Shown: positions 1 through 64,000 of the stretch, piece by piece | Numbering within the stretch: position 1 is the first letter of the stretch | How the letters are laid out: each line of letters opens with the position of its first letter | NCBI GenBank assembly: GCA_021796215.1 | Contig: JAJYOK010000001.1 | Span: 6,934 to 70,933 of the forward strand | Direction of reading: 5' to 3' | Origin: Bacteroidota bacterium | GTDB taxonomy: Bacteria; Bacteroidota; Ignavibacteria; UBA10030; UBA8401 | Length of the DNA stretch: 64,000 nucleotides | Notes under the pieces: generated by a model | The model's input: the letters and a program-made list of their open reading frames with translations, nothing else | Told to the model about the DNA's origin: nothing | The model's database searches: none | Translations under genes and position numbers: made by a program

Positions 1-1362
1 TATTCGGCAGATGAAATGATCGGCAAGGAGATGCGGGCGCTTTCTCCGCCGGAGCGTATGGATGAAGAAACGGAAATTCTTCGGAAGGTTTCACGCGGAG
101 AAAACATTGATCATTTTGAAACAGTGCGGGTGCGAAAGGACGGGACGCGCATCTATGTTTCGACCACGGTCTCGCCTATCAAAGATAGTGCTGGTGCAAT
201 TATCGGCGCTTCAAACATTACGCGGGATATCACCGGGAGGAAACAGGCTGAAGAAGATTTACGCAAAGCGGAGAACCGGTACAAGAGCACGCTCGATTCG
301 ATGATGGAAGGGAGTCAGATTATCGGTTTCGATTTCCGGTATCTCTACTTAAATGATATTGCCGCAGTGCAGGGCAGGATGAAGAAAGAAAGTTTGCTCG
401 GACGCACAATGATGGAAGTGTACCCCGGCATAGAAAACACTGAAATGTTCGCTCATCTCGCGGCGTGCATGAAAAACCGGACTCCGCACCACATGGAAAA
501 TGAATTTGCTTTTCCTGACGGGACGAGCAATTGGTTTAAGCTCAGTATGGAGCCTGTGCCGGAAGGTGTCTTTATCCTCTCGGCGGACATTACGAAAGAA
601 AAGCAGCTCGCTGAAGAGATCAAACAACATCGCGATCATTTGGAGGAGCTTGTTCGCGAGCGCACAACGCAATTGGAAACTGCCAACAAAGAGCTTGAAG
701 CGTTTTCCTATTCCGTTTCTCACGACTTGCGCGCGCCGCTCCGCCACATTGACGGCTTCGCCGATTTGTTAAACAAGCATGCAAGGGAATCGCTTGATGA
801 ACAAAGCCGCCGCTATCTCGCGATAATCTCGGAATCGGCAAAACACATGGGCGTTCTTATTGATGAGCTTTTAGTTTTTTCAAGAATGGGACGCGTAGAA
901 ATGCGCACAGTGAAACTTGCTCTTGAACCGCTGGTGAAAGAAATTATTGCAGAGATGGGTAATGATATTCAGGGAAGAGCTGTAGAATGGGAAATTGATC
1001 CGCTGCCGGAAATTCAAGGCGACCCTTCGATGCTTCGGCTTGTGCTGCAGAATCTGATCGGCAATGCAGTGAAGTACACACGACAACGCGATAAGGCGGT
1101 TATCCATATCGGGTCGAAAAAGGAAAACAAAGAGATCGTCTTTTTTATTCAGGATAACGGCGTAGGTTTTGATATGCAATATGTTGACAAGCTGTTCGGA
1201 GTGTTTCAGCGGCTTCATCGTTCGGAAGATTTTGAGGGGACAGGCGTCGGTTTGGCAAATGTTCGCCGCATTATCGAACGGCACGGTGGCAGAACGTGGG
1301 CTGTTGGTGAAATTGATAAAGGCGCGACCTTTTATTTTTCCCTTCCCGCACTTTTGTTATAG
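1..1362 (+). CDS. PAS-domain sensor histidine kinase (5' end lies outside window)
   Basis: Frame open from base 1; PAS/PAC motifs, H-box FSYSVSHDLRAPLR, N-box NLIGNAVKYT, G1 DNGVGFD, G2 GTGVGLA. Confidence 0.93.
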   Translation, partial: YSADEMIGKEMRALSPPERMDEETEILRKVSRGENIDHFETVRVRKDGTRIYVSTTVSPIKDSAGAIIGASNITRDITGRKQAEEDLRKAENRYKSTLDSMMEGSQIIGFDFRYLYLNDIAAVQGRMKKESLLGRTMMEVYPGIENTEMFAHLAACMKNRTPHHMENEFAFPDGTSNWFKLSMEPVPEGVFILSADITKEKQLAEEIKQHRDHLEELVRERTTQLETANKELEAFSYSVSHDLRAPLRHIDGFADLLNKHARESLDEQSRRYLAIISESAKHMGVLIDELLVFSRMGRVEMRTVKLALEPLVKEIIAEMGNDIQGRAVEWEIDPLPEIQGDPSMLRLVLQNLIGNAVKYTRQRDKAVIHIGSKKENKEIVFFIQDNGVGFDMQYVDKLFGVFQRLHRSEDFEGTGVGLANVRRIIERHGGRTWAVGEIDKGATFYFSLPALLL

Positions 1363-1439
1363 GATGGAGCGGCGCTTCATTCTGCCGTACGCAACATTCC
1401 TGCGTACCTGCCGTATTGTTTTAAAAAAAGGAATGACAT

Positions 1440-3710
1440 TTGAACTTTGTGCGCACGTTTTTATTTTCGCTCGGAATAATAACTGTCCTCAGCTTTGCAA
1501 CGCCAGCAAACGGACAGACCTCACAAAATCAGAAAAAATATGTCATTGATGCTTTAAAGATTGATGACGATATCAAGCTGACAGGAACGCTTTCCGACCC
1601 GCACTGGAAAATTGCTCCCACCGTACAATGTACTTTTGAGATTCAACCCGGCGAGAATACACCGGCGAAACAAAAAACATGGGTAAAAACCCTGTACAAT
1701 TCCCGGTACATTTATTTCGGATTCATCTGTGAAGATACGCATCCTTCGGAAATACGCGCTCATGTCACGGACCGGGACAATAATTTTGAAGACGATTTTG
1801 TTTTTGTCGGCATTGACACGTATGAAGACAACCAGCGCGGGTACGAGTTTGCCGTTAATCCATTCGGCATTCAATCTGATCTTTTGAGAACTCAGAACAA
1901 TGAAGACCCAAGCTGGGATGCCGTATGGTATTCAAAAGCTGCAATCAACAGCAAAGGCTACATTGTTGAAATTGCGATTCCGTTCCAAAGCCTCCATTTT
2001 CCTTCTGCCGAAACGCAGAACTGGTCGGTCATGTTTGTGCGAAATTATCCTCGTGACAGCCGGTATCAAAATTCATGGACGCCGGTTGACAGAAACGATC
2101 CTTGTATCATCTGCCAGTCTGGAACTCTGAAAGGACTGAAAGGATTGCAGGCGACAGGTTCAATCGAAGTGCTGCCGTACGCAATGGGATTCCAGGCAGG
2201 AAATCTGAACGACGCTGACGATCCGAATTCGGGTTTCGTCAACGGGAAAGTGAATGGGAGAGTCGGGGGAGGAATAAAATATGTTCCCAATCCGAGCTTG
2301 TCGGTAGAAGCAGTTGTGAATCCCGATTTCAGTCAGGTCGAGTCTGATGCAACGCAAGTTAGCGTCAATACGACATTTGCAATTTTTTATCCGGAGAAGC
2401 GGCCATTCTTCCTGAACGGAGCGGATCAGTTTACCACGCAAGTCACGGACTTTTATTCAAGGATGATTAACAATCCCCTCGCCGCCGCGAAGCTTATTGA
2501 AAAATCGCAGCATCTCACCATTGCATATCTTTCGGCGGAAGATAGAAATTCTCCGTTCATCGTACCGGGAGAAGAAGGAAGCTCGTTTGTCGAAAGTTCG
2601 CTTAAATCATTTTCAAATATACTCCGCGCGAAATATGATTTTGGCACACAGTCGTTCATCGGTGTTCTCGGGACGGCAAGAAATTTTTCCAATCCGCGCG
2701 AGTGGAAGACAAGTGCGCATAATTACACCGGCGGCATTGATTGGAATTTATTGTTCGGAGGCAATTATACATTTCTCGGGCAGGCTCTTCTTTCGGACAC
2801 AAAGGAGATTGCCGATACATCTCTTTTTTCAGACAACGGATTTTTCGGAAACACCCGCTTTACTAAAACGTTCGATGGAGAAACGTACGGAGGAACCGGC
2901 GTATATGCGCAGTTCCGGCGTGATGCGCGGAAGTACAGTTTTCAATTAAAGTATCAAGACCTTTCGCCGACATTTCAGGCGCAGAGCGGTTTCATCACTG
3001 GAAATAACTTTCGGCTTATCAGTTTCTCAAACTCCTATGCTTTTTACCCGGTCAATGAACTGATTGACAATGGCAATGTTTTTGCCGATGGAAATGTGCA
3101 ATTCAATTATGATAATGTGCGTAAGGACCGCTGGGCAACCGTAGGACTATTTTTACAAATGAAAAGTCAGACAAGCGTGACGATACAATATCTTCCGTAC
3201 AATGAGGAACTATTTCATGGCGTGAGATTTTCAGGAATCAATCGCGGCGAAGTACAGATCAATTCTTCTCCGACGAGCTCGGTTCAGATATCGGCAGATG
3301 CCCAAATTGGAAGGTTCATCTATCGTGCCGATAATCCATCGCTTGGAACGGGGCATGTTCTTTCATTGAATCTCACGCTGAAGCCGGCCTCGAAGCTGGA
3401 ACTTGATTTATCGTATGCCCGTTCACGTCTGTCGGATTTTTTCAGTGACACGCTTTTTTACGATGGCTATATCGCGCGGTGCACAGGAATTTATCAATTT
3501 ACGAACGATATATTCGTCCGGTTGATTACGCAATATGACAAGTTCAACAAAGTGATTGAAGCGGACCCGCTCTTCAGTTACAAACTGAATCCGTTCACAA
3601 TTTTCTACGCAGGCTCCACGCACAGTCTCACCGATTTCGGCAGCCAGTTCGGCATCAGGCAAACGGCGCGGCAATTCTTCATTAAGCTGCAATATCTTTG
3701 GAGAGAATAA
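1440..3710 (+). CDS. DUF5916 / CBM9-like domain outer-membrane protein
   Basis: Signal peptide; N-terminal sugar-binding-like domain; NPDFSQVESD and FYPEKRPFF motifs; beta-barrel-like C-terminus ending KLQYLW. Confidence 0.8.
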   Translation: MNFVRTFLFSLGIITVLSFATPANGQTSQNQKKYVIDALKIDDDIKLTGTLSDPHWKIAPTVQCTFEIQPGENTPAKQKTWVKTLYNSRYIYFGFICEDTHPSEIRAHVTDRDNNFEDDFVFVGIDTYEDNQRGYEFAVNPFGIQSDLLRTQNNEDPSWDAVWYSKAAINSKGYIVEIAIPFQSLHFPSAETQNWSVMFVRNYPRDSRYQNSWTPVDRNDPCIICQSGTLKGLKGLQATGSIEVLPYAMGFQAGNLNDADDPNSGFVNGKVNGRVGGGIKYVPNPSLSVEAVVNPDFSQVESDATQVSVNTTFAIFYPEKRPFFLNGADQFTTQVTDFYSRMINNPLAAAKLIEKSQHLTIAYLSAEDRNSPFIVPGEEGSSFVESSLKSFSNILRAKYDFGTQSFIGVLGTARNFSNPREWKTSAHNYTGGIDWNLLFGGNYTFLGQALLSDTKEIADTSLFSDNGFFGNTRFTKTFDGETYGGTGVYAQFRRDARKYSFQLKYQDLSPTFQAQSGFITGNNFRLISFSNSYAFYPVNELIDNGNVFADGNVQFNYDNVRKDRWATVGLFLQMKSQTSVTIQYLPYNEELFHGVRFSGINRGEVQINSSPTSSVQISADAQIGRFIYRADNPSLGTGHVLSLNLTLKPASKLELDLSYARSRLSDFFSDTLFYDGYIARCTGIYQFTNDIFVRLITQYDKFNKVIEADPLFSYKLNPFTIFYAGSTHSLTDFGSQFGIRQTARQFFIKLQYLWRE

Positions 3711-3863
3711 CAGTGCCGGGGTTAAGGCGTCAAAACTGAGACACCATTGACAGAACCCTTCTCTTGACTTTCCTGCGTATCGTTCCCACATTGTTTTAAT
3801 TGTCATCGGACGAGATTGTTGATGGCAACGCTGACGGAAACTATTGTTGCGTTGGGTACCACT

Positions 3864-4607
3864 ATGAATGATATTCACGACAAAAAAATAATTCTCCTTT
3901 TCATATGCGGTTTCTTATTTGCTTTGTCTGCTTTCACCGGATGCGCGGAACAATCGGTCACGTACACCGAGCCGTTGCACTGTCCCGACTTTCCCGTTAT
4001 TCACAGCGGTGAAGCAACATTCTATTTTCCCGGAACCGGTCCTGACAGCGCGGGAAGCTGCGGTTTTGTTTTGTCGTCTGCGGATACGCTCGTCGGCGCG
4101 ATGAATCTTGTTGACTATGAAAATTCGAAAATGTGCGGCGCGTGCGTTGGTATAACCGGACCGAAAGGCACTGTCGTTGTGAAAATTGTTGATCTTTGTC
4201 CTGAATGCCCGGAGGGAAATATTGATTTGAGTCCGCAGGCGTTTGCACAAATTGCCGACACTATTCTCGGCAGGGTTCCCATTCAATGGCAGCTGCTTGC
4301 GAGCGACGTGAACGGACCGATTGTGTACCACTTTAAAAGCGGAAGCAGTCAATGGTGGACTGCAGTGCAAATCCGCAATCATCGCTATCCGATTTTCAGT
4401 CTTGAATATTTAACGCCCCAACATACTTTTCAACAAATAAACCGGACAGACTATAATTATTTTGTGGTAAACGGCGGCATTGGGCCGGGACCGTACACAT
4501 TTCGTGTCACAGATATTTACGGTCACGGACTTGTTGACAGCGCGGTTGTGTTTGATACAACGAACGATGTTGCAGGGCACGGACAATTTCCACTCTGCGG
4601 TCATTAA
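3864..4607 (+). CDS. Bacterial expansin-like lipoprotein (EXLX1/YoaJ type)
   Basis: Lipobox LSAFTGC; DPBB motifs GSCG, CGAC, DLCPEC, NIDLS; CBM63-like domain GSSQWWTAVQIRNH...RTDYNYF...GPYTFRVTD; ORF track start 3816, ATG 3864 preferred. Confidence 0.88.
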   Translation: MNDIHDKKIILLFICGFLFALSAFTGCAEQSVTYTEPLHCPDFPVIHSGEATFYFPGTGPDSAGSCGFVLSSADTLVGAMNLVDYENSKMCGACVGITGPKGTVVVKIVDLCPECPEGNIDLSPQAFAQIADTILGRVPIQWQLLASDVNGPIVYHFKSGSSQWWTAVQIRNHRYPIFSLEYLTPQHTFQQINRTDYNYFVVNGGIGPGPYTFRVTDIYGHGLVDSAVVFDTTNDVAGHGQFPLCGH

Positions 4608-4690
4608 GAAAAAATTTCACTTGACTTTCAATTTCGCCCTTCACAAATTGCCCAATCCAAAATACCACAACCAAAAGGATTGAATGTACA

Positions 4691-5302
4691 ATGGGAAAAA
4701 GAGATAAGCGGGTAGATACCTATATTGCAAAATCGGCAGATTTTGCCAAACCAATTTTATCTCATCTTCGGGAAGTTGTTCATAAAGGATGTCCCGAGGT
4801 GGAAGAAACGATTAAATGGGGGTTTCCGAACTTTGTGTACAAAGGAATGCTCTGTAATATGGCGGCGTTCAAACAGCATTGCTCGTTCGGTTTCTGGAAG
4901 GCGCCATTGATGAAAGACAAAGCACTGATGGGAAATGCGAAATCTGAAAACGCCATGAGACATTTTGGAAGAATAACATCGCTTGCCGATCTTCCTTCTC
5001 AAAAAGTTTTATTGCACTACATTAAAGAAGCAACGCAATTGAATGAGAGCGGTGCAAAACTTCCTCCCAAAATGAAATCCGAAAAGAAAGAATTAAAAAT
5101 TCCCGATTATTTCAAAAAGGCGCTGAGCAAAAACAAGAAAGCATTGAAGACATTCGAAAGCTTCAGCTATTCCAATAAAAAAGAGTATGTTGAGTGGATA
5201 ACGGAAGCAAAGAGCGAGGAAACACGAGACTCCCGACTGCAAACTGCAATCGAATGGATTGCAGAAGGCAAAGTGCAGAATTGGAAGTACATTAAGATAT
5301 GA
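4691..5302 (+). CDS. YdeI/OmpD-associated (DUF1801) family protein
   Basis: EETIKWGFP, AAFKQHCSFGFW, KEYVEWITEAK..ETR..RL motifs. Confidence 0.88.
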   Translation: MGKRDKRVDTYIAKSADFAKPILSHLREVVHKGCPEVEETIKWGFPNFVYKGMLCNMAAFKQHCSFGFWKAPLMKDKALMGNAKSENAMRHFGRITSLADLPSQKVLLHYIKEATQLNESGAKLPPKMKSEKKELKIPDYFKKALSKNKKALKTFESFSYSNKKEYVEWITEAKSEETRDSRLQTAIEWIAEGKVQNWKYIKI

Positions 5303-5309
5303 GCATTCT

Positions 5310-5381
5310 CACGCAAAGGTACTAAGCCTCAATGAGTTTAATAATTGCTCAGAAACTTTGCGCCATAGCGTCTTTGCGGTT
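5310..5381. repeat. Octamer-periodic inverted-repeat element (CGCAAAGG / CTTTGCGY family)
   Basis: cgcaaagg-tactaagc-ctcaatga ... ctttgcgc-catagcgt-ctttgcgg between convergent genes. Confidence 0.6.
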
Positions 5382-5387
5382 AATTAG

Positions 5388-6233
5388 CTATTGCATTGAA
5401 GAGGATAGCGGTTGTGCCAGCTTCACCTTCAGCCAAAAATCAATCGGCTTTGGCCGCTCGCCGGTTTGCTGACCGTCTCTGCCTCCCCCGTCTCTTTTAA
5501 ATCCGCCGCGTCCTCCTCCGAATCCACCTCTTCCGCCTCCTTCGCCGCCGGGGAATCGTCCGCCGCTTTCACTACGTGGTTGAAATTTTCCAGTTTCAAA
5601 TCCAACGCCGATTGTTTTTTTCGTTGCGTTAATTGCGTACGGAGTTTCCTCCGAAGTGTGAAGCGGTACTTTCATTTCGTAAATAAGATAGTCCTGATAA
5701 TTTTTGATGTACAACTCAATCCCTTTCGCTTCAACCGACGTAAGTTGAATCGGACCGCTTTTCCTTTTGTCAATAATCTCAAGCTGGCTTTCCATTTCCC
5801 GCATCATCTTTTCTCTCTCTTCGGTATTTCCTTCTTGACCTTCTTGCGGCGGTTGAAATTCTCCACGTCCCGCCCGCCCTAACGGAAAATGAATCCCAAA
5901 TGTTTTATCGTCGCCGCCAGCCGGATCGAACCAAACGGTGAAACCTAAACCGAAAAACTGGAACGATTGCTGGCGTGAAGTCGTCTTGAAGATCAGGTAC
6001 ACATCACTGCTGTCGTTGCGAATGCCGACGCTGAACTGCTCATCGGGAAAATAAAATGTGCTGTCATGCCAATCGTTTTCTTTTCCATCAACAGCAATTT
6101 CATGATTATCCCAAGCGCTTCGCACAAGCGTGGTGCTGGAGCAGCCCGAGAAAAAAAGAAGAGCAGAAGTGAAGAAGTTAAAGAAAATGAGTGAGCGCAT
6201 GATGCCGTTCCTTCTAATGTTTGAATAATGCAA
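5388..6233 (-). CDS. Hypothetical lipoprotein with Gly/Arg-rich C-terminal segment
   Basis: 281-aa ORF; lipobox LFFSGC; GGRGGFGGGRGG tract; true start probably the downstream MRSLIFF. Confidence 0.7.
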   Translation of the reverse strand: MHYSNIRRNGIMRSLIFFNFFTSALLFFSGCSSTTLVRSAWDNHEIAVDGKENDWHDSTFYFPDEQFSVGIRNDSSDVYLIFKTTSRQQSFQFFGLGFTVWFDPAGGDDKTFGIHFPLGRAGRGEFQPPQEGQEGNTEEREKMMREMESQLEIIDKRKSGPIQLTSVEAKGIELYIKNYQDYLIYEMKVPLHTSEETPYAINATKKTIGVGFETGKFQPRSESGGRFPGGEGGGRGGFGGGRGGFKRDGGGRDGQQTGERPKPIDFWLKVKLAQPLSSSMQ

Positions 6234-6399
6234 TTAAATATTCTTTGATGGATATTGACATAGAAAGTTTAATCGAACCTTATTTATATTTTCGCTGTTG
6301 AGTTATGTCAAGATTTTCTGTAGAATAAAGACACAACAATCCATTGCAACTTTGCGTCATTGCGATGCATAGCTAAAAACATAACTGCAAGGAGTTCTT

Positions 6400-7935
6400 A
6401 TGAAACATCGCTTAACAGTTCTTTTCATCCTCTTTATCTTCTCATCGTCTCTCTCGCTTCTCGCCGCAGAAAAATCAAAACAAACAAGTGACAGCGCAGC
6501 CGCAGTTATCGAAGAGCCGCCGGTTGTCACACATCATCAGATGATGGTTGACGGAAAACCGCTGAAGTACACCGCGACCACGGGCTACATGGTAATGGAA
6601 GATGAGAACGGGAAAGCGAAGGCGAAAATTTTTTTCATCGCCTACACAAAAGACGGCGTCACCGATCCGGCTAAGCGTCCGATTTGCTTTACATTCAACG
6701 GCGGACCGGGATCATCTTCCGTGTGGCTTCATCTCGGTGCGCTCGGGCCCAAGCGCGTTTTGTTGAAAGATGACGGCGAACCGCTTGCGCCGCCGTACAA
6801 ACTTGTAGACAATGAGTACACATGGCTTGATCAAACCGATCTCGTCTTCATTGATCCTGTTGAAACAGGGTACAGCCGCCCCGCACCAGGCGAAGACAAA
6901 AAGCAATTCACCGGATACAACGAAGATATTCATTCTGTCGGCGAATTTATCCGGCTTTACACAACACGTTACGAGCGGTGGGCTTCGCCGAAATTTCTTG
7001 CCGGAGAAAGCTACGGCACAACACGAGCTGCCGGGCTTTCCGGATATTTGGAAGATCGGTACGGAATGTATCTCAACGGCATTTGTCTTGTGTCGGCAAT
7101 TCTGAATTTTCAGACGGCGGAATTCGCCACCGGCAACGATCTTCCTTACATTTTGTTCCTTCCTTCATACACAGCAACAGCGTGGTATCACAAAAAGCTT
7201 TCGCCGGACTTGGAACAAAATATGCAGAAGGCACTCGACGAGTCGAAACAGTTTGCGCTCGGAGAATATGCTTCTGCTCTGATGCAGGGAGACCAGCTTC
7301 CGAAAGAAGAAGAACAGAAAATTGTGCAGGAACTTTCACGTCTTACCGGACTTTCGCAGCAGTACATTGAAGAAACAAATCTTCGCGTCAACATTTTTCG
7401 GTTCTGTAAAGAGCTGGAGCGGAGTGAGCGCAAGACCGTTGGCAGATATGACAGCCGTTTTGAAGGCATTGACCGCGACGCCGCCGGAGAAACGCCCGAT
7501 TACGATCCGAGTTACGATGCCGGAGTGTATGCGCCGTTCACTGCAACGATCAACGATTATCTGCGGAGAGAGCTGAACTACAAGAACGATATTCCGTATG
7601 AAATTCTGACCGGACGAGTGCAGCCATGGAACTTCAATAACGTGCAGAACGAATATCTGAACGTCGCCGAAACGCTGCGGGATGCGATGACCAAAAATAA
7701 ATTTATGAAGGTGTGGATTGCGAACGGCTATTTCGATCTTGCAACGCCGTTTCTCGCAACGCAGTACACCATCAACACCATGCAGCTCGATCCTTCCGTA
7801 CGGAAAAATATTACGCTCACGTATTACGAGTCCGGACACATGGTGTATATCAACAAACCGTCGCTGGCTCAATTGAAGAAAGATTTTGTGACGTTCCTTG
7901 ATTCGGCATTGCCGGCGCACGATGAAACAAAATGA
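6400..7935 (+). CDS. Serine carboxypeptidase, peptidase S10 family
   Basis: RBS aggag; signal peptide; FNGGPGSSS, GESYG nucleophile motif, GYFDLATP, SGHM. Confidence 0.93.
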   Translation: MKHRLTVLFILFIFSSSLSLLAAEKSKQTSDSAAAVIEEPPVVTHHQMMVDGKPLKYTATTGYMVMEDENGKAKAKIFFIAYTKDGVTDPAKRPICFTFNGGPGSSSVWLHLGALGPKRVLLKDDGEPLAPPYKLVDNEYTWLDQTDLVFIDPVETGYSRPAPGEDKKQFTGYNEDIHSVGEFIRLYTTRYERWASPKFLAGESYGTTRAAGLSGYLEDRYGMYLNGICLVSAILNFQTAEFATGNDLPYILFLPSYTATAWYHKKLSPDLEQNMQKALDESKQFALGEYASALMQGDQLPKEEEQKIVQELSRLTGLSQQYIEETNLRVNIFRFCKELERSERKTVGRYDSRFEGIDRDAAGETPDYDPSYDAGVYAPFTATINDYLRRELNYKNDIPYEILTGRVQPWNFNNVQNEYLNVAETLRDAMTKNKFMKVWIANGYFDLATPFLATQYTINTMQLDPSVRKNITLTYYESGHMVYINKPSLAQLKKDFVTFLDSALPAHDETK

Positions 7936-7937
7936 TA

Positions 7938-8039
7938 GCCATTCCTGAACGTTTTTATCGGGAATCTAATTATCAAAATTAAGTCGATAAAGTTGGATTC
8001 CCACTTTCCTGCCTACCGCAGGCAGGCGCGGGAATGACG
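7938..8039. repeat. REP-like doublet (ATTCC...GGGAAT family) with nested CCTGCCT/AGGCAGG palindrome
   Basis: cattcctga...tcgggaat at left; ggattcccacttt[cctgcctaccgcaggcagg]cgcgggaatgac at right. Confidence 0.65.
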
Positions 8040-8114
8040 ATACTCTGCTGCAGGTAGCAAAAAACCATTTTATGTTATTCCAGTAATTTCACATTGATTT
8101 TTTTGAGGTGATGC

Positions 8115-11100
8115 ATGTTTAAATTCCGACAATTTCTGTTCACAATTTTTTCGCTTGCAGTTTTTTTCTTTCTTGCAATTGCGCAGGAGTTCAATCCGAA
8201 CCTGTATCAAGATATGTGCTGGAGAATGATCGGTCCGTTTCGCGGCGGAAGAACTGTCGGCGCGGCCGGCGTTTCGCAGCAGCCGAATGTGTTTTACATC
8301 GGCGTGAACAACGGCGGGGTGTGGAAGACAAATGACTACGGGCGAACGTGGAAGCCGATCTTCGACAGCGAACCAACCGGTTCCATCGGCACCATTGCAG
8401 TAGCTCCATCGGATCCAAATATCATTTTTGTCGGAAGCGGCGAAGGATTACACCGTCCTGATCTGTCTGTCGGCGATGGCATTTATAAATCCACCGATGC
8501 AGGAAAAACATGGATTCATCTTGGCTTGAGAGACGGACAGCAAATTCCGAAAATTGCCATTGATCAGAAAAATCCTGACCGCATTTTTGCAGCCGTGCTC
8601 GGCCATCCGTACGGACCGAATAAAGAACGTGGAATTTATCGTTCGCTCGACGGAGGAAAAACGTTCGAACAAGTTCTATACAAAGATGTAAACACCGGCG
8701 GCGATGATGTCGCAATTGATCCTTCCGACCCAAACATTGTGTACGCAACGCTGTGGGAAGACCGCGAAGGTCCGTGGGAAAACGGATCATGGAACGGAAC
8801 GAACGGAGGAATTTTCAAATCAACGGACGGCGGAACAACGTGGCGCAAACTTACAAACGGATTGACCGACAGCTTGGTGCAGGCGCACATTGCAATAGCA
8901 CCGAACAATTCCAATATCGTTTACACTGTCATTGCGACGACCAAGGGGAACAACTACGGCACGGGAACAGGAATGGGATTGTACCGTTCCGACGACAAAG
9001 GGGAACATTGGCAAAAAATTTCAAATGACGGCAGAGCCGAAGCGCGTATTGGCGGAGGCGATTTACCGGAGCTTGCAGTTGATCCGAATAATTCGGAAAC
9101 GTTATTCAGCACAAGCATCTCACTTTGGAAATCAACCGACGGCGGAAAAAACTGGAAAGCAATTCGTGGCGCGCCGGGAGGAGACGATTATCAAAATATC
9201 TGGATCAACCCGAACAACCCCGATATTATGCTTGTCACCGCAGACCAGGGAGCGATCATCACCGTGAATGGAGGCGAAACGTGGAGCTCGTGGTACAATC
9301 AACCGACGGCGCAGCTTTATCATGTCGCCGCCGACAATCAGTTTCCGTACAATGTGTACGGCGGACAGCAGGAAAGCGGCTCGGTCGGAATTGCAAGCCG
9401 AGGCAACGACGGCGAGATCACGTTTCGCGAGTGGCATTCTGTTGCGGCGGAAGAATACGCGTACATAGCACCCGACCCGCTTCATCCGAACATTATCTAC
9501 GGCGGAAAAGTAAGCAAATACGACCGCACCACTGGTCAGGTGCAGAACGTTGCGCCGGAAGCGGTACGGTCGGGCAAGTACCGTTTCATCCGAACAATGC
9601 CGATTCTCTTTTCTCCTGTTGACCCGCATATTTTATTTCTCGCGTCAAATGTGCTTTTCAAAACAACGAGCGGCGGAGACAGATGGGAAATTATCAGTCC
9701 TGATCTTTCGCGCGAAAAGCCGAAGGTGCCGGAGAGCGTTGGAATTTTTCACACCGCGCAGCTCGATTCGATGGCGCGGCGCGGAGTCATTTATGCCGTT
9801 GCTCCTTCCAGCAAAGATGTTAATGTGATCTGGGCAGGAACTGATGACGGGCTTGTTCATGTAACATGGGATGGTGGTAAAAAGTGGGACGATGTTACTC
9901 CGAATGAACTTTCATCATGGAGCAAGATTGCACAGATTGACGCCGGACATTTCGACACGCAAACCGCGTACATCGCCGTCAATCGTTTACGTCTCGACGA
10001 TATGCGTCCGCACATTTACCGCACGCACGACGGCGGCAAAACGTGGAAGGAAATTGTACATGGCTTGCCGGACAACGGACCGGTGAACACTGTGCGCGAA
10101 GATCCTGAACGCAAAGGATTGCTTTTTGCCGGGACGGAGCTAGCCGTCTACGTTTCGTTCAACGACGGCGGCGAGTGGCAGCCGCTTCGTCTCAACATGC
10201 CCGCAACTTCCATCCGTGATTTGGTGATTCACGAAAATGATCTTGTAGCGGCTACACACGGCCGCTCGTTCTGGATTCTCGATGATATTACTCCGCTTCG
10301 TCAGATAAATGGAGCCTCCGCACAAGCAAATGCGTTTCTCTTCAAACCTGAAGATGCATACCGCGTGCGATGGGATATGAACACCGACACACCGCTTCCG
10401 CCGGATGAGCCAGCCGGGAAAAACCCGCCGGACGGCGCGATTATTGATTATTCTCTGATGAACGACGCAAAAGAAATTTCGCTCGAAATTTTCGACAGCG
10501 AGGGAAAGCTAGTGAGGAAGTTTTCAAGCAACGATACTGAGAAATCCCAAGGGGATGTTCCAATTGATACGACAACATTGCCTCATCCGACGTACTGGAT
10601 CCGTCCGCCGCAGATTCTTTCTGCGAAATCGGGAATGCAGCGTTTCGTGTGGGATTTGCATTTTGCACCACCGGAAGGAATACCGCGTTCGTACCCGATC
10701 GCCGCGGTTTATCATGACACACCGGGCAGGCCGGTGGGACCGTGGGTGCAGCCCGGTGAATACCTTGTGAAACTCACGGTTGACGGAAAAACATATTCAC
10801 AACCGCTGACGGTAAAAATGGATCCGCGTGTGAAAACAACTCCGGCAGAACTTCATGAACAGTACACGCTTTCAATGAAATGTTATTCCGGGTTAAATCA
10901 ATTATATGCGGCGATAGAAAAAATTCGCTCGCTTCGTCAGCAGGTAAAAACGATACTTGCCCAAGTGAAAGATGAAAATACGAAGAAATCTCAACCTGAG
11001 GCTGATGCGCTTTTGACGCAACTGACGATGCTTTTGAGCCGCGCCGCCGCATTGGAGGGAGGCGAAGCGGAAGGAGATATTGACGTCGTCTATTCCAGTG

Positions 11101-11351
11101 TTGAAACGGCACAGCGCGGAAAGGAAACTCTTTCCGGCTTGCAGACGAAAGAATCATATCTTATGGCATTACTGCAAAGCGCTGACATGAAGCCGACAAC
11201 CCAGGCGGTTGCGGGAGTTGAACAGGTACAGAAATCGCTTGAGGAATTGCTCGGACGATGGAATGAGATTGAGACAAAAGATGTGAAGACTATGAATGAG
11301 CAATTGCGGAGGATGAATCTGAAGAAAATTGTTGTGGAGAGTAACCAATAG
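8115..11351 (+). CDS. Secreted BNR/Asp-box (VPS10/sortilin-like) glycosyl-hydrolase-like protein
   Basis: WRMIGPFRGGR start motif; many SxDGGxTW Asp-boxes; C-terminal DPR plus coiled region. Confidence 0.85.
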   Translation: MFKFRQFLFTIFSLAVFFFLAIAQEFNPNLYQDMCWRMIGPFRGGRTVGAAGVSQQPNVFYIGVNNGGVWKTNDYGRTWKPIFDSEPTGSIGTIAVAPSDPNIIFVGSGEGLHRPDLSVGDGIYKSTDAGKTWIHLGLRDGQQIPKIAIDQKNPDRIFAAVLGHPYGPNKERGIYRSLDGGKTFEQVLYKDVNTGGDDVAIDPSDPNIVYATLWEDREGPWENGSWNGTNGGIFKSTDGGTTWRKLTNGLTDSLVQAHIAIAPNNSNIVYTVIATTKGNNYGTGTGMGLYRSDDKGEHWQKISNDGRAEARIGGGDLPELAVDPNNSETLFSTSISLWKSTDGGKNWKAIRGAPGGDDYQNIWINPNNPDIMLVTADQGAIITVNGGETWSSWYNQPTAQLYHVAADNQFPYNVYGGQQESGSVGIASRGNDGEITFREWHSVAAEEYAYIAPDPLHPNIIYGGKVSKYDRTTGQVQNVAPEAVRSGKYRFIRTMPILFSPVDPHILFLASNVLFKTTSGGDRWEIISPDLSREKPKVPESVGIFHTAQLDSMARRGVIYAVAPSSKDVNVIWAGTDDGLVHVTWDGGKKWDDVTPNELSSWSKIAQIDAGHFDTQTAYIAVNRLRLDDMRPHIYRTHDGGKTWKEIVHGLPDNGPVNTVREDPERKGLLFAGTELAVYVSFNDGGEWQPLRLNMPATSIRDLVIHENDLVAATHGRSFWILDDITPLRQINGASAQANAFLFKPEDAYRVRWDMNTDTPLPPDEPAGKNPPDGAIIDYSLMNDAKEISLEIFDSEGKLVRKFSSNDTEKSQGDVPIDTTTLPHPTYWIRPPQILSAKSGMQRFVWDLHFAPPEGIPRSYPIAAVYHDTPGRPVGPWVQPGEYLVKLTVDGKTYSQPLTVKMDPRVKTTPAELHEQYTLSMKCYSGLNQLYAAIEKIRSLRQQVKTILAQVKDENTKKSQPEADALLTQLTMLLSRAAALEGGEAEGDIDVVYSSVETAQRGKETLSGLQTKESYLMALLQSADMKPTTQAVAGVEQVQKSLEELLGRWNEIETKDVKTMNEQLRRMNLKKIVVESNQ

Positions 11352-11372
11352 TCTGAAGTTGAACAAAGTGAA

Positions 11373-11395
11373 ATCCCGCCGCTTTTCGGCGGGAT
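11373..11395. terminator. GC-rich hairpin followed by heptamer repeats (terminator or REP-like)
   Basis: atcccgccg-ctttt-cggcgggat just after stop; followed by cagaagt-cagaggc-cggaagt-cagaatt rather than a U-tract. Confidence 0.45.
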
Positions 11396-11426
11396 CAGAA
11401 GTCAGAGGCCGGAAGTCAGAATTTGA

Positions 11427-12791
11427 ATGAGATACATATATTTTCTTGCTGGAATTTTTCTCCTTCACTGCGTCGCTGATGCGCAAGACAGCACTTTTAT
11501 TCGCGGAGCGGACATCTCTGCCGCGCAGCAAATTGAAAACGCCGGTGGCGTGTGGAAGCTGAACGGCAGTCCGCACGATCTGCTCGATATTTTTAAGCAA
11601 AGCGGCGCAAACTATATTCGGCTTCGCCTTTGGCACTCCCCGTCAGATGGCTACTGCGGCTTGGATTCGACCGCAACGTTTGCCGAAAAAGTTAAAGCCG
11701 AGGGGTTCAAATTTCTTCTTGATATTCATTACTCCGATACGTGGGCGGATCCGGGACATCAAACAAAACCGGCGGCATGGGCAAATCTTTCATTCGCTGA
11801 TTTGACTGATAGCGTTTACTCGTACACGAAAAATGTCATTACCGTTCTGAAAGCTCACAACGCAATTCCGGATATGGTGCAAATCGGAAATGAAATAACT
11901 AGTGGAATGTTATGGCCCGACGGCAAGCTCAACGGTTCCACCGGCTGGAGCAATTTTGCCGCACTTTTGAAAGCGGGCATTCAAGGCGTGAAGGATGTTG
12001 ATACGACAATTCGCATTATGATTCACATTGACAAAGGAGGAGACAATTCCGCCAGCAGGTGGTTCTTTGATAATCTAACGGCGCAGGGAGTCAGCTTTGA
12101 TGTTATCGGTCTGTCGTATTATCCATGGTGGCAGGGAACATTGCCGGCACTTCAAAATAATATGAACGATCTGGCTGTCCGCTACAACAAAAAGATTGTC
12201 GTTGCAGAAACAGCATATCCGTGGACGTTAGGCTGGAACGACAACGCGGCAAACATTGTCGGAGATTCCAGCCAGCTTCTGCCGGATTATCCGGCCACAG
12301 TGGACGGACAAAGAAATTTTCTTTACAGTCTCATCCAAACAGTTTCAAGTATTCCGGGTAATAACGGTATGGGATTTTTTTATTGGGAGCCGGATTGGAT
12401 TTCAGCTTCTCAGTTCGGCTCTCCGTGGGAGAATGTAACGCTGTTTGATTTTTCGGGAGAGGCGTTAAATTCCATTTCGGTTTTTAATTCAACACCTGTC
12501 GGTGTATTGTCCTCGAGCGCATCGCCTCATTCATTCAGCTTATATCAGAATTATCCGAATCCGTTCAACCCCAGCACGAATATCGAATACAGAATACCGA
12601 ACACGGAATTTGTTACGCTTGAAGTGTACGATGTTTTAGGAAGAGAAGTTGCTGCACTTGTGAACGAGAGAAAATTGCCGGGGACGTATGATGTTGAATG
12701 GAATGCGAGCAGTCTTTCAAGCGGCGTCTATTTTTATCGCTTGCAGGCAGGAAGTTTTACGGAAACAAAAAAATTGCTGTTGATTAAGTAA
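11427..12791 (+). CDS. Arabinogalactan endo-beta-1,4-galactanase (GH53) with T9SS C-terminal sorting domain
   Basis: GADIS, IRLRLW, DIHYSDTWADPGHQ, VQIGNE, SYYPWW, AETAYP, FYWEP; C-terminal QNYPNPFNPST...GVYFYRL...TKK. Confidence 0.93.
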   Translation: MRYIYFLAGIFLLHCVADAQDSTFIRGADISAAQQIENAGGVWKLNGSPHDLLDIFKQSGANYIRLRLWHSPSDGYCGLDSTATFAEKVKAEGFKFLLDIHYSDTWADPGHQTKPAAWANLSFADLTDSVYSYTKNVITVLKAHNAIPDMVQIGNEITSGMLWPDGKLNGSTGWSNFAALLKAGIQGVKDVDTTIRIMIHIDKGGDNSASRWFFDNLTAQGVSFDVIGLSYYPWWQGTLPALQNNMNDLAVRYNKKIVVAETAYPWTLGWNDNAANIVGDSSQLLPDYPATVDGQRNFLYSLIQTVSSIPGNNGMGFFYWEPDWISASQFGSPWENVTLFDFSGEALNSISVFNSTPVGVLSSSASPHSFSLYQNYPNPFNPSTNIEYRIPNTEFVTLEVYDVLGREVAALVNERKLPGTYDVEWNASSLSSGVYFYRLQAGSFTETKKLLLIK

Positions 12792-12925
12792 AAAGCAGCT
12801 AATTCTGGCAAAAAGGCTGTTTTCAATCAAAAAGACCACTTTCGCCGCCAGAAAAATGAGTTTCGTTGTCAGGAAAATGAGTAATGCCAACCGGAATTGG
12901 AGGATGTTTAACTCATTTTTTTGGC

Positions 12926-13034
12926 TTGACCTTCGGGAATGTTTTATTTACTTTGGGTGCAGTCAATTCTATTGACGGCTGTTCGCCGCAGCGTGAGTTG
13001 ATTTTTTTGAGAGGACGGCGAAACAGTCCCTTAC
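12926..13034 (+). repeat. 109-bp direct repeat copy 1: sigma70-like promoter plus structured leader / candidate ncRNA
   Basis: TTGACC-17bp-TACTTT, then hairpin gtcaat/attgac and stem ggctgttcgccg/cggcgaaacagtc; 104/109 identical to 13664-13772. Confidence 0.8.
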
Positions 13035-13072
13035 TTTTTACTAGGGGCGGAGTTTTACTTTTACAACACTCA

Positions 13073-13597
13073 ATGATTAAAGCAACCCATTCACTTATTC
13101 CAACAGATCGAATTGAACAGCGCATCTATTTTCTGCGCGGCGAGAAGGTCATGCTTAGCACAGACCTTGCCAGTCTATATCAAGTGGCGCCGCGTGTGCT
13201 GGTGCAGGCGGTAAAAAGAAACACCGAACGTTTTCCAAAAGATTTCATGTTTCAACTGACAAAGGATGAGTTTCTGAACTTGAAATCACAGATTGTGACT
13301 TCAAGATGGGGCGGTTTACGCAGGGCAACACCTTATGCATTTACTGAGCAGGGTGTTGCAATGCTGTCCAGCATTCTGAGAAGTAAACGGGCTGTTCGGG
13401 TGAATATCGAGATCATGCGGGCATTTGTACGCTTGCGTAAACTGCTTGCCTCTAATGAAGAACTCGCGCACAAACTTGAGCTGCTGGAGAAGAAATACGA
13501 TGCTCAGTTTAAGGTTGTGTTTGAAGCAATTAGGGAACTTATGACTCCTCCGGAGCCGAAGCGCCGGCCTATCGGTTTTGGCAGAGAAAGCGAGTAA
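13073..13597 (+). CDS. ORF6N domain DNA-binding protein (antirepressor-associated family)
   Basis: [48 protein letters not shown], terminal RPIGF; the ORF-track N-terminal extension is translated repeat. Confidence 0.92.
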
Positions 13598-13663
13598 CAG
13601 ATATTTTGAGTGAGGGCGGTTTTCCACGACAAGGCAGCCACGCTTTTAATGTGGTTTTTTAAT

Positions 13664-13772
13664 TTGACCTTCGGGAATGTTCTATTTACTTTGGATACAG
13701 TCAATTCTATTGACGGCTGTTCGCCGCAGCGCGAGTTGATTTTTTTGAGAGGACGGCGAGACAGTCCCTTAC
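13664..13772 (+). repeat. 109-bp direct repeat copy 2
   Basis: Same length as copy 1 with 5 substitutions. Confidence 0.8.
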
Positions 13773-13960
13773 CGAATACAGGAGCTGCGTGGAAAAGAGT
13801 TTTCACACCAAAAAATGATCACACAAAAAAGAAATAGACGCACCTGTCCACCACGCCGTCTGGTGGATGCGTTTAGCACACCAGATTTTGGTTGATAGAC
13901 GAACATGTGCGGTGAGCAAAGAGTTAAGCGCAATGTTACCTCCATCGAAAGGAGAAGTTC

Positions 13961-14470
13961 GTGAGTTTAGGTTATGTTGAAGAATTGGCAGTTCGCTATT
14001 TCCGTAAGAAAGGATATTTGGTCCATACCAATATCTGGTTCCAACTGAAAAAGGAGCGCACAAAGAAGAAGGTGGCTGGTTGGTCTGATATTGATATGCT
14101 TGCTCTCTCAAAGAACGATGCCTTGATCGTTCAATGCAAGAGTTTTCTCGGCACAAAGAAATCAGAGAGTATTGTCAAGGAACTCATTGCTTGGTTCAAG
14201 AATGCTGAAGATTATCTAGAGACCGATTCACATTGGAAGCAGTGGATCGAAAGACGCACTCTCAAGCGATGTTTAGTAGTCGACATTTCCGTGAAGAAAA
14301 CGGAAACGGGGTTAAAGAACGAGAACGTCGAAGTAGTTCATTACACCTCTTTGCTGACTGATTTAATAGATATGCTTAAAACCTCTGAAATCAGAAAAGG
14401 CAAAGAAGACGACCCTATCATCAGGCTTCTTTGTGCGCTGATTGATAAAAAATTGCTCAAGAAAAAATGA
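13961..14470 (+). CDS. Integron cassette gene: PD-(D/E)XK restriction-endonuclease-like protein
   Basis: RBS ggag; E..A..YF..KGY, SDIDMLA, LIVQCKS; preceded by core site GTTAAGC (13923) and followed by attC. Confidence 0.7.
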   Translation: MSLGYVEELAVRYFRKKGYLVHTNIWFQLKKERTKKKVAGWSDIDMLALSKNDALIVQCKSFLGTKKSESIVKELIAWFKNAEDYLETDSHWKQWIERRTLKRCLVVDISVKKTETGLKNENVEVVHYTSLLTDLIDMLKTSEIRKGKEDDPIIRLLCALIDKKLLKKK

Positions 14471-14489
14471 TTGCAGTCGGCAACACTGC

Positions 14490-14623
14490 GGCTAACACGG
14501 CAAACAACGACGCTCCATTTATGATTGAAGGAAATTATAGTTGTCGCTCACTGCTTTTGCTCAGGGAGAATTTGTCGTTTGAGGGTTCGCAAAAGCAATG
14601 CGTTGTTCGCCGAAACGTTATGC
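14490..14623 (+). mobile_element. attC recombination site (integron cassette 1)
   Basis: R'' GGCTAAC ... R' GTTATGC; inner arms cggcaaacaacg / cgttgttcgccg pair 11/12. Confidence 0.75.
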
Positions 14624-14657
14624 ACAAGCACGCGCCTTCAATCAGTGAGGTCCAGAC

Positions 14658-15104
14658 ATGGAATCAATAGCGGTGAAATTAACCAGCTCTCAATTCAGCA
14701 AGTTGAATTCACTATTCAACCAATCAGGCAAAAGTGCCGACGTTGGCAAGCGAGCGGTCGAGATTGTCAAGATCTACTTTATGAGTAAAAACCCAAGATG
14801 TACTTTTCCGGTCCCACCATCAGGAGTGGACCTCGTTGTGCAAGAAAATCGCAGTCGAAAGAAATTGGAGATAAAGGGCACCTCTGAGTTAAATATTGCG
14901 TGGGGCAAACTAGGGGTTTCTGGTTGTCCATCTTTTGACAAGTTAAAGAAGGGAATGCCACTCTACCGAGTGACTGGAGTGTTTGAGGAAACTCCACAGA
15001 TTTATGTGTTGCGATTCAAGAAGGATTTCAGAATGCAGAAGGAACCGAGATGGAGAATTGTCCAAACAACGAGCAATAAACAAGAGCCGCGTACTTGCGC
15101 ATAA
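14658..15104 (+). CDS. Integron cassette gene: PD-(D/E)XK nuclease-like protein (DUF3883/NO VEIN-like)
   Basis: GKRAVEIV, SGVDLVV, LEIKGT motifs; TAA stop lies inside R'' of the following attC. Confidence 0.65.
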   Translation: MESIAVKLTSSQFSKLNSLFNQSGKSADVGKRAVEIVKIYFMSKNPRCTFPVPPSGVDLVVQENRSRKKLEIKGTSELNIAWGKLGVSGCPSFDKLKKGMPLYRVTGVFEETPQIYVLRFKKDFRMQKEPRWRIVQTTSNKQEPRTCA

Positions 15105-15195
15105 CAAGCGGGACAAAGGCGCTCGTCATTTTTATATGTCGAACTCGCTTCATTGCGTTCGCCCGCATCGACTTCTTCCCGACGAGACGTTATGC
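15099..15195 (+). mobile_element. attC recombination site (integron cassette 2)
   Basis: R'' GCATAAC and R' GTTATGC perfectly complementary; cggga/tcccg inner arms; cassette start gttatgcacaag matches reverse complement of its end cttgcgcataac 11/12. Confidence 0.8.
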
Positions 15196-15233
15196 GTCAC
15201 TGTTTCTCACTCATCATCTAAGAAGGAGAACTT

Positions 15234-15584
15234 ATGAACTGTCCATCGTGTAATCAGTTGGCTACTTCATTTCTGCGAAATACATTTTCACGTCAGGGCG
15301 TTTCCATCACCCAATCAGCAAAGGGATATCTCAAATGCCAGCATTGCGGAACGCTTCTGCGCATTACGGGCTTTGGCAAACAATTTTGGTATTACTTTAC
15401 CGGAACATTTATCGTGTTAGCGGCATTCGCGCTTTTGTACCGGCGGCTGATGGAAACTGCGGGGACCGGAGCAACCGCGGCGATCTGGATTGTGATTGTG
15501 CTGGGGGTAATGTTCGTTGTTACTTTCGGCCTCTGGAAGAATGCGCAGGTTGAAAAGGTTGACGAAGGCGCGCCGGCAAAGTGA
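15234..15584 (+). CDS. Small membrane protein with Zn-ribbon (CxxC...CxxC); possibly a third, attC-less cassette
   Basis: RBS aggag; CPSC and CQHC; two TM helices. Confidence 0.7.
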   Translation: MNCPSCNQLATSFLRNTFSRQGVSITQSAKGYLKCQHCGTLLRITGFGKQFWYYFTGTFIVLAAFALLYRRLMETAGTGATAAIWIVIVLGVMFVVTFGLWKNAQVEKVDEGAPAK

Positions 15585-15655
15585 GCTTTCACGTCTTCGC
15601 GTCTTTGCGTGAGAGAGATTTAATTCTGCAGGTACATACTAAAGGAGAACGAACC

Positions 15656-15865
15656 ATGAACATTAAAAAATATTCGATTGACTTCGCGCTGACATTCGTT
15701 GTCGTGCTTGTTGTCAGCATCATTGTTACTTTCCTTTACAGTCTGATTGCGCACGGTGAGGGTGCTGTTGACTGGGAGACAGCCTTTCGTCTGGCGATCA
15801 TCCTTGGAATTGTGCTGCCGTGGGTGCATCTCCGCGAGCAGAAGAATAAAGCAACGATGCCTTAA
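15656..15865 (+). CDS. Small two-TM hypothetical protein
   Basis: RBS aaggag upstream of ATG 15656; two hydrophobic helices. Confidence 0.7.
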   Translation: MNIKKYSIDFALTFVVVLVVSIIVTFLYSLIAHGEGAVDWETAFRLAIILGIVLPWVHLREQKNKATMP

Positions 15866-15878
15866 TTGTTGTGGTTAG

Positions 15879-16259
15879 ATGAACGAGAAGATGATGAAAA
15901 TAAGTGAAGAAAGTTTTGAAGAGTTAAGAAAGCTTGAAGAATCGCTCTATGTTACAAAGACACGTTTCGACTCCGCTTATGTAAGCCGCATTTTTGCACC
16001 GGGCTTTTTTGAGTTCGGCAAATCGGGAAGAATATACACGCGCGAAGAAGCTCTTGCCGCGCCTTCGCATGAAATTAACGCACAGCTTCCGCTGAAGAAT
16101 TTTAAAGTTCATCCCGTCACGAATGATATCGTGCTTGTAACGTATGTAAGTGAAGTGCAATCCGACACGCTTGAAGTGACAAACAGAAGCTCACTCTGGA
16201 TGCGAACGCGGAACGGATGGCAATTGCAGTTTCATCAGGGGACGCCGGTGCGAAAGTAG
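15879..16259 (+). CDS. DUF4440 / NTF2-like protein
   Basis: FFEFGKSGRIYTR, RSSLW, WQLQFHQGT. Confidence 0.88.
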   Translation: MNEKMMKISEESFEELRKLEESLYVTKTRFDSAYVSRIFAPGFFEFGKSGRIYTREEALAAPSHEINAQLPLKNFKVHPVTNDIVLVTYVSEVQSDTLEVTNRSSLWMRTRNGWQLQFHQGTPVRK

Positions 16260-16339
16260 AGTCGCCTGTGCTGTTTAGCATAAAGAGATTTATGTTAAAA
16301 TGGTTTGGTAATTTTCGTATGTTGAGCCTCTAAATGTAA

Positions 16340-16363
16340 CGTTCCCAACTGAGCTTGGGAACG
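16340..16363. repeat. REP-like palindrome (CGTTCCCA...TGGGAACG)
   Basis: cgttcccaa-ctgagc-ttgggaacg followed by agataa. Confidence 0.7.
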
Positions 16364-16387
16364 AGATAAAAAGCCAAGTGGAAGAGA

Positions 16388-17013
16388 ATGACTGCAAAGG
16401 AGATTATTCAAGGGAACATTAACAGAGTAGCAGAAACCCATTTTATTCTCCGCTCTGTGCTTGTTAGTGCTCTAAAGAATCAAATCACACTGAAGAGGGC
16501 AAAAGGTTTCTTAATGGTGCAAGCACCTACTATGAATATTGGACGAGAAGTTTAAGTGATAAATTTTACGATATGGGCACGCTTGTTCGGCTTGGAACAG
16601 AAATAGAAAATGCCCTCAAATATTACTACATGGAAAAGAAAGATTATCGAGACTTAATTGATTTGAAAAGGGATATTAATTTCGAAAAGAACATCTTTCA
16701 AAGAATAATGCCTTGGACACAAAACAATGTGTTGGATTTGTATAAAGTTCAATTGAATATTGACCTGCACAACAATTCCAAATTGAAAAATATTCAGGAA
16801 CTAATGCTTTGCAGACATTTGTACGCACATAATTCAGGACTGTTGAATGACGATTTTATAAGTAAGTACCAACGACTAACAGATGTAGATGTCACCAAAT
16901 TGCCAAACATTGCGGCTATTTATCCCGCAAACGACACTTACTATTTTAGTCCATTAAATAAACTTGATAATTTCATTGAGGATTGCCGAAACTTTATTAG
17001 GCAGTTACCATAA
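16388..17013 (+). pseudogene. Frameshifted HEPN-like (Rx4H) protein
   Basis: ATG 16388 frame stops near 16555; the frame of the 16573 ORF is open from 16468; AT-rich; C-terminal part has RHLYAHNSG. Confidence 0.55.
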
Positions 17014-17034
17014 CAGGTGGAGAAAATATTTTAT

Positions 17035-17122
17035 CTCGCTCCCACATTCTGCGTGGAAGTGAATGCGAGACGCTCAACGTTGAAAAAACCTTGAAACGTT
17101 CCCACGCCGGAGCGTGGGAACG
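17035..17122. repeat. REP doublet (REPIN-like)
   Basis: Degenerate ctcgctcccac..gtggaagtga plus perfect cgttcccacgc-cgga-gcgtgggaacg followed by agataa. Confidence 0.65.
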
Positions 17123-17187
17123 AGATAACGGCGTGCGGGAATGACAGTTTTGAGAGAGCACCGAGTAGTTACCAACATGGAAGAAAT

Positions 17188-18750
17188 ATGAAAAAGTTCA
17201 GCTACGGTTTCATCAAGGAACACAAATATCTTTTTCTTATCGCTTCGCTCAACTTCGTGCTTATCTATGCATCATCGTTTGTAAAAGCGTACGGTTATTT
17301 CATTGACGAGTTCTATTATATCGCGTGCGCCGCGAGGCCCGCGTTCGGGTACGTTGACCATCCTCCGTTAGCTCCGTTTATTCTTACGGCGTTTTCGTTT
17401 TTCTTCGGCACGTCGCTTCTTGCCATAAGAATTTTGCCGGCACTGGCGCAATCTGCTTCTGTGTTCTATACCGGAATGCTGGCAAAAGAAATCGGCGGCG
17501 GGAGATTTGCGCAGTGTCTCGCCGCATGCGCCATGGCAGCCTCGCCGGTGATTGTGGCATTCGGCGCATTTTATTCTATGAACGCATACGAGCCGCTGCT
17601 TGCAATTGTGCTTCTGATTTTTACAGTGAGAATGATAAAAGAAAATAATCCTCAGCGGTGGGTTGTGCTCGGCATTATCATGGGCTTGGGGATGATGAAC
17701 AAACATACGTTTGCGGTTTTTATTGCCGGGCTGGTTTTTTCTCTGCTTATGACCGGGCAATGGAGACTTGTTTTCAATAAATGGTTTGCCGCCGGTTCGC
17801 TGATCGCGCTTTTCATCTTCTTGCCGAACATTTTGTGGCAAGTGCAGAACAATTATCCTTCGCTTGAGTTCTATAGAAATATCAGCGCGCACAAAAATGT
17901 TTACACTCCGCCGCTCACCTTCTTTGAAAATCAGGTAATGGAAATGTCTCCTTCTTCTTTTCCGATCTGGTGTGCAGGGATAATATTTTTATTCTTCTCC
18001 AAAAGTGTGAAGAGCTGCAAATTTCTTGCGGCACTGTTTTTAAGCCTGTTCCTTTTTATGATGATTTCGGGGTCAAGCCGTCCGGACAGGCTGATGTTCG
18101 CGTATCCCGCGGTTTTTGCCGGCGGCGGTTTCTTTTTCGAACGCTTCATACTCAAGCACAACGCGCGGTGGCTGAAAGCGGCGCTGATAGTTTTCCTGTA
18201 TGCCGGACTTGCAATCGGAGTGCCCGTGATCCTTCCGTACTTTACTTATGAACAAGTGCGTTCGTACACAAAATTTCTGGGATTGAACACAGAGCTTGAA
18301 ACAGGAAATAAACCGCCTCTTCCACAGATTCTTGCGGACAGAATAGGGTGGAAGGAAAAATTCAATCTGGTTCTCAACGCGTATCAAAGTCTGCCGGATT
18401 CGGAAAAAGCGAAGACAATAATTGCGGCTGAAAATTACGGGCAGGCGGGCGCGCTTGAGCTTTACGGCAAGAAATATGATTTTCCTTTCGTTGCATCAGG
18501 GCATAACACGTATTATTTGTGGAGCAAAGAAAAATTAGAAAGTGGTACGGATTTTAAGATTCTTCTTCAATTGGGGTATGAAAGAGATTTGAGCGGATTG
18601 AAAAATGTTTTTGATAGTGTTGAAGTGTATCCGGGAGAGTTTACAAACGAGTACGTTACGTCGCACGAAAACCATCTTAAAGTTTTTATTTGCCGCGGAC
18701 CCAAAATTCCGCCTTTGGAAATGTTGGAAAGAGGAAGGTTTTATTATTAA
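17188..18750 (+). CDS. GT39/PMT_2-like integral membrane glycosyltransferase
   Basis: DEFYY, GYVDHPPL, about 11 TM helices, NYGQAGA and SGHN motifs. Confidence 0.88.
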   Translation: MKKFSYGFIKEHKYLFLIASLNFVLIYASSFVKAYGYFIDEFYYIACAARPAFGYVDHPPLAPFILTAFSFFFGTSLLAIRILPALAQSASVFYTGMLAKEIGGGRFAQCLAACAMAASPVIVAFGAFYSMNAYEPLLAIVLLIFTVRMIKENNPQRWVVLGIIMGLGMMNKHTFAVFIAGLVFSLLMTGQWRLVFNKWFAAGSLIALFIFLPNILWQVQNNYPSLEFYRNISAHKNVYTPPLTFFENQVMEMSPSSFPIWCAGIIFLFFSKSVKSCKFLAALFLSLFLFMMISGSSRPDRLMFAYPAVFAGGGFFFERFILKHNARWLKAALIVFLYAGLAIGVPVILPYFTYEQVRSYTKFLGLNTELETGNKPPLPQILADRIGWKEKFNLVLNAYQSLPDSEKAKTIIAAENYGQAGALELYGKKYDFPFVASGHNTYYLWSKEKLESGTDFKILLQLGYERDLSGLKNVFDSVEVYPGEFTNEYVTSHENHLKVFICRGPKIPPLEMLERGRFYY

Positions 18751-18772
18751 TTGATGTTACGCAGAAACCTTC

Positions 18773-18913
18773 TTTCAATAGCCACGACATTTATGTCGTG
18801 GAAAAAGAAGCTACCCCCTCTCGGGGCTTTAGCCCAAAACAGTATGATTTCGGCTAAAGCCGACTTTGGTTTGGCATATTCCACCCACGGCCTGAAGGTC
18901 GTGGCAATAGAAA
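18773..18913. repeat. REPIN-like nested palindrome (GCCACG / GGCTTTAGCC family)
   Basis: ccacgacat-tt-atgtcgtgg; ggctttagcc...ggctaaagcc; ccacggcc-tgaa-ggtcgtgg; outer ends complementary. Confidence 0.7.
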
Positions 18914-19171
18914 ATCTATCTTTGCGTACCATCACTTATTAAGTCGTGTTACACACACGCTCCCTGTCACTTCTGAAGGAATTCGAGTACGATCGGCGGG
19001 TACATTTGGGACGGAACGAGGGGATGTTTTGATTTGTTTTGTCGGGTAACATACCATTCATGAGTTGCATTGCCGGACATGATTTGAGAAGTTTATCCGC
19101 CGCTCCATGCGGTTTCATGTGCCTGCACGCATCGTTATTATTGACGGTTTACAGCAAAACTAAGGAGAAAC

Positions 19172-20509
19172 ATGATTCTTCAAAACTGGTGGTTCACGAC
19201 GCTGCTTGGAATAAAAGATCCGATTCAACCGCCGCTTCAAAAAGATATCAAAGCGGATATTCTTATTGTGGGTGCAGGCGCTGCCGGTCTTTCGGCTGCC
19301 TACTCTTTGATGAACAAAGGAGTGAAGGTTGTATTGATCGAGAAAAATATTTGCGGCGGCAGTTCTTCGGGCAAAAGTGCCGGTTTTCTCACCCCCGATA
19401 GCGAGCTGGAATTATCCCAGCTTATCCGGAGATACGGAAAAGCAGATGCCGCTGATTTGTGGGGAGTCGCTACCAAAGGAGTGGAGATGATGGTGGCGCA
19501 CATTACCCGGCACAACATCAATTGTGATTTTCAGGTGCAGGATTGTTTGTTTCTCGGGAATGGTGAAAGCGGTTGGGAAGATATTCAGGAAGAAATGAAA
19601 GCCCGAAAAATGCTCGGCTTTGCCCAGACTCTCTACGACAGGAATGAAGTGAAAAAAATAATCGGCTCTGAAAGTTATTCCGGAGGCGTCAGATATCCGG
19701 ATACATATGGCGTGAACGCTTTGTTGTATTCACAGGGAATGAAAAAGATATTGTTGGAAAACGGAATTGAAATTTATGAAGCATCGGAAGTTTTGTCCGT
19801 ACACGAACATCGTGCAGAGACACATCTTGGTTCTGTCACTGCCGACCAGATAATTTTCTGCGCTGATAAATTGCACTCTTCGGTAACGCAGCTTGCCGAC
19901 AGCATCTATCATGCACAAACGTTTCTTTCGATCAGCGAGCCGCTCAGTGAAAGTATGATAGAAAAAATTTTTCCTGCCGGAAGGTTTCAATGCTGGGATT
20001 CGGATCTCGTATACAGTTATTACCGTTTGACGGGAGACAACCGGATACTGCTTGGCGGCGGAGATATGCTCACTACTTTTTCAGTGAACGATGTCAATTC
20101 ATCGCGCGTGATTGATGCGGTGATTGAAAAATTCAGGAAGAAATTTCCTCTTCTTAGCGATCTTAAATTCATTCAATATTGGCCCGGCAGAATTGATACC
20201 ACAAGAGATCTGATACCGACCATCGTTCGGGAAGAAGCCAAACCGTGGATACATTTCGTTTTGGGGTGTGTCGGCTTGCCATGGGCAACTTTTTGCGGCG
20301 ATTTTGCTGCCCGCCACGCCTACGATGACAAAGGCTGCACCGATCATCATTATTATGAGTACTTCCGCGCAGACAGACATTTTTTCATACCGTTATGGAT
20401 GGAAAAGTTTTTGGGGAAACGAATAGTCTTTTCGTTGAACAACGGCTGGGCAAAATATTATCAAAAGGAAACACCGGACGATGCCGGCGCAAAAGCATAT
20501 CGTTCCTAA
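19172..20509 (+). CDS. FAD-dependent oxidoreductase (DAO/PuuB-like)
   Basis: RBS aggag; GAGAAG Rossmann motif; GGSSSGKSAG; YYRLTGDNRILLGG. Confidence 0.87.
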   Translation: MILQNWWFTTLLGIKDPIQPPLQKDIKADILIVGAGAAGLSAAYSLMNKGVKVVLIEKNICGGSSSGKSAGFLTPDSELELSQLIRRYGKADAADLWGVATKGVEMMVAHITRHNINCDFQVQDCLFLGNGESGWEDIQEEMKARKMLGFAQTLYDRNEVKKIIGSESYSGGVRYPDTYGVNALLYSQGMKKILLENGIEIYEASEVLSVHEHRAETHLGSVTADQIIFCADKLHSSVTQLADSIYHAQTFLSISEPLSESMIEKIFPAGRFQCWDSDLVYSYYRLTGDNRILLGGGDMLTTFSVNDVNSSRVIDAVIEKFRKKFPLLSDLKFIQYWPGRIDTTRDLIPTIVREEAKPWIHFVLGCVGLPWATFCGDFAARHAYDDKGCTDHHYYEYFRADRHFFIPLWMEKFLGKRIVFSLNNGWAKYYQKETPDDAGAKAYRS

Positions 20510-20596
20510 GCAAAAGCACATGCGGCGCGGTGTGTGATGAAGAAATTCCTGCATTCGTAATTCATAACCGGTGGAACCGTTGATATCGCCCATTTC

Positions 20597-20625
20597 TTGA
20601 CTCTCTTGCCATTTCGCCTTATATT
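20597..20625 (+). promoter_or_regulatory. Putative sigma70-type promoter
   Basis: TTGACT-17bp-TATATT upstream of the M16 peptidase gene. Confidence 0.5.
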
Positions 20626-20689
20626 ATTGAAGTTTTTGTTCCGAAGGAATCCCTTTGGGAAATGAAATTGAACAGTAAATTCACAATAA

Positions 20690-22006
20690 ATGTCCCACAG
20701 AGCACGAACTTCTCCACCGCAAAACATTTCAATTGTAGCGCGAAAAACACCATCTTTGACTTACCGAAAGACGACTCTCAATAATAGTATCAGAGTTGTC
20801 AGCGAAGAAATTCCTCATGTAAAATCTGTTACCATCGGTGTGTGGATTGATACCGGTTCCCGCAATGAAAACGACACCACCAACGGCATTTCCCATTTTT
20901 TGGAACACATGGTTTTTAAGGGAACCGAACACCGCTCCACGCAGGCAATCGCTCGCAGTCTGGAGTCGGTTGGCGGCTACATGAATGCGTTCACATCGAA
21001 AGAGCATACATGTTTTTATGCCCGCGTGCTGGATGCGCATGTGGAAAAAGCTGTGGATGTGCTTTCCGATCTTCTTCAGTATCCGACATTTCCCGAAAAA
21101 GAAATTGAAAAAGAAAAACAGGTTGTGCTTGAAGAGATCAAGAATGTTGAAGATGATCCCGACGATTTGATTCACGATGTGTTTGAAGAAAACATTTACG
21201 CCCCGGGCCCGTTGAAATATCCGGTGATCGGAACAGCGAAAAATGTCTCGACATTTACACGCGACGATCTATTCCGTTATGTGAAAACGCATTATACGAA
21301 CGACCGCATGGTTATTGCGGCGGCAGGAAATATTGCGCACGAGAAGTTGGTGAGCCTTATTGAAAAATATTTTGTGCTGATGCGCCGCGTTTCGAATCGG
21401 CAGATAACCACATCCCGCGTTCAGTCTGTACGCGGGCATGCAAAAGGAAAGATGATTGAAGTTCCGAAACCGATTCAACAAGCGCATGTATGCAGCGGAA
21501 CGGTGGCGTTCAGTATTCACAGCAAGCACCGCTACCCGTCACTGGTACTGAACACATTGTTAGGCGATGGAATGAGCTCGCGATTATTTCAAAATATCCG
21601 TGAGAAGTTCGGATACGCCTATTCCGTTTATTCATTTCTTAATCTTTTGAGCAATACCGGTTCGTTCGGTGTGTATGTCGGAACGGATAAAAAGCATATT
21701 GCACACTGTCTTGATTTAGTGCGGGCGGAGTTTTTAAAACTGAAACAAAAGCCGATTTCAGCGGCTGAGTTGAAACGCACAAAAGAGCAATTGAAAGGAA
21801 GTATGCTGCTCGGACTGGAAAGCACATCGAATCGGATGATGCGGCTTGGGAGCGGCGAATTGTATTTCGGAGAATTCACAACGCTTGATGCTATCGCGCG
21901 GCACATTGATTCTGTTACTGTCAGCGAAGTATCGGAAGCGGCAGCGCTGTTGTTCCGTGAAGAGCAATTCTCAACTATTATTTTTTCACCAGATGTACCT
22001 AATTAA
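20690..22006 (+). CDS. M16 (pitrilysin) family zinc peptidase
   Basis: HFLEH inverted Zn motif; NAFTSKE; GMSSRLFQ.IRE. Confidence 0.93.
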   Translation: MSHRARTSPPQNISIVARKTPSLTYRKTTLNNSIRVVSEEIPHVKSVTIGVWIDTGSRNENDTTNGISHFLEHMVFKGTEHRSTQAIARSLESVGGYMNAFTSKEHTCFYARVLDAHVEKAVDVLSDLLQYPTFPEKEIEKEKQVVLEEIKNVEDDPDDLIHDVFEENIYAPGPLKYPVIGTAKNVSTFTRDDLFRYVKTHYTNDRMVIAAAGNIAHEKLVSLIEKYFVLMRRVSNRQITTSRVQSVRGHAKGKMIEVPKPIQQAHVCSGTVAFSIHSKHRYPSLVLNTLLGDGMSSRLFQNIREKFGYAYSVYSFLNLLSNTGSFGVYVGTDKKHIAHCLDLVRAEFLKLKQKPISAAELKRTKEQLKGSMLLGLESTSNRMMRLGSGELYFGEFTTLDAIARHIDSVTVSEVSEAAALLFREEQFSTIIFSPDVPN

Positions 22007-22036
22007 CTTTTTAATGAAAAAACTTGCGAGACTATT

Positions 22037-23152
22037 ATGATTATCGGCGTACCAAAAGAAATAAAGACAAACGAAAACCGCGTCGGACTGCTACCGGTTG
22101 GCGTGCAAACATTGAAATCGTTCGGGCACACGGTGCTCGTTGAAACAAAAGCAGGAGTCGGCAGCGGCTTTGATGACGATGCGTATGCGAAAGCGGGCGC
22201 AAAGATTATTAAAACCGCAAAGGAAGTGTACCACAAAGCAGACATGATTGTTAAAGTGAAAGAACCGATCAAACCGGAATATTCTCTTATCCGCGACGGA
22301 CAGATTCTTTTCACCTATTTTCATTTCGCCGCCAGCAAAGAACTGACGCTTGCGATGATGAAAACCAAAGCCGTTTGTATTGCCTACGAGACAGTGCAAA
22401 AAGCCGACGGCTCGCTTCCGCTGTTAATTCCAATGAGCGAAGTTGCCGGGCGCATGGCGCCGCAGGAAGGTGCAAAATATTTGGAGAAGACAATGGGCGG
22501 ACGCGGAATACTTCTGGGCGGAGTTCCCGGAACTGAGCCGGCAGATGTTGTTGTGTTAGGCGGCGGTATTGTCGGGACGAACGCGGCGAAAATTGCGGCT
22601 GGACTCGGTGCACGCGTCACGATTCTTGATAACAATTTGTATCGCCTGCGCCATCTTGACGACATCATGCCGAAAAATGTTGTGACGATGATGTCGAATC
22701 AGTATAACGTTCAGAAAGCAGTCCGTCGCGCCGATTTGGTGATCGGTGCAGTGTTGATTCCCGGGACGAAAGCGCCGAAGCTCGTTACGAGAGAAATGCT
22801 GAAGCACATGAAGCCGGGCAGCGTGGTCGTTGATGTTGCGGTCGACCAGGGCGGATGTATTGAAACCTGCAAGCCGACGACGCATGAAAATCCTACATTC
22901 GTCGTGGAAGGCGTCGTTCATTATTGCGTCGCGAACATGCCGGGTGCGGTTCCGTTCACTTCAACTGTTGCACTGACGAATGCAACGCTTCCGTACGCGG
23001 TTGAGATTTCGAACAAAGGGTGGGAAAAAGCTGTTCAAACCAATGCAGAGATCAAATTTGGTTTGAATATGGTTGATGGTTATATTACCTACAAGGGTGT
23101 AGCCGACGCGTTCGGGTACAAACTCACCTCCGTTGAAGAAACATTGCGGTAA
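22037..23152 (+). CDS. ald: Alanine dehydrogenase
   Basis: GVPKEIK.NENRV, KVKEP, PMSEVAGR, DVAVDQGGC, HYCVANMPGAVP. Confidence 0.97.
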   Translation: MIIGVPKEIKTNENRVGLLPVGVQTLKSFGHTVLVETKAGVGSGFDDDAYAKAGAKIIKTAKEVYHKADMIVKVKEPIKPEYSLIRDGQILFTYFHFAASKELTLAMMKTKAVCIAYETVQKADGSLPLLIPMSEVAGRMAPQEGAKYLEKTMGGRGILLGGVPGTEPADVVVLGGGIVGTNAAKIAAGLGARVTILDNNLYRLRHLDDIMPKNVVTMMSNQYNVQKAVRRADLVIGAVLIPGTKAPKLVTREMLKHMKPGSVVVDVAVDQGGCIETCKPTTHENPTFVVEGVVHYCVANMPGAVPFTSTVALTNATLPYAVEISNKGWEKAVQTNAEIKFGLNMVDGYITYKGVADAFGYKLTSVEETLR

Positions 23153-23232
23153 GTAAAAAATCAGAAAGCTATCCGATTTGCTTTTGAGCGATCGGATAGC
23201 TGATTCAATTGTGAAGCGAGTGAAGAGAATTT

Positions 23233-24918
23233 ATGCCTACAGTAAAAATTACGATTGACGGTACGCAAATTGAAGCCGACAGCAAGCGGACGATCATCGA
23301 AGCAGCGAGAGAACATGGAATAAAAATTCCGCACTTTTGCTGGCATCCGAAACTTTCTGTCTCCGGTAATTGCCGCATGTGTCTTGTTGAAATTGAAAAA
23401 ATGCCGAAGCTTGCAATTGCGTGTTCAACGCAGGTTGCCGACGGCATGGTGGTGCACACGAAAAATGATCGCGTCGTCCATGCCCGTAACGCTGTGATGG
23501 AATTTCTTCTTATCAACCATCCGCTCGATTGTCCGATTTGCGACGAAGCGGGAGAATGCAAGCTTCAGGATTACACATATAAGTACAGCACAGGCTACAG
23601 CAGATTTGATGAAGACAAAGTTCATAAACCGAAGCGCATTCAAATTGGTCCGCATGTGATGTTTGATGCGGAGCGGTGCATCCTGTGTTCTCGCTGCGTC
23701 CGGTTTTGCGATGAAATTGCCGGCGTGCATCAGCTTCAGTTCATTCAACGCGGTGATCATACGGAGTTGACAACATTCCCCGGCGAGAAGCTCGATAATC
23801 CGTATTCGATGAATGTTGTCGACATCTGCCCCGTTGGCGCATTGACGAATGCAGATTTTCGTTTCAAAGCACGCGTGTGGGAAATGTCGTTCACTGATAC
23901 GATCTGTCAGGGATGTGCGCGCGGGTGCAATATTGAACTCGGCGTTCGCAACAACGAAATCCTGCGCCTCACTCCGCGCCGCAATGATGACGTGAACAGC
24001 AGTTGGATGTGTGATCACGGCAGACTCGATACGTTCAAATTTGTCAATGCAGAAAACCGCATTAAAGCGCCGATGGTCAGAAAAGACGGCATGCTTGTAG
24101 AAGTTGGATGGGATGAAGCAATTTCACGCGTCGCATCAGAACTGAAATCGTTCAAGAAATCGGAAGTCGCAGCTCTCGGTTCTCCGTTTGCAACAAACGA
24201 AGATAATTACGTTTTTCAGCGCTTTGTGAAAGAAGTGCTGGGAACGAAGAATGTAGATTTTGCCCGCCATATCGTTGAAGGCAGTGAAGATACTATTCTT
24301 CTTCGCTCAGACAAAACTCCGAATTCGGCTGGTGCCGCTGAAGTTGGTATAGTGCCGGGCGATGGTGGAATGAGCTTTGATGCGATCATCGAAGGAATCC
24401 GCGACGGCAAAATCAAAGCGCTCTATGCGCTGGAAGATGATCTTGCGGCAATACCGGGTCTTGCTGAAGTCCTTCCGAAGCTTGAATTTTTTGTTGTTCA
24501 TGCAACGAATGAAAACAGCACGACGCGCTATGCCGATGTAGTTTTTGCAGCCGCGGCGTATGCAGAGAAGAACGGAACGATGGTCAACTTTCAGCACCGC
24601 GTTCAGCGGATTCGTCCGGCAGTGACGACGCTGGAACTTGACCGTGCGATGGATGGATTTGAAATGAGCCGCTGGGATAAATTTGCCTCGCATAATGACA
24701 AATGGGGAAAAGGTCCCCGGCGCGATGCCCGCTCGTCATGGAAAATTGTTGCAGGCGTTGCTGCGGCGATGGGAACAAAATTCAAATTCAATACCGCCGA
24801 CGAAGTATTCAACGAAATTGTGCAGCGCGTAGAAAGTTTTAAGGGGCTTTCTTATCTCAAAGTTGGAAAGAAAGGCACGCCGTTAAAAACAAAAACGACG
24901 GTTAACGTTCACGCTTAA
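23233..24918 (+). CDS. nuoG: NADH-quinone oxidoreductase subunit G
   Basis: IPHFCWH..SGNCRMCLVE, NHPLDCPICDEAGECKLQD, CILCSRCVRFC, CPVGAL; next to nuoH/I. Confidence 0.92.
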   Translation: MPTVKITIDGTQIEADSKRTIIEAAREHGIKIPHFCWHPKLSVSGNCRMCLVEIEKMPKLAIACSTQVADGMVVHTKNDRVVHARNAVMEFLLINHPLDCPICDEAGECKLQDYTYKYSTGYSRFDEDKVHKPKRIQIGPHVMFDAERCILCSRCVRFCDEIAGVHQLQFIQRGDHTELTTFPGEKLDNPYSMNVVDICPVGALTNADFRFKARVWEMSFTDTICQGCARGCNIELGVRNNEILRLTPRRNDDVNSSWMCDHGRLDTFKFVNAENRIKAPMVRKDGMLVEVGWDEAISRVASELKSFKKSEVAALGSPFATNEDNYVFQRFVKEVLGTKNVDFARHIVEGSEDTILLRSDKTPNSAGAAEVGIVPGDGGMSFDAIIEGIRDGKIKALYALEDDLAAIPGLAEVLPKLEFFVVHATNENSTTRYADVVFAAAAYAEKNGTMVNFQHRVQRIRPAVTTLELDRAMDGFEMSRWDKFASHNDKWGKGPRRDARSSWKIVAGVAAAMGTKFKFNTADEVFNEIVQRVESFKGLSYLKVGKKGTPLKTKTTVNVHA

Positions 24919-24945
24919 TTTTTTTCTTCTGTCGGGAAAATAGAA

Positions 24946-25977
24946 ATGAATATAATAATAGAAGCGCTTATTAAAATTGCCTTTATTCTTCTGGTTAACC
25001 TGACAACGGTTGCGTACCTCGTTTATGCGGAGCGCCGTGTCAGTGCGCTTATTCAGAATCGCGTAGGGCCGAATCGTGTCGGGCCGATGGGACTGCTTCA
25101 GCCTGTTGCTGACATTGTGAAACTTTTCTTTAAGGAAGATATTGTTCCCACAGCGGCGAATAAATTCGTCCACAGCCTTGCCCCGCTTATTTCGTTGATT
25201 GTCGCTCTGTCAACGTTTGCGGTAATTCCGTTCGGGAACACAATCCATCTTTTCGGACACGACTATAAACTGATGATTGCCGATGTCAATGTCGGACTGT
25301 TATATCTGCTTGCGCTTTCGTCGCTCGGTGTATATGGCATTACGCTCAGCGGGTGGTCGTCGAACAATAAATATTCACTGCTTGGCGGACTGCGTTCGTC
25401 GGCACAGATGATCAGCTATGAGCTTTCGCTGGGACTTTCGATTATCGGCGTGCTGATGATAGCAGGTTCGCTGCAGCTTGACAAGATCGTTGTGCACCAA
25501 GGAAATTACTTGTTCGGATTTTTACCGACGTGGAATATTTTCCTTCAGCCGCTGGGGTGCATTACATTCGTCATTGCATATTTTGCTGAAACAAACCGTT
25601 TGCCGTTCGATTTACCGGAAGCGGAGCCGGAACTTGTCGGCGGCTATCACACGGAATATTCCGGAATGAAGTTCGGATTGTTTTTCCTTGCTGAGTACGC
25701 GAACATGATCACGGCATCCGCGGTCATCGTTACGCTTTATTTAGGCGGCTGGCAGCTCCCGTTCATCGAAAATTTTGGTCTTTCACCGCTCGCAGTCAGC
25801 TTGTTGCAGGTTGCGGCGTTCGGAATAAAAGTCGCGCTCGTCTTGTTATTTTTTATTATCGTGCGCTGGACGATTCCACGGTTCCGCTACGATCAATTGA
25901 TGAACATCGGGTGGAAAGTGATGCTTCCGCTGGCAATTCTGAATATTGTCATTACCGGATTAATTATTCTTTTGTAA
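24946..25977 (+). CDS. nuoH: NADH-quinone oxidoreductase subunit H
   Basis: ERR..A.IQNRVGPNRVG, AQMISYE, AETNRLPFDLPEAE.ELVGGY.TEYSG, RFRYDQLM. Confidence 0.97.
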   Translation: MNIIIEALIKIAFILLVNLTTVAYLVYAERRVSALIQNRVGPNRVGPMGLLQPVADIVKLFFKEDIVPTAANKFVHSLAPLISLIVALSTFAVIPFGNTIHLFGHDYKLMIADVNVGLLYLLALSSLGVYGITLSGWSSNNKYSLLGGLRSSAQMISYELSLGLSIIGVLMIAGSLQLDKIVVHQGNYLFGFLPTWNIFLQPLGCITFVIAYFAETNRLPFDLPEAEPELVGGYHTEYSGMKFGLFFLAEYANMITASAVIVTLYLGGWQLPFIENFGLSPLAVSLLQVAAFGIKVALVLLFFIIVRWTIPRFRYDQLMNIGWKVMLPLAILNIVITGLIILL

Positions 25978-26017
25978 ATGAAGCAGGCGATATGAATTTG
26001 TCGGAAAGAGGTATGGT

Positions 26018-26521
26018 ATGAGCGAAGAGAAGAGCGCAATCATTCGAAAAAAAGATTTGTCGTTGTTGGAACGAATGTACATTCCTGAAATCGTAAAAGG
26101 AATGAAACTCACGATCAGCCAGATGTTCACGCCGACATTTACGACGCAATATCCTGACGAACGATTTCAGCCGCCGGCATCATTTCGCGGCCGCCCGGTG
26201 CTTGTGGAAGAAAACGGAGTTGAGCGCTGTGTTGCGTGCGGACTGTGCAGCCGCGTGTGTCCCGCGCTTGCCATTGAAGTGCAAGCGGGCGAAACTGATT
26301 TGGGGAAAGAACGCTACCCCGAAAAATTTGAGATTAATATGATTCGCTGTATCTTCTGCGGCTTCTGCGAGGAAGTTTGTCCGGAAGAAGCAATCATTAT
26401 GAGTCAGGAATACGAGCTTGCGTTTACGAAACCGCAGGATGCACTGTTCGGCAAAGACAAACTTTTAGTTCCGATAGAAAAAGTGCAAACCCGTCTTGAT
26501 TTTCTGCGCACCAACAGGTAA
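26018..26521 (+). CDS. nuoI: NADH-quinone oxidoreductase subunit I
   Basis: [12 protein letters not shown] and [12 protein letters not shown] 2x[4Fe-4S] motifs. Confidence 0.96.
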
Positions 26522-26697
26522 TATAACCGTTTGAAAAGCAGAATCTTCTTCCTCACACGAACGGAGATGGCGGGGACCTGACAATTTTCGCGTCAGCGGT
26601 TTCAGTTTTCATAAAAAAACCACAGTGCACGCCGTCGGCGTGATTTTCAGCTTCATGATAATAATCTTCCGGTTGTAAGAACTCCCTTGGAGACCGT

Positions 26698-28242
26698 ATG
26701 CTTTCAGTCGTTCTGAGCAGTGCAACCTACGGCATCAATGCCTACCTCATCGAAATTGAAACCAACATCGAAAACACTGTTCCGAATTTTTTCATGGTGG
26801 GGCTTCCCGATAATGCGGTAAAAGAAAGCCGCGAACGCGTTGCCACAGCGATAAAAAATTCCGGCTTCACGTATCCGAACAAGCGCGTCACCATCAATCT
26901 TGCGCCGGCAGATGTAAAGAAGGAAGGCTCCTCACACGACCTTCCGATCGCTGTTGGTATGCTGGTGTCGAGCGGACAGGCGCCGGATGATTTGCTGAAA
27001 GACTTCGTCATTCTGGGCGAGCTTGCTCTTGATGGAAGTCTCCGCGCAGTGCACGGTGTTCTGCCGATAGCGGTTGAAATCAAGAAAAAAGGATTGCGTG
27101 GCATTATTCTTCCGAAAGACAATGCGCGTGAAGCTGCGATGGTGGAGGGACTTGATGTTTACGGTGTTTCTACACTTGCAGAAACAATTGATCTATTGCA
27201 CGGAAATTTTGGTGTTGTTCCGCCGACAAAGCTCAACATCAAAGAAGTTTTTTCTGAGCAGTCACTCTTTGGCGGACTCGATTTCTCCGATGTGAAAGGT
27301 CAGGAAAATGTGAAGCGCGCTCTCGAAGTTGCCGCTGCCGGCGGGCACAATATCATCATGATTGGTCCACCGGGTTCGGGTAAAACAATGCTTGCGCGAA
27401 GGCTTCCCGGAATTCTTCCTTCTTTAACATTTGAAGAAAGCATTGAGACAACAAAAATCCATTCCGTTGCCGGATTGCTTCCGCGGAATTCGGCGCTTGT
27501 TGCGACTCGTCCGTTTCGCGCGCCGCATCATACAATTTCCGACAGTGCACTGGTCGGCGGCGGAACGATACCGCGCCCCGGAGAAATTTCTCTTTCACAT
27601 CACGGCGTCTTATTTCTTGACGAGCTTCCCGAGTTTGCGTGCAATGTGTTGGAAGTGATGCGTCAGCCGTTAGAGGATGGCAAGGTAACGATCAGCCGCT
27701 CTAAAATGTCACTGGAATTCCCGGCTCAGTTCATGCTTGTCTGCGCGATGAATCCGTGTCCGTGCGGGAATTATGGAAATCCGAATCACGAATGTACGTG
27801 CACGCCGATGCAGATTCAAAAATACATGGCGAAGATTTCCGGTCCGTTGCTTGATCGTATCGATATTCACATTGAAGTTCCTGCAGTAAAAGTTGCCGAG
27901 CTCGGGCAGAAAAAACCGGGCGAGCCTTCATCATGCATTCGCACTCGCGTTGTGAAAGCGCGGGAACGGCAGGCGCGCCGGTTCGAACATCGCAAAGGAT
28001 TGTTTGCCAATGCGCACATGCAGTCAAAAGAAATCCGTGAATTCTGTGCGATTGATTCTGCCGGAGAAGAGTTGTTGAAAATGGCGATGACAAAATTAGG
28101 GTTATCTGCCCGCGCGTATGATCGCATTTTGAAAGTTGCGCGCACGATCGCCGATCTTTCGGGGAGCGAAGAAATTCGTACGGAACATTTGAGCGAGGCG
28201 ATTCAATATAGAAGTCTCGACAGAAATTTGTGGATGGGATAG
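26698..28242 (+). CDS. comM: YifB/ComM family Mg-chelatase-like AAA+ ATPase
   Basis: [59 protein letters not shown]. Confidence 0.93.
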
Positions 28243-28262
28243 AACGTTCACTTCCGCGAAAA

Positions 28263-28291
28263 TTGTAAATTCCCCCTCGGTTTTTTATATT
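28263..28291 (+). promoter_or_regulatory. Putative sigma70-type promoter
   Basis: TTGTAA-17bp-TATATT upstream of menG. Confidence 0.4.
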
Positions 28292-28333
28292 GATGTATCA
28301 CGCAATGTAAGTAGCAATCCCGTTGGGAGTTGA

Positions 28334-29026
28334 ATGCAGAAACAATACGTCCGCAGCCTTTTCGATTCTATTGCTTATCGCTATGATCTCCTGAATCATC
28401 TTCTCAGCGGCGGAGTTGATTTGTACTGGCGCCGTGTTGCCGTTGAAGCGCTTCGGAGTTTACAGCCGAAAAAAATTCTTGATGTCGCTACCGGTACCGG
28501 AGATTTTGCCATTGCCGCACTTCGATTGAACCCCAAAGAGATCGTTGGCGTGGATATTTCCGAGCGGATGCTCGCGTTCGGGAGAAAGAAAGTTCATGAT
28601 CGTGGATTAGAGTCGTTAATCCGGCTTGAGACTGGCGATGCCGAACATCTTCAATTTGAGGATGGAACATTTGACGCCGCAATCGCCGCATTTGGCGTAA
28701 GGAATTTTGAGCATGTCGAGAAGGGAATTTTGGAAATGTATCGCGTCTTACAGCCGGGCGGGAAAATAGCGGTGCTGGAATTTTCGAAGCCGCGCGTTTT
28801 TCCTTTCAAGCAATTATATTTTTTTTATTTTCTTAATATTCTTCCATTGATCGGAAAAATTGTATCGAAAGACACGGCGGCATATCACTATTTACCTGAG
28901 ACGGTTTTGAAATTTCCGGACGGCGAGGAGTTCCTCGCAATTTTGCGTTCAGCAGGATTTGTTGATGTTACATTTCGGCTGTTGACGCTTGGCATCGCAA
29001 CATTATACATCGGCACAAAGAAATAA
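28334..29026 (+). CDS. menG: Demethylmenaquinone methyltransferase (UbiE/MenG)
   Basis: FDSIA.RYDLLN.LLS.G, LDVATGTGD, AFGVRN, LEFS. Confidence 0.93.
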   Translation: MQKQYVRSLFDSIAYRYDLLNHLLSGGVDLYWRRVAVEALRSLQPKKILDVATGTGDFAIAALRLNPKEIVGVDISERMLAFGRKKVHDRGLESLIRLETGDAEHLQFEDGTFDAAIAAFGVRNFEHVEKGILEMYRVLQPGGKIAVLEFSKPRVFPFKQLYFFYFLNILPLIGKIVSKDTAAYHYLPETVLKFPDGEEFLAILRSAGFVDVTFRLLTLGIATLYIGTKK

Positions 29027-29096
29027 GGGTCAATGATTAATTCACAAAAGTCTTGAATTTTGAAAACCGAGATGCAAAAACAAAGAAAGAAAAAAT

Positions 29097-29933
29097 ATGA
29101 GTGAACAGATTGTAAAAGTTGGACATAGTCCTGATCCTGATGATGCATTTATGTTTTACGGATTGGCAAGCGGGAAAGTAAAATTGGACGGTATTACGAT
29201 TGAGCATATGCTGGAAGATATTCAGTCGCTCAATGTTCGCGCGATGAAGGCTGAACTGGAAGTGACGGCAATTTCTGCGCACGCGTTCGCATTTGTTGCT
29301 GATAAATACTGGATTATGAAAACCGGTGCAAGCATGGGCGAAGGCTACGGGCCGGTCATTGTTTCAAAAAAATATAAAACGTTGGAAGAACTAAAAGGCA
29401 AAACCGTTGCAACTCCGGGAAAGATGACAACGGCAACGTTGATTTTTAAAATTTTTACCGACGGCATTGCAAATGTTGACATTCCGTTCGACCAGATTAT
29501 GGAACGTGTTTCGTCAGGAGAATTCGATGCGGGTGTGCTCATCCATGAAGGACAAATCACGTATCAGCAGGAAGGTTTCAACAAAATTCTTGACTTCGGA
29601 GAATTCTGGGAGAAGAAAACCCACGGACTTCCGCTGCCGCTCGGTTTGGATGTGGTGCGGAAAGATTTGGGCGAAGAAATGGCGATCAAGCTTTCCAAAG
29701 GGTTGCGCGAAAGCATTCACTATGGCTACACGCATCAGAGTGAATCTATTCCCTATGCGCTGAAATGGGGGAGAGGAATTAACGAGAAACTCGGCGAGAA
29801 ATTTGTGAAGATGTATGTGAGCGAACTGACGATTGATATGGGAGAAAAAGGGAAGAAGGCGCTGGAGCTTTTGTTCAAACTCGGGCATGAGAAAAAAATC
29901 ATTCCGAACGTACCGGAAGTGGTGCTGTATTGA
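29097..29933 (+). CDS. mqnD: 1,4-dihydroxy-6-naphthoate synthase
   Basis: GHSPDPDDAFMFY, MGEGYGP, GVLIHEG, LPLPLG, MYV. Confidence 0.9.
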   Translation: MSEQIVKVGHSPDPDDAFMFYGLASGKVKLDGITIEHMLEDIQSLNVRAMKAELEVTAISAHAFAFVADKYWIMKTGASMGEGYGPVIVSKKYKTLEELKGKTVATPGKMTTATLIFKIFTDGIANVDIPFDQIMERVSSGEFDAGVLIHEGQITYQQEGFNKILDFGEFWEKKTHGLPLPLGLDVVRKDLGEEMAIKLSKGLRESIHYGYTHQSESIPYALKWGRGINEKLGEKFVKMYVSELTIDMGEKGKKALELLFKLGHEKKIIPNVPEVVLY

Positions 29934-29938
29934 AATTT

Positions 29939-29965
29939 GTAAGTCGGAGTGCCGCTCCGACTTAC
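29939..29965. terminator. Hairpin between convergent genes
   Basis: gtaagtcggag-tgccg-ctccgacttac, 11-bp perfect stem. Confidence 0.6.
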
Positions 29966-29990
29966 TTATCTCTTGTGAGCGAGTTGTTTT

Positions 29991-30716
29991 CTATTTCAAA
30001 ATAAACGAATGAACAAAATCCTCGTTCATGTTAATCTTCACGTCTTCAACCAAAGCAACTTTCTTGTTGTCCACAATAACGACGGAAAAGGAATCAGGAA
30101 TCTGATAAGTGCCAATAGCTTGATTGTTTTCATTTATTACCGAGTATGTTTCTCCAATTCCTAGTGTCGAATAAGGAAGAGTAAATTCGCCTTTCCAGTT
30201 TGTAGCTGTCAATGGTCTTTTATTTGGCAGGGTGCTGTTGTCTGGATCGGAAAGGACAAGAAGCCATGCTTGGGCAGACTTCCCAATAATAGATTCAACA
30301 ATGTAACAGCCGTTCGTCCAATCACTCGTGTTAATGAGATGGTTATAGCTGCCAGCACGCAGAACCGTATCAACGACAACTAGCATTAGCTCTCGCGTTC
30401 CTAAACGAGAGATCCGCACAAGCGTTTGCGACTCTGTTGGTACTAACCACGAAATAGTGGTGTAAGATTCCTGCTTATTTAATGAGGCATAAGTTTTTGA
30501 TAGCCCGTTTTTCGCAAGATATGGTCCCCCAAAGTAGTAATGAATTTCTGCTCCCGCGACAGGTTTTGAATATTTGTCGAGAACAGTTCCGTGTATTGCA
30601 TTCCGCAATTGCTCACTCGCGAAACCGTTGATTGGGATTCCGTTAACAGAATCGTTGCAGCTATTGACAAGGAGCGAAATGAAAAGAATGGGGAAAAGAG
30701 TGATAATGGCTTTCAT
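29991..30716 (-). CDS. Hypothetical lipoprotein
   Basis: Lipobox LVNSC; carboxypeptidase-regulatory-like start GTVLD...PVAGA.I; internal segment reminiscent of a T9SS-CTD/FlgD Ig fold. Confidence 0.7.
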   Translation of the reverse strand: MKAIITLFPILFISLLVNSCNDSVNGIPINGFASEQLRNAIHGTVLDKYSKPVAGAEIHYYFGGPYLAKNGLSKTYASLNKQESYTTISWLVPTESQTLVRISRLGTRELMLVVVDTVLRAGSYNHLINTSDWTNGCYIVESIIGKSAQAWLLVLSDPDNSTLPNKRPLTATNWKGEFTLPYSTLGIGETYSVINENNQAIGTYQIPDSFSVVIVDNKKVALVEDVKINMNEDFVHSFILK

Positions 30717-30769
30717 ACGCCGCCTGCTTGAAGTGTGAAATGATAACGGAGCGGCACACTAAGAAACTG

Positions 30770-31864
30770 CTACGCCGCTTTTGATCGTGGAAAAAGCTTC
30801 TTTATCTCGTACAGCGTCCCTCTCTGCGCCGCATCAAACCCCGATTCGTGAATCATCTGAATGCATTCTTCCATATTCGTTTTGTTGACGAAGTTTGCAG
30901 CGGCGTGAACATTTTCTTCCAGTAAAATTCCACCGAAGTCGTCCGCGCCAAAGTGAAGCGCAATTTGTCCGGTCTTTTTTCCTTCAGAGAACCATGATGC
31001 CTGAATGTGCGGGAAATTGTCAAGATAAATTCGTGAGAACGCGATCATCTGCAAGTAGCGCGTCGGAGTCGCGTAGTGAGGAATGATTTTTTCTAGCGGC
31101 GTGTTGCCCGGTTTGAAACTCCACGGAACGAATGCAGTGAATCCGTGATATTCATCCTGCAACTGGCGGACGCTTTCGAGATGAATCAACACGTCTTCGT
31201 CTGTTTCCAAATGCCCGTACATCATTGTTGCGGTGCTTTTGTAGCCGATCTTGTGCGCTTCGCGCATCACGTTCAGCCAGTCGGCGGACGTTCCTTTCTT
31301 GTTGCTGATTTTTTTCTTCACGCGGTCGGAAAGAATTTCGGCGCCGCCTCCAGGCAAGCTCCGCATTCCCGCATCCCATAATTTTTGCAGCACATCGTGA
31401 ATTGAAAGTCCCGAGACGTTTGACATTCCGATAATTTCCGAGGTCGAATAAAAATGCGGATGGATCTGCGGCACTTCTTCAATTGTTCTGCGCACCATGT
31501 CAACATAGTAATCCAGAGGCAGATCGGGATTCACGCCGCCCTGAAGGAGAATTGTTGTAATTCCTTTCGCCGCAGATTCTTTGAATTTCTGAATCATGTG
31601 GTCCACGGAATACGTATATTCGCCTTCTTCACCGTGATGGCGGTAGAATGCACAGAAGATACAGTCAACGTTGCACACATTAGAGTAGTTCGGATTTGAA
31701 TCGAGGACAAAAGTCACCGCGGGCTCGGGATTTTTCTTAAAGCGAATTTGATTCGCAAGGTCAGCAAGATCAAGCAACTCGGCATTGTGGAACAAAAATA
31801 ATCCTTCTTCCTGAGTCAATCGTTCGTTTGCACGAACCTTTTTATAGAGCGATTCTAATTGCAT
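30770..31864 (-). CDS. mqnC: Cyclic dehypoxanthine futalosine synthase (radical SAM)
   Basis: NYSNVCNVDCIFCAF, LLQGG, SLPGGGAEIL, ATMMYGH, HIQASW, GADDFG...EENV. Confidence 0.92.
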   Translation of the reverse strand: MQLESLYKKVRANERLTQEEGLFLFHNAELLDLADLANQIRFKKNPEPAVTFVLDSNPNYSNVCNVDCIFCAFYRHHGEEGEYTYSVDHMIQKFKESAAKGITTILLQGGVNPDLPLDYYVDMVRRTIEEVPQIHPHFYSTSEIIGMSNVSGLSIHDVLQKLWDAGMRSLPGGGAEILSDRVKKKISNKKGTSADWLNVMREAHKIGYKSTATMMYGHLETDEDVLIHLESVRQLQDEYHGFTAFVPWSFKPGNTPLEKIIPHYATPTRYLQMIAFSRIYLDNFPHIQASWFSEGKKTGQIALHFGADDFGGILLEENVHAAANFVNKTNMEECIQMIHESGFDAAQRGTLYEIKKLFPRSKAA

Positions 31865-31882
31865 TTCCTTCCTTCTTCATTA

Positions 31883-32668
31883 TTAGATTGAGACTGCATA
31901 ACCGGCGGCTTTCAGTTCTTTCATTAAACTGAAACTGATTTCTTCCAGCCTCACAACAATTTCTTTTTTTACGACGCCGGGAATACTCTTAGGCGGCTGC
32001 GCCTCTTTCGTGTAGATACAGCACACTCTGTTTGCGCCGAGCTTTGCGGCAAGATATCCGAGTTCAAACATTGTGTTCGGCGTATCGTCGGCGTTGAATA
32101 ACCAAAAAGCGTACCGTGCATCGTTTGCTTTTTCTAATTGAGTAACGAATGACTCGCTTGCTCCGTTTGTTCGCTGGTACACCGTCGGTGCTATTCCTAT
32201 TTCTTTCAGCAACGTGGTAAGCTGTTCGAGAAACGGGTTGTTTGGCGATGAGACGACAAACACACAATTGCTTTTAGATCTAGGTGTGGAAGCAGTGCCG
32301 GGCAATTCCTGCAGATGTGCCGGGTGATTGGATGCTGGTTGTTTCGGCAGTGCTGCGGCTTGTGCTTTTGAAGGAGGCGCGGTTTTTTCTGTCGTCACTT
32401 CTGCGGACGCCTCTTTTAGACATTCGATGATATGTTGCGTCGAAGACTGATAGAAATATGGTCCATTCTCATCATTGGCAATACGCGTGCGAAGTGCAAT
32501 TCCTTTCTCTCCGATTTTTCCGAGAAGGTCAAGGCAATTTTTTCGCCACTGCAAATACTGGGGCTGTATCTTTGCATTATAGCCGGAAAATTCGAGGCCG
32601 CCATCCGGCAGGAGTTTTTCTCCCTGCTGGATGAGTTCCTGCAACTTTGTGAGCAATGAAGCATCCAT
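31883..32668 (-). CDS. Protein with C-terminal TIR-like nucleotide-binding domain
   Basis: VFVV...LEK...YAFWLFNADD..NTMFELGY..AKLG..RVC...KELKAAG resembles the PF10137-type TIR; helical N-domain and low-complexity linker. Confidence 0.7.
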   Translation of the reverse strand: MDASLLTKLQELIQQGEKLLPDGGLEFSGYNAKIQPQYLQWRKNCLDLLGKIGEKGIALRTRIANDENGPYFYQSSTQHIIECLKEASAEVTTEKTAPPSKAQAAALPKQPASNHPAHLQELPGTASTPRSKSNCVFVVSSPNNPFLEQLTTLLKEIGIAPTVYQRTNGASESFVTQLEKANDARYAFWLFNADDTPNTMFELGYLAAKLGANRVCCIYTKEAQPPKSIPGVVKKEIVVRLEEISFSLMKELKAAGYAVSI

Positions 32669-32737
32669 AACCAATTTTTGAGAGTGAGTGGGAGATGGAA
32701 AATGGAAGATGAACAATTCCATCAATCCAACAACCCA

Positions 32738-34633
32738 TCAATCCATTTCTCTTTGTAGCTCAGAGTTAGTTTTTATGTCCAAAGCAACACCGGTATATAA
32801 TTCTTTGAATATTGCCATCGCTTCACGTTCTCGTTCACCCAAATGATAATTGAAGCCTTCCAAATATTCCTGCGTCTCTTTTGCCGTCAATCCAATACGG
32901 TCACCGTGTACTTTTCCGACAGCATCCAATTCTGCTTCTGCACGTTCGAGTGAACGTGCAAGGATATGATGAAGCTCGCTCTTGCGTTCAGCACTCAATG
33001 ACTTTCTCTGTGCCCAAACAGCAAACACAAATGGAAGTTTTTGCCAATCGTACCATTCTTTAGCAAGGTCGAAGACGAGTTCAAATCCGGGCAGACCGTA
33101 TTTGTTGCGCCGCAGCGCTTCATCGCCGATAAGGAGAACGGCGTCGTATGCATCGTAATTATTCACACCGGCATGAAGACGTTTAAAAGTTGCGTGAACG
33201 TTGTATTTTTTTGCAAGCAGAACTTGAAGCAAGCGCACCGACGTTGCCGTGTCGTCCGTAATTCCAATTGTTTTGCCTTCAAGTCCCGTCCAGCCTTCTT
33301 TTGAAAAAAGCATCACGCTTTTTACCTGATCGCGCGTTGCGATACAATGATTCATCAGTTCAAGTGTATCTGTGTTGCTGAAGAAATCCATAAGCGAAAA
33401 CGGGCCTGCTTCAATCTGTTCTTTCTTTGCCAGCTCGCCCATTCTTCGCGGCACAACCGGGAAAATTTTGAATTGGTGTTTTTCAAAATGAGAATAAAAT
33501 GGAACAGAATTCAAATATGGAATTTTTCCAATGACATTGTCAGTGTAAAGATTGAGTGGATTGTAAAAGACATCGCGATCGACAGGGATTTTTCCGGCAT
33601 CGTTGATGATTTTAATGATGTGGTCTTTTGCCAATTTCATCGGACTCACTGCACCGGCATCATGAGCAATTTTTTCTCCGCCAACGGTTCCGTCCATATC
33701 ATCTGCGCCGAAATGCAGCGCGACCGACGCAACTTCTTCCGTGAGCATTACCCAGTACGCTTTGATGTGCGGAAAATTATCGAGCATCAGCCGAGAGACA
33801 GCAATGGTTTTCAAATCTTCGATGGCAGACGTGAAATCATTTTTCGGTTTGATGCCTGTATCGCCGGGCTGGAACGCAAGCGGAATGAATGTGAGGAAGC
33901 CGCCGGTTTCATCCTGCGCCTCGCGCAATTTCATCATGTGCACAACGCGTTCTTCGTATGTTTCAACGTGGCCGTACAGCAATGTCGAATTTGTCGGGAT
34001 GCCGAGACGATGCGCCGTTTTATGAACTTCAAACCATGTTTTCGCGCCAATCTTTTGATTGAAGAGCAGCTTGCGCACGCGTTCCGAAAAAACTTCTGCG
34101 CCGCCGCCGGGCATGGTGCGAAGTCCGGCATCTTTCAATTGAAGAAGAACTTCTTCGATCGGCAGCTTGAATTTTTTATGGAAGAAATCTATTTCGACAG
34201 CCGTGAACGCTTTTACGTCAACATTCGGGAAATTCTTTTTTATTTCCCGAACCATGTCAAGGTAGTATTTCCATTCCCAATCCGGGTGCAATCCGCCGGT
34301 GATATGTACTTCGTGAATTTCCGGCGTGAGTTTGCTCAGGATCTCTTCGATTGTCATTTCATACGCATCTGGTTTGCCGGTCTTTGTAGCAAAGTCGCAG
34401 AACTTACATGAAAGGACGCAGACATTTGTCGGCTCGATCTTTTGATTCAGCACAAAATAAACGGCATCGCCGCTTTTCTGCTGCTGAACTGCGTGCGCCA
34501 TCTTTCCAATCGAAATGATGTCGCCAGAATTGAACAGCGCCACGCCATCTTCAAGTGAAAGACGGGTACCGTTCTGAATTTTTTCCCAAATGGGTGTAAG
34601 ACGCTTGTCACGAAAATAAATTGTCGAACTCAT
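32738..34633 (-). CDS. mqnE: Fused aminofutalosine synthase (MqnE) - chorismate dehydratase (MqnA)
   Basis: N-half TNVCVLSCKFCDF, MPGGGAE, HIKAYW, GADDMDGT; C-half IPYLNS.PF, VKSV, TATS..LL, LLIGDEAL, DLA.EW...LPFVFAVW. Confidence 0.9.
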   Translation of the reverse strand: MSSTIYFRDKRLTPIWEKIQNGTRLSLEDGVALFNSGDIISIGKMAHAVQQQKSGDAVYFVLNQKIEPTNVCVLSCKFCDFATKTGKPDAYEMTIEEILSKLTPEIHEVHITGGLHPDWEWKYYLDMVREIKKNFPNVDVKAFTAVEIDFFHKKFKLPIEEVLLQLKDAGLRTMPGGGAEVFSERVRKLLFNQKIGAKTWFEVHKTAHRLGIPTNSTLLYGHVETYEERVVHMMKLREAQDETGGFLTFIPLAFQPGDTGIKPKNDFTSAIEDLKTIAVSRLMLDNFPHIKAYWVMLTEEVASVALHFGADDMDGTVGGEKIAHDAGAVSPMKLAKDHIIKIINDAGKIPVDRDVFYNPLNLYTDNVIGKIPYLNSVPFYSHFEKHQFKIFPVVPRRMGELAKKEQIEAGPFSLMDFFSNTDTLELMNHCIATRDQVKSVMLFSKEGWTGLEGKTIGITDDTATSVRLLQVLLAKKYNVHATFKRLHAGVNNYDAYDAVLLIGDEALRRNKYGLPGFELVFDLAKEWYDWQKLPFVFAVWAQRKSLSAERKSELHHILARSLERAEAELDAVGKVHGDRIGLTAKETQEYLEGFNYHLGEREREAMAIFKELYTGVALDIKTNSELQREMD

Positions 34634-34659
34634 AGACTTATTGAATGGTTATGATTTTT

Positions 34660-36471
34660 TTACTTCCAGTACCTTTCCCACCGTTCATCAACTTTTTTCA
34701 CAATGCTTTCATTCATCACCAGCGGCTCAGGGTAGCCCTGTTTCCATGTCGCGTCTATTCCCATAATGCCGTTGTAGACCGGTGAAATACCGATGAGCTT
34801 TTGCTCGGTGAAATTTACATCACGTTCACAATCGAAACGCGTAAATATACCCCAAATATAACTCTCTCTATTGTGAATATCTATATCGCCGCTCACTGCT
34901 GCGGCAATTTTGACTCCATCAAGTTCAGGCAGGGCAATGATTTTTTTTATTATCTGCGCGCCGTCTCTTTTTACCGTTGCCTCCGGCGCCATTTTCAATT
35001 TGACGAGAAGAAGAGTTCCGTCAACAAGATTTACATCAAGAATTCGCCGGTCGAAGTTTCTAAGCTCGCGAACAGCGCCGGTGAGCTTTCTCGCCTGCGT
35101 TAATCGTTTCGGCTCGCGTTTGTGCGCTGCGGCGGATTTTTGTGTTGCGTCGAGAATCATTTTACTGCCGAGATTCATTTTATACGAAGTGAAGTCGAGC
35201 GTATCGAGCGGCACTTTCGGCAGCATGATGAAATCATAATGCGGGTCGAAATTTTCCCGTACGGCTTTAAGTACGGCAGAGAAATCACGCGGATTCACTT
35301 CTTCTGAAACGGTAATTAAACATTTCGTCAACGAAAGTTGCTCTGTGCCCATCAATCCAAGCGCGGTTTTCATCGCTTCTTTTTGATATCGCTCTTCAAT
35401 GGCAACGACAAGAAGATTATGAAATCCGGCTTCGTAATATGCCCACAAACTGTGAACCTCGGAATGCAAAAGCTTGGCAAGCGGGCCGAGAATTTTCTGA
35501 GTGGCATCGCCCAAAAATTTATCTTCCATTGGCGGAATACCGACGACCGTCGCAGGATAAATCGGATCTTTTCTATGTGTGACGGCTTTGATGTGAAAAA
35601 CGGGGAATTCGGATGCGGCAGAGTAATGGCCGAAGTGATCGCCGAACGGTCCTTCCATGCGCCGCTCTTTCGGTTCAACGACGCCTTCCAAAATAAATTC
35701 TGCATTTGCCGGAACGCTGATCGAAATTGACCGACCGCCGACAAATTCAGTTCGCTTCTTGCGCAGAAATCCGGCGAACATCGCTTCATCAATTCCTTCC
35801 GGAAGCGCAGCGACAGTTGCAAGAAGCATTGCCGGATCGGTGCCAAGCGCAACGGCAAGCTCGAACGGCTGATTCATTTTGTCGGCATGATAATAATGGA
35901 AGCCGCCGCCTTTTTGAATTTGCCAATGCATACCGGTCGTCTCTTTATCAAACACATGCATGCGGTACATACCGACGTTGCGTTTTCCGTTGCGCGGATC
36001 GTACGTAAATACTTGCGGCAGTGTGATGAATCGTCCGCCGTCTTTGGGCCATGATTTGATGATCGGCAAATTACTGAGGTTTGGCTTTTCAACAACTTCC
36101 TGCGACCGGGCAATTGTGACATGCCGGGGCCGCGACTTGAGCAGCCGCCATGTCATGCCCGGGTGTTTCAGGAAAATTTTCGGAGAGGGAGGCAGCGCTT
36201 GTTCGGCAAACGAAATAAGCTGCTCGCCTAACTTGTCCGGATGAGTTCCGAGTGCAAGCTCAATGCGGCGTTCGCTGGCAAGCGTGTTAATGACGAGCGG
36301 ATATTTTGCGCCCTTTACTTTTTCAAAAAGAAGTGCCGGCTTTCCTAACCGAAGCGCACGTGCAGCAATCTCGGTGATTTCTAATTCGGGATCAACTTCA
36401 ACAGTAACACGGTGGAGTTCTCCGTTACGTTCAAGAAAAGAAACGAATTCCCGGAGCGCAGTGAAACTCAT
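34660..36471 (-). CDS. ubiD: UbiD family (menaquinone biosynthesis) decarboxylase
   Basis: VDPELEITEI, WPKDGGRFIT, NVGMYR, EGPFGDHFG, G.PP.ED, DTLD, IDAT. Confidence 0.92.
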   Translation of the reverse strand: MSFTALREFVSFLERNGELHRVTVEVDPELEITEIAARALRLGKPALLFEKVKGAKYPLVINTLASERRIELALGTHPDKLGEQLISFAEQALPPSPKIFLKHPGMTWRLLKSRPRHVTIARSQEVVEKPNLSNLPIIKSWPKDGGRFITLPQVFTYDPRNGKRNVGMYRMHVFDKETTGMHWQIQKGGGFHYYHADKMNQPFELAVALGTDPAMLLATVAALPEGIDEAMFAGFLRKKRTEFVGGRSISISVPANAEFILEGVVEPKERRMEGPFGDHFGHYSAASEFPVFHIKAVTHRKDPIYPATVVGIPPMEDKFLGDATQKILGPLAKLLHSEVHSLWAYYEAGFHNLLVVAIEERYQKEAMKTALGLMGTEQLSLTKCLITVSEEVNPRDFSAVLKAVRENFDPHYDFIMLPKVPLDTLDFTSYKMNLGSKMILDATQKSAAAHKREPKRLTQARKLTGAVRELRNFDRRILDVNLVDGTLLLVKLKMAPEATVKRDGAQIIKKIIALPELDGVKIAAAVSGDIDIHNRESYIWGIFTRFDCERDVNFTEQKLIGISPVYNGIMGIDATWKQGYPEPLVMNESIVKKVDERWERYWK

Positions 36472-36474
36472 AGC

Positions 36475-37026
36475 TCACTCCAATTCTTCCGCACGCCATC
36501 CGCGTGATATTCGTTCGCCCAACACGCTGAGAAGTTTGTCGGTGAATGCCCCGACATATTCATCAACCGATTGCGGAACGAAATACAGCGGCGATGAAAT
36601 CGGCATGATGATCGCGCCGTAACCGGACAGGCGTGCCGCCTGTTCAAGCGACAAAGTTGATATCGGAGTTTCACGGATGCACAACACAAGTTTGGTTCGT
36701 TCCTTTAGCGCGACCTGTGCGGCGCGTGTGATGAGTGAATCGCCTATGCCGGAAGCAATTTTACCAAGTGTGGAAGTAGAGCAGGGAAGAATGACGACCG
36801 CATCAAAATGATTCGAGCCGGAAGCGATTGGGGCGGTGAGATCGTCGTTGGAAAACTGATGCTTGATGTACGGCTGAAGTTCTTTTTCGGTGAGATTTAC
36901 TTCATCTTTCAGCAATACTTTTCCCCATTTGCTGACGATGAGAAATTTATCGGCAGTGGATTTCTTCAGAAAATCCACAGCATAAATGGCGCCGGAAGAA
37001 CCTGTAATGCCGAGAACAATTCTCAT
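36475..37026 (-). CDS. ubiX: Flavin prenyltransferase UbiX
   Basis: GITGSSGAIY, APIASGS, PCS.STLGKIA, RAA.V.LKER, RETP. Confidence 0.93.
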   Translation of the reverse strand: MRIVLGITGSSGAIYAVDFLKKSTADKFLIVSKWGKVLLKDEVNLTEKELQPYIKHQFSNDDLTAPIASGSNHFDAVVILPCSTSTLGKIASGIGDSLITRAAQVALKERTKLVLCIRETPISTLSLEQAARLSGYGAIIMPISSPLYFVPQSVDEYVGAFTDKLLSVLGERISRGWRAEELE

Positions 37027-37856
37027 GCGAATGTGTTCGTTAGAATCACCATGAAGAAGACGCTGAAGCCGACAAGGATGTTGATCTTGAAAAATGCCAG
37101 CTCAACATCTTCGGCTTTTTTCTGTTCGAGATAAAGAAGTAATCCGCTGAGGAGCAGGAACGGCACCGCGACGAATGCTTTCAGCGAGTGGAAAAAGAGA
37201 ATGACAAGAATGATGAATGCGAGCAGGTGAAGGATGCCGGAGATTTGCAGAGCACGTTTGCGTCCGAATCGCGATGGAAATGAAAAGAGATTTTCTTCAC
37301 GGTCAAAATGTTCGTCCAGTGTCGAATAAATAATATCAAAACCTGTCCCCCAGAACAGTACAAACAGGGGAAGAATAATTCCTGTGGTGAGATTGTGAAA
37401 CGATCCGACGATTGCAAACCAACCGCCGAGCGGCGCCATGGACATTCCGAGTCCGACACCGAAATGTGCCAGCGGCGTCAACCGCTTGAGATAAGGATAG
37501 ACAACAAAAATGATCAGCGGAATCGGCGCAAGATAAAAACAAAAATCAGAGATGAGTTTTGCGGAAACAAAATAGAGTGCAAGCCCGGCGGCGAGGATCG
37601 CATATCCCTGTATTAATGAAAGCTTTCCGCTGGGTAATTCACGTTTTGCTGTGCGTGGATTCCGCTTGTCAATTTTCCTGTCAATAATTCGATTGAGCGT
37701 CATTGCGCTTGTGCGAGCGCCGACCGCCGCGAGCAAAATAAGAAGAAGAAGCGTGTTTGCAGGCTTTTCGTGCGATGCAAGAAACACCGCGCTGTAAATC
37801 ATCGGCAGTGTAAAAAGCGTATGCTCGATCTTGACAAAGCTCAGAAAATTTTTCAA
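37023..37856 (-). CDS. UbiA-family prenyltransferase of the futalosine pathway (MqnP-like)
   Basis: KIEHTLF.LP, NRIIDR.ID..NPRT..RE.P.G, GFDIIY. Confidence 0.9.
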   Translation of the reverse strand: MKNFLSFVKIEHTLFTLPMIYSAVFLASHEKPANTLLLLILLAAVGARTSAMTLNRIIDRKIDKRNPRTAKRELPSGKLSLIQGYAILAAGLALYFVSAKLISDFCFYLAPIPLIIFVVYPYLKRLTPLAHFGVGLGMSMAPLGGWFAIVGSFHNLTTGIILPLFVLFWGTGFDIIYSTLDEHFDREENLFSFPSRFGRKRALQISGILHLLAFIILVILFFHSLKAFVAVPFLLLSGLLLYLEQKKAEDVELAFFKINILVGFSVFFMVILTNTFA

Positions 37857-37969
37857 AAGGGCTTTACCGCACTTGTTTTGAGAAAATGGGCTTTTTGTTT
37901 AGAAATTTCACCACAAATTTACCCAAAAAAAAGTGCGCAGTCAAGAAAAACTGGGGAACGTGACTTATA

Positions 37970-40522
37970 TTATCGCATGAGAATCATCTTTTTAGTTGCC
38001 AAAAAACTTCCTGCGCTTAACCGATAAAAGTACACACCGCTTGAAACATTGCCCGCATTCCATTCAATATCGTACGCGCCGGGAGATTTTTTCTCGTTCA
38101 CGAGCGTTGCAACTTCTCTTCCTAAGACGTCGAACACTTTCAACGACACAAATCCCGAAACCGGAATCTCGAAACGTAAATGTGTCGCCGGGTTGAACGG
38201 GTTGGGGTAGTTTTGGTTTAAGGTATATACGGTGGGCAGATGCCCTTTTCGAGATATTCCTGTTATGTCTACAGAAATTCTCTCCGAGTCGGTCCAACAT
38301 ATGTACCCATTTACTCCCAGCTCGAATTTTACATTGAAGTAACCAGGGAATGTCGACGTGTCATAATCAATTGCAAAGAACCTGTCGTTGCTTGGCGATG
38401 CACTTGCGCTTGCCGATATAGGGGCAAGCGCAAGCGTGAGAGGGGAGACCTTTGTTACCCACGGGTCGTTGCAGACCAAACTTACACTAGCATTCGTAAT
38501 TGTTAAAGTTGTGCCGTTATTCTTTATAAACGGTACAACGCCGCAGTAGGCGTATTCTCTCTGGTTTACCACGAAGACACTGTCTAATGTCAGAGGTCCC
38601 GCTGTAGTGAAACTCGCCACGTCTGGAAGTCGCCGGAACGTATCCTTTGTGATATCATTTGTTCTTACGCTGATATCGTACATATTCTCATCCAACGGCA
38701 CAGTGATATATCGTCCCCAAACGCTGTCTCCCGCACTTCCGTCCCCGTGAAGCCCGTCGTTGTACAAGGGTAGGCTGTCACGGACAGTTCCGGACAGGTC
38801 AGTAATGATTGCACTGACCGAGACCGAGTGGTTTAATGGATTTGCCAGGACGGCAGTAATACATACACTGTCCTCTCCCGATTGGGCATAGTGCCGATCA
38901 AGTGTAACGTTGTGGGTGTAAGTCAGTGTCGTGATCCAATCCAAGGCACGTTTAACTACGTCATCTTCTCCTTTTGCTACACCGTCCGGTGTAAGCCAAA
39001 CTTCCTCATCTACAGGGATAGATCTGCGATAAAGTTTCGCCGCTGTGTCCGGTGGTGTGTACCCAACGCTGACCGTTAAACCCATAAACCATCCACCACC
39101 GGGGACTTGATAACCAAAATTAGTAGGACCAAACCCGCCTGGTGAAGGCAGGCCGAATGTCCGGGTCATTGGATGTTGTCTCAACATATGAATTGAAATG
39201 TCTCCGTCTGAAAATGACCATGGCCCGGATAATACAGCAATGGGGCGATCATACAACTGTTGGTCACAGCCCGAGAAGGGAAGCCACTTGTCCCATTCAA
39301 CCGAGGGGCGCATGGTAAGATGATCCGTAGCGCTTGCACGTTCGAGAAAATTTATTATTGTCATATCTTGGTTGAATAATCTCCTGAAGCCATCGGTCCA
39401 CCGTGTCACCTCATCGCCCCCTTCATTGGTTCTTATGTCAATTATAAGACCATCAGAGCTACTATCAGCCATAAAGGTATTCACAGCTTGCAGGAATGCG
39501 GGTCCAATTGGCTGAACGTAAACGTTTACGTTTTCATCCCATCCCAGTATGTAGATGTAGCCAATCTTTGTTCCTTGAATGTACCCCCAACTCACACGCT
39601 GGCCTTTTGATATGTCCGGGAAAGGGACCCCATCAATTGCCATTTGTTCGGTTGCATGAATACCCGGCATTGAACCTGTAATAAGGCTTGTAGGAAGATG
39701 AACAGTGTCTCCGGTTGAATGCTTAACGATATCAATGGTATCAAAAAGGTGCCAGTTCATTCCGGCGGTAGACAACCACTGATGTGTGCCGGCTTTTTCC
39801 GAACACGCCATGACGATGTAGAATGACATCGGAAATTGAACTTCAAATAAATCCTTATAGAGATTTTTCCAAAGTCTTCCGTCGTAACCCAACACGATGT
39901 CCCCAGGGACTAAACCTAAAGGATGGTTTGTGACGGCAGCATAAACCAACAGCGTAGAATCCGGCAAGGGTGTAAGTGCAGCCCCAAAGTGGTCAGACTG
40001 TCCCCATGTCCATGATGGTAATTCATTTCCCATCGGAACAACGAGCGGCAAGTCTCTCTGTAAAGGCGTAAAAGCCACTGCGTTTTCAGTCATAAACACG
40101 TGACCATCGTGAAGAGACTGGACTAAGTGAGTGAGAATCCCTGATAACCTTCCTCTACTTACCCCCAGAGCTATCGTGTCCCTGTAATTTCTGAGTTCCT
40201 GCCATTTGTCCTCAATGCCTTCGAAGGCGGCATATCGTTGATCAATCGTATTCCAAAACAAGTCGAATACCTGTAGCTTTTCGGATGTTGTCTTTCCTTC
40301 TCCCCATGTCGAATCAATAAGATGCCGCCATTCTGAAAGAGTGTGCTTGCCGATGAGTTTGTCCTCCGTGGTGCTGTTGTTCGCTTTTGTGCCAAGCGGA
40401 GACAGCGGTTTTGAAGAACGATTCAGGTCTTGCGCTGTCGATGAAAGGAATGCAAGAGTAAGCAGAAGGGAGAGCTTGAAAACGATTCGAATTCGAGAAG
40501 ATTGTTGCTTCTTGGGATTCAT
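37970..40522 (-). CDS. S41 family peptidase with T9SS C-terminal sorting domain
   Basis: IGYIYI, LIIDIRTNEGG, SFSDGD; LYNDGLHGDG..GD motif; QNYPNPFNP CTD. Confidence 0.85.
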   Translation of the reverse strand: MNPKKQQSSRIRIVFKLSLLLTLAFLSSTAQDLNRSSKPLSPLGTKANNSTTEDKLIGKHTLSEWRHLIDSTWGEGKTTSEKLQVFDLFWNTIDQRYAAFEGIEDKWQELRNYRDTIALGVSRGRLSGILTHLVQSLHDGHVFMTENAVAFTPLQRDLPLVVPMGNELPSWTWGQSDHFGAALTPLPDSTLLVYAAVTNHPLGLVPGDIVLGYDGRLWKNLYKDLFEVQFPMSFYIVMACSEKAGTHQWLSTAGMNWHLFDTIDIVKHSTGDTVHLPTSLITGSMPGIHATEQMAIDGVPFPDISKGQRVSWGYIQGTKIGYIYILGWDENVNVYVQPIGPAFLQAVNTFMADSSSDGLIIDIRTNEGGDEVTRWTDGFRRLFNQDMTIINFLERASATDHLTMRPSVEWDKWLPFSGCDQQLYDRPIAVLSGPWSFSDGDISIHMLRQHPMTRTFGLPSPGGFGPTNFGYQVPGGGWFMGLTVSVGYTPPDTAAKLYRRSIPVDEEVWLTPDGVAKGEDDVVKRALDWITTLTYTHNVTLDRHYAQSGEDSVCITAVLANPLNHSVSVSAIITDLSGTVRDSLPLYNDGLHGDGSAGDSVWGRYITVPLDENMYDISVRTNDITKDTFRRLPDVASFTTAGPLTLDSVFVVNQREYAYCGVVPFIKNNGTTLTITNASVSLVCNDPWVTKVSPLTLALAPISASASASPSNDRFFAIDYDTSTFPGYFNVKFELGVNGYICWTDSERISVDITGISRKGHLPTVYTLNQNYPNPFNPATHLRFEIPVSGFVSLKVFDVLGREVATLVNEKKSPGAYDIEWNAGNVSSGVYFYRLSAGSFLATKKMILMR

Positions 40523-40778
40523 AACGCCTCCTTGTAATAGATCACAACATCACAATTTGTGAAGTAAGTGCAATCTTTTCATGATGCAGACACAGTTGAA
40601 ATTACATTTAGCTTTCAAATTTGTCTTGGAAAAATGCGCAACTTGGAGATGAACTGTTCCAAGGTGTGCAGAAATAAAAAACGAACGATGAAAATTTGCA
40701 TCTTACCCCCAAGATGAAGGAACTAACTATAAACTGACTAGAAGCATGTATCGGTAACTATGGTGGAGTACTTCGACT

Positions 40779-41810
40779 TTACCACCACTCGCTATTATTA
40801 ATTGCTTTTTCGTATGCTTGCTTGATAGTGTGGTAGGTCAAATAACGGCTGGTGTCCGGCGGCTGCGTTATGAATAATCCTGACCTGAACTTGAAGATTG
40901 TTTTTCCTTTCTCCCTCATAAACAGTTCAGGAGAATATCCTGTTGCGGTCTTGAATTCATCTATCAGGTGTGACTGATCAAAGTATCCTCTCGTATAGGC
41001 ACTCTCGTTCCAATTAACTGAACTTGCGACAACCAGATTATTCAGCAGATTCTTGAATCTCACGTTAATGGCATATTCTTTAGGCGAAAGGCCGACATGT
41101 TTACTGAATTGCCATTCTAGAGTTCGTTTCGAGATGTTCAATTCCTTTGCGAGTTGGGAAATGTGTATTTTGCCCCCATATTTTTCTATCAGTTTCAGTG
41201 CTCCGTCAGTACGCTCGCGAGTTCTTTGAAGCCGAGTGGTTGCCAATTTTTTTATAAAATACCGGTCAAGAATTTCTATTCTCTCTTTCAACGAAACAGA
41301 ATTGTTCAGACGGTCTTCCAGATTCCTGCCGTTTGGTCCAAATATTTCTTCAATGGTAAAGAAAGTATTTCGTAGTTCGCTTTCGGGTATTCCGAACAAG
41401 CGATAAAATCCACCAGCCTTGAACTTTACATGGATTTGCTTGTTGAATTTCCGTGGGATATCCATGTAAATGACATTATGGGTATTCCGCCCGCCCATAA
41501 CCAGACTACTGAAGTTGCTGCTTTGGCTACGGTCACATATTTTGTATAGAGTATCGTGATAACACAGATGAATCTCGATTGTGTCAATTGGTAGGAAGTG
41601 TATTCTTGGCACGTACACCCCGAGGTAATTTGTCAGGTTCATCTCCTCTCCGCCGTAAAACTCAATATACTCACTCAGAACTGACGCGGGCGGGGCTTCG
41701 AATGTCGCTGCGGACATACCATTGTGCTCATCAACGGCATTTAGCAAGGGGAGTAGTCCCTTACAAGGGAAATTTTTCTTTATTTCGAGCAAAGATTTAC
41801 AAGGTAACAT
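40779..41810 (-). CDS. AraC family transcriptional regulator
   Basis: LAKELNISKRTLEWQF..HVGLSPK and GYFDQSHLI.EFK..TG.SP HTH pair; likely start at 41717. Confidence 0.9.
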   Translation of the reverse strand: MLPCKSLLEIKKNFPCKGLLPLLNAVDEHNGMSAATFEAPPASVLSEYIEFYGGEEMNLTNYLGVYVPRIHFLPIDTIEIHLCYHDTLYKICDRSQSSNFSSLVMGGRNTHNVIYMDIPRKFNKQIHVKFKAGGFYRLFGIPESELRNTFFTIEEIFGPNGRNLEDRLNNSVSLKERIEILDRYFIKKLATTRLQRTRERTDGALKLIEKYGGKIHISQLAKELNISKRTLEWQFSKHVGLSPKEYAINVRFKNLLNNLVVASSVNWNESAYTRGYFDQSHLIDEFKTATGYSPELFMREKGKTIFKFRSGLFITQPPDTSRYLTYHTIKQAYEKAINNSEWW

Positions 41811-41817
41811 TTAATAT

Positions 41818-43305
41818 TTATTTTAGTAGGGACATTTTCTTCGTTACTGTAAAACTTCCTGCGCTCAAACGATAAAAATACACACCGCTCGGCGTTACAG
41901 AAGCATTCCACTCCACCTCGTATGTTCCGGGAGATTTGCGTTCGTTCACGAGCGTTGCAACTTCTCTTCCCAAGACGTCGAACACTTTCAGCGTCACAAA
42001 TTCTGAAACCGGAATCTCGAAACGTAAATGTGTCGCGGGGTTAAACGGGTTGGGGAAGTTTTGGTCCAAGTTAAACGACGCTAAGTGTGAAGGCTCTTCC
42101 TTAACTTCATCAATCGGTGAGATGACCATCCGAGAATAGATGTGAGAATGACCTGAGCGATTACTTTCCCACGCTACGAGAACATGTCCGCTGCTGTTGT
42201 AAAAGTACATATTTGATCCTATGCATGCGTTTCTGTTATAACCCGCACTTTTAAGTGTGTCAGAGTCGCCTCCACTGAAAAAAAGAAGCAATGAATCTGG
42301 ATTGGCCGCTGGAAATTTTTCCATTACTAAAACGCTGTAGTAAGGAAAGAATGCACTGCTTTTTGTAGCCCCTCGTTTTGTAATCACTGGGTTGACAAAT
42401 ACACGTGGGTTTCGATCATCTGCTAAAGGGTCATTCGATATATTTTGATAATAACCTCCCCAAGAATATACTTCGCGGTCGCTGTTGAGAACGGTTTCAA
42501 ACAAAACTGCATTGCTGTAAAACCCCACCAACCGTGGATTGAAAGCGCTTTGTTCAAAGGAGAGGGTTTCCGGAGTAGAGAAAGAAAGTGTTGGATATGT
42601 CGAGAGTCGCTGGTAGATCATAATATTTTTCCCTGATGTATCACGAGAAGTCCACACAAGATTTCCATCGCCATACGACGCAGAAATATCGAACTCGAGA
42701 GAATCAGAAGTGCTGACAGCGACGGTTTCTGGTGCCGTAAACGTTAACGGGTTTAGCAATGAATACAGCAGCACGGATTTTCTTTTCCAAAAAATTATAA
42801 ATGTAGAATCTTGCAACGGGCGGACCTGAACATCGGTGTTATCAACAGTATCATGAGTCAGCGGTTCCCGAGTTGACCATGCTGAATCATTGTCAATAAG
42901 GCGGCTGTAATAAATGTTCCACACAGTATCTTGTTTGCATTCCCATACCGCCAGATGGAATGTACCGCGATAATAATAAGAAGAAGATAGTTCGGCAATG
43001 TCTGGTTTCCTCTGAGAAAGGGGAGTGTTCTTAACCGAAATTGAAACGAGCGTCGAGTCCCACATAACGCCCGTTCCGCTACTGTTAAATTTTTTTCCTA
43101 TAATTTCTGAAGTTGTGCCAGTATTACGTGCAAAGACAAGCCACGTTTGCCCGCCTGAAAACCCAGGGCTGTGGGAAAGTGCGGGATCGGTATCATCACA
43201 TTCACCCGCGGTTACCGTATCAACTTTCCCGAAAGGAGTATTCGATTGAGCAAAGCATAGAGTTGGAACACAAAGAGCAGTGAAAAGAATGATCATTTTT
43301 TTCAT
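41818..43305 (-). CDS. T9SS-secreted protein (beta-rich, unknown function)
   Basis: Signal peptide; C-terminal QNFPNPFNP...GVYFYRL...TKKM. Confidence 0.85.
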   Translation of the reverse strand: MKKMIILFTALCVPTLCFAQSNTPFGKVDTVTAGECDDTDPALSHSPGFSGGQTWLVFARNTGTTSEIIGKKFNSSGTGVMWDSTLVSISVKNTPLSQRKPDIAELSSSYYYRGTFHLAVWECKQDTVWNIYYSRLIDNDSAWSTREPLTHDTVDNTDVQVRPLQDSTFIIFWKRKSVLLYSLLNPLTFTAPETVAVSTSDSLEFDISASYGDGNLVWTSRDTSGKNIMIYQRLSTYPTLSFSTPETLSFEQSAFNPRLVGFYSNAVLFETVLNSDREVYSWGGYYQNISNDPLADDRNPRVFVNPVITKRGATKSSAFFPYYSVLVMEKFPAANPDSLLLFFSGGDSDTLKSAGYNRNACIGSNMYFYNSSGHVLVAWESNRSGHSHIYSRMVISPIDEVKEEPSHLASFNLDQNFPNPFNPATHLRFEIPVSEFVTLKVFDVLGREVATLVNERKSPGTYEVEWNASVTPSGVYFYRLSAGSFTVTKKMSLLK

Positions 43306-43331
43306 AGCGAGATTCCTTTGTTATGCGAGAC

Positions 43332-45500
43332 TTATTTGAGCACCATAAGTTTTTTCGTTTCAATATATTTACCACTTTGCAAGCGATAGAAGTACACGCC
43401 GCTTGAAACATTGCCCGCATTCCACTCCACCTCGTATGTTCCGGGAGATTTGCGTTCGTTTACGAGCGTTGCAATTTCTCTTCCCAAAACGTCGAACACT
43501 TTCAACGACACGAATCCGAAATCAGCAATCGAAAATCGGAAATGTGTAGCCGGGTTGAATGGGTTGGGGAAATTTTGGGAAAGAGAAAAAACGTTTGGGA
43601 CGGGATGCGGGTTCTCTTTTACAGCAACGACTGTACCGTACGTTTTGTCATTGATGATTGCCTCGGAAAGCAGCATGTCATACGAAAGTCCCGTTGCCAT
43701 TTCTATAATACCAATGCTGTCGGCGATGGAAGAAAACGGAGCGATGGCACCAAACATTTTAAATATTGTTTTCATTTTTCCAAACACGTTATCAGTGAGG
43801 ATATCTTGAACGCGTTCATGGTCGCCAATAGTATCTCCTATGCTTTTTGAAAAATCATATAGAACATGGTCGGTGCTGTCGTTTGAAGAATAAAGATACA
43901 CTCTGAATCCATCTTTCCGCACATACGAGCTTTTGAGAATGTAACCTGCATCCGATTTTAGAAGCACATACGATTTGCCGTTTGGCATAACAGTGTCTTT
44001 TTCCGCTCTCACGTTATCGTATCCTACGAAGGAAGACAACGGGTCCGGGTTCTCAATATTTGTGACGTAGTATTGCCATAAATCACCGACATGAAGAGGA
44101 AAATCAAAATCTTCAGTTTTTCCGACATCGTCAAGAGAAAAGTTGAGAAGCACATTTGTTGAGTCTCTTTTTCCTGTGAGCCAGATGCGGTTGGTTCCAT
44201 CCACATACGAGGAAGGGAAAATTGTGTACATGGAAGAAAGAGGCGCAAGCTTAGCAGAATCAGTGGTAGAATATTTCATGAGATATGATGTGGTTGGAGT
44301 ACTGGTCAGTAAAACATGCTGGTTGCCAGCTGAGTCTACAAGGATCTGACTGAGTGTCAAATTGAAGATGCCGAGATAATGTTCCGCAAGCTTTTTAAGG
44401 GGGCTTCCTGCTTTGGAAATATGATATTGCAGAAAAGATGAATCGTTTCTCGAAACAATACTGAATATTCCCACATTCCCGTTTTTCAAAAAAATTGTTT
44501 GTGCATGTGTGTCGTTCAGTGAATCAATATACAATCCACTTCCTTTAGAATAGTGAATGATATAACTTTCTTGTGAAACGCTGCTGTAATTGTAGTGCCA
44601 CACGATATGGATTGCTCCGCTTGAATCAACGTTCCATTGAGTTGATCTCTTTAGGAGCGGGTACCACGAACCCGCGTACGGGTTTAAAATGATTATTTGT
44701 AAGTGTACAGCAGTTCCCAAATGGTTTGCGCTTCCCGCAATGTAACTCAAATACCCAATTTGCTGGTTTGAAGAATCCGCTTCAAGAAAAATTATATAGA
44801 CACTATCATTCTTTACTTTGATTTCAGGATAAAATCCTCTACCAATTTCAACCGGCGTTGAGTATTCTCCGTTTGAATTTCTTGATTGATAGTAAAGTGT
44901 TGATGAGTATTTGGAGAAATCAAAGCTGTAAATCGAATCAATCGGAGAAATTTTTTCCCACACAAAATGAAGTGTGTTGCTTTTGTCTGATGTTATTGCA
45001 GGATGAAGTCCGTTTTGTAGCGTGAGTATTTTCTGAAAGGAATCACCGTTATATTTTGCGAGCGAAAGAGTAGGCAAAGAATCGTAGTATATGTTCGGTG
45101 GGACATCGGTGTATGTTTGTCGCATATTGCTCCACAGAGCGAACAAAGAATCCGCTGATGTCATGACGAAAGAATTGTCAATGACATTTGCTCCGCCGCC
45201 AAGCCCGTAGGAGCGGCTCTCTTCAACATCCGGCAAAAGGATGATCTTTTTGGCGAGTGAAGTGGGGGACAAAATGCAATATGTCAATGAGGTTGTTCCC
45301 CAATAGTCAGATAAAGGGAAACTCCAGTCTAATGATGAAACTCCTGGAATAAAAAATCCTGCCGAGGCGGCTGCGATTGATGAAGAATTTGTTTTGTAGG
45401 GCAGTTTCGGAAAAACTTCTTCATTGATGATTTGCGCAGAAGCGGAAAAGAAAATGAGGGGAATGCCGGTAACTATCAGTATGAAACGCAACGATTTCAT
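43332..45500 (-). CDS. T9SS-secreted protein (unknown function)
   Basis: Signal peptide; FPLHVGD.WQY module; C-terminal QNFPNPFNP CTD. Confidence 0.85.
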   Translation of the reverse strand: MKSLRFILIVTGIPLIFFSASAQIINEEVFPKLPYKTNSSSIAAASAGFFIPGVSSLDWSFPLSDYWGTTSLTYCILSPTSLAKKIILLPDVEESRSYGLGGGANVIDNSFVMTSADSLFALWSNMRQTYTDVPPNIYYDSLPTLSLAKYNGDSFQKILTLQNGLHPAITSDKSNTLHFVWEKISPIDSIYSFDFSKYSSTLYYQSRNSNGEYSTPVEIGRGFYPEIKVKNDSVYIIFLEADSSNQQIGYLSYIAGSANHLGTAVHLQIIILNPYAGSWYPLLKRSTQWNVDSSGAIHIVWHYNYSSVSQESYIIHYSKGSGLYIDSLNDTHAQTIFLKNGNVGIFSIVSRNDSSFLQYHISKAGSPLKKLAEHYLGIFNLTLSQILVDSAGNQHVLLTSTPTTSYLMKYSTTDSAKLAPLSSMYTIFPSSYVDGTNRIWLTGKRDSTNVLLNFSLDDVGKTEDFDFPLHVGDLWQYYVTNIENPDPLSSFVGYDNVRAEKDTVMPNGKSYVLLKSDAGYILKSSYVRKDGFRVYLYSSNDSTDHVLYDFSKSIGDTIGDHERVQDILTDNVFGKMKTIFKMFGAIAPFSSIADSIGIIEMATGLSYDMLLSEAIINDKTYGTVVAVKENPHPVPNVFSLSQNFPNPFNPATHFRFSIADFGFVSLKVFDVLGREIATLVNERKSPGTYEVEWNAGNVSSGVYFYRLQSGKYIETKKLMVLK

Positions 45501-45519
45501 GTCGCTCTCCTTGTAATTC

Positions 45520-45984
45520 TTATGAGATAGATTGCGTTCTCTTAATGCTCTCCTCGGTTTGCTTCAGGATTGCATCGCACGACATGTGCAGGGCGTGGAG
45601 AATTGCATCGGTCGAAACGAATACGGGAAGATCATTGTGATAAATTTCGCTGAACGCTTCGCCGAAGGAATTTTTCCTCAAGCGATCTGTAACGACAAAT
45701 CCGTGGTGTGTAAGCAGCGCTTTTTCGTCTGTCGTCAGCGCGTAATGCGCATCAATGCTGTCGAAGTAAGCAGCGGCGGCGAAATTGAGTGATGCGTGTG
45801 GGACAAACCGCCCTGCATCGTACAGAACGGCTAGTTGCTCGGATGTGAGATTTTGATGTGCGGTGAGAAAATTTTTGTACGATTCAATTGTGAATTGCTG
45901 GTTTCCTTGCGAGAAGCAGATTGACCCCGACAGAAACGGGATTAAGAGCGTCGTAAGGAAGATGTGCCGGTATTGTGTTTTCAT
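45520..45984 (-). pseudogene. Truncated N-terminal fragment of a DUF3160-like secreted protein
   Basis: Signal peptide; E..LL..HGFVV...F..IY.NDLPVFVSTDAILH motif; ORF ends after about 154 aa. Confidence 0.6.
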
Positions 45985-46213
45985 AGCACTTATCTCCTTT
46001 CGAACGGTAGGGTATTCACTCGGAAATGTACTTTTCATCGGTAAGAATTGCAATAGCAACTCAAGATTTATAGTGAGATATTTGAGAAACTCCCGGTTTG
46101 TCCGCTTGCGTAATCTTTTGGCGGAGAAGTTTGCAATCGCATGCTTTTCTCGCTACATTTATTCCAACCATTCACATAGGTTGCCACCGCGTACAATGGG
46201 TGAAAGACTGTTA

Positions 46214-46292
46214 TACGCAGAGGCGCTGAGACGCGAAGAATATTTTTCAGAATGAATTTGATCGGATTCTCTGCGCTTTTGCGACTCAGCGT
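46214..46292. repeat. Octamer-periodic inverted-repeat element
   Basis: cgcagagg-cgctgaga-cgcgaaga ... tctctgcg-cttttgcg-actcagcg. Confidence 0.65.
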
Positions 46293-46328
46293 TGGAAAAA
46301 ATATTTTACAAACAAACTAACTCCAAGA

Positions 46329-47837
46329 ATGAACTCTATTACCGTTGTTCTTCCGTATGCTGCACATCTGCAGTCCGAGTCCCGCGCAAACGGGCTGAAT
46401 CAATTTATCAAGTCGGAACTTGTCAGCAAAATTCTTCTTTTGCATGATGGCGATGCCGGCGTAGCATTTCCAAAATGTGTAGGAATGAAAGTCAAATCGC
46501 CGACATCAGGTGCAGCCATCAATGCATTTCTGAAAAAAATCACCACCCCGTTTTTTCTTTTCGTGCCGCAGTCTCAACAAGTAGAATTAAGCCAGCTCGC
46601 GCTTGAGCGTTTTGTTTCTGTTGCAGAACAAACAGGCGCAGGAATGATCTACGCCGATTATTATGAAGTGAAAAACGGCCAGTTGAAAACCCCTTTGAGG
46701 CGGTCCGATCATCCGGTGAACGATTATCAGTTAGGAAGCATTCGGGATAATTTTGATTTTGGAGCGATGCTGCTGTTCAATACGAACGCTGTGCGAAAAA
46801 CTTTGAAGCGTTACGGCGGCACGCAAGGCGTAGCGAAGGTTGAACGCGCCGGATTGTATGATCTCCGGCTGAAGCTTTCAATTGATTACGAACTTTTTCA
46901 CATTCAGGAATATCTTTATACTAAAGTCGAATCCGATGTCCGAAAGAGCGGCGAGAAATTATTCGATTATGTTGATCCGCGCAATCAGTTCGTTCAAAAG
47001 GAATTGGAGTCCGTTGCAACGCAGCATCTCAAAAACATCGACGCATATCTGAAGCCAAAGTTCAGCAAAGTGCCGAAATTTGACGCGCAGTTTCCGGTAG
47101 AAGCAAGCGTGATTATTCCGGTACGGAATCGTGAGCGAACGGTTGCCGACGCTGTGAAAAGTGCGCTTTCGCAAAAAACGAATTTCCCCTTCAACGTGAT
47201 TGTTGTTGACAATCATTCGACCGATGGAACGACCGCAATTCTTTCTGAACTGGCGGCAAAAAATTCCGGAGTGAAGCACATCATTCCATTACGGGACGAT
47301 CTCGGCATTGGCGGATGCTGGAACGAAGCTGTGTTCTCCGAACATTGCGGACGGTACGCCGTGCAGTTGGATTCCGACGATATGTACAACAGTGAAAATA
47401 CTCTGCAGAAGGTGGTTGATCTTTTCCACAGCGGCAAATACGCAATGATTGTCGGCTCGTATCAGTTGGTGAATTCCGAGTTGAAGGAAATTCCGCCGGG
47501 ATTGATCGATCATAAAGAATGGACGCCGGACAATGGAAGAAATAATGCGCTGCGCATTAACGGACTTGGTGCACCTCGTGCTTTTCACACGGCATTGCTT
47601 CGTCAAGTCGGCTTGCCGAATGTAAGTTACGGTGAAGATTATGCCGTCGCGCTGAGGCTTTCGCGGGAATATCAAATTGGCAGAATTTATGAAAGCCTGT
47701 ACCTTTGCCGAAGGTGGGAAGGCAACACCGATGCGGCGCTTCCGATTGATAAAATAAACCGCAACGATTGGTACAAAGATAAAATCCGAACGATTGAAAT
47801 TTTAGCAAGACAAAAGCTAAATCGAAGTAAAAGGTAA
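46329..47837 (+). CDS. Glycosyltransferase family 2 protein (two-domain)
   Basis: [31 protein letters not shown]; degenerate GT-A-like N-domain. Confidence 0.9.
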
Positions 47838-47901
47838 AATGGAAAAAGGAAGATGGATGAAACAATCTTCTTCCATTTCCCATCTCACATTTCCCCTTTT
47901 T
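47829..47901. repeat. Heptamer inverted-repeat element without passenger gene
   Basis: aaaaggt-aaaatgg-aaaaagg-aagatgg ... ttccatt-tcccatc-tcacatt-tcccctt. Confidence 0.7.
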
Positions 47902-47904
47902 CTT

Positions 47905-48429
47905 ATGGCAGACACTGTCAATATCCGGGTTTGGACACAAAATGATCTTGAAGTGATTCGAAAGATCACGTGGGAAACGTGGCTTGCAACGTACGCAGAG
48001 TTTATTCCGGAAGAAGATTTACGATCGTACTTCGACACGAACTATTCTTCCGATAAGCTGCGCAAGTTGTACCATTCCGTTTTCATGAAAGGATTTCTTG
48101 CGGAAGTAAACGGCGTTACCGCTGGCTGCATGAGAACATTCTTGAACAAAGAAGAAAATCGTTTTTATGTTTCGTCACTGTATATTCTACCGCAGTTTCA
48201 GGGAAAAGGAATCGGCAAACGGTTGATGGCTGAAGCAGAAGAGTGCGCGCGCGGTTATCACCTCGGTCAAGTGTGGCTCGGCGTGATGGAACAAAATATT
48301 CATGCGCTGGAATGGTACAAGGCGCAAGGTTTTGAATTTCCTGAGGAAGCGCCGTTCGTGATGGGGAAAACATCCGTCAATCATTTTATCGGCTTCAAAC
48401 GAATTTACCCGGACACTTTACCGCAATGA
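47905..48429 (+). CDS. GNAT family N-acetyltransferase
   Basis: ETW..TY, LYILPQFQGKGIG motif A, WLGV...N..A..WY...GF. Confidence 0.9.
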   Translation: MADTVNIRVWTQNDLEVIRKITWETWLATYAEFIPEEDLRSYFDTNYSSDKLRKLYHSVFMKGFLAEVNGVTAGCMRTFLNKEENRFYVSSLYILPQFQGKGIGKRLMAEAEECARGYHLGQVWLGVMEQNIHALEWYKAQGFEFPEEAPFVMGKTSVNHFIGFKRIYPDTLPQ

Positions 48430-48453
48430 CGCGGCGGCGCAAAGCGACTTTTT

Positions 48454-49566
48454 TTGACAACCAAAAACCAGAGCAGCGTCCTTCCCGCAAAAAAAGCGGG
48501 AAGCCGTTTTTATCTCACCAGTGAAAAGATGAATAAGTCAGTAACATTGTTGCACGATAAATTATTTTCCTCTTACAATTCTCCGAAAAGTAAATTACTT
48601 TCCGGTCAGCCCTCTGAAAATTTGGCGGAACTTTCGGTTGCACTTCTTGAACAGCAAAAAATGTCGTGGCAGCAATTGATTGACGGTTATGCCGCGTTAA
48701 GTTCTGTCCGCACGCGCGAGATTCAGTGCAATGGATTTTCTGTCCGATTGCAGTTTAATCCGCGGCGCATTGTCAGCAGCGGTGCGAAGGTGGATGTAAA
48801 ATCGATCAGCGAACGGAAATGTTTTTTGTGTGTTGAAAACCTTCCCGCAGAACAAAAGGGAGTGCTGTACCGTGAAGAGTTTCTCGTCTTATGTAATCCT
48901 GCGCCAATTTTTGCACAGCATTACACAATCTCCAATATCAAACATCTTCCGCAGGCGATAGAAAATTATAGCGCCACATTACTCTCGCTTGCGAAAGATT
49001 TCAGCGCGCGCTTCACCGTATTTTACAACGGACCGAAATGCGGTGCGTCAGCGCCGGACCACATGCACTTTCAGTCGAGTCCGAGCGGTGTTATTCCGGT
49101 AGAACGGGATGCAGAAGATGCCGCGCGGCGAATGTTGATCAAAACTGTGAACGATGTTGCCGTTCTTCGATTGAAAAATTACGGGCGTGAAGTTGTTTTG
49201 CTGGAAGGAAAAGATTCCGAATCGCTAAATGCCTTGCTTCTTAAATTCATTGACGTAATGCGGCGGAAAACTTCTCAGCCTTCGGCCGAATCTGTCGAAG
49301 AGCCGATGTTGAATATTCTTTGCTCGTATCACAGTGGAATGTGGCGGGTGATTATTTTTCCGCGCCGCAAGCATCGCCCGGATGTTTATTTTCTTGAAGG
49401 TGAAAAGAAAATATTGATCAGTCCTGCATCGGTTGATATTGGCGGCTTGGTAGTTACGCCAATTGAAAAGGACTTCCTTTCTGTGGATGCGGCGCTGATT
49501 GAAAGCATCTTCAAAGAAGTTTCTGCAGAACGGGCGATCGTTGATCGAATCGTTGAAGAGTTGTGA
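48454..49566 (+). CDS. DUF4922 protein (HxHxQ nucleoside-diphosphate-sugar/Ap4A phosphorylase-like)
   Basis: QFNPRRIVSSGA, CFLC..NLP.EQ, LCNP.PIF..H.TI, FYNGPKCGASAPDHMHFQ; start may be 48528. Confidence 0.85.
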   Translation: MTTKNQSSVLPAKKAGSRFYLTSEKMNKSVTLLHDKLFSSYNSPKSKLLSGQPSENLAELSVALLEQQKMSWQQLIDGYAALSSVRTREIQCNGFSVRLQFNPRRIVSSGAKVDVKSISERKCFLCVENLPAEQKGVLYREEFLVLCNPAPIFAQHYTISNIKHLPQAIENYSATLLSLAKDFSARFTVFYNGPKCGASAPDHMHFQSSPSGVIPVERDAEDAARRMLIKTVNDVAVLRLKNYGREVVLLEGKDSESLNALLLKFIDVMRRKTSQPSAESVEEPMLNILCSYHSGMWRVIIFPRRKHRPDVYFLEGEKKILISPASVDIGGLVVTPIEKDFLSVDAALIESIFKEVSAERAIVDRIVEEL

Positions 49567-49601
49567 AATGTTTTTTTCGGAAAGCTATCTTTTGCATTGC
49601 A

Positions 49602-49673
49602 GGATTATTGGATAAATGGACTGATGGAAAGCCCCTACTTCATTATTCCAATAATTCAAAAATCCATCAATCC
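49602..49673. repeat. Octamer-periodic inverted-repeat element
   Basis: ggattatt-ggataaat-ggactgat-ggaaagcc ... attattcc-aataattc-aaaaatcc-atcaatcc. Confidence 0.65.
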
Positions 49674-49705
49674 ACCTTCGTGGTTCTTCGAGGATAACAA
49701 AGTTT

Positions 49706-51079
49706 ATGATCACATCTGAACCTAAAATCAAAGTCGGAATTTTTGAGCACCGGGCAAAAGTGCACGGCATATTCAACGGTAAATTTCTCGTCGGAGGCGT
49801 TTCTGTTGCCGGCGAATTTCGCGCCCGAGTTGAATCCGGAATGGTTATCCTTGAGCAAGTAGTGCCGCCCTACGGTGTTGAAAACAAAACGATCGCAAAA
49901 GCGAAGGAAATTCATTGTGCTCATACAGAAGGGACCACATTCACGCTGCACGAGGTGACGATCGGAATTTCTTTTCACTGGGAACGGAACGAGAGCCAGA
50001 CATTTCAGGGCGACCTTGTTTTGATTCTGCGCGATGATGGAACGATCACAGCGATCAACGAAATTTCAGTTGAAGAATATCTTGCGAGCGTGATTTCCTC
50101 AGAGATGAGCGCGGAAGCGCCAGCGGAATTATTGAAAGCGCATGCGATCACTTCGCGAAGCTGGCTGGTGGCAATGCTGGAACGCGAAAAAAAGAAAAGC
50201 GGTTCGCGTATTCACCCGCGCGATATGGTGCGTGAAATTGAAAATCACGCCACTGTGCCTGGCGAACTTATCCGCTGGTACGACCGCGAAGACCACGATC
50301 TCTTTGATGTATGCGCCGACGATCATTGCCAGCGGTACCAAGGCATCACGAAAATTATTTCAAAAAGCGCGGGGGAAGCGATTGACGAAACGTGCGGAAT
50401 GTTCATTGTGTACGATAATGAAATTTGCGATGCACGGTTTTACAAATCGTGCGGCGGATTGTCGGAAGAATTTCAGAATGCATGGGAAGATGTTCACGTT
50501 CCGTATCTGACGTGTGTCGCCGACCTGCCTGCCGGCAGGCAAGGTTCACCTGTTCGTCATCCGCATATTCGAACAGAAAGTGACGCCGAGCGTTGGGTGC
50601 TCTCTTCTCCTGATGCATATTGCAACACCACTGACGGAAATATTCTTCGCCAAATTCTTCCTTCGTTCGATCAGGAAACGACCGATTTCTTCCGCTGGAA
50701 AGTTGAATACACGCGCGAAGAATTGAGCGAGATTGTCCTCACAAAATCGGGAATTGATTTTGGTGAAATAAAAAATCTCGTTCCCGTTCAGCGCGGGCCA
50801 TCGGGGCGGCTGATTAAACTGAAAATTGAAGGGACAAAGAAAACGCTTGTCGTCGGAAAGGAATTGGAAATTCGCCGCTGGCTTTCGAAGAGCCATCTTT
50901 ATAGTTCAGCATTTATTGTCCGTAAAGAATCTGATAAATTTATTTTGATCGGCGCCGGATGGGGACATGGCGTTGGCTTGTGCCAGATCGGCGCGGCAGT
51001 GATGGCGGCAAAAGGATTTCGAGCAGAAGAAATTGTGAAACATTATTTTCATGGAGTGGAATTGAAGAAGCTGTACTGA
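49706..51079 (+). CDS. SpoIID/LytB domain protein (lytic transglycosylase-like)
   Basis: EEYLASVISSEM, LKAHAI..RS, CADDHCQRYQG, RGPSGR, GAGWGHGVGLCQ.GA. Confidence 0.92.
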   Translation: MITSEPKIKVGIFEHRAKVHGIFNGKFLVGGVSVAGEFRARVESGMVILEQVVPPYGVENKTIAKAKEIHCAHTEGTTFTLHEVTIGISFHWERNESQTFQGDLVLILRDDGTITAINEISVEEYLASVISSEMSAEAPAELLKAHAITSRSWLVAMLEREKKKSGSRIHPRDMVREIENHATVPGELIRWYDREDHDLFDVCADDHCQRYQGITKIISKSAGEAIDETCGMFIVYDNEICDARFYKSCGGLSEEFQNAWEDVHVPYLTCVADLPAGRQGSPVRHPHIRTESDAERWVLSSPDAYCNTTDGNILRQILPSFDQETTDFFRWKVEYTREELSEIVLTKSGIDFGEIKNLVPVQRGPSGRLIKLKIEGTKKTLVVGKELEIRRWLSKSHLYSSAFIVRKESDKFILIGAGWGHGVGLCQIGAAVMAAKGFRAEEIVKHYFHGVELKKLY

Positions 51080-51080
51080 A

Positions 51081-51626
51081 AAAATGTGAAATGGAAAATG
51101 GAAGATGGAATTCTAATCCACTAGATGAAATTTTCTGAAAGGAATTCAAACAATGGATTCTAAGACGCAGGCTTTGTTGGACAGAACGTTTGAGTATGGG
51201 GTAAAAGTTTTGAAGTTTTTGGTAACGTTACCTTCCAATGATGGTTTCAGGGTTCTGAAATATCAACTTACAAAGTCATCAACATCCATTGGTGCGAACT
51301 ATGAAGAAGCACAAGCAGCAGAATCGAAAGATGATTTCATTCACAAAGTTGCAATCTCTTTAAAAGAGGCGCGGGAATCGCATTATTGGCTGAGGGTGTT
51401 GCGTGCTTTAATCTCAACTCCTTCCAAACAAAAAATTTTAGACAATTTTATTACCGAAGCGGCAGAATACAAAAGTATTTTTTCTTCAATCAGAGTTTCA
51501 GCAATGAAAAACAGGGGAATAAACAAAACGGAAAATGGAAGGCGGTAAATGGAAGATAGACAAAAGATGAGGTCTGCGAATTATCTGTCATCTGTTTTCC
51601 ATCTACCATTTTCCATCTCACATTTT
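51081..51626. mobile_element. Four-helix-bundle gene enclosed by 30-bp heptamer-built inverted repeats
   Basis: 51081-51110 and 51597-51626 are reverse complements at 28/30 positions; mobility is inferred, not shown. Confidence 0.5.
51153..51548 (+). CDS. Four helix bundle protein (23S rRNA IVS-type family)
   Basis: L..RT..Y, QL.KSSTSIGANYEEAQ.AES..DFIHK..ISLKEARES.YWL. Confidence 0.92.
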   Translation: MDSKTQALLDRTFEYGVKVLKFLVTLPSNDGFRVLKYQLTKSSTSIGANYEEAQAAESKDDFIHKVAISLKEARESHYWLRVLRALISTPSKQKILDNFITEAAEYKSIFSSIRVSAMKNRGINKTENGRR

Positions 51627-51643
51627 TTGCCAAAGGAGATTGT

Positions 51644-52930
51644 ATGAGTAATGCCAAATTGTTGTATCGAAATCCCTGGGTGTGGGTGCCATCGCTCTAT
51701 CTTGCCGAAGGATTGCCGTACGTTGTTGTGATGACCGTTTCGGTGATCATGTACAAGCGCCTCGGCATTTCGAATACCGATATTGCGCTCTATACAAGCT
51801 GGCTTTATTTGCCGTGGGTCATCAAACCGCTTTGGAGTCCCTTTGTTGATATGTTCCGGACGAAGCGGCTTTGGATCATTTCAATGCAATTTCTCGTCGG
51901 CGTTTCGCTGGCGGGAGTGGCGCTGACAATTCCGACATCGCATTTCTTTCAGTACACACTCGCTGTGTTCTGGCTGATGGCGTTCAGCTCTGCGACGCAC
52001 GATATTTCTGCCGATGGATTTTATATGCTCGGACTTCAACAGCACGAGCAGGCGGCATTCGTCGGCGTGCGCAGTACATTCTACCGCATTGCAATGATTA
52101 TGGCGCAAGGCGGATTCGTTGTGCTTGCGGGTTCTCTTGAACAAAGCACCGGCGGCAACATCAAGCTTGCGTGGCTTATCACGCTGTTTGTGCTCGCGGC
52201 GTTGATGCTCGTTTTGTTTGTCTATCACCGTTTCTTTCTGCCGTATCCCGCGTCGGATTGTCCTGCGAAAAGAGATGCAACGCAGACTGTGTTCGGCGAA
52301 TTTCTCAGTATCTTTGCAAAGTTTTTCAAAAGGAAAGGCATCGTTTCTATTCTTGCGTTCCTTCTCTTGTATCGTTTTGCCGAAGCACAGTTGGTGAAAC
52401 TTGTCACGCCGTTTTTGCTAGACCCGGTTTCGAAAGGCGGGCTTGGCTTGACGACAAGCGAAGTCGGCGTGGTGTACGGAACGGTCGGAATTATTGCGCT
52501 GACACTCGGCGGACTGTTAGGAGGATATGTGATCTCGCGGCAAGGATTGAAATTCTGGCTGTGGCCCATGGTGCTCATCATTCATTTGCCCGATCTTGTA
52601 TTCGTGTATCTTTCGCAAGTGCAGCCGCAGAATTTTCTCATCGTCAATATCGGCGTTGCGGTTGAGCAATTCGGTTACGGATTTGGATTTACTGCGTACA
52701 TGATGTACATGATTCTTATTTCAGAAGGGGAACACAAAACAGCGCACTATGCAATCTGTACCGGCATTATGGCGCTTGGGATGATGCTGCCGGGAATGTT
52801 CAGCGGATGGCTGGAAGATTTAATTGGCTATCAGCATTTCTTTTTGTGGGTGATTCTTGCGACTGTGCCGGGATTTCTTGTTGCATTGTTAGTGAAGGTT
52901 GATCCGGAGTTCGGGAGGAAGAAAGAGTAA
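51644..52930 (+). CDS. ampG: AmpG-family muropeptide MFS transporter
   Basis: LYLAEGLPY, PW..KPLWSPFVD, SATHDISADG, 12 TM helices. Confidence 0.85.
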   Translation: MSNAKLLYRNPWVWVPSLYLAEGLPYVVVMTVSVIMYKRLGISNTDIALYTSWLYLPWVIKPLWSPFVDMFRTKRLWIISMQFLVGVSLAGVALTIPTSHFFQYTLAVFWLMAFSSATHDISADGFYMLGLQQHEQAAFVGVRSTFYRIAMIMAQGGFVVLAGSLEQSTGGNIKLAWLITLFVLAALMLVLFVYHRFFLPYPASDCPAKRDATQTVFGEFLSIFAKFFKRKGIVSILAFLLLYRFAEAQLVKLVTPFLLDPVSKGGLGLTTSEVGVVYGTVGIIALTLGGLLGGYVISRQGLKFWLWPMVLIIHLPDLVFVYLSQVQPQNFLIVNIGVAVEQFGYGFGFTAYMMYMILISEGEHKTAHYAICTGIMALGMMLPGMFSGWLEDLIGYQHFFLWVILATVPGFLVALLVKVDPEFGRKKE

Positions 52931-52944
52931 AACGGTGGGCAACG

Positions 52945-53427
52945 GTGAACAAAGATGTTGTGTGCTGTTTTACCGGACAGCCTGTCCGCCGGAGCGGTAG
53001 CGTAGGCGGAGAGTTTGATTTGGAAACGAGCGTGCACAACTTCAGAGCGAGAATGTATGACGACACGTTGAATATTTTCTATGCCATGGACCCGGGAAAT
53101 CAATCATTCTCGCAGTTCGGTTACGTCGGTGGAAACCCGGTAATGCGTGTTGGTTCTACGGGGAGAGTATGGTGGTTAACGGCACTGGAGGTTATTAGAG
53201 ACATTTACACAGTGTATTCGGCAGCAAGTATGGTGTATACCACTGCTCAAGCGATACAGTCCGGAGATTTAGGAAATATAATTCAAGCGGGGATGCATGA
53301 TGTGTTTAGTCTTGCAGGGATGGGAGCTGCCGGAGCGGAACCGGAAGAATTCCATCTGAGTGACTGGATCGAGGAATTGTATTGTTTCAAGGCCAGAATA
53401 CAGAATACCTATGGGAAAAAACTATAG
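52945..53427 (+). pseudogene. Degenerate RHS core fragment with C-terminal extension
   Basis: FTGQ[10-aa insert]EFD...HNFRARMYD...DP...Y.GGNPV..V.STG (DPxG motif degraded). Confidence 0.7.
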
Positions 53428-53442
53428 AATATTGGAGGTAAT

Positions 53443-53943
53443 ATGGTGACGAAGATCAAGTTTATTTTATACGTTATCGTTTTGAGCTTTATCGGTGCCT
53501 CGTACCAGGCTCTCGGCCACAGAGACATTTCTGAGCTTGGTGAATTTGAAATCAAATTACAGGTTTCCACCAATTTAAGTGTGAAGTGTTTTATAAAGGT
53601 CATTAAATATTCTGCAGACATGTCTCACAATAGATGTTGGGGAAGTGATTGGTCCGATCCCCGCACTGTTATAGGTGAGCTAAAAATTTGGATAAATAAC
53701 AAAGAGATAATTGTTCCGCTATCTTCCTACGCTGATCTTTCAAACATAAATTGGGCGAGCCTAAAGGATGTGCACGAAGGCTACCGCCTTCATATTAAGG
53801 GAGGCGATGCGGCTTCAAGTTATGATGCAACAATAGATTTTGATGAGATAGGACTGTTTGGTCGTGAAGTGCACAATGGAGAAGAACCGAAGGTTGACTG
53901 GGAGAAAACGATCTATTCTAGAGACACAACTTCAATCTATTGA
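53443..53943 (+). CDS. Hypothetical secreted protein, putative immunity protein
   Basis: RBS ggagg; signal peptide; directly follows the RHS fragment; AT-rich. Confidence 0.6.
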   Translation: MVTKIKFILYVIVLSFIGASYQALGHRDISELGEFEIKLQVSTNLSVKCFIKVIKYSADMSHNRCWGSDWSDPRTVIGELKIWINNKEIIVPLSSYADLSNINWASLKDVHEGYRLHIKGGDAASSYDATIDFDEIGLFGREVHNGEEPKVDWEKTIYSRDTTSIY

Positions 53944-53970
53944 AAAGAAAATCTGAGGAAGTATGACCAT

Positions 53971-54963
53971 ATGGAAGCATTCACTGGTCAGGAATTGGAT
54001 GGAGAGCTTGGGCTTTATAACTTTAGAGCCAGAGATTACGATCCGGCGCTCAAAATCTTCTACGCTTCCGACCCGGCTAGTGAAGACTTTTCGCCGTATA
54101 TGTATGTCGGCGGAAATCCGGTTATGCTCATTGACCCAACCGGAATGGACGATGCTCTTCCTGACTGGCCCGGCATTACATTACCCGGAGTAACCGTGTA
54201 TGCCGATCCCACAACCCAAACTCCACCAAGCTTTTTGGATTTAGCAAATCAAATTGGTGTAAGTGACTGGCAATACTTAATGCAGAATTCAAGCGCGTTT
54301 AGGGCGTGGGTATCCCGAGGAAACACAGATATACCTAAACAACCTATTATATTTATGTCAAGAGATTTCGCACAACCACATTCATTCCCATATTTTGATC
54401 CGAGACTCTTGGATGATGTGAGCGCGGTGAATCCGATGGGATTGCCGATTTATGGATTACCTACTATTCCCACAATAGTTGCTTCCGTTCACATAGATCC
54501 GCAAGTGTGGGTGCTGGGGTCCGGTCCGAATAAAAACTTAGGATTAGATGCGGGTGAAACAACTTTATCTATTATTTCTGCTTCTGTGTATAACGAAGCA
54601 GTAACGTTAGGCAAGAACCTAAGATATTATAAAACAGGCCCCATAGGGAACGCTGTGAGAATGAGTGAAACTGCTGCACAGGAATTAGTGAAACCAATAG
54701 GAAAAGTGATTCATGGCGCTAATGTCATTCAAGGTGTGGCAACTATTATGGATGATAAATTGACGTGGGGTTTAAAGGGACTAAAATTGAGCAGTTTATA
54801 TGTCAGCAGTGCCTTGGCAACGCCGCTTGTTGGCATAGGAATTTCTGTAGCTACTGATTATGCCATTAGCTCTGAATTAAGCGCAAGACAGTATAGCCGC
54901 ACACATTTTGTGGTTGGGAGTGGTAGTACAAGTGTTTCTATTCCTAAGCCGGGAGAAAGATAA
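53971..54963 (+). CDS. Orphan RHS core plus C-terminal toxin-like tip
   Basis: FTGQELD.ELGLYNFRARDYDP...DPASE.FSPYMYVGGNPVMLIDPTG followed by about 270 aa of unrelated sequence. Confidence 0.82.
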   Translation: MEAFTGQELDGELGLYNFRARDYDPALKIFYASDPASEDFSPYMYVGGNPVMLIDPTGMDDALPDWPGITLPGVTVYADPTTQTPPSFLDLANQIGVSDWQYLMQNSSAFRAWVSRGNTDIPKQPIIFMSRDFAQPHSFPYFDPRLLDDVSAVNPMGLPIYGLPTIPTIVASVHIDPQVWVLGSGPNKNLGLDAGETTLSIISASVYNEAVTLGKNLRYYKTGPIGNAVRMSETAAQELVKPIGKVIHGANVIQGVATIMDDKLTWGLKGLKLSSLYVSSALATPLVGIGISVATDYAISSELSARQYSRTHFVVGSGSTSVSIPKPGER

Positions 54964-54964
54964 A

Positions 54965-55363
54965 ATGAAAATTTGGAAATATTTGTATTGCTTAAATTAT
55001 AAAATTGGGATCAAATTTAACAAAACAGACCCTGAATTCGCCTCGACTATCGGTATGACTCTTATTTTCACTTTCAACGTATTAACAATTAAAAATATTT
55101 TTGCAATGATAATCGGTAGGACTCTTTTTTTCGAAGATAAGAAAATAGACGGGTTGCTTATTTTAGCGGCATCATTTATTCTACAATACTTTATTTTTTT
55201 ACGAGACAAAAAATACAAAAAAATATTAACGGAGTTTGAAGCTAGATCGAAAAAAGGCTCAATATTAGATTATGTTTTTCTAATCTTAGTAGTAATTGCA
55301 ACATTTTCTTTGTGGATTTATACAGATTCTATTCTTACTGAAATGCTTGCTATGCCAAAATGA
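54965..55363 (+). CDS. Small 3-TM membrane protein, putative cognate immunity protein
   Basis: Starts 1 nt after the toxin stop; very AT-rich; three hydrophobic helices. Confidence 0.65.
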   Translation: MKIWKYLYCLNYKIGIKFNKTDPEFASTIGMTLIFTFNVLTIKNIFAMIIGRTLFFEDKKIDGLLILAASFILQYFIFLRDKKYKKILTEFEARSKKGSILDYVFLILVVIATFSLWIYTDSILTEMLAMPK

Positions 55364-55368
55364 TCTAA

Positions 55369-55710
55369 TTGTTTTTCCCAGCGCAAACTGTTACCGATAA
55401 GTATTACATATATGGACTGACGGGACTTATTGCTGTTGTTGATGGAGGAAACACGTTCTTTACCGTGAAAGACTATCTTGGCTCGACAAGGGTTATATTG
55501 ACAAGCTCGAATGTTCCCGTAACGTGGTACGACTACACACCGTACGGCGTCCGGTGGCGCACAACGGTGAACAAAGATCTTGTGTACCGTTTTACGGGAC
55601 AGGAGTTTGATACCAAGATAGGTTTGCATAACTTTAGGGCAAGAATGTATGACAGCAACGTAGGAAAGTTTTCATTTCGTTCCCAATGTCCCGTTGGAAA
55701 CGAAATATGA
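55369..55710 (+). pseudogene. Truncated RHS core fragment
   Basis: KDYLGSTRV, YDYTPYG, YRFTGQEFD, HNFRARMYD; ends at a REP palindrome before DPxG. Confidence 0.78.
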
Positions 55711-55819
55711 GTGGAGCTCTGCTTCCTTAGCATAAAGATTCTGTTCTGCATGACTCGCAGCATAGATATGAACCAGAGCTTCACAGATTGAGGTTCCCAA
55801 ACTCTGTTAGGGAACAAGA
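55677..55819. repeat. REP doublet (REPIN-like, GTTCCCA...GGGAAC family)
   Basis: cgttcccaa..ttggaaacg; inner gtggagctctgcttc / gaaccagagcttcac; gttcccaa..agggaac. Confidence 0.7.
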
Positions 55820-55911
55820 TGAACAATTATTGAAACCGAGGTGTTACCGGCATTGTAGTTGCATTTCATTGTTGTTATATTTCTGCCGGATGTTGAAAGG
55901 AGGTTGCAGCC

Positions 55912-56328
55912 ATGAAAACGTTTCTTCTTGTTTCTTCCGCTTTCCTGATTTCATTTCTTCTCAGTTGCTCTCAAAGCACCTCGCCAAACGGCGGTGTGCC
56001 TCAGATTTATGGTACGTGGCAATGGTATAGAACAACGGGCGGGTTCGGCGGTACTAATACAACACCCGAGTCCTGCGGATGCACGGCAAAAGCAGTTTTC
56101 AAGCCGGAAGGTGTTGCTCAGTTCTTCCAGAACGATACGCTTGCAAACCAATATCCATTCACGATCATAAGGGATACAACGTATGGGCGGGAAAATTATC
56201 TGCTCCATGTGGAGAGCGGCACGCACTACCCGGATCAGCTCATCAATATTTCATCACAAGGCGACACTTTAGTGTTGGCCGATTATTGCACGGACTGTTT
56301 TACACATTTTTATGTGAGAATTCAGTGA
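55912..56328 (+). CDS. Hypothetical lipoprotein (lipocalin-like)
   Basis: Lipobox LLSC; GTWQW..TTGGFGG; DYCTDCF. Confidence 0.75.
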   Translation: MKTFLLVSSAFLISFLLSCSQSTSPNGGVPQIYGTWQWYRTTGGFGGTNTTPESCGCTAKAVFKPEGVAQFFQNDTLANQYPFTIIRDTTYGRENYLLHVESGTHYPDQLINISSQGDTLVLADYCTDCFTHFYVRIQ

Positions 56329-56359
56329 AGAGGGACATACATAATTAAAGTAATCTGAG

Positions 56360-56737
56360 ATGACAACAATGAAATCTATCCAAGACATCAAAAGAGAATA
56401 CAAAGAACGGAAAAAGCCCGCAGGTGTTTTTATGGTGAAGAATGCCGCCAACGGAAAAGTTCTTCTCGGAAGCAGTTTGAATCTTGAAGGTCCGCTGAAT
56501 GGTCACAAGTTTATGCTGACAACCGGCAGTCACCGCAACGAAGCGCTTCAGAAGGATTGGAATACTTATGGCGCTGATAAATTTGCCTTCGAGATTTTGG
56601 AAGTTGTGAAAGTGAAAGACGATCCGGATTTTAATCTCGAAGATGAGCTGACATTGCTCGAACAAATCTGGATTGAGAAGCTTCAGCCGTTTGGAGAAGG
56701 CGGATACAACACCGAGCCGAATATTAGGCAGGCGTGA
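56360..56737 (+). CDS. GIY-YIG nuclease family protein
   Basis: GVF.VKN..NGK..LGSS.NL, H.N..LQ.DW..YG...F.FEILE. Confidence 0.82.
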   Translation: MTTMKSIQDIKREYKERKKPAGVFMVKNAANGKVLLGSSLNLEGPLNGHKFMLTTGSHRNEALQKDWNTYGADKFAFEILEVVKVKDDPDFNLEDELTLLEQIWIEKLQPFGEGGYNTEPNIRQA

Positions 56738-56742
56738 AAGAG

Positions 56743-56886
56743 CAAATTCTAAATGCGAATTTATAAACTCTAAACAAATTCTAATGAACAAAAATTTAAA
56801 CTCTTCGCGCGTTACAAGGACTTGTTGTTTTCGAAATTTGAATTTTGATATTGTTTAGGATTTCGAATTTAGTGCTGCGGATTTTA
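56743..56886. repeat. AT-rich heptamer-periodic inverted-repeat element
   Basis: aaattctaaatgcgaatttataaactctaaacaaattc ... gaattttgatattgtttaggatttcgaatttagtgctgcggatttt. Confidence 0.65.
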
Positions 56887-56919
56887 TTGACTAAAAAGTT
56901 TATCAGCAGAACCAATCAC

Positions 56920-57270
56920 ATGTACGAATCACGTCACCAAAAGCCGATAACTCCCCGCCATTTCCGGCGGCGTGTGTTGAATCATTTTCTCATCGCTTCC
57001 GCATTAATTATCGGCTCGCTGCTGTTGGGGATGTGCGGCTATCATTTTTTTGAAAATCTTTCGTGGACGGATTCGTTTCTCAACGCATCAATGCTGTTAG
57101 GCGGAATGGGTCCGGTCGAATCGCCGCAGACAGAGTGGGGAAAATTATTTGCCGGTTTTTATGCGCTGTATGCCGGATTGGTGTTTCTTATTGCTGTAGG
57201 AATTATCGCGGCTCCCGTTTTCCACCGGATGCTGCATTTGTTCCACTGGAGCGACAAAGAGAATCTTTAA
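56920..57270 (+). CDS. Small two-TM protein (ion-channel-like fold)
   Basis: GM.GYH.FE..SW.DSFLNASMLLGGMG...T..GKLFAG.YAL. Confidence 0.78.
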   Translation: MYESRHQKPITPRHFRRRVLNHFLIASALIIGSLLLGMCGYHFFENLSWTDSFLNASMLLGGMGPVESPQTEWGKLFAGFYALYAGLVFLIAVGIIAAPVFHRMLHLFHWSDKENL

Positions 57271-57426
57271 ATCGCTGAGCCGTTAGGATGAATCTTCTGC
57301 TCAACTTCTTAAATACTCAACGACGTATCTTCCCACTGTTTTCTTGCTTCTCTTCGCATTACTTCGTACTTTGAGTCGTCATTTAAGGATTTCTTCAGTC
57401 AAAAGGGCTCCTTTGGAAAATTTTTC

Positions 57427-58437
57427 ATGGCTCAACGACCCCAATTGAAAATCCCTTCGGGATTTGTTATCGGTATTGACGGCGGCGGCACCAAAACAGC
57501 CGCAATTATAGCAAATCTTCACGGCGACATTCTCGCGGAACACACGGCAGGACCTTCAAATTTCCAGATCATCGGTGTGGAAGAAACAGCACGAGTCCTT
57601 TTTTCATTGATCCATTCGTGTTGTGATTCTGTCGGCTGTGCAGTTGGCGATATTTCTGCAATGACCATTGGCTTGACCGGAGCAGGCCGTCCGGTTGACC
57701 AACAACGAATGAAAGACGGTTTTCTGCAATATGCGGCGCAAAAAAAGAATCGCCTGCGCGGTGTAAAGATTGAAAGCGATGCGCGCATTGCTTTGGAAGG
57801 CGCGTTCAAAGGCGGCGCAGGAATTATTCTGATTGCCGGAACCGGCTCCATTGCCTTCGGAAAAGATGCGAAAGGAAATGTACATCGCGTCGGCGGATGG
57901 GGAAGAATTTTGGGAGATGAGGGAAGCGGATATTTTATCGGCAAAGCCGGGATGAGTGCGGTGACGCGGCACCTTGACAGCCGCACGCCTGCAACAAAAC
58001 TTTCTGCACTTGTGGCGAAAAAATTCGGATTCAAAAATCAAACCGATATTATCGCGGCAGTGTATAAGAATAATTTCGATCTTGCTTCAGTTGCGCCGCT
58101 GGTGCTGAACGCCGCCGAGAGAGGCGACCGTATTTGTCAGGCGATTGTAAATATTGCTGTTATAGAATTGGAAACGCATGTGTGCGCGCTGCTGACAAAG
58201 CTGCACACAAATTCCCGCCGTACCGTCAGGCAAAAATTGCCATTGACGTTTATCGGCGGATTGATTGCTAATGAAACGCTGCTGGCGAAGCTTTTGCGCA
58301 AACGTCTTGCCGAAGCGCTGCCGGAAATTCAAATCATCAAGCCAATGGCGCCGCCGGTATATGGCGCGGTGATTATGTCGCTCAGCAATTACCCACCACG
58401 AAGTCACAAAGACACAAAGATAATTGGAGTACAATGA
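57427..58437 (+). CDS. BadF/BadG/BcrA/BcrD family ATPase (N-acetylglucosamine/MurNAc kinase-like)
   Basis: IGIDGGGTKT, SDA..AL, LIAGTGS, RVGGWG..LGDEGSG. Confidence 0.9.
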   Translation: MAQRPQLKIPSGFVIGIDGGGTKTAAIIANLHGDILAEHTAGPSNFQIIGVEETARVLFSLIHSCCDSVGCAVGDISAMTIGLTGAGRPVDQQRMKDGFLQYAAQKKNRLRGVKIESDARIALEGAFKGGAGIILIAGTGSIAFGKDAKGNVHRVGGWGRILGDEGSGYFIGKAGMSAVTRHLDSRTPATKLSALVAKKFGFKNQTDIIAAVYKNNFDLASVAPLVLNAAERGDRICQAIVNIAVIELETHVCALLTKLHTNSRRTVRQKLPLTFIGGLIANETLLAKLLRKRLAEALPEIQIIKPMAPPVYGAVIMSLSNYPPRSHKDTKIIGVQ

Positions 58438-61334
58438 TGAGAATATTGATTGCCGTTTTTTTTAGTTTCCTGATGCTTGAACTCGGCTGTAGTTCACAAA
58501 ATTCAATTGCTGAAAAGAATGAAACAGAGCCTGCGGTTGCTTCTCAGAATCAGCCGAAAGCTTCACCACAAATCAGTCCCAATGGTGGTTACAATTGGGC
58601 GGATTCGATTCTTCAGCATTTAACGCTGGAACAGAAAGTCGCCCAGCTTGTGGTTGTATGGACGGAAGGAAAATACTTACCACGTGAATCTGATGAATGG
58701 CGCGAGTTAGAACGGCTGACGACCGAACGCAAATTGGGAGGCTTTGTCTTTTCCATCGGCGATGTATATGAATACGCAGTTCAGATCAACAAATTGCAGA
58801 AGCGTGCCGACGTTCCGCTGCTGATCGCTTCCGATTTTGAATACGGTCCAGGCATGCGCGTCAGAAATTCAACGACGTTTCCAAACGCAATGGCAATCGG
58901 CGCGACGCGCGATGTGAATTTCGCATACGAAGCAGGAAAATATACTGCCGAAGAAGCGCGTGCGCTCGGCGTTGAACAAAATTATGCGCCCGTGGTTGAT
59001 GTCAATAATAATCCGAAAAACCCTGTCATCAATACGCGTTCGTTCGGCGACAATGTGCAATTGGTTTCCGATATGTCGGCGGCATTTGTGAAAGGAACGC
59101 AGGACGGCGGCGTGATCGCGACGGTGAAACATTTTCCGGGCCACGGCGACAGCGACATTGATACGCATCTTGCGCTGCCGGTTATTCGCTTCAGCAAAGC
59201 GGAATTTGATTCTGTGGAGCTGGTGCCGTTTAAGAATGCATTTGCTTCCGGCGCCATGTCGGTAATGGTCGGACACATTTCGGCTCCGGCGTTTGATTCT
59301 GTGGAAGGAATTCCCGGCACTGTTTCGCCAAACATCACGACGAAATTGTTGAAAGATGAAATGGGATTCAAAGGACTGGTGGTTACCGATGCAATGCGGA
59401 TGCGCGGCGTTGCTTCAACATACGCGCCCGGCGAGGCGGCAGTTGATGCGATCAAAGCGGGCAATGATCTTGTTTTGATGCCGGTGAATGTTGATGCCGC
59501 CATTAATGCGCTTGCCAAAGCTGTAAGGAGCGGGGAGATTTCTGAATCACGCATAGACGAATCGGTGCGCAAGCTTCTCCAATACAAACAGTGGGCTGGG
59601 CTTGATAAAAATCGTTTTGTTGACGTTGACAAAGTATTCGATGTTGTCGGCAATGAAGAACACAAAATGCTTGCGCGGGAAATAGCACGAAAGTCAATTA
59701 CCGTGCTTGGCAATAAGAATGGCGTGCTTCCTCTTTCTGAAACAGGAACTGAACGAATATTGGATGTTTCCTTTTCTGATACCGACGATCCTTCGATTGG
59801 CAGAACATTGCAATACGAGTTGCGCCGCCGGAGAGATAATGTCCAATTCGCGCTGATAGACAGACGCAGCAACAAGCTCGATTACGACGCGGTTCTTGAC
59901 AAAGCATCGCATGCCGATCTTATTTTCTGTCAGTTCCATTTCTACACACGTTCCGGCGAGATGACGGGCTTCATTCCGAAAGCGCAAAGCGACCTCATCA
60001 ATAAATTGATCGGATTAAACAAGCCGATCATCGGAGCGTCTTTCGGCAATCCGTATGTTGTGATGGATTTTCCGAAAATCGAAACGTATGTTTGTGCATA
60101 CGGAGGTTCGGAGGAATCCATTCGCGCTGCGGTACAAGTGATGTTTGCCGAAGCGCCCGCGGAAGGAAAACTTCCGATTACAATTCCCGGCGTGTATAAT
60201 TATGGAGACGGCGTGACGTATCAGCAAACTGTTCTGCGCAGAGGAGAACCGGAGGATGTCGGATTTGATCCCGACAAATTGCGTAAGGTTGACGATATTG
60301 TTGAAACGGCAATTGAAGATTCGGCGTTTCCCGGAGCGACGCTGCTTGTAGCAAAAGACGGAGTGATCGTGTGGAATAAAGCGTACGGCACATACGATTA
60401 TTCCGAAAATTCACAGCTTGTTGACGTTAACTCAATGTATGATCTCGCTTCCGTCACAAAAGTGATTGCGACAACAAGTGCGGTGATGCGTTTGTATGAC
60501 GAAGGGAAATTGAAACTCGACGATCCGGTGATAAAATACATTCCACAGTTCGGTCAAAACGGGAAAGAACACATCACCTTGTACAATTTACTTGTTCACG
60601 ACAGCGGCTTGCCGGCGTGGATTCGTTTTTATGATTTCTGCAACGATCCACAGTGCGTGCTCGATTCTGTGTATGCCGCAAAGCTTGTTTATAAAACCGG
60701 CGACTCGTCCGTGTACAGCGACCTTGGGTTGATCACAATGGGAAAAGTGATTGAAAAAATTTCCGGCACGACGCTCGACCGTTATGTGGATTCTGTTTTC
60801 TTCAAGCCTCTTGGAATGACGAGCACAATGTATAATCCGCCGGCAGATTTGATTCCGCGGATTGCACCGACAGAGGTTGACAACTACTGGAAAAAAACAG
60901 ACGTTGCTGTACGCGGAAGAGTGCATGATGAAAATGCAGCAACACTCGGCGGCGTTTCAGGACACGCGGGACTTTTTTCAACGACGTCCGACCTTGCAAT
61001 TCTTTTACAAATGGAATTGAACGGCGGGACGTACGGCGGTGTTCGATATATCAAAGAAGCAACGCTAAAGAAATTCATTGCACGACAGTCGTCACTCAGC
61101 ACACGAGGAATCGGCTGGGATACGAAAAGCCCGCATCATTCATGGGCAGGAAAATTGATGTCGGACAGTACATTCCTGCATACCGGATTTACCGGCACAT
61201 CGGTTGCTGTTGATCCGACGCGGAATTTGATTGTGGTTTTTTTAACGAATCGTGTCAATCCAACGCGAGATAATACCAAGATTTTTCGCGTGCGGCCGAT
61301 GCTGCATGATGCAATTGTACGAGCGTTGAAGTAA
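58434..61334 (+). CDS. GH3 beta-N-acetylglucosaminidase fused to a beta-lactamase-family serine hydrolase (NagZ-AmiE-like lipoprotein)
   Basis: Lipobox ELGC; KHFPGHG..D.DTH and VTDAM.M (GH3 NagZ-type); ASVTK, YSD, HTGFTG (SxxK hydrolase). Confidence 0.9.
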   Translation: MMRILIAVFFSFLMLELGCSSQNSIAEKNETEPAVASQNQPKASPQISPNGGYNWADSILQHLTLEQKVAQLVVVWTEGKYLPRESDEWRELERLTTERKLGGFVFSIGDVYEYAVQINKLQKRADVPLLIASDFEYGPGMRVRNSTTFPNAMAIGATRDVNFAYEAGKYTAEEARALGVEQNYAPVVDVNNNPKNPVINTRSFGDNVQLVSDMSAAFVKGTQDGGVIATVKHFPGHGDSDIDTHLALPVIRFSKAEFDSVELVPFKNAFASGAMSVMVGHISAPAFDSVEGIPGTVSPNITTKLLKDEMGFKGLVVTDAMRMRGVASTYAPGEAAVDAIKAGNDLVLMPVNVDAAINALAKAVRSGEISESRIDESVRKLLQYKQWAGLDKNRFVDVDKVFDVVGNEEHKMLAREIARKSITVLGNKNGVLPLSETGTERILDVSFSDTDDPSIGRTLQYELRRRRDNVQFALIDRRSNKLDYDAVLDKASHADLIFCQFHFYTRSGEMTGFIPKAQSDLINKLIGLNKPIIGASFGNPYVVMDFPKIETYVCAYGGSEESIRAAVQVMFAEAPAEGKLPITIPGVYNYGDGVTYQQTVLRRGEPEDVGFDPDKLRKVDDIVETAIEDSAFPGATLLVAKDGVIVWNKAYGTYDYSENSQLVDVNSMYDLASVTKVIATTSAVMRLYDEGKLKLDDPVIKYIPQFGQNGKEHITLYNLLVHDSGLPAWIRFYDFCNDPQCVLDSVYAAKLVYKTGDSSVYSDLGLITMGKVIEKISGTTLDRYVDSVFFKPLGMTSTMYNPPADLIPRIAPTEVDNYWKKTDVAVRGRVHDENAATLGGVSGHAGLFSTTSDLAILLQMELNGGTYGGVRYIKEATLKKFIARQSSLSTRGIGWDTKSPHHSWAGKLMSDSTFLHTGFTGTSVAVDPTRNLIVVFLTNRVNPTRDNTKIFRVRPMLHDAIVRALK

Positions 61335-61351
61335 CGAATGGTGTAGTCAAA

Positions 61352-61528
61352 ATGGAAAAGAAGAAAACCACCACAAAACAAAAGAAGATAAAAATCCGCG
61401 GCATGGCAGCGCTTAATGGTTACCGTTCAATAACAGCGGAAGAGCTGCGTGATTTAAAAAAAATGACCAGGAAAGAATCGATCGAGCAAACAGAGATTCT
61501 GCTTCGGGCGGCAAAATGGATGAAATGA
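61352..61528 (+). CDS. 58-aa basic hypothetical protein (putative antitoxin/partner), not in ORF track
   Basis: Manual translation MEKKKTTTKQKKIKIRGMAALNGYRSITAEELRDLKKMTRKESIEQTEILLRAAKWMK; overlaps the next start by 13 nt. Confidence 0.55.
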   Translation: MEKKKTTTKQKKIKIRGMAALNGYRSITAEELRDLKKMTRKESIEQTEILLRAAKWMK

Positions 61529-62079
61529 TCACAACGCTCAACGAAGAGCTTCATTTGAAAAAGATTCCCTATGTTGTCATTGGAGGGATTGCTGCTTCAT
61601 TGTTGGGAAAACCTCGAATGACAATGGATTCTGATATTGTTATAGTGCTTGATAACGCAAAGGTTCCTGAATTTATCCACGGTATGAGACAGCGAGGGTT
61701 TAGTGTCAGCGCTTCCTCTGAACCGAAAATCATTTCACGACTCCAACGTGGCTTGCCGGTAAAATTGCGGTACAGGAAACATTTTTCTGTTGATGTACGG
61801 ATCGCACATTATTCGTTGGATACCAATGCGATCCGGAGGGCAAAATCTTATCATCTTTTCAGTGTGCGTCTTCCGATTGCAAGCCCTGAAGATTTGGTAG
61901 CGTTCAAGATTGCCCGCTTTAATGCACTTGACCAGAGTGATATCCAAGCGATTTTTGCTAAGCAGCCAAAAATTGACAAGAGTTACTTACGCATTGCGGC
62001 CGAACAGCTTGTTGATGAAACAGGAAACGCTCAGATACAAAGCAACCTCGAGGTCGCTCTTGGTTGGTTGAAAAAGTAA
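61516..62079 (+). CDS. Nucleotidyltransferase (AbiEii/DUF6036-like)
   Basis: YVVIGG.A....G.PR.T.D.D, ASPEDL...K, D..DI. Confidence 0.82.
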   Translation: MDEMITTLNEELHLKKIPYVVIGGIAASLLGKPRMTMDSDIVIVLDNAKVPEFIHGMRQRGFSVSASSEPKIISRLQRGLPVKLRYRKHFSVDVRIAHYSLDTNAIRRAKSYHLFSVRLPIASPEDLVAFKIARFNALDQSDIQAIFAKQPKIDKSYLRIAAEQLVDETGNAQIQSNLEVALGWLKK

Positions 62080-62100
62080 TGAATGAAAGGAAAATAAACA

Positions 62101-63657
62101 ATGGCTATCTCTCAATTTAAAAATGAACCGTTGACAGATTTTTCCAAGCCGGCAAATCGAAAGGCGATGGAGAAAGCTCTTGCCAAAGTGCGGTCGGAAT
62201 TTGAAAAAGAATATCCGATCGTGATTGGCGGCGAGGAAATTCGCACCGTGGACAAGTTGAATTCCTACAATCCGTCGAAGTCAGGCGAGATTGTCGGCGT
62301 GTTTCAGAAAGCAGATGCGGATATCGCTTTGCGCGCAATCGGAGCTGCAGAAAAGACATTTGCTGAATGGAAAAATGTTGATCCGAAAAAACGCGCCGAA
62401 TATCTTTTCAAAGCAGCAGCGTTGATGCGAAAGCGAAAGCATGAATTCAGTGCAGCGATGGTTTACGAGGTTGGCAAAACATGGCCCGAAGCTGACGCCG
62501 ATACTGCCGAAGCGATAGACTTTCTTGAATTCTATGCGCGCGAAATGGTGCGCCTCGGCGGACCGCAGCCTGTGACAAAAATTCCTGCCGAGAAAAGCGA
62601 ATTGTGGTACATTCCTCTCGGTGTCGGTGTTGTTGTTCCGCCATGGAATTTTGCCCTCGCCATTCTTACCGGCATGAGTTCTGCCGCAGTCGTTTCCGGC
62701 AACACAATTGTTCTGAAACCATCGAGCGATTCGCCGCTTACCGGATGGAAATATTTTTCGCTTATGCACGAAGTCGGATTGCCCGATGGCGTTATCAATT
62801 TCATTACTGGACCGGGTGGATCTGTTGGCGATACACTTGTTGCACATCCGAAGACGCGCTTTGTCTCGTTCACCGGCTCAAAGGAAGTCGGCATTCACAT
62901 CAACGAGCTTGCGGCGAAAGTGCAGCCGGGGCAGCGCTGGTTGAAACGCGTTGTTGCCGAAATGGGCGGAAAAGATACCATTGTCATTGACGACCAAACC
63001 GATCTTGAGGCGGCGGCGCAGGCAACTGTCGTTTCAGCATTCGGATTCCAAGGGCAAAAATGTTCCGCCGCATCGCGTGTTGTTGTCGTTGAAAGCGTGT
63101 ACGACAAGTTTATTGACCTCCTTCGTGAAAAGACGGATAAAATTAAAGTCGGTTCTGCCGATGACTCGGGGAATTACATGGGACCGGTTGTTAATCAGGG
63201 CGCGGAGGAAAAGATTCTGCGCTATATTCAAAAAGGAATTGAAGAAGGCGGGCGCGTGATTTCCGGCGGTGCGAAAGCGGACGGCGACGGTTACTTCCTT
63301 CGTCCGACAATTATCGCCGATGTTGATCCGAATGCGACGATTGCACAGGAAGAAATTTTCGGGCCGGTACTTGCGGTGATCAAAGCAAAAGATTTTGATG
63401 ATGCGCTCAACATTGCCAACAATACGGAATATGGTTTGACCGGCGGCGTATGGACGAAAAACCGAAAGAAGATTGAAAAAGCAAAAAAAATATTTCACGT
63501 CGGCAATTTTTATGTGAACAGGAAAATTACCGGTGCGTTGGTCGGCGTTCATCCGTTCGGCGGATTCAATATGTCCGGAACGGATTCAAAAGCCGGCGGA
63601 CGGGATTATTTATTGCTCTTCACGCAGGCGAAATCGCTTTCAGAAAAAATTAAATGA
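62101..63657 (+). CDS. pruA: L-glutamate gamma-semialdehyde (P5C) dehydrogenase
   Basis: FKNEP.TDF, PPWNF, FTGS, EMGGK, FGFQGQKCSA, EEIFGP, PFGGFNMSGT. Confidence 0.94.
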   Translation: MAISQFKNEPLTDFSKPANRKAMEKALAKVRSEFEKEYPIVIGGEEIRTVDKLNSYNPSKSGEIVGVFQKADADIALRAIGAAEKTFAEWKNVDPKKRAEYLFKAAALMRKRKHEFSAAMVYEVGKTWPEADADTAEAIDFLEFYAREMVRLGGPQPVTKIPAEKSELWYIPLGVGVVVPPWNFALAILTGMSSAAVVSGNTIVLKPSSDSPLTGWKYFSLMHEVGLPDGVINFITGPGGSVGDTLVAHPKTRFVSFTGSKEVGIHINELAAKVQPGQRWLKRVVAEMGGKDTIVIDDQTDLEAAAQATVVSAFGFQGQKCSAASRVVVVESVYDKFIDLLREKTDKIKVGSADDSGNYMGPVVNQGAEEKILRYIQKGIEEGGRVISGGAKADGDGYFLRPTIIADVDPNATIAQEEIFGPVLAVIKAKDFDDALNIANNTEYGLTGGVWTKNRKKIEKAKKIFHVGNFYVNRKITGALVGVHPFGGFNMSGTDSKAGGRDYLLLFTQAKSLSEKIK

Positions 63658-63666
63658 CAGATTGCT

Positions 63667-64000
63667 ATGACTGAATTCGGTGTGGGCGGAAATCAGCTCC
63701 AAGGGAGTTTTCAACTTGAAAATATCGGGCTGAGAAATCTCGGCAACGCGTACTGGAATCTTTCCACGCCGGCATTGTATGAAGAAATTGTCCGCCGCCG
63801 TGAAGGAAGCATTGCACATTTAGGCCCGCTTGTTGTTCACACAGGACATCACACTGGCCGGTCACCGAAAGATAAATTCATTGTGAAAGAATCGTCGTGC
63901 GCTGACAAAGTGAATTGGGGTTCGATCAACCAGCCGCTCGACGAAGAGAAGTTCAATCTGTTATTTGCGCGATTAAGCGCATTCTTGCAGGGACGCGACG
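63667..64000 (+). CDS. pckA: Phosphoenolpyruvate carboxykinase (ATP), 5' part
   Basis: Manual translation ...WNLSTPALYEE...GPLVVHTGHHTGRSPKDKFIV; runs off the window. Confidence 0.92.
   Translation, partial: MTEFGVGGNQLQGSFQLENIGLRNLGNAYWNLSTPALYEEIVRRREGSIAHLGPLVVHTGHHTGRSPKDKFIVKESSCADKVNWGSINQPLDEEKFNLLFARLSAFLQGRD

Follow-up and report, generated by a model that had tools for sequence, protein, structure and literature searches.

Organisation of the locus

The locus reported here lies within a 64-kb window (64,000 nucleotides, the whole stretch of DNA that was analysed) of a Bacteroidota genome assembly (G000 below; 3.37 Mb, 44 contigs, listed as 100% complete). It comprises a stand-alone ORF6N gene of 174 aa (13073..13597) between two copies of a 109-bp unit, followed by an attI-type site and a series of small cassette-like genes, all read on the forward strand. 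Copy 1 (12926-13034) and copy 2 (13664-13772) are direct repeats with a period of 738, identical at 104 of 109 positions and differing at 12944, 12957, 12959, 12994 and 13022, and TTGACC-17-TACTTT forms the first bases of both; re-alignment thus confirmed the twin arrangement described in an earlier note on this DNA. The window holds no other repeat pair of this kind, a third full copy is absent from the 3.37-Mb assembly, and the unit had no match in viral contigs, phage records or plasmid records.

Two separable parts make up the unit, a promoter-like first 29-37 bases and a 74-base leader. The predicted promoters (12926..12954 and 13664..13692; -35 TTGACC, 17 nt, -10 TACTTT) look like the housekeeping promoter type of this genome, since the hexamer pair is enriched about twofold genome-wide at the 17-base spacing (216 sites versus 89-122 at other spacings); their activity is inferred, and a generic sigma-70 scan did not list the promoter of copy 2. 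The promoter part alone occurs at five sites in G000, six in the sister species (G001) and three in a further genome, G002, with the reversed pattern giving 1, 1 and 0. At several of these loci, including G000:C36 and C20, tandem repeats with a 21-base period lie upstream of the promoter; two copies of this repeat are present at 12840-12882, many more at G002:C5 (locus L085), and they are deleted in G001.

A hairpin and T-run after a GH53 gene (12873..12921, fold -11.4 kcal/mol) is likely to be a terminator insulating copy 1; it is missing from the output of the consensus terminator scan, and its 5′ half is deleted in the sister species. A second terminator-like hairpin with a T-run, in the gap between the ORF6N gene and copy 2 (13636..13663), was both reported by the scan and recovered by folding. 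As such hairpins precede both copies, two separate transcription units are predicted. A longer frame of 237 aa opening at 12884 was rejected as the ORF6N gene, not being kept in the sister species. Elsewhere we noted 32-base inverted repeats 486 bases apart at 51079-51628 of the window, built from a purine-rich 14-base unit that recurs at 32689 and 47833, and at G000:C11:68000-70300 a CRISPR-like array whose repeat is about 47 bases long.

In the sister species the arrangement recurs, 93% identical over 901 bases and with different DNA after the attI-type site, so the repeat is neither an assembly artefact nor a strain-level event, and contigs from a sequencing run of a second study (X3) cover both copies and carry sister-like variants. 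Among the sequencing runs listed as holding this sequence none was from RNA, which has no bearing on whether the locus is expressed. The counter-case named in the earlier note, only a single local duplication, therefore largely describes what is found, except that the duplication is older than the split between the two species. Within the 109 bases no position tells the two copies apart consistently across both species, whereas the DNA just outside does. Beyond the unit a weaker similarity between the copies continues for about 40 bases and reaches the start codon of ORF6N (its score is equalled by 6 of 500 shuffles); these bases are only weakly alike between copies, yet are conserved between species.

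A predicted cassette array with an attI-type site

The site downstream of copy 2 (13826..13929) is of the attI type that belongs to co-oriented (inverted) integrons, with a 24-base palindromic insertion and a predicted crossover G/TT at 13923. A search with a profile trained on five other sites, the window site not among them, recovered it at E 1.7e-10. These sites are homologous up to GTT, after which each locus has DNA of its own, as an attI would; in keeping with this, the first cassette after the site in the sister species is not that of the window. A 76-base portion is shared with G000:C36 and G001:C63, where a promoter of the same family stands directly before the attI-type site, in the position homologous to that of copy 2, without the leader. 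By profile, the site lies directly behind a co-oriented integrase gene at 11 of 30 loci and at none on reversed sequences, and at G001:C264 it can be seen by eye to follow the 3′ end of a co-oriented tyrosine recombinase gene. Relatives of this recombinase occur in 84 of 277 genomes of the order, where attI starts at or near the stop codon (loci L239-L268).

Two cassettes are well defined. The first (13961..14623) carries a 169-aa ORF, with NERD/Mrr_cat nuclease matches that are weak and below cut-off, and an attC at 14490-14623; the second (14658..15195) carries a 148-aa ORF without a Pfam match and an attC at 15099-15195. Both attC sites were identified from inspection of the core sites together with the bottom-strand fold, the fold z-scores being -1.7 and -1.5. 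Further small cassette-like ORFs and a probable attC at 17008-17174 extend the series to 17174 from 15234, by inspection only.

An integron integrase was sought in G000 by two routes: no TIGR02249 match exceeded the cut-off, and the co-oriented type was not found at E 1e-60. The classical divergent intI was considered as a partner and rejected; it is present in 32 of 54 genomes of the family, but its attI is different, and no intact copy was found in G000-G002. Given an attI-type site, two attC sites and no integrase found in G000, the locus is, as judged from its sequence, an inverted-type cassette array that has an attI but no integrase. Copy 2 points into the attI-type site and the attC cassettes, and can serve as their promoter (predicted Pc), a proposal of the earlier note that stands as a prediction.

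Several observations touch on the wider integron complement of these genomes. G000 contains four orphan attI-type sites (C36:58173-58247, C34:202998-203071, C16:3808-3890 and the window), with differing upstream DNA; this lineage keeps several promoter-plus-attI platforms without an integrase in the assembly; the site on C16 seems, by eye, to follow a remnant of an integrase 3′ end. At locus L233 (G001:C264) the co-oriented integrase gene is broken by a short ORF between inverted repeats, with a weak match to a group I intron endonuclease, and locus L237 (G002:C9) has a truncated classical intI with its own attI, then methyltransferase-like cassette genes. On the piece tested, the co-oriented integrase family falls below the TIGR02249 cut-off, and standard integron searches may miss it.

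The ORF6N gene and its relatives

The product of the ORF6N gene matches PF10543 (E 1e-32) and three models of the PADLOC candidate system PDC-S05 (best E 1.8e-56, residues 7-161), and it covers profile positions 7-128 of 268, the N-terminal half, of the phage anti-repressor family PHROG 4792. With that match only partial and no prophage genes among the listed neighbours (positions 5000-25000 hold chromosomal enzymes and cassettes), identity as a phage anti-repressor was not supported. A sequence search found no solved structure for the protein.

We compared the locus with a set of 118 ORF6N loci drawn from three collections (80 + 30 + 8). Flanks resembling the 109-bp unit were seen at two of them, the window and the sister species. 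Direct repeats as such are more widespread. After removal of 10 multi-copy loci, 11 with short flanks, two duplicates and the two home loci, 14 of the remaining 93 ORF6N genes are bracketed by direct repeats of 32-267 bases, compared with none of 600 cross pairs and 6 of 155 shifted windows (p 0.003). In an own-genome control 14 of 885 genes were bracketed, three of which are CRISPR pseudo-ORFs; this control missed the ORF6N gene of the window itself, whose ORF had been called from 12884 and so took in copy 1. The 14 repeats are unrelated in sequence, the best score being 22 among themselves and 24 against the 109-bp unit. Judged by eye, they comprise the 3′ ends of genes, the 5′ end of one gene, the end of a tRNA and some promoter regions; among the genes are what we take from their translations to be hsdM and carB. 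Some (at L121, L140 and L222) look like dispersed repeat elements and not target duplications, and 79 of the 93 genes have no flanking repeat, among them that of an 85% identical relative (L197). Four of the 118 loci resemble attC cassettes. Separately, other small accessory genes in G000, some of them PIN-like by eye, are bracketed by 60-85-base duplications of the ends of neighbouring genes or tRNAs (G000:C5:87366, C6:82208, C37:24956, C23:4220 and C36:98507).

A second family-wide feature lies inside the coding sequence. The ORF6N gene of the window contains a palindrome with 11-bp arms, one mismatch and a 3-nt centre (13280..13304), and a near-perfect palindrome occurs at the same coding position in 103 of 104 distinct ORF6N genes (the 118 loci, including L115-L224 and eight earlier ones, minus 12 without anchors and two duplicates). 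Its mean score is 12.0, against 4.2 after synonymous recoding, and it changes symmetrically, with amino-acid changes, so that it covaries across the family. In one exceptional locus the palindrome is read in another frame, and several loci hold tandem copies. At L085 (G002:C5), about 90 bases after the promoter, an ORF6N-like start codon is followed at once by one palindrome arm, as seen by eye; this may possibly be the remnant of a deleted ORF6N gene. At the level of titles and abstract openings, our literature search returned no description of the palindrome or of the excess of flanking repeats for ORF6N. It is these two features, a covarying coding palindrome and an excess of flanking target duplications, that are likely to surprise specialists, and both reach well beyond the present window.

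A probable long target duplication

The explanation that we consider probable is that the twin repeats are a target duplication, formed when the ORF6N gene inserted into the predicted promoter-leader of the integrase-less cassette array. The locus has the repeats and the insert expected of an insertion with long target duplication: direct repeats of 109 bp, which exceeds 30 bp, at a 738-bp period that puts the insert far below 20 kb, with only the ORF6N gene inside and no mobility gene. Donor DNA carrying ORF6N together with a related promoter-leader would have recombined with the resident promoter-leader inside the shared 109 bases. Such a crossover would be expected to leave copies that are inseparable within the unit and roughly 40 bases beyond it that are weakly alike yet conserved, as seen here; conversion between the copies is the alternative to a crossover. 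Copy 1 would then transcribe ORF6N while copy 2 went on transcribing the cassettes, so that the insertion would have cost the array nothing. The leader hairpin would be an ordinary 5′ stem-loop of both transcripts, probably stabilising and not released as a small RNA, and recombination between the copies could excise the gene as a circle or raise its copy number. DNA contigs contained no junction from which the 738-base unit was missing, but since they break within the repeat they would not have revealed one.

We did not find the exact empty allele, and G002 has partial empty states: there the ortholog of the GH53 gene is followed by a single related promoter without leader or attI, and G002:C5 has the same upstream DNA and a single promoter copy without the ORF6N gene. 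The resident state has consequently been pieced together from paralogous sites.

The missing empty allele, and the weak similarity that reaches up to the ORF6N start codon, also speak for a different order of events, in which a local tandem duplication preceded the arrival of ORF6N between its copies, or in which a resident gene was joined later by attI. We regard this as highly improbable, since it fails to explain why unrelated repeats flank other ORF6N genes at a frequency far above controls.

The leader and alternative explanations

The leaders extend from the predicted +1 of each promoter (copy 1, 12961..13034; copy 2, 13699..13772) and comprise a 6-bp inverted repeat (12962-12976 and 13700-13714) followed, in copy 1, by an interrupted stem at 12977-13028. 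The two species contribute two copies each, and in every one of these four the 74 nt starting at the predicted +1 have a minimum-energy fold that includes the long stem, at z-scores of -2.0 to -3.1, whereas wider windows of 101-109 nt are unremarkable (-0.6 to -1.7). All four differences among the four copies keep the fold, two being unpaired and two one-sided wobbles. The A/G at 13022, described in the earlier note as a stem substitution preserved as U-G, is a bulged unpaired base in the minimum-energy register, and the U-G pair holds in an alternative register. Of 148 leader positions, 4 differ between the species, whereas the non-coding DNA alongside differs at 27 of 285 (p 0.0097) and four-fold sites at 12-17% (9 of 75 in ORF6N). 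Because it has fewer interspecies differences than either class of site, the leader is, on these counts, under selection or conversion and more than a neutral scar. The hairpin that had been proposed is thus plausible, with z from -2 to -3 and conservation beyond its flanks at p about 0.01, and we read it as a modest 5′ leader hairpin.

Single-copy homologs of the leader stand before the same attI-type site at G000:C34 and G002:C90, with a different promoter and without ORF6N; the alignment of these distant homologs scores 64 against 54 for the best of 300 shuffles. Both show a 7-bp stem of partly different sequence with a similar loop, although the register is ambiguous and needs indels, and neither folds better than shuffles (z 0.1 and 0.4). 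Strong BLAST matches of a 76-nt leader query were confined to two of 277 genomes of the order; seven weak matches beyond G000 and G001 all lay inside ORFs and were set down to chance, and the same search also missed the true distant homologs in G000 and G002. A covariance model, which the earlier note had proposed building from BLAST matches, recovered only its six training sequences, placing the leader in 3 of 55 genomes of the family and in one genus. A gapped stem pattern gave 21 matches in metagenome contigs, all inside ORFs of GC-rich contigs. The Infernal search against Rfam, likewise suggested there, returned no family on the 109-bp unit in gathering-score or E-value mode and no gathering-score match in the window; of four weak matches in 12800-13960, none was c4 and none covered the leader.

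Other readings of the leader were tried and rejected. A remnant of the 5′ end of an integrase gene was not supported, as an integrase 5′-codon profile had no match on five leaders and a leader profile had no real match upstream of 32 integrase genes, and a leader peptide was dismissed, because the leader of copy 1 offers no ATG ahead of the start of ORF6N and the long upstream frame is not conserved.

The conservation, the persistence of the fold and the shared stem and loop of the distant homologs would all suit a functional regulatory RNA (an attenuator, a protein-binding leader or a small RNA) that belongs to integron platforms independently of ORF6N, the duplication having put ORF6N under the control of the cassettes. 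We hold this to be possible but unlikely. None of the 24 pairs is altered on both sides among the four near-identical copies, 500 of 500 shuffles reach the observed score and shuffles equal every measure; the lack of two-sided changes also counts against the new RNA proposed in the earlier note. The leader is absent from platforms of the same type at G000:C36 and G001:C63 and is replaced by a different one at G003:C116, its range is a single genus, and gene conversion between the copies could yield the same conservation.

A more ambitious reading would join the features of this locus to those of the family. Stand-alone ORF6N would be a minimal, integrase-free mobile unit, and its coding palindrome, which is kept symmetric across phyla despite an amino-acid cost, would act in cis, by self-binding or as a cruciform, to drive insertion with long target duplication; at the present locus the gene would have hijacked the promoter of an orphan array, with a selected leader hairpin co-regulating a defence gene and the cassettes. 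As a whole we think this conjunction rather improbable.

The inverted repeat at the transcript starts invites a third explanation. Spanning +2 to +16 of both predicted promoters, this 15-base element occurs nowhere else in the genome and its arms are invariant in the four copies, and the ORF6N product matches phage anti-repressor families, so that ORF6N might be a repressor that binds at each start and controls both itself and the cassette array. This strikes us as quite improbable: the element lies upstream of only 2 of the 118 ORF6N loci (the window and the sister species) and is missing even from 80-85% identical relatives, the symmetric element that the family does share is the coding palindrome, which has a different sequence, and the left arm of the inverted repeat is missing in single-copy leaders, which is why it may be a junction product.

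The model of the earlier note, in which an antisense RNA of the c4 kind evolves and travels together with an ORF6N antirepressor, can appeal to a structured leader of about 74 nt beside a gene of the anti-repressor families, and is largely refuted and scarcely tenable, since none of the other 116 ORF6N loci has the unit in its flanks and homologs of the unit occur without ORF6N, Rfam gives no match, the leader folds as two helices in series and not as three stem-loops, it is complementary to the leader and coding sequence of ORF6N over 7 nt at most (shuffle mean 7.3), the listed neighbours include no prophage genes, and phage records, plasmid records and viral contigs gave no match. We return to the insertion with long target duplication, under which the twin unit would be a local scar, confined to one genus, from a type of insertion already known, and no new RNA family.

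Comparison with known systems

According to PMC5320573, the c4 antisense RNA that phages P1 and P7 produce is about 75 nt long, has three stem-loops whose a′ and b′ loops pair to the message, and is processed by RNase P to roughly 77 nt. The leader of the window shares with it a length of about 75 nt, a structured character and a position upstream of an anti-repressor-type gene, but differs in lacking an Rfam match, three stem-loops, a loop complementary to the message and a phage context.

For PDC-S05, PMC12881386 reports that one representative cut plating of T7 and T5 about 1,000-fold in E. coli. The tested protein carried a Virulence_RhuM domain, whereas that of the window, while matching the models of the system, is of the ORF6N type, and its part in defence is no more than possible.

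Insertion with long target duplication has been described for restriction-modification genes (Furuta, Abe and Kobayashi 2010, PMC2853133). The present locus shares with the class a short insert, the lack of a mobility gene and direct repeats of more than 30 bp that differ in sequence from case to case. That paper took in loci with a cargo of restriction plus modification genes, a rule that leaves out the present one, which carries ORF6N alone; the duplicated target here is, in addition, the predicted promoter-leader of a cassette array, and the search for the exact empty allele yielded none.

Cury et al. (2016, PMC4889954) use the name CALIN for attC clusters without an integron integrase, and also mention an inverted integrase group. 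The window array agrees with that definition in having two or more attC sites and no integron integrase found. In contrast to a CALIN so defined, it keeps an attI-type site and a predicted Pc, four such orphan sites being present in the genome, and a non-cassette gene, with a promoter copy to itself, precedes its attI. If the insertion took place as we propose, the locus would illustrate a way for an accessory gene to be added to an integron ahead of attI without cost to the expression of the cassettes.

Follow-up and report, generated by a model that had tools for sequence, protein, structure and literature searches.

A four-helix-bundle gene within heptamer-built inverted repeats between spoIID and ampG: a mobile-looking cassette resembling rRNA intervening sequences

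Background

Genes of the PF05635/TIGR02436 family are widespread, and to our knowledge they have no known function outside diversity-generating retroelements (DGRs). The closest described systems are the ORF-bearing intervening sequences (IVSs) of 23S rRNA in Coxiella and Leptospira (the latter as cited in PMC4990558), whose ORFs belong to the S23p/PF05635 family and lie on the transcribed strand. The IVS passages of PMC4990558 describe a 428-nt element in Coxiella with a 28-bp stem, tandem GACAGAT heptamers that vary in number at the 5' end, RNase III cleavage, and an ORF that is decaying and probably untranslated. Avd, the DGR accessory protein, forms a pentameric barrel with likeness to S23 proteins and has an RNA stem-loop as its ligand (searched passages of bioRxiv 2023.10.23.563531), and PF05635 resembles Avd according to the searched passages of PMC10053308.

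Two further kinds of element invite comparison. REPtrons and TIRtrons, in the searched passages of PMC3733652, consist of a single small gene flanked by inverted repeats, further copies of which stand elsewhere in the genome without a gene. Paired or tandem 7-8-mer arrays, unexplained or held to be regulatory, are described in the searched passages of three papers: paired heptamer/octamer arrays of Geobacter, termed 'global regulator binding sites' (PMC2700814), inverted GGGAATC pairs of Xanthomonas (PMC4692102) and TAACTGA arrays of Beggiatoaceae (PMC4679880). Such arrays are placed between genes, many of them in convergent pairs or immediately upstream of a start codon, and in the passages searched, including 12 of the 19 supplements of PMC2700814, no link to four-helix-bundle genes is made. 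The genes themselves are merely listed as strain-specific in the searched part of PMC8700078. Heptamer arms are already known from the Coxiella IVS; no paper on four-helix-bundle genes enclosed by inverted heptamer repeats at mRNA junctions was found in a literature search that covered a minority of the subscription journals.

Results

The cassette between spoIID and ampG

The locus lies in the window, as we call the whole analysed stretch of 64,000 nucleotides; its genome is referred to below as G000, and G001 and G002 are its congeners. A cassette of ~550 bp occupies the junction of spoIID and an ampG-like gene (Table 1), its sole ORF is the TIGR02436 gene, and no transposase or inserting enzyme is encoded. 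The initial annotation had described arms at 51081-51110 and 51597-51626 that are complementary at 28 of 30 positions and built from (A/G)AAATGG-like heptamers. Comparison with the reverse complement confirmed the pairing, and the arms lengthen to 32 nt (51079-51110/51597-51628) with 30/32 positions (94%) complementary, the two mismatches being A·C and A·A. Both are made up of NNNATGG-type units with a period of 7, and their period-7 score is the top one in a scan of the window. The flanking inverted-repeat score of 56 is the second highest for the 2818 ORFs called in this genome (mean 17.9, sd 3.6, 99th percentile 30).

Table 1 Features of the spoIID-ampG cassette and of the gene-less hairpins and arrays in the window
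Feature	Position	Strand	Remarks
Left (5') arm	51079..51110	+	Tandem NNNATGG heptamers; first base is also the final base of the spoIID stop codon
Right (3') arm	51581..51628, core 51597-51628	+	Inverted heptamers; 3 nt separate its end from the ampG ribosome-binding site
AAAGGAG ribosome-binding site of ampG	51632-51638
Four-helix-bundle gene	51153..51548	+	131 aa, TIGR02436 / PF05635, four helices, S23p/Avd fold
Inner forward heptamer run	51525..51563	+	Overlaps the stop of the four-helix-bundle gene; alternative right-arm partner
Upstream host gene, SpoIID/LytB-domain protein	49706..51079	+
Downstream host gene, AmpG-like MFS transporter	51644..52930	+	Score under the curated AmpG cut-off
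Gene-less ATGG-type hairpin	47829..47901	+	GT2 glycosyltransferase / GNAT junction
Hybrid gene-less hairpin, ATGG heptamer arm and CCATCAAT-type octamer arm	32689..32753	.	Minus-strand operon junction
Lone GAAGTCA-type heptamer run	11395..11425	+	Adjoins a G+C-rich hairpin
Degenerate gene-less AAATTCT-type arms	56744..56872	+	3' of a GIY-YIG gene
Gene-less octamer-type hairpin	49602..49674	+	DUF4922 / spoIID junction

A long-range stem between the arms is found in the MFE and centroid structures alike, and the arm duplex is slightly stabler in antisense than in sense (-43.2 vs -39.4 kcal/mol). The third forward run that had been noticed over the stop codon is real, extends over 51525-51563, folds with the right arm (z -2.94) and is conserved in both congeners. 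This inner run and the outer arm compete for the right arm, with about 12 and 25 expected base pairs, respectively. An Rfam scan of positions 46000-57500 returned no match, and a promoter and terminator scan gave four promoter-like sites, against 2.3 expected, and no terminators; a role of the right arm as a canonical intrinsic terminator was rejected. Purine richness of the 5' arm, found in 53 of 54, was likewise discarded as an indicator of strand, since both strands of an inverted repeat read alike. By eye, no duplication of the target site was apparent; the empty alleles have diverged too far for junctions to be read at base level.

The family assignment of the protein, first made from the letters alone, agrees with profile scores of 71.7 bits for TIGR02436 (cut-off 24) and 52 bits for PF05635 (cut-off 33.8). 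Structure prediction gave four helices with a pLDDT of 93.5, and the closest fold in the structure search was B. thetaiotaomicron BT_0352 (2RLD, five chains, E 1.9e-5), followed by Xcc0516 (2GSC, five chains, E 4e-3). The likeness to Avd named in the initial annotation is present at the level of fold (4DWL at E 0.12, TM 0.58-0.67), with 16% identity between the two proteins and a fold closer to 2RLD than to Avd; the RNA stem-loop binding of Avd offers a precedent for repeat binding (searched passages of bioRxiv 2023.10.23.563531). A homopentameric ring is predicted by analogy with the five-chain 2RLD and 2GSC and with the searched passages of PMC4990558. The protein is maintained under purifying selection, because dN/dS is 0.19 in the comparison with G002 and 0.09-0.10 for two homologues from Chitinophagaceae (L061/L062). 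Its dS to G002 (0.37) equals that of spoIID (0.38), and therefore the cassette has been inherited vertically at spoIID-ampG since the split from G002, with no recent move.

Comparison with the described systems

The proposed likeness to IVSs is closer than the initial annotation knew, since the stem of the Coxiella IVS itself has tandem heptamers (searched passages of PMC4990558, as for the other Coxiella features here). In both systems, terminal inverted repeats form a long stem (about 28-32 bp) around an ORF of the same family on the transcribed strand, and tandem heptamers of variable number lie at the 5' end; the sizes are also similar (428 nt vs ~550). Unlike an rRNA IVS, the cassette stands between protein-coding genes, is present at many sites per genome, with many types of arm and gene-less forms, and carries an ORF under purifying selection rather than a decaying one. 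Membership in the 23S rRNA IVSs was rejected: the cassette is not in rRNA, and the 23S gene of this genome (on C37, 3032 nt) is of ordinary length, with no room for an IVS.

The cassette shares with REPtrons and TIRtrons its single small gene between inverted repeats and the gene-less copies elsewhere, and with insertion sequences its terminal inverted repeats and its filled and empty sites. Unlike REPtrons and TIRtrons, it has no tyrosine transposase, and its arms are tandem heptamer arrays, not GTAG/CGTC-tagged palindromes (searched passages of PMC3733652). Tandem 7-8-mers at gene junctions are also seen in the Geobacter, Xanthomonas and Beggiatoaceae arrays; unlike in those, gene-bearing, deleted and gene-less states are seen here at orthologous junctions.

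Other cassettes and gene-less hairpins in the genome

G000 holds eight TIGR02436 matches, and the expectation that the paralogs have inverted repeats of their own was borne out by eye for seven of them, with 7- or 8-mer arms of a different sequence in each; the weakest match (C11) has no arms by eye. Automated scoring placed four of the seven labelled paralogs at 28 or above, and two had mis-called ORF ends. Five intact GxxExxY genes with octamer-type arms (scores 26-42) show the same build as the four-helix-bundle cassettes. An RNase III gene is present in the genome.

A further gene of the same build, with catalytic cargo, is enclosed by AACCTTA-type heptamer inverted arms at G000:C14:226686-227162 (minus strand); judging from a motif, we take it to be an IS200/Y1-like transposase and a candidate helper in trans. 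REP-like inverted repeats flank genes at G000:C11:10381-10668, C14:160080-160412, C30:25309-25950 and C14:259624-260253, presumably GIY-YIG-like and RAYT-like genes, again by their motifs.

Gene-less relatives of the arms had been pointed out at four places in the window. The one at 47829-47901 is confirmed as an ATGG hairpin without a gene (z -2.84, 0/200 shuffles); a gene-bearing version of it was not found in 20 relative loci. What had been read as half an element at about 32691-32711 is in fact a complete hybrid, in which 32689-32716 pairs with an octamer-type arm reaching to about 32753 (z -2.41). At 11396, the GAAGTCA-type heptamers are present as a lone run (z -1.46), half an element at most. 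At 56743, degenerate AAATTCT-type arms exist, and their fold is at chance level (z -0.07, with the last ~12 nt of the right arm outside the folded window); G002 has a different hairpin, of octamer type, at this junction. A gene-bearing form at the 32689 or 56743 junctions was sought in relatives and not found. An octamer hairpin at 49602-49674 (z -1.88) is to be added to this list; it is present in G002 and absent in G001, where the stop overlaps the start.

A genome search with the 21-mer ATGG core gave 26 matches vs 2-3 in shuffles, most of them near gene boundaries and roughly a quarter deep inside genes. It replaced a looser census (NNNA[TC]G[GT]x3), which was not above shuffles (26 vs 18-34).

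Homologous loci: arms, placement and clades

Is the enclosure by inverted heptamer arms a property of this genome or of the family? Among 512 confirmed loci, the best 80 were taken and 79 scored (L139 was dropped for its short flank). Inverted arms scored above the best of 50 shuffles at 54 of the 79 loci, as compared with 17 in direct orientation; the other 25 loci had no significant inverted arms. In a wider sample of 51 diverse TIGR02436 loci (L217 dropped, short flank), significant inverted arms were found at 38, of which 31 are of period 7 and belong to many sequence types. The family is present in 95 of the 121 genomes of the class sample, with up to 20 matches each.

The gene is co-oriented with both neighbours at 71 of the 79 loci. 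There are 34 neighbour pairs, the query included (an overcount where neighbours were mis-called), with no common function by inspection. The distance from the upstream stop to the arm has a median of -3 nt, that is, 3 nt inside the stop codon (42/53 within 25), and that from the arm to the downstream ATG a median of +6 nt (38/49 within 25). At L061, L079, L080, L113 and window positions 31883-32725, the 3' arm extends into, or lies in frame with, the beginning of the next gene, and therefore arm sequence can become N-terminal coding sequence. In the L064 homologue, each flank is a complete local hairpin, so that the arms have their own as well as a long-range partner.

Arm classes, set after viewing the data, comprised 40 ATGG, 17 AAG and 22 unclassified loci. 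All 17 AAG-arm rows fall within one starred clade of 25, in which there is no ATGG row, and the arm-class label changes 14 times on the tree vs 38 times when shuffled. Alignment A1 comprised 22 of the 80 homologues and the query. The query clusters with three ATGG rows that come from a single other junction in Chitinophagaceae/Bacteroidota; its nearest kin (65-73% aa identity, Chitinophagaceae/Bacteroidota) have the same ATGG heptamer at another junction. The gene and its arm type move as a pair. Common descent alone could explain the match between arm type and protein clade, which by itself does not demonstrate co-evolution. The ATGG core is kept at at least 14 site groups, where the proteins are only ~50% identical, and arms match their own partner better than that of another site (41.5 vs 32.7; 32/40).

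The same junctions across relatives

Another important question is whether the cassette is a fixed part of its junctions. Of the 40 genomes with a spoIID match, the best 30 were compared, giving 29 relatives, 27 of which have ampG next. The gene is not fixed at spoIID-ampG, where the initial annotation had anticipated empty sites: one of the 27 relatives, G002, has an intact cassette, with a longer left arm, and 15 have a bare junction with a spacer of 8-55 bp. In G001, an internal deletion of ~370 bp with a GAAT microhomology at its joint has fused the left arm with the 3' end of the gene, so that a gene-less hairpin remains. L023 has a GxxExxY cassette at this place (1/27), and in L005, ended by a contig end, a GxxExxY gene also begins at the junction. 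The remaining relatives have other gene-less hairpins (5/27, z -1.8 to -6.0), heptamer arms by eye with weak folding (2/27) or unstructured spacers (2/27).

In the reverse comparison, 29 cassette loci of G001 and G002 were mapped on G000 (L060 was dropped as the same locus as L059). Opposite the congener cassettes, G000 has bare junctions (L043, L048, L053, L059), left-over arms (L040/L051, L041, L050, L052), different cargo (L054) or different arms (L032) at the same junction, or a shared cassette (L036, L039, L044, L046, L057). These left-over arms and the G001 deletion indicate that gene-less forms are partly scars. The idea of one element with gene-bearing and empty forms holds insofar as both states are seen at junctions, but the empty ones are, at least in part, deletion scars and not a separate form. 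Some gene-less forms may arrive on their own. The L239 junction carries a GxxExxY cassette in G000 and G001 but a gene-less ATGG hairpin in G002.

Arms of more than one type are often stacked at a junction, and the number of heptamer units varies between congeners, with 7-nt indels. At G000:C8:80827-81168, compared with L032 and L039, octamer-armed four-helix-bundle cassettes in G000 and G001 stand opposite heptamer arms in G002, one type of cassette having replaced another. The alleles of an occupied junction can also be swapped through homologous exchange between the conserved genes on either side. The X1 DNA contigs, which may be the source of the window, include a G002-like strain with a longer left arm; in the X1 and X2 DNA contigs, which drop rare variants, neither a joint skipping the cassette nor an excised allele was found.

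Mismatch bias in the arms

Do the arms pair as RNA or as DNA? In arm alignments that scored identity only, G·U mismatches on the sense strand outnumber A·C mismatches by 79:48 in the homologue set and by 56:37 in the wider sample (pooled 135:85, p 0.0009, with related loci among those counted). Per locus, the excess is weak, at 26:14 (p 0.08) and 17:8 (p 0.11), or 43:22 pooled (p 0.013). Substitution rates at four-fold sites, a control drawn from one genus only, predict a ratio of about 1.0. Because the G·U excess exceeds this expectation, it favours pairing on the transcribed strand, as far as sequence comparison can tell. The mismatches of the spoIID-ampG element itself, A·C and A·A, and its slightly stabler antisense duplex speak against such pairing, and G·T pairs also stabilise single-stranded DNA hairpins.

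Discussion

That the feature is real, a mobile-looking cassette, is well supported. The reading that we prefer, with a probability of roughly 0.55, is that of an IVS-like cassette of mRNA junctions, which is likely to be looped out or to be cleaved by RNase III and whose ring protein probably binds its own repeats. Such a cassette comes and goes at the stop-to-start junctions of co-oriented genes; its arms would pair in the transcript, and looping out or RNase III cleavage would cost the operon little. No religation would be needed, because the cassette separates two independently translated genes. The Avd-like ring likely recognises its own heptamer type, and copies decay by deletion into gene-less hairpins. 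Insertion by host recombination or by a nuclease acting in trans is a guess.

A bolder form of the idea, which we put forward as possible but speculative, would make these cassettes an undescribed, transposase-free mobile class: clade-specific Avd-like rings would read their own heptamer code in RNA, the element would home to stop-start junctions and hide as an mRNA loop, decayed or mobilised arms would be the source of the unexplained intergenic arrays of many bacteria, and 23S rRNA IVSs and the DGR Avd would be offshoots. Linking the family to the arrays leads to a testable idea, namely that each protein clade binds its own heptamer type, and also offers an origin for ORF-bearing rRNA IVSs and for gene-less arrays. 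If the binding code is real, the family would be a natural one of sequence-specific RNA-binding rings. The spoIID-ampG junction is a good test case, with intact, deleted, swapped and empty alleles at one place.

The protein could instead be a domesticated regulator, a repeat-reading RNA-binding ring whose own arms autoregulate it and whose gene-less hairpins form a regulon tuning downstream translation or stability. Purifying selection on the protein, the excess of ATGG-core matches and their position near gene boundaries, the right arms that abut ribosome-binding sites, and the regulator sites proposed for such arrays in Geobacter and Beggiatoaceae (searched passages of PMC2700814 and PMC4679880) are all in keeping with this. 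We nevertheless consider it rather doubtful: sites and arm types turn over between congeners, the neighbours of the homologues have no common function by inspection, and G001, which lost the gene at spoIID-ampG, has 48 ATGG pattern matches vs 13 in G002, which kept it.

Unlikely, in our estimate, is a passenger at the DNA level, in which an HUH (Y1) transposase or another nuclease in trans would read the REP/TIR-like arms as hairpins of single-stranded DNA, with the gene as cargo and the gene-less hairpins MITE-like. TIRtrons provide the model (searched passages of PMC3733652); the GxxExxY cassettes are built alike, and the exchange at L239 between a GxxExxY cassette and a gene-less ATGG hairpin fits as well. 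Other genes with high flanking inverted-repeat scores presumably encode, to judge from motifs, Y1 transposases and GIY-YIG nucleases, one of them with the AACCTTA arms. However, the near-strict co-orientation, the stop-to-start placement and the excess of G·U on the sense strand link the element with transcription, and pure cargo would not need an arm type that follows the four-helix-bundle clade.

A neutral by-product, that is, a horizontally acquired small gene with functionless flanks grown by replication slippage and quasi-palindrome correction, would account for the varying unit number between congeners and for arms most like their own partner. It is largely refuted and very improbable: only 25 of the 2806 ORFs outside the two cassette families score at least 30, and the same heptamer core recurs at many sites, in several phyla, next to ~50%-identical proteins, where neutral DNA would presumably not have kept it across at least 14 sites. 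The remnant or orphan accessory gene of a DGR, suggested by the Avd-like fold and by the frequency of PF05635 beside DGRs (searched passages of PMC10053308), is refuted for the spoIID-ampG locus, and DGR membership was rejected: the cassette has no reverse transcriptase, RVT_1 (PF00078) has no match in G000 (100% complete by estimate), no template/variable repeat pair lies by the gene among the 20 largest repeat families, and the protein is closer to 2RLD than to Avd.

Other features of the window

The gene string GT2-GNAT-DUF4922-spoIID-ampG (window 46329-52930) is conserved across the family; DUF4922 may, to judge from this gene order, belong to peptidoglycan recycling. Downstream, positions 52945-55710 hold a cluster of putative RHS-repeat-core fragments that differ in their C-termini and have a small unrelated ORF behind each of them; they look like orphan polymorphic toxin-immunity modules. 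The long repeats at 12604-12791, 37985-38216, 41833-42064 and 43332-43578 are C-terminal domains common to secreted proteins, presumably type IX secretion sorting domains. A 118-nt direct repeat (93%; 12917-13034 and 13655-13772) lies around a 237-aa ORF (12884-13597), whose product we assume to resemble ORF6N/KilA-N DNA-binding proteins.
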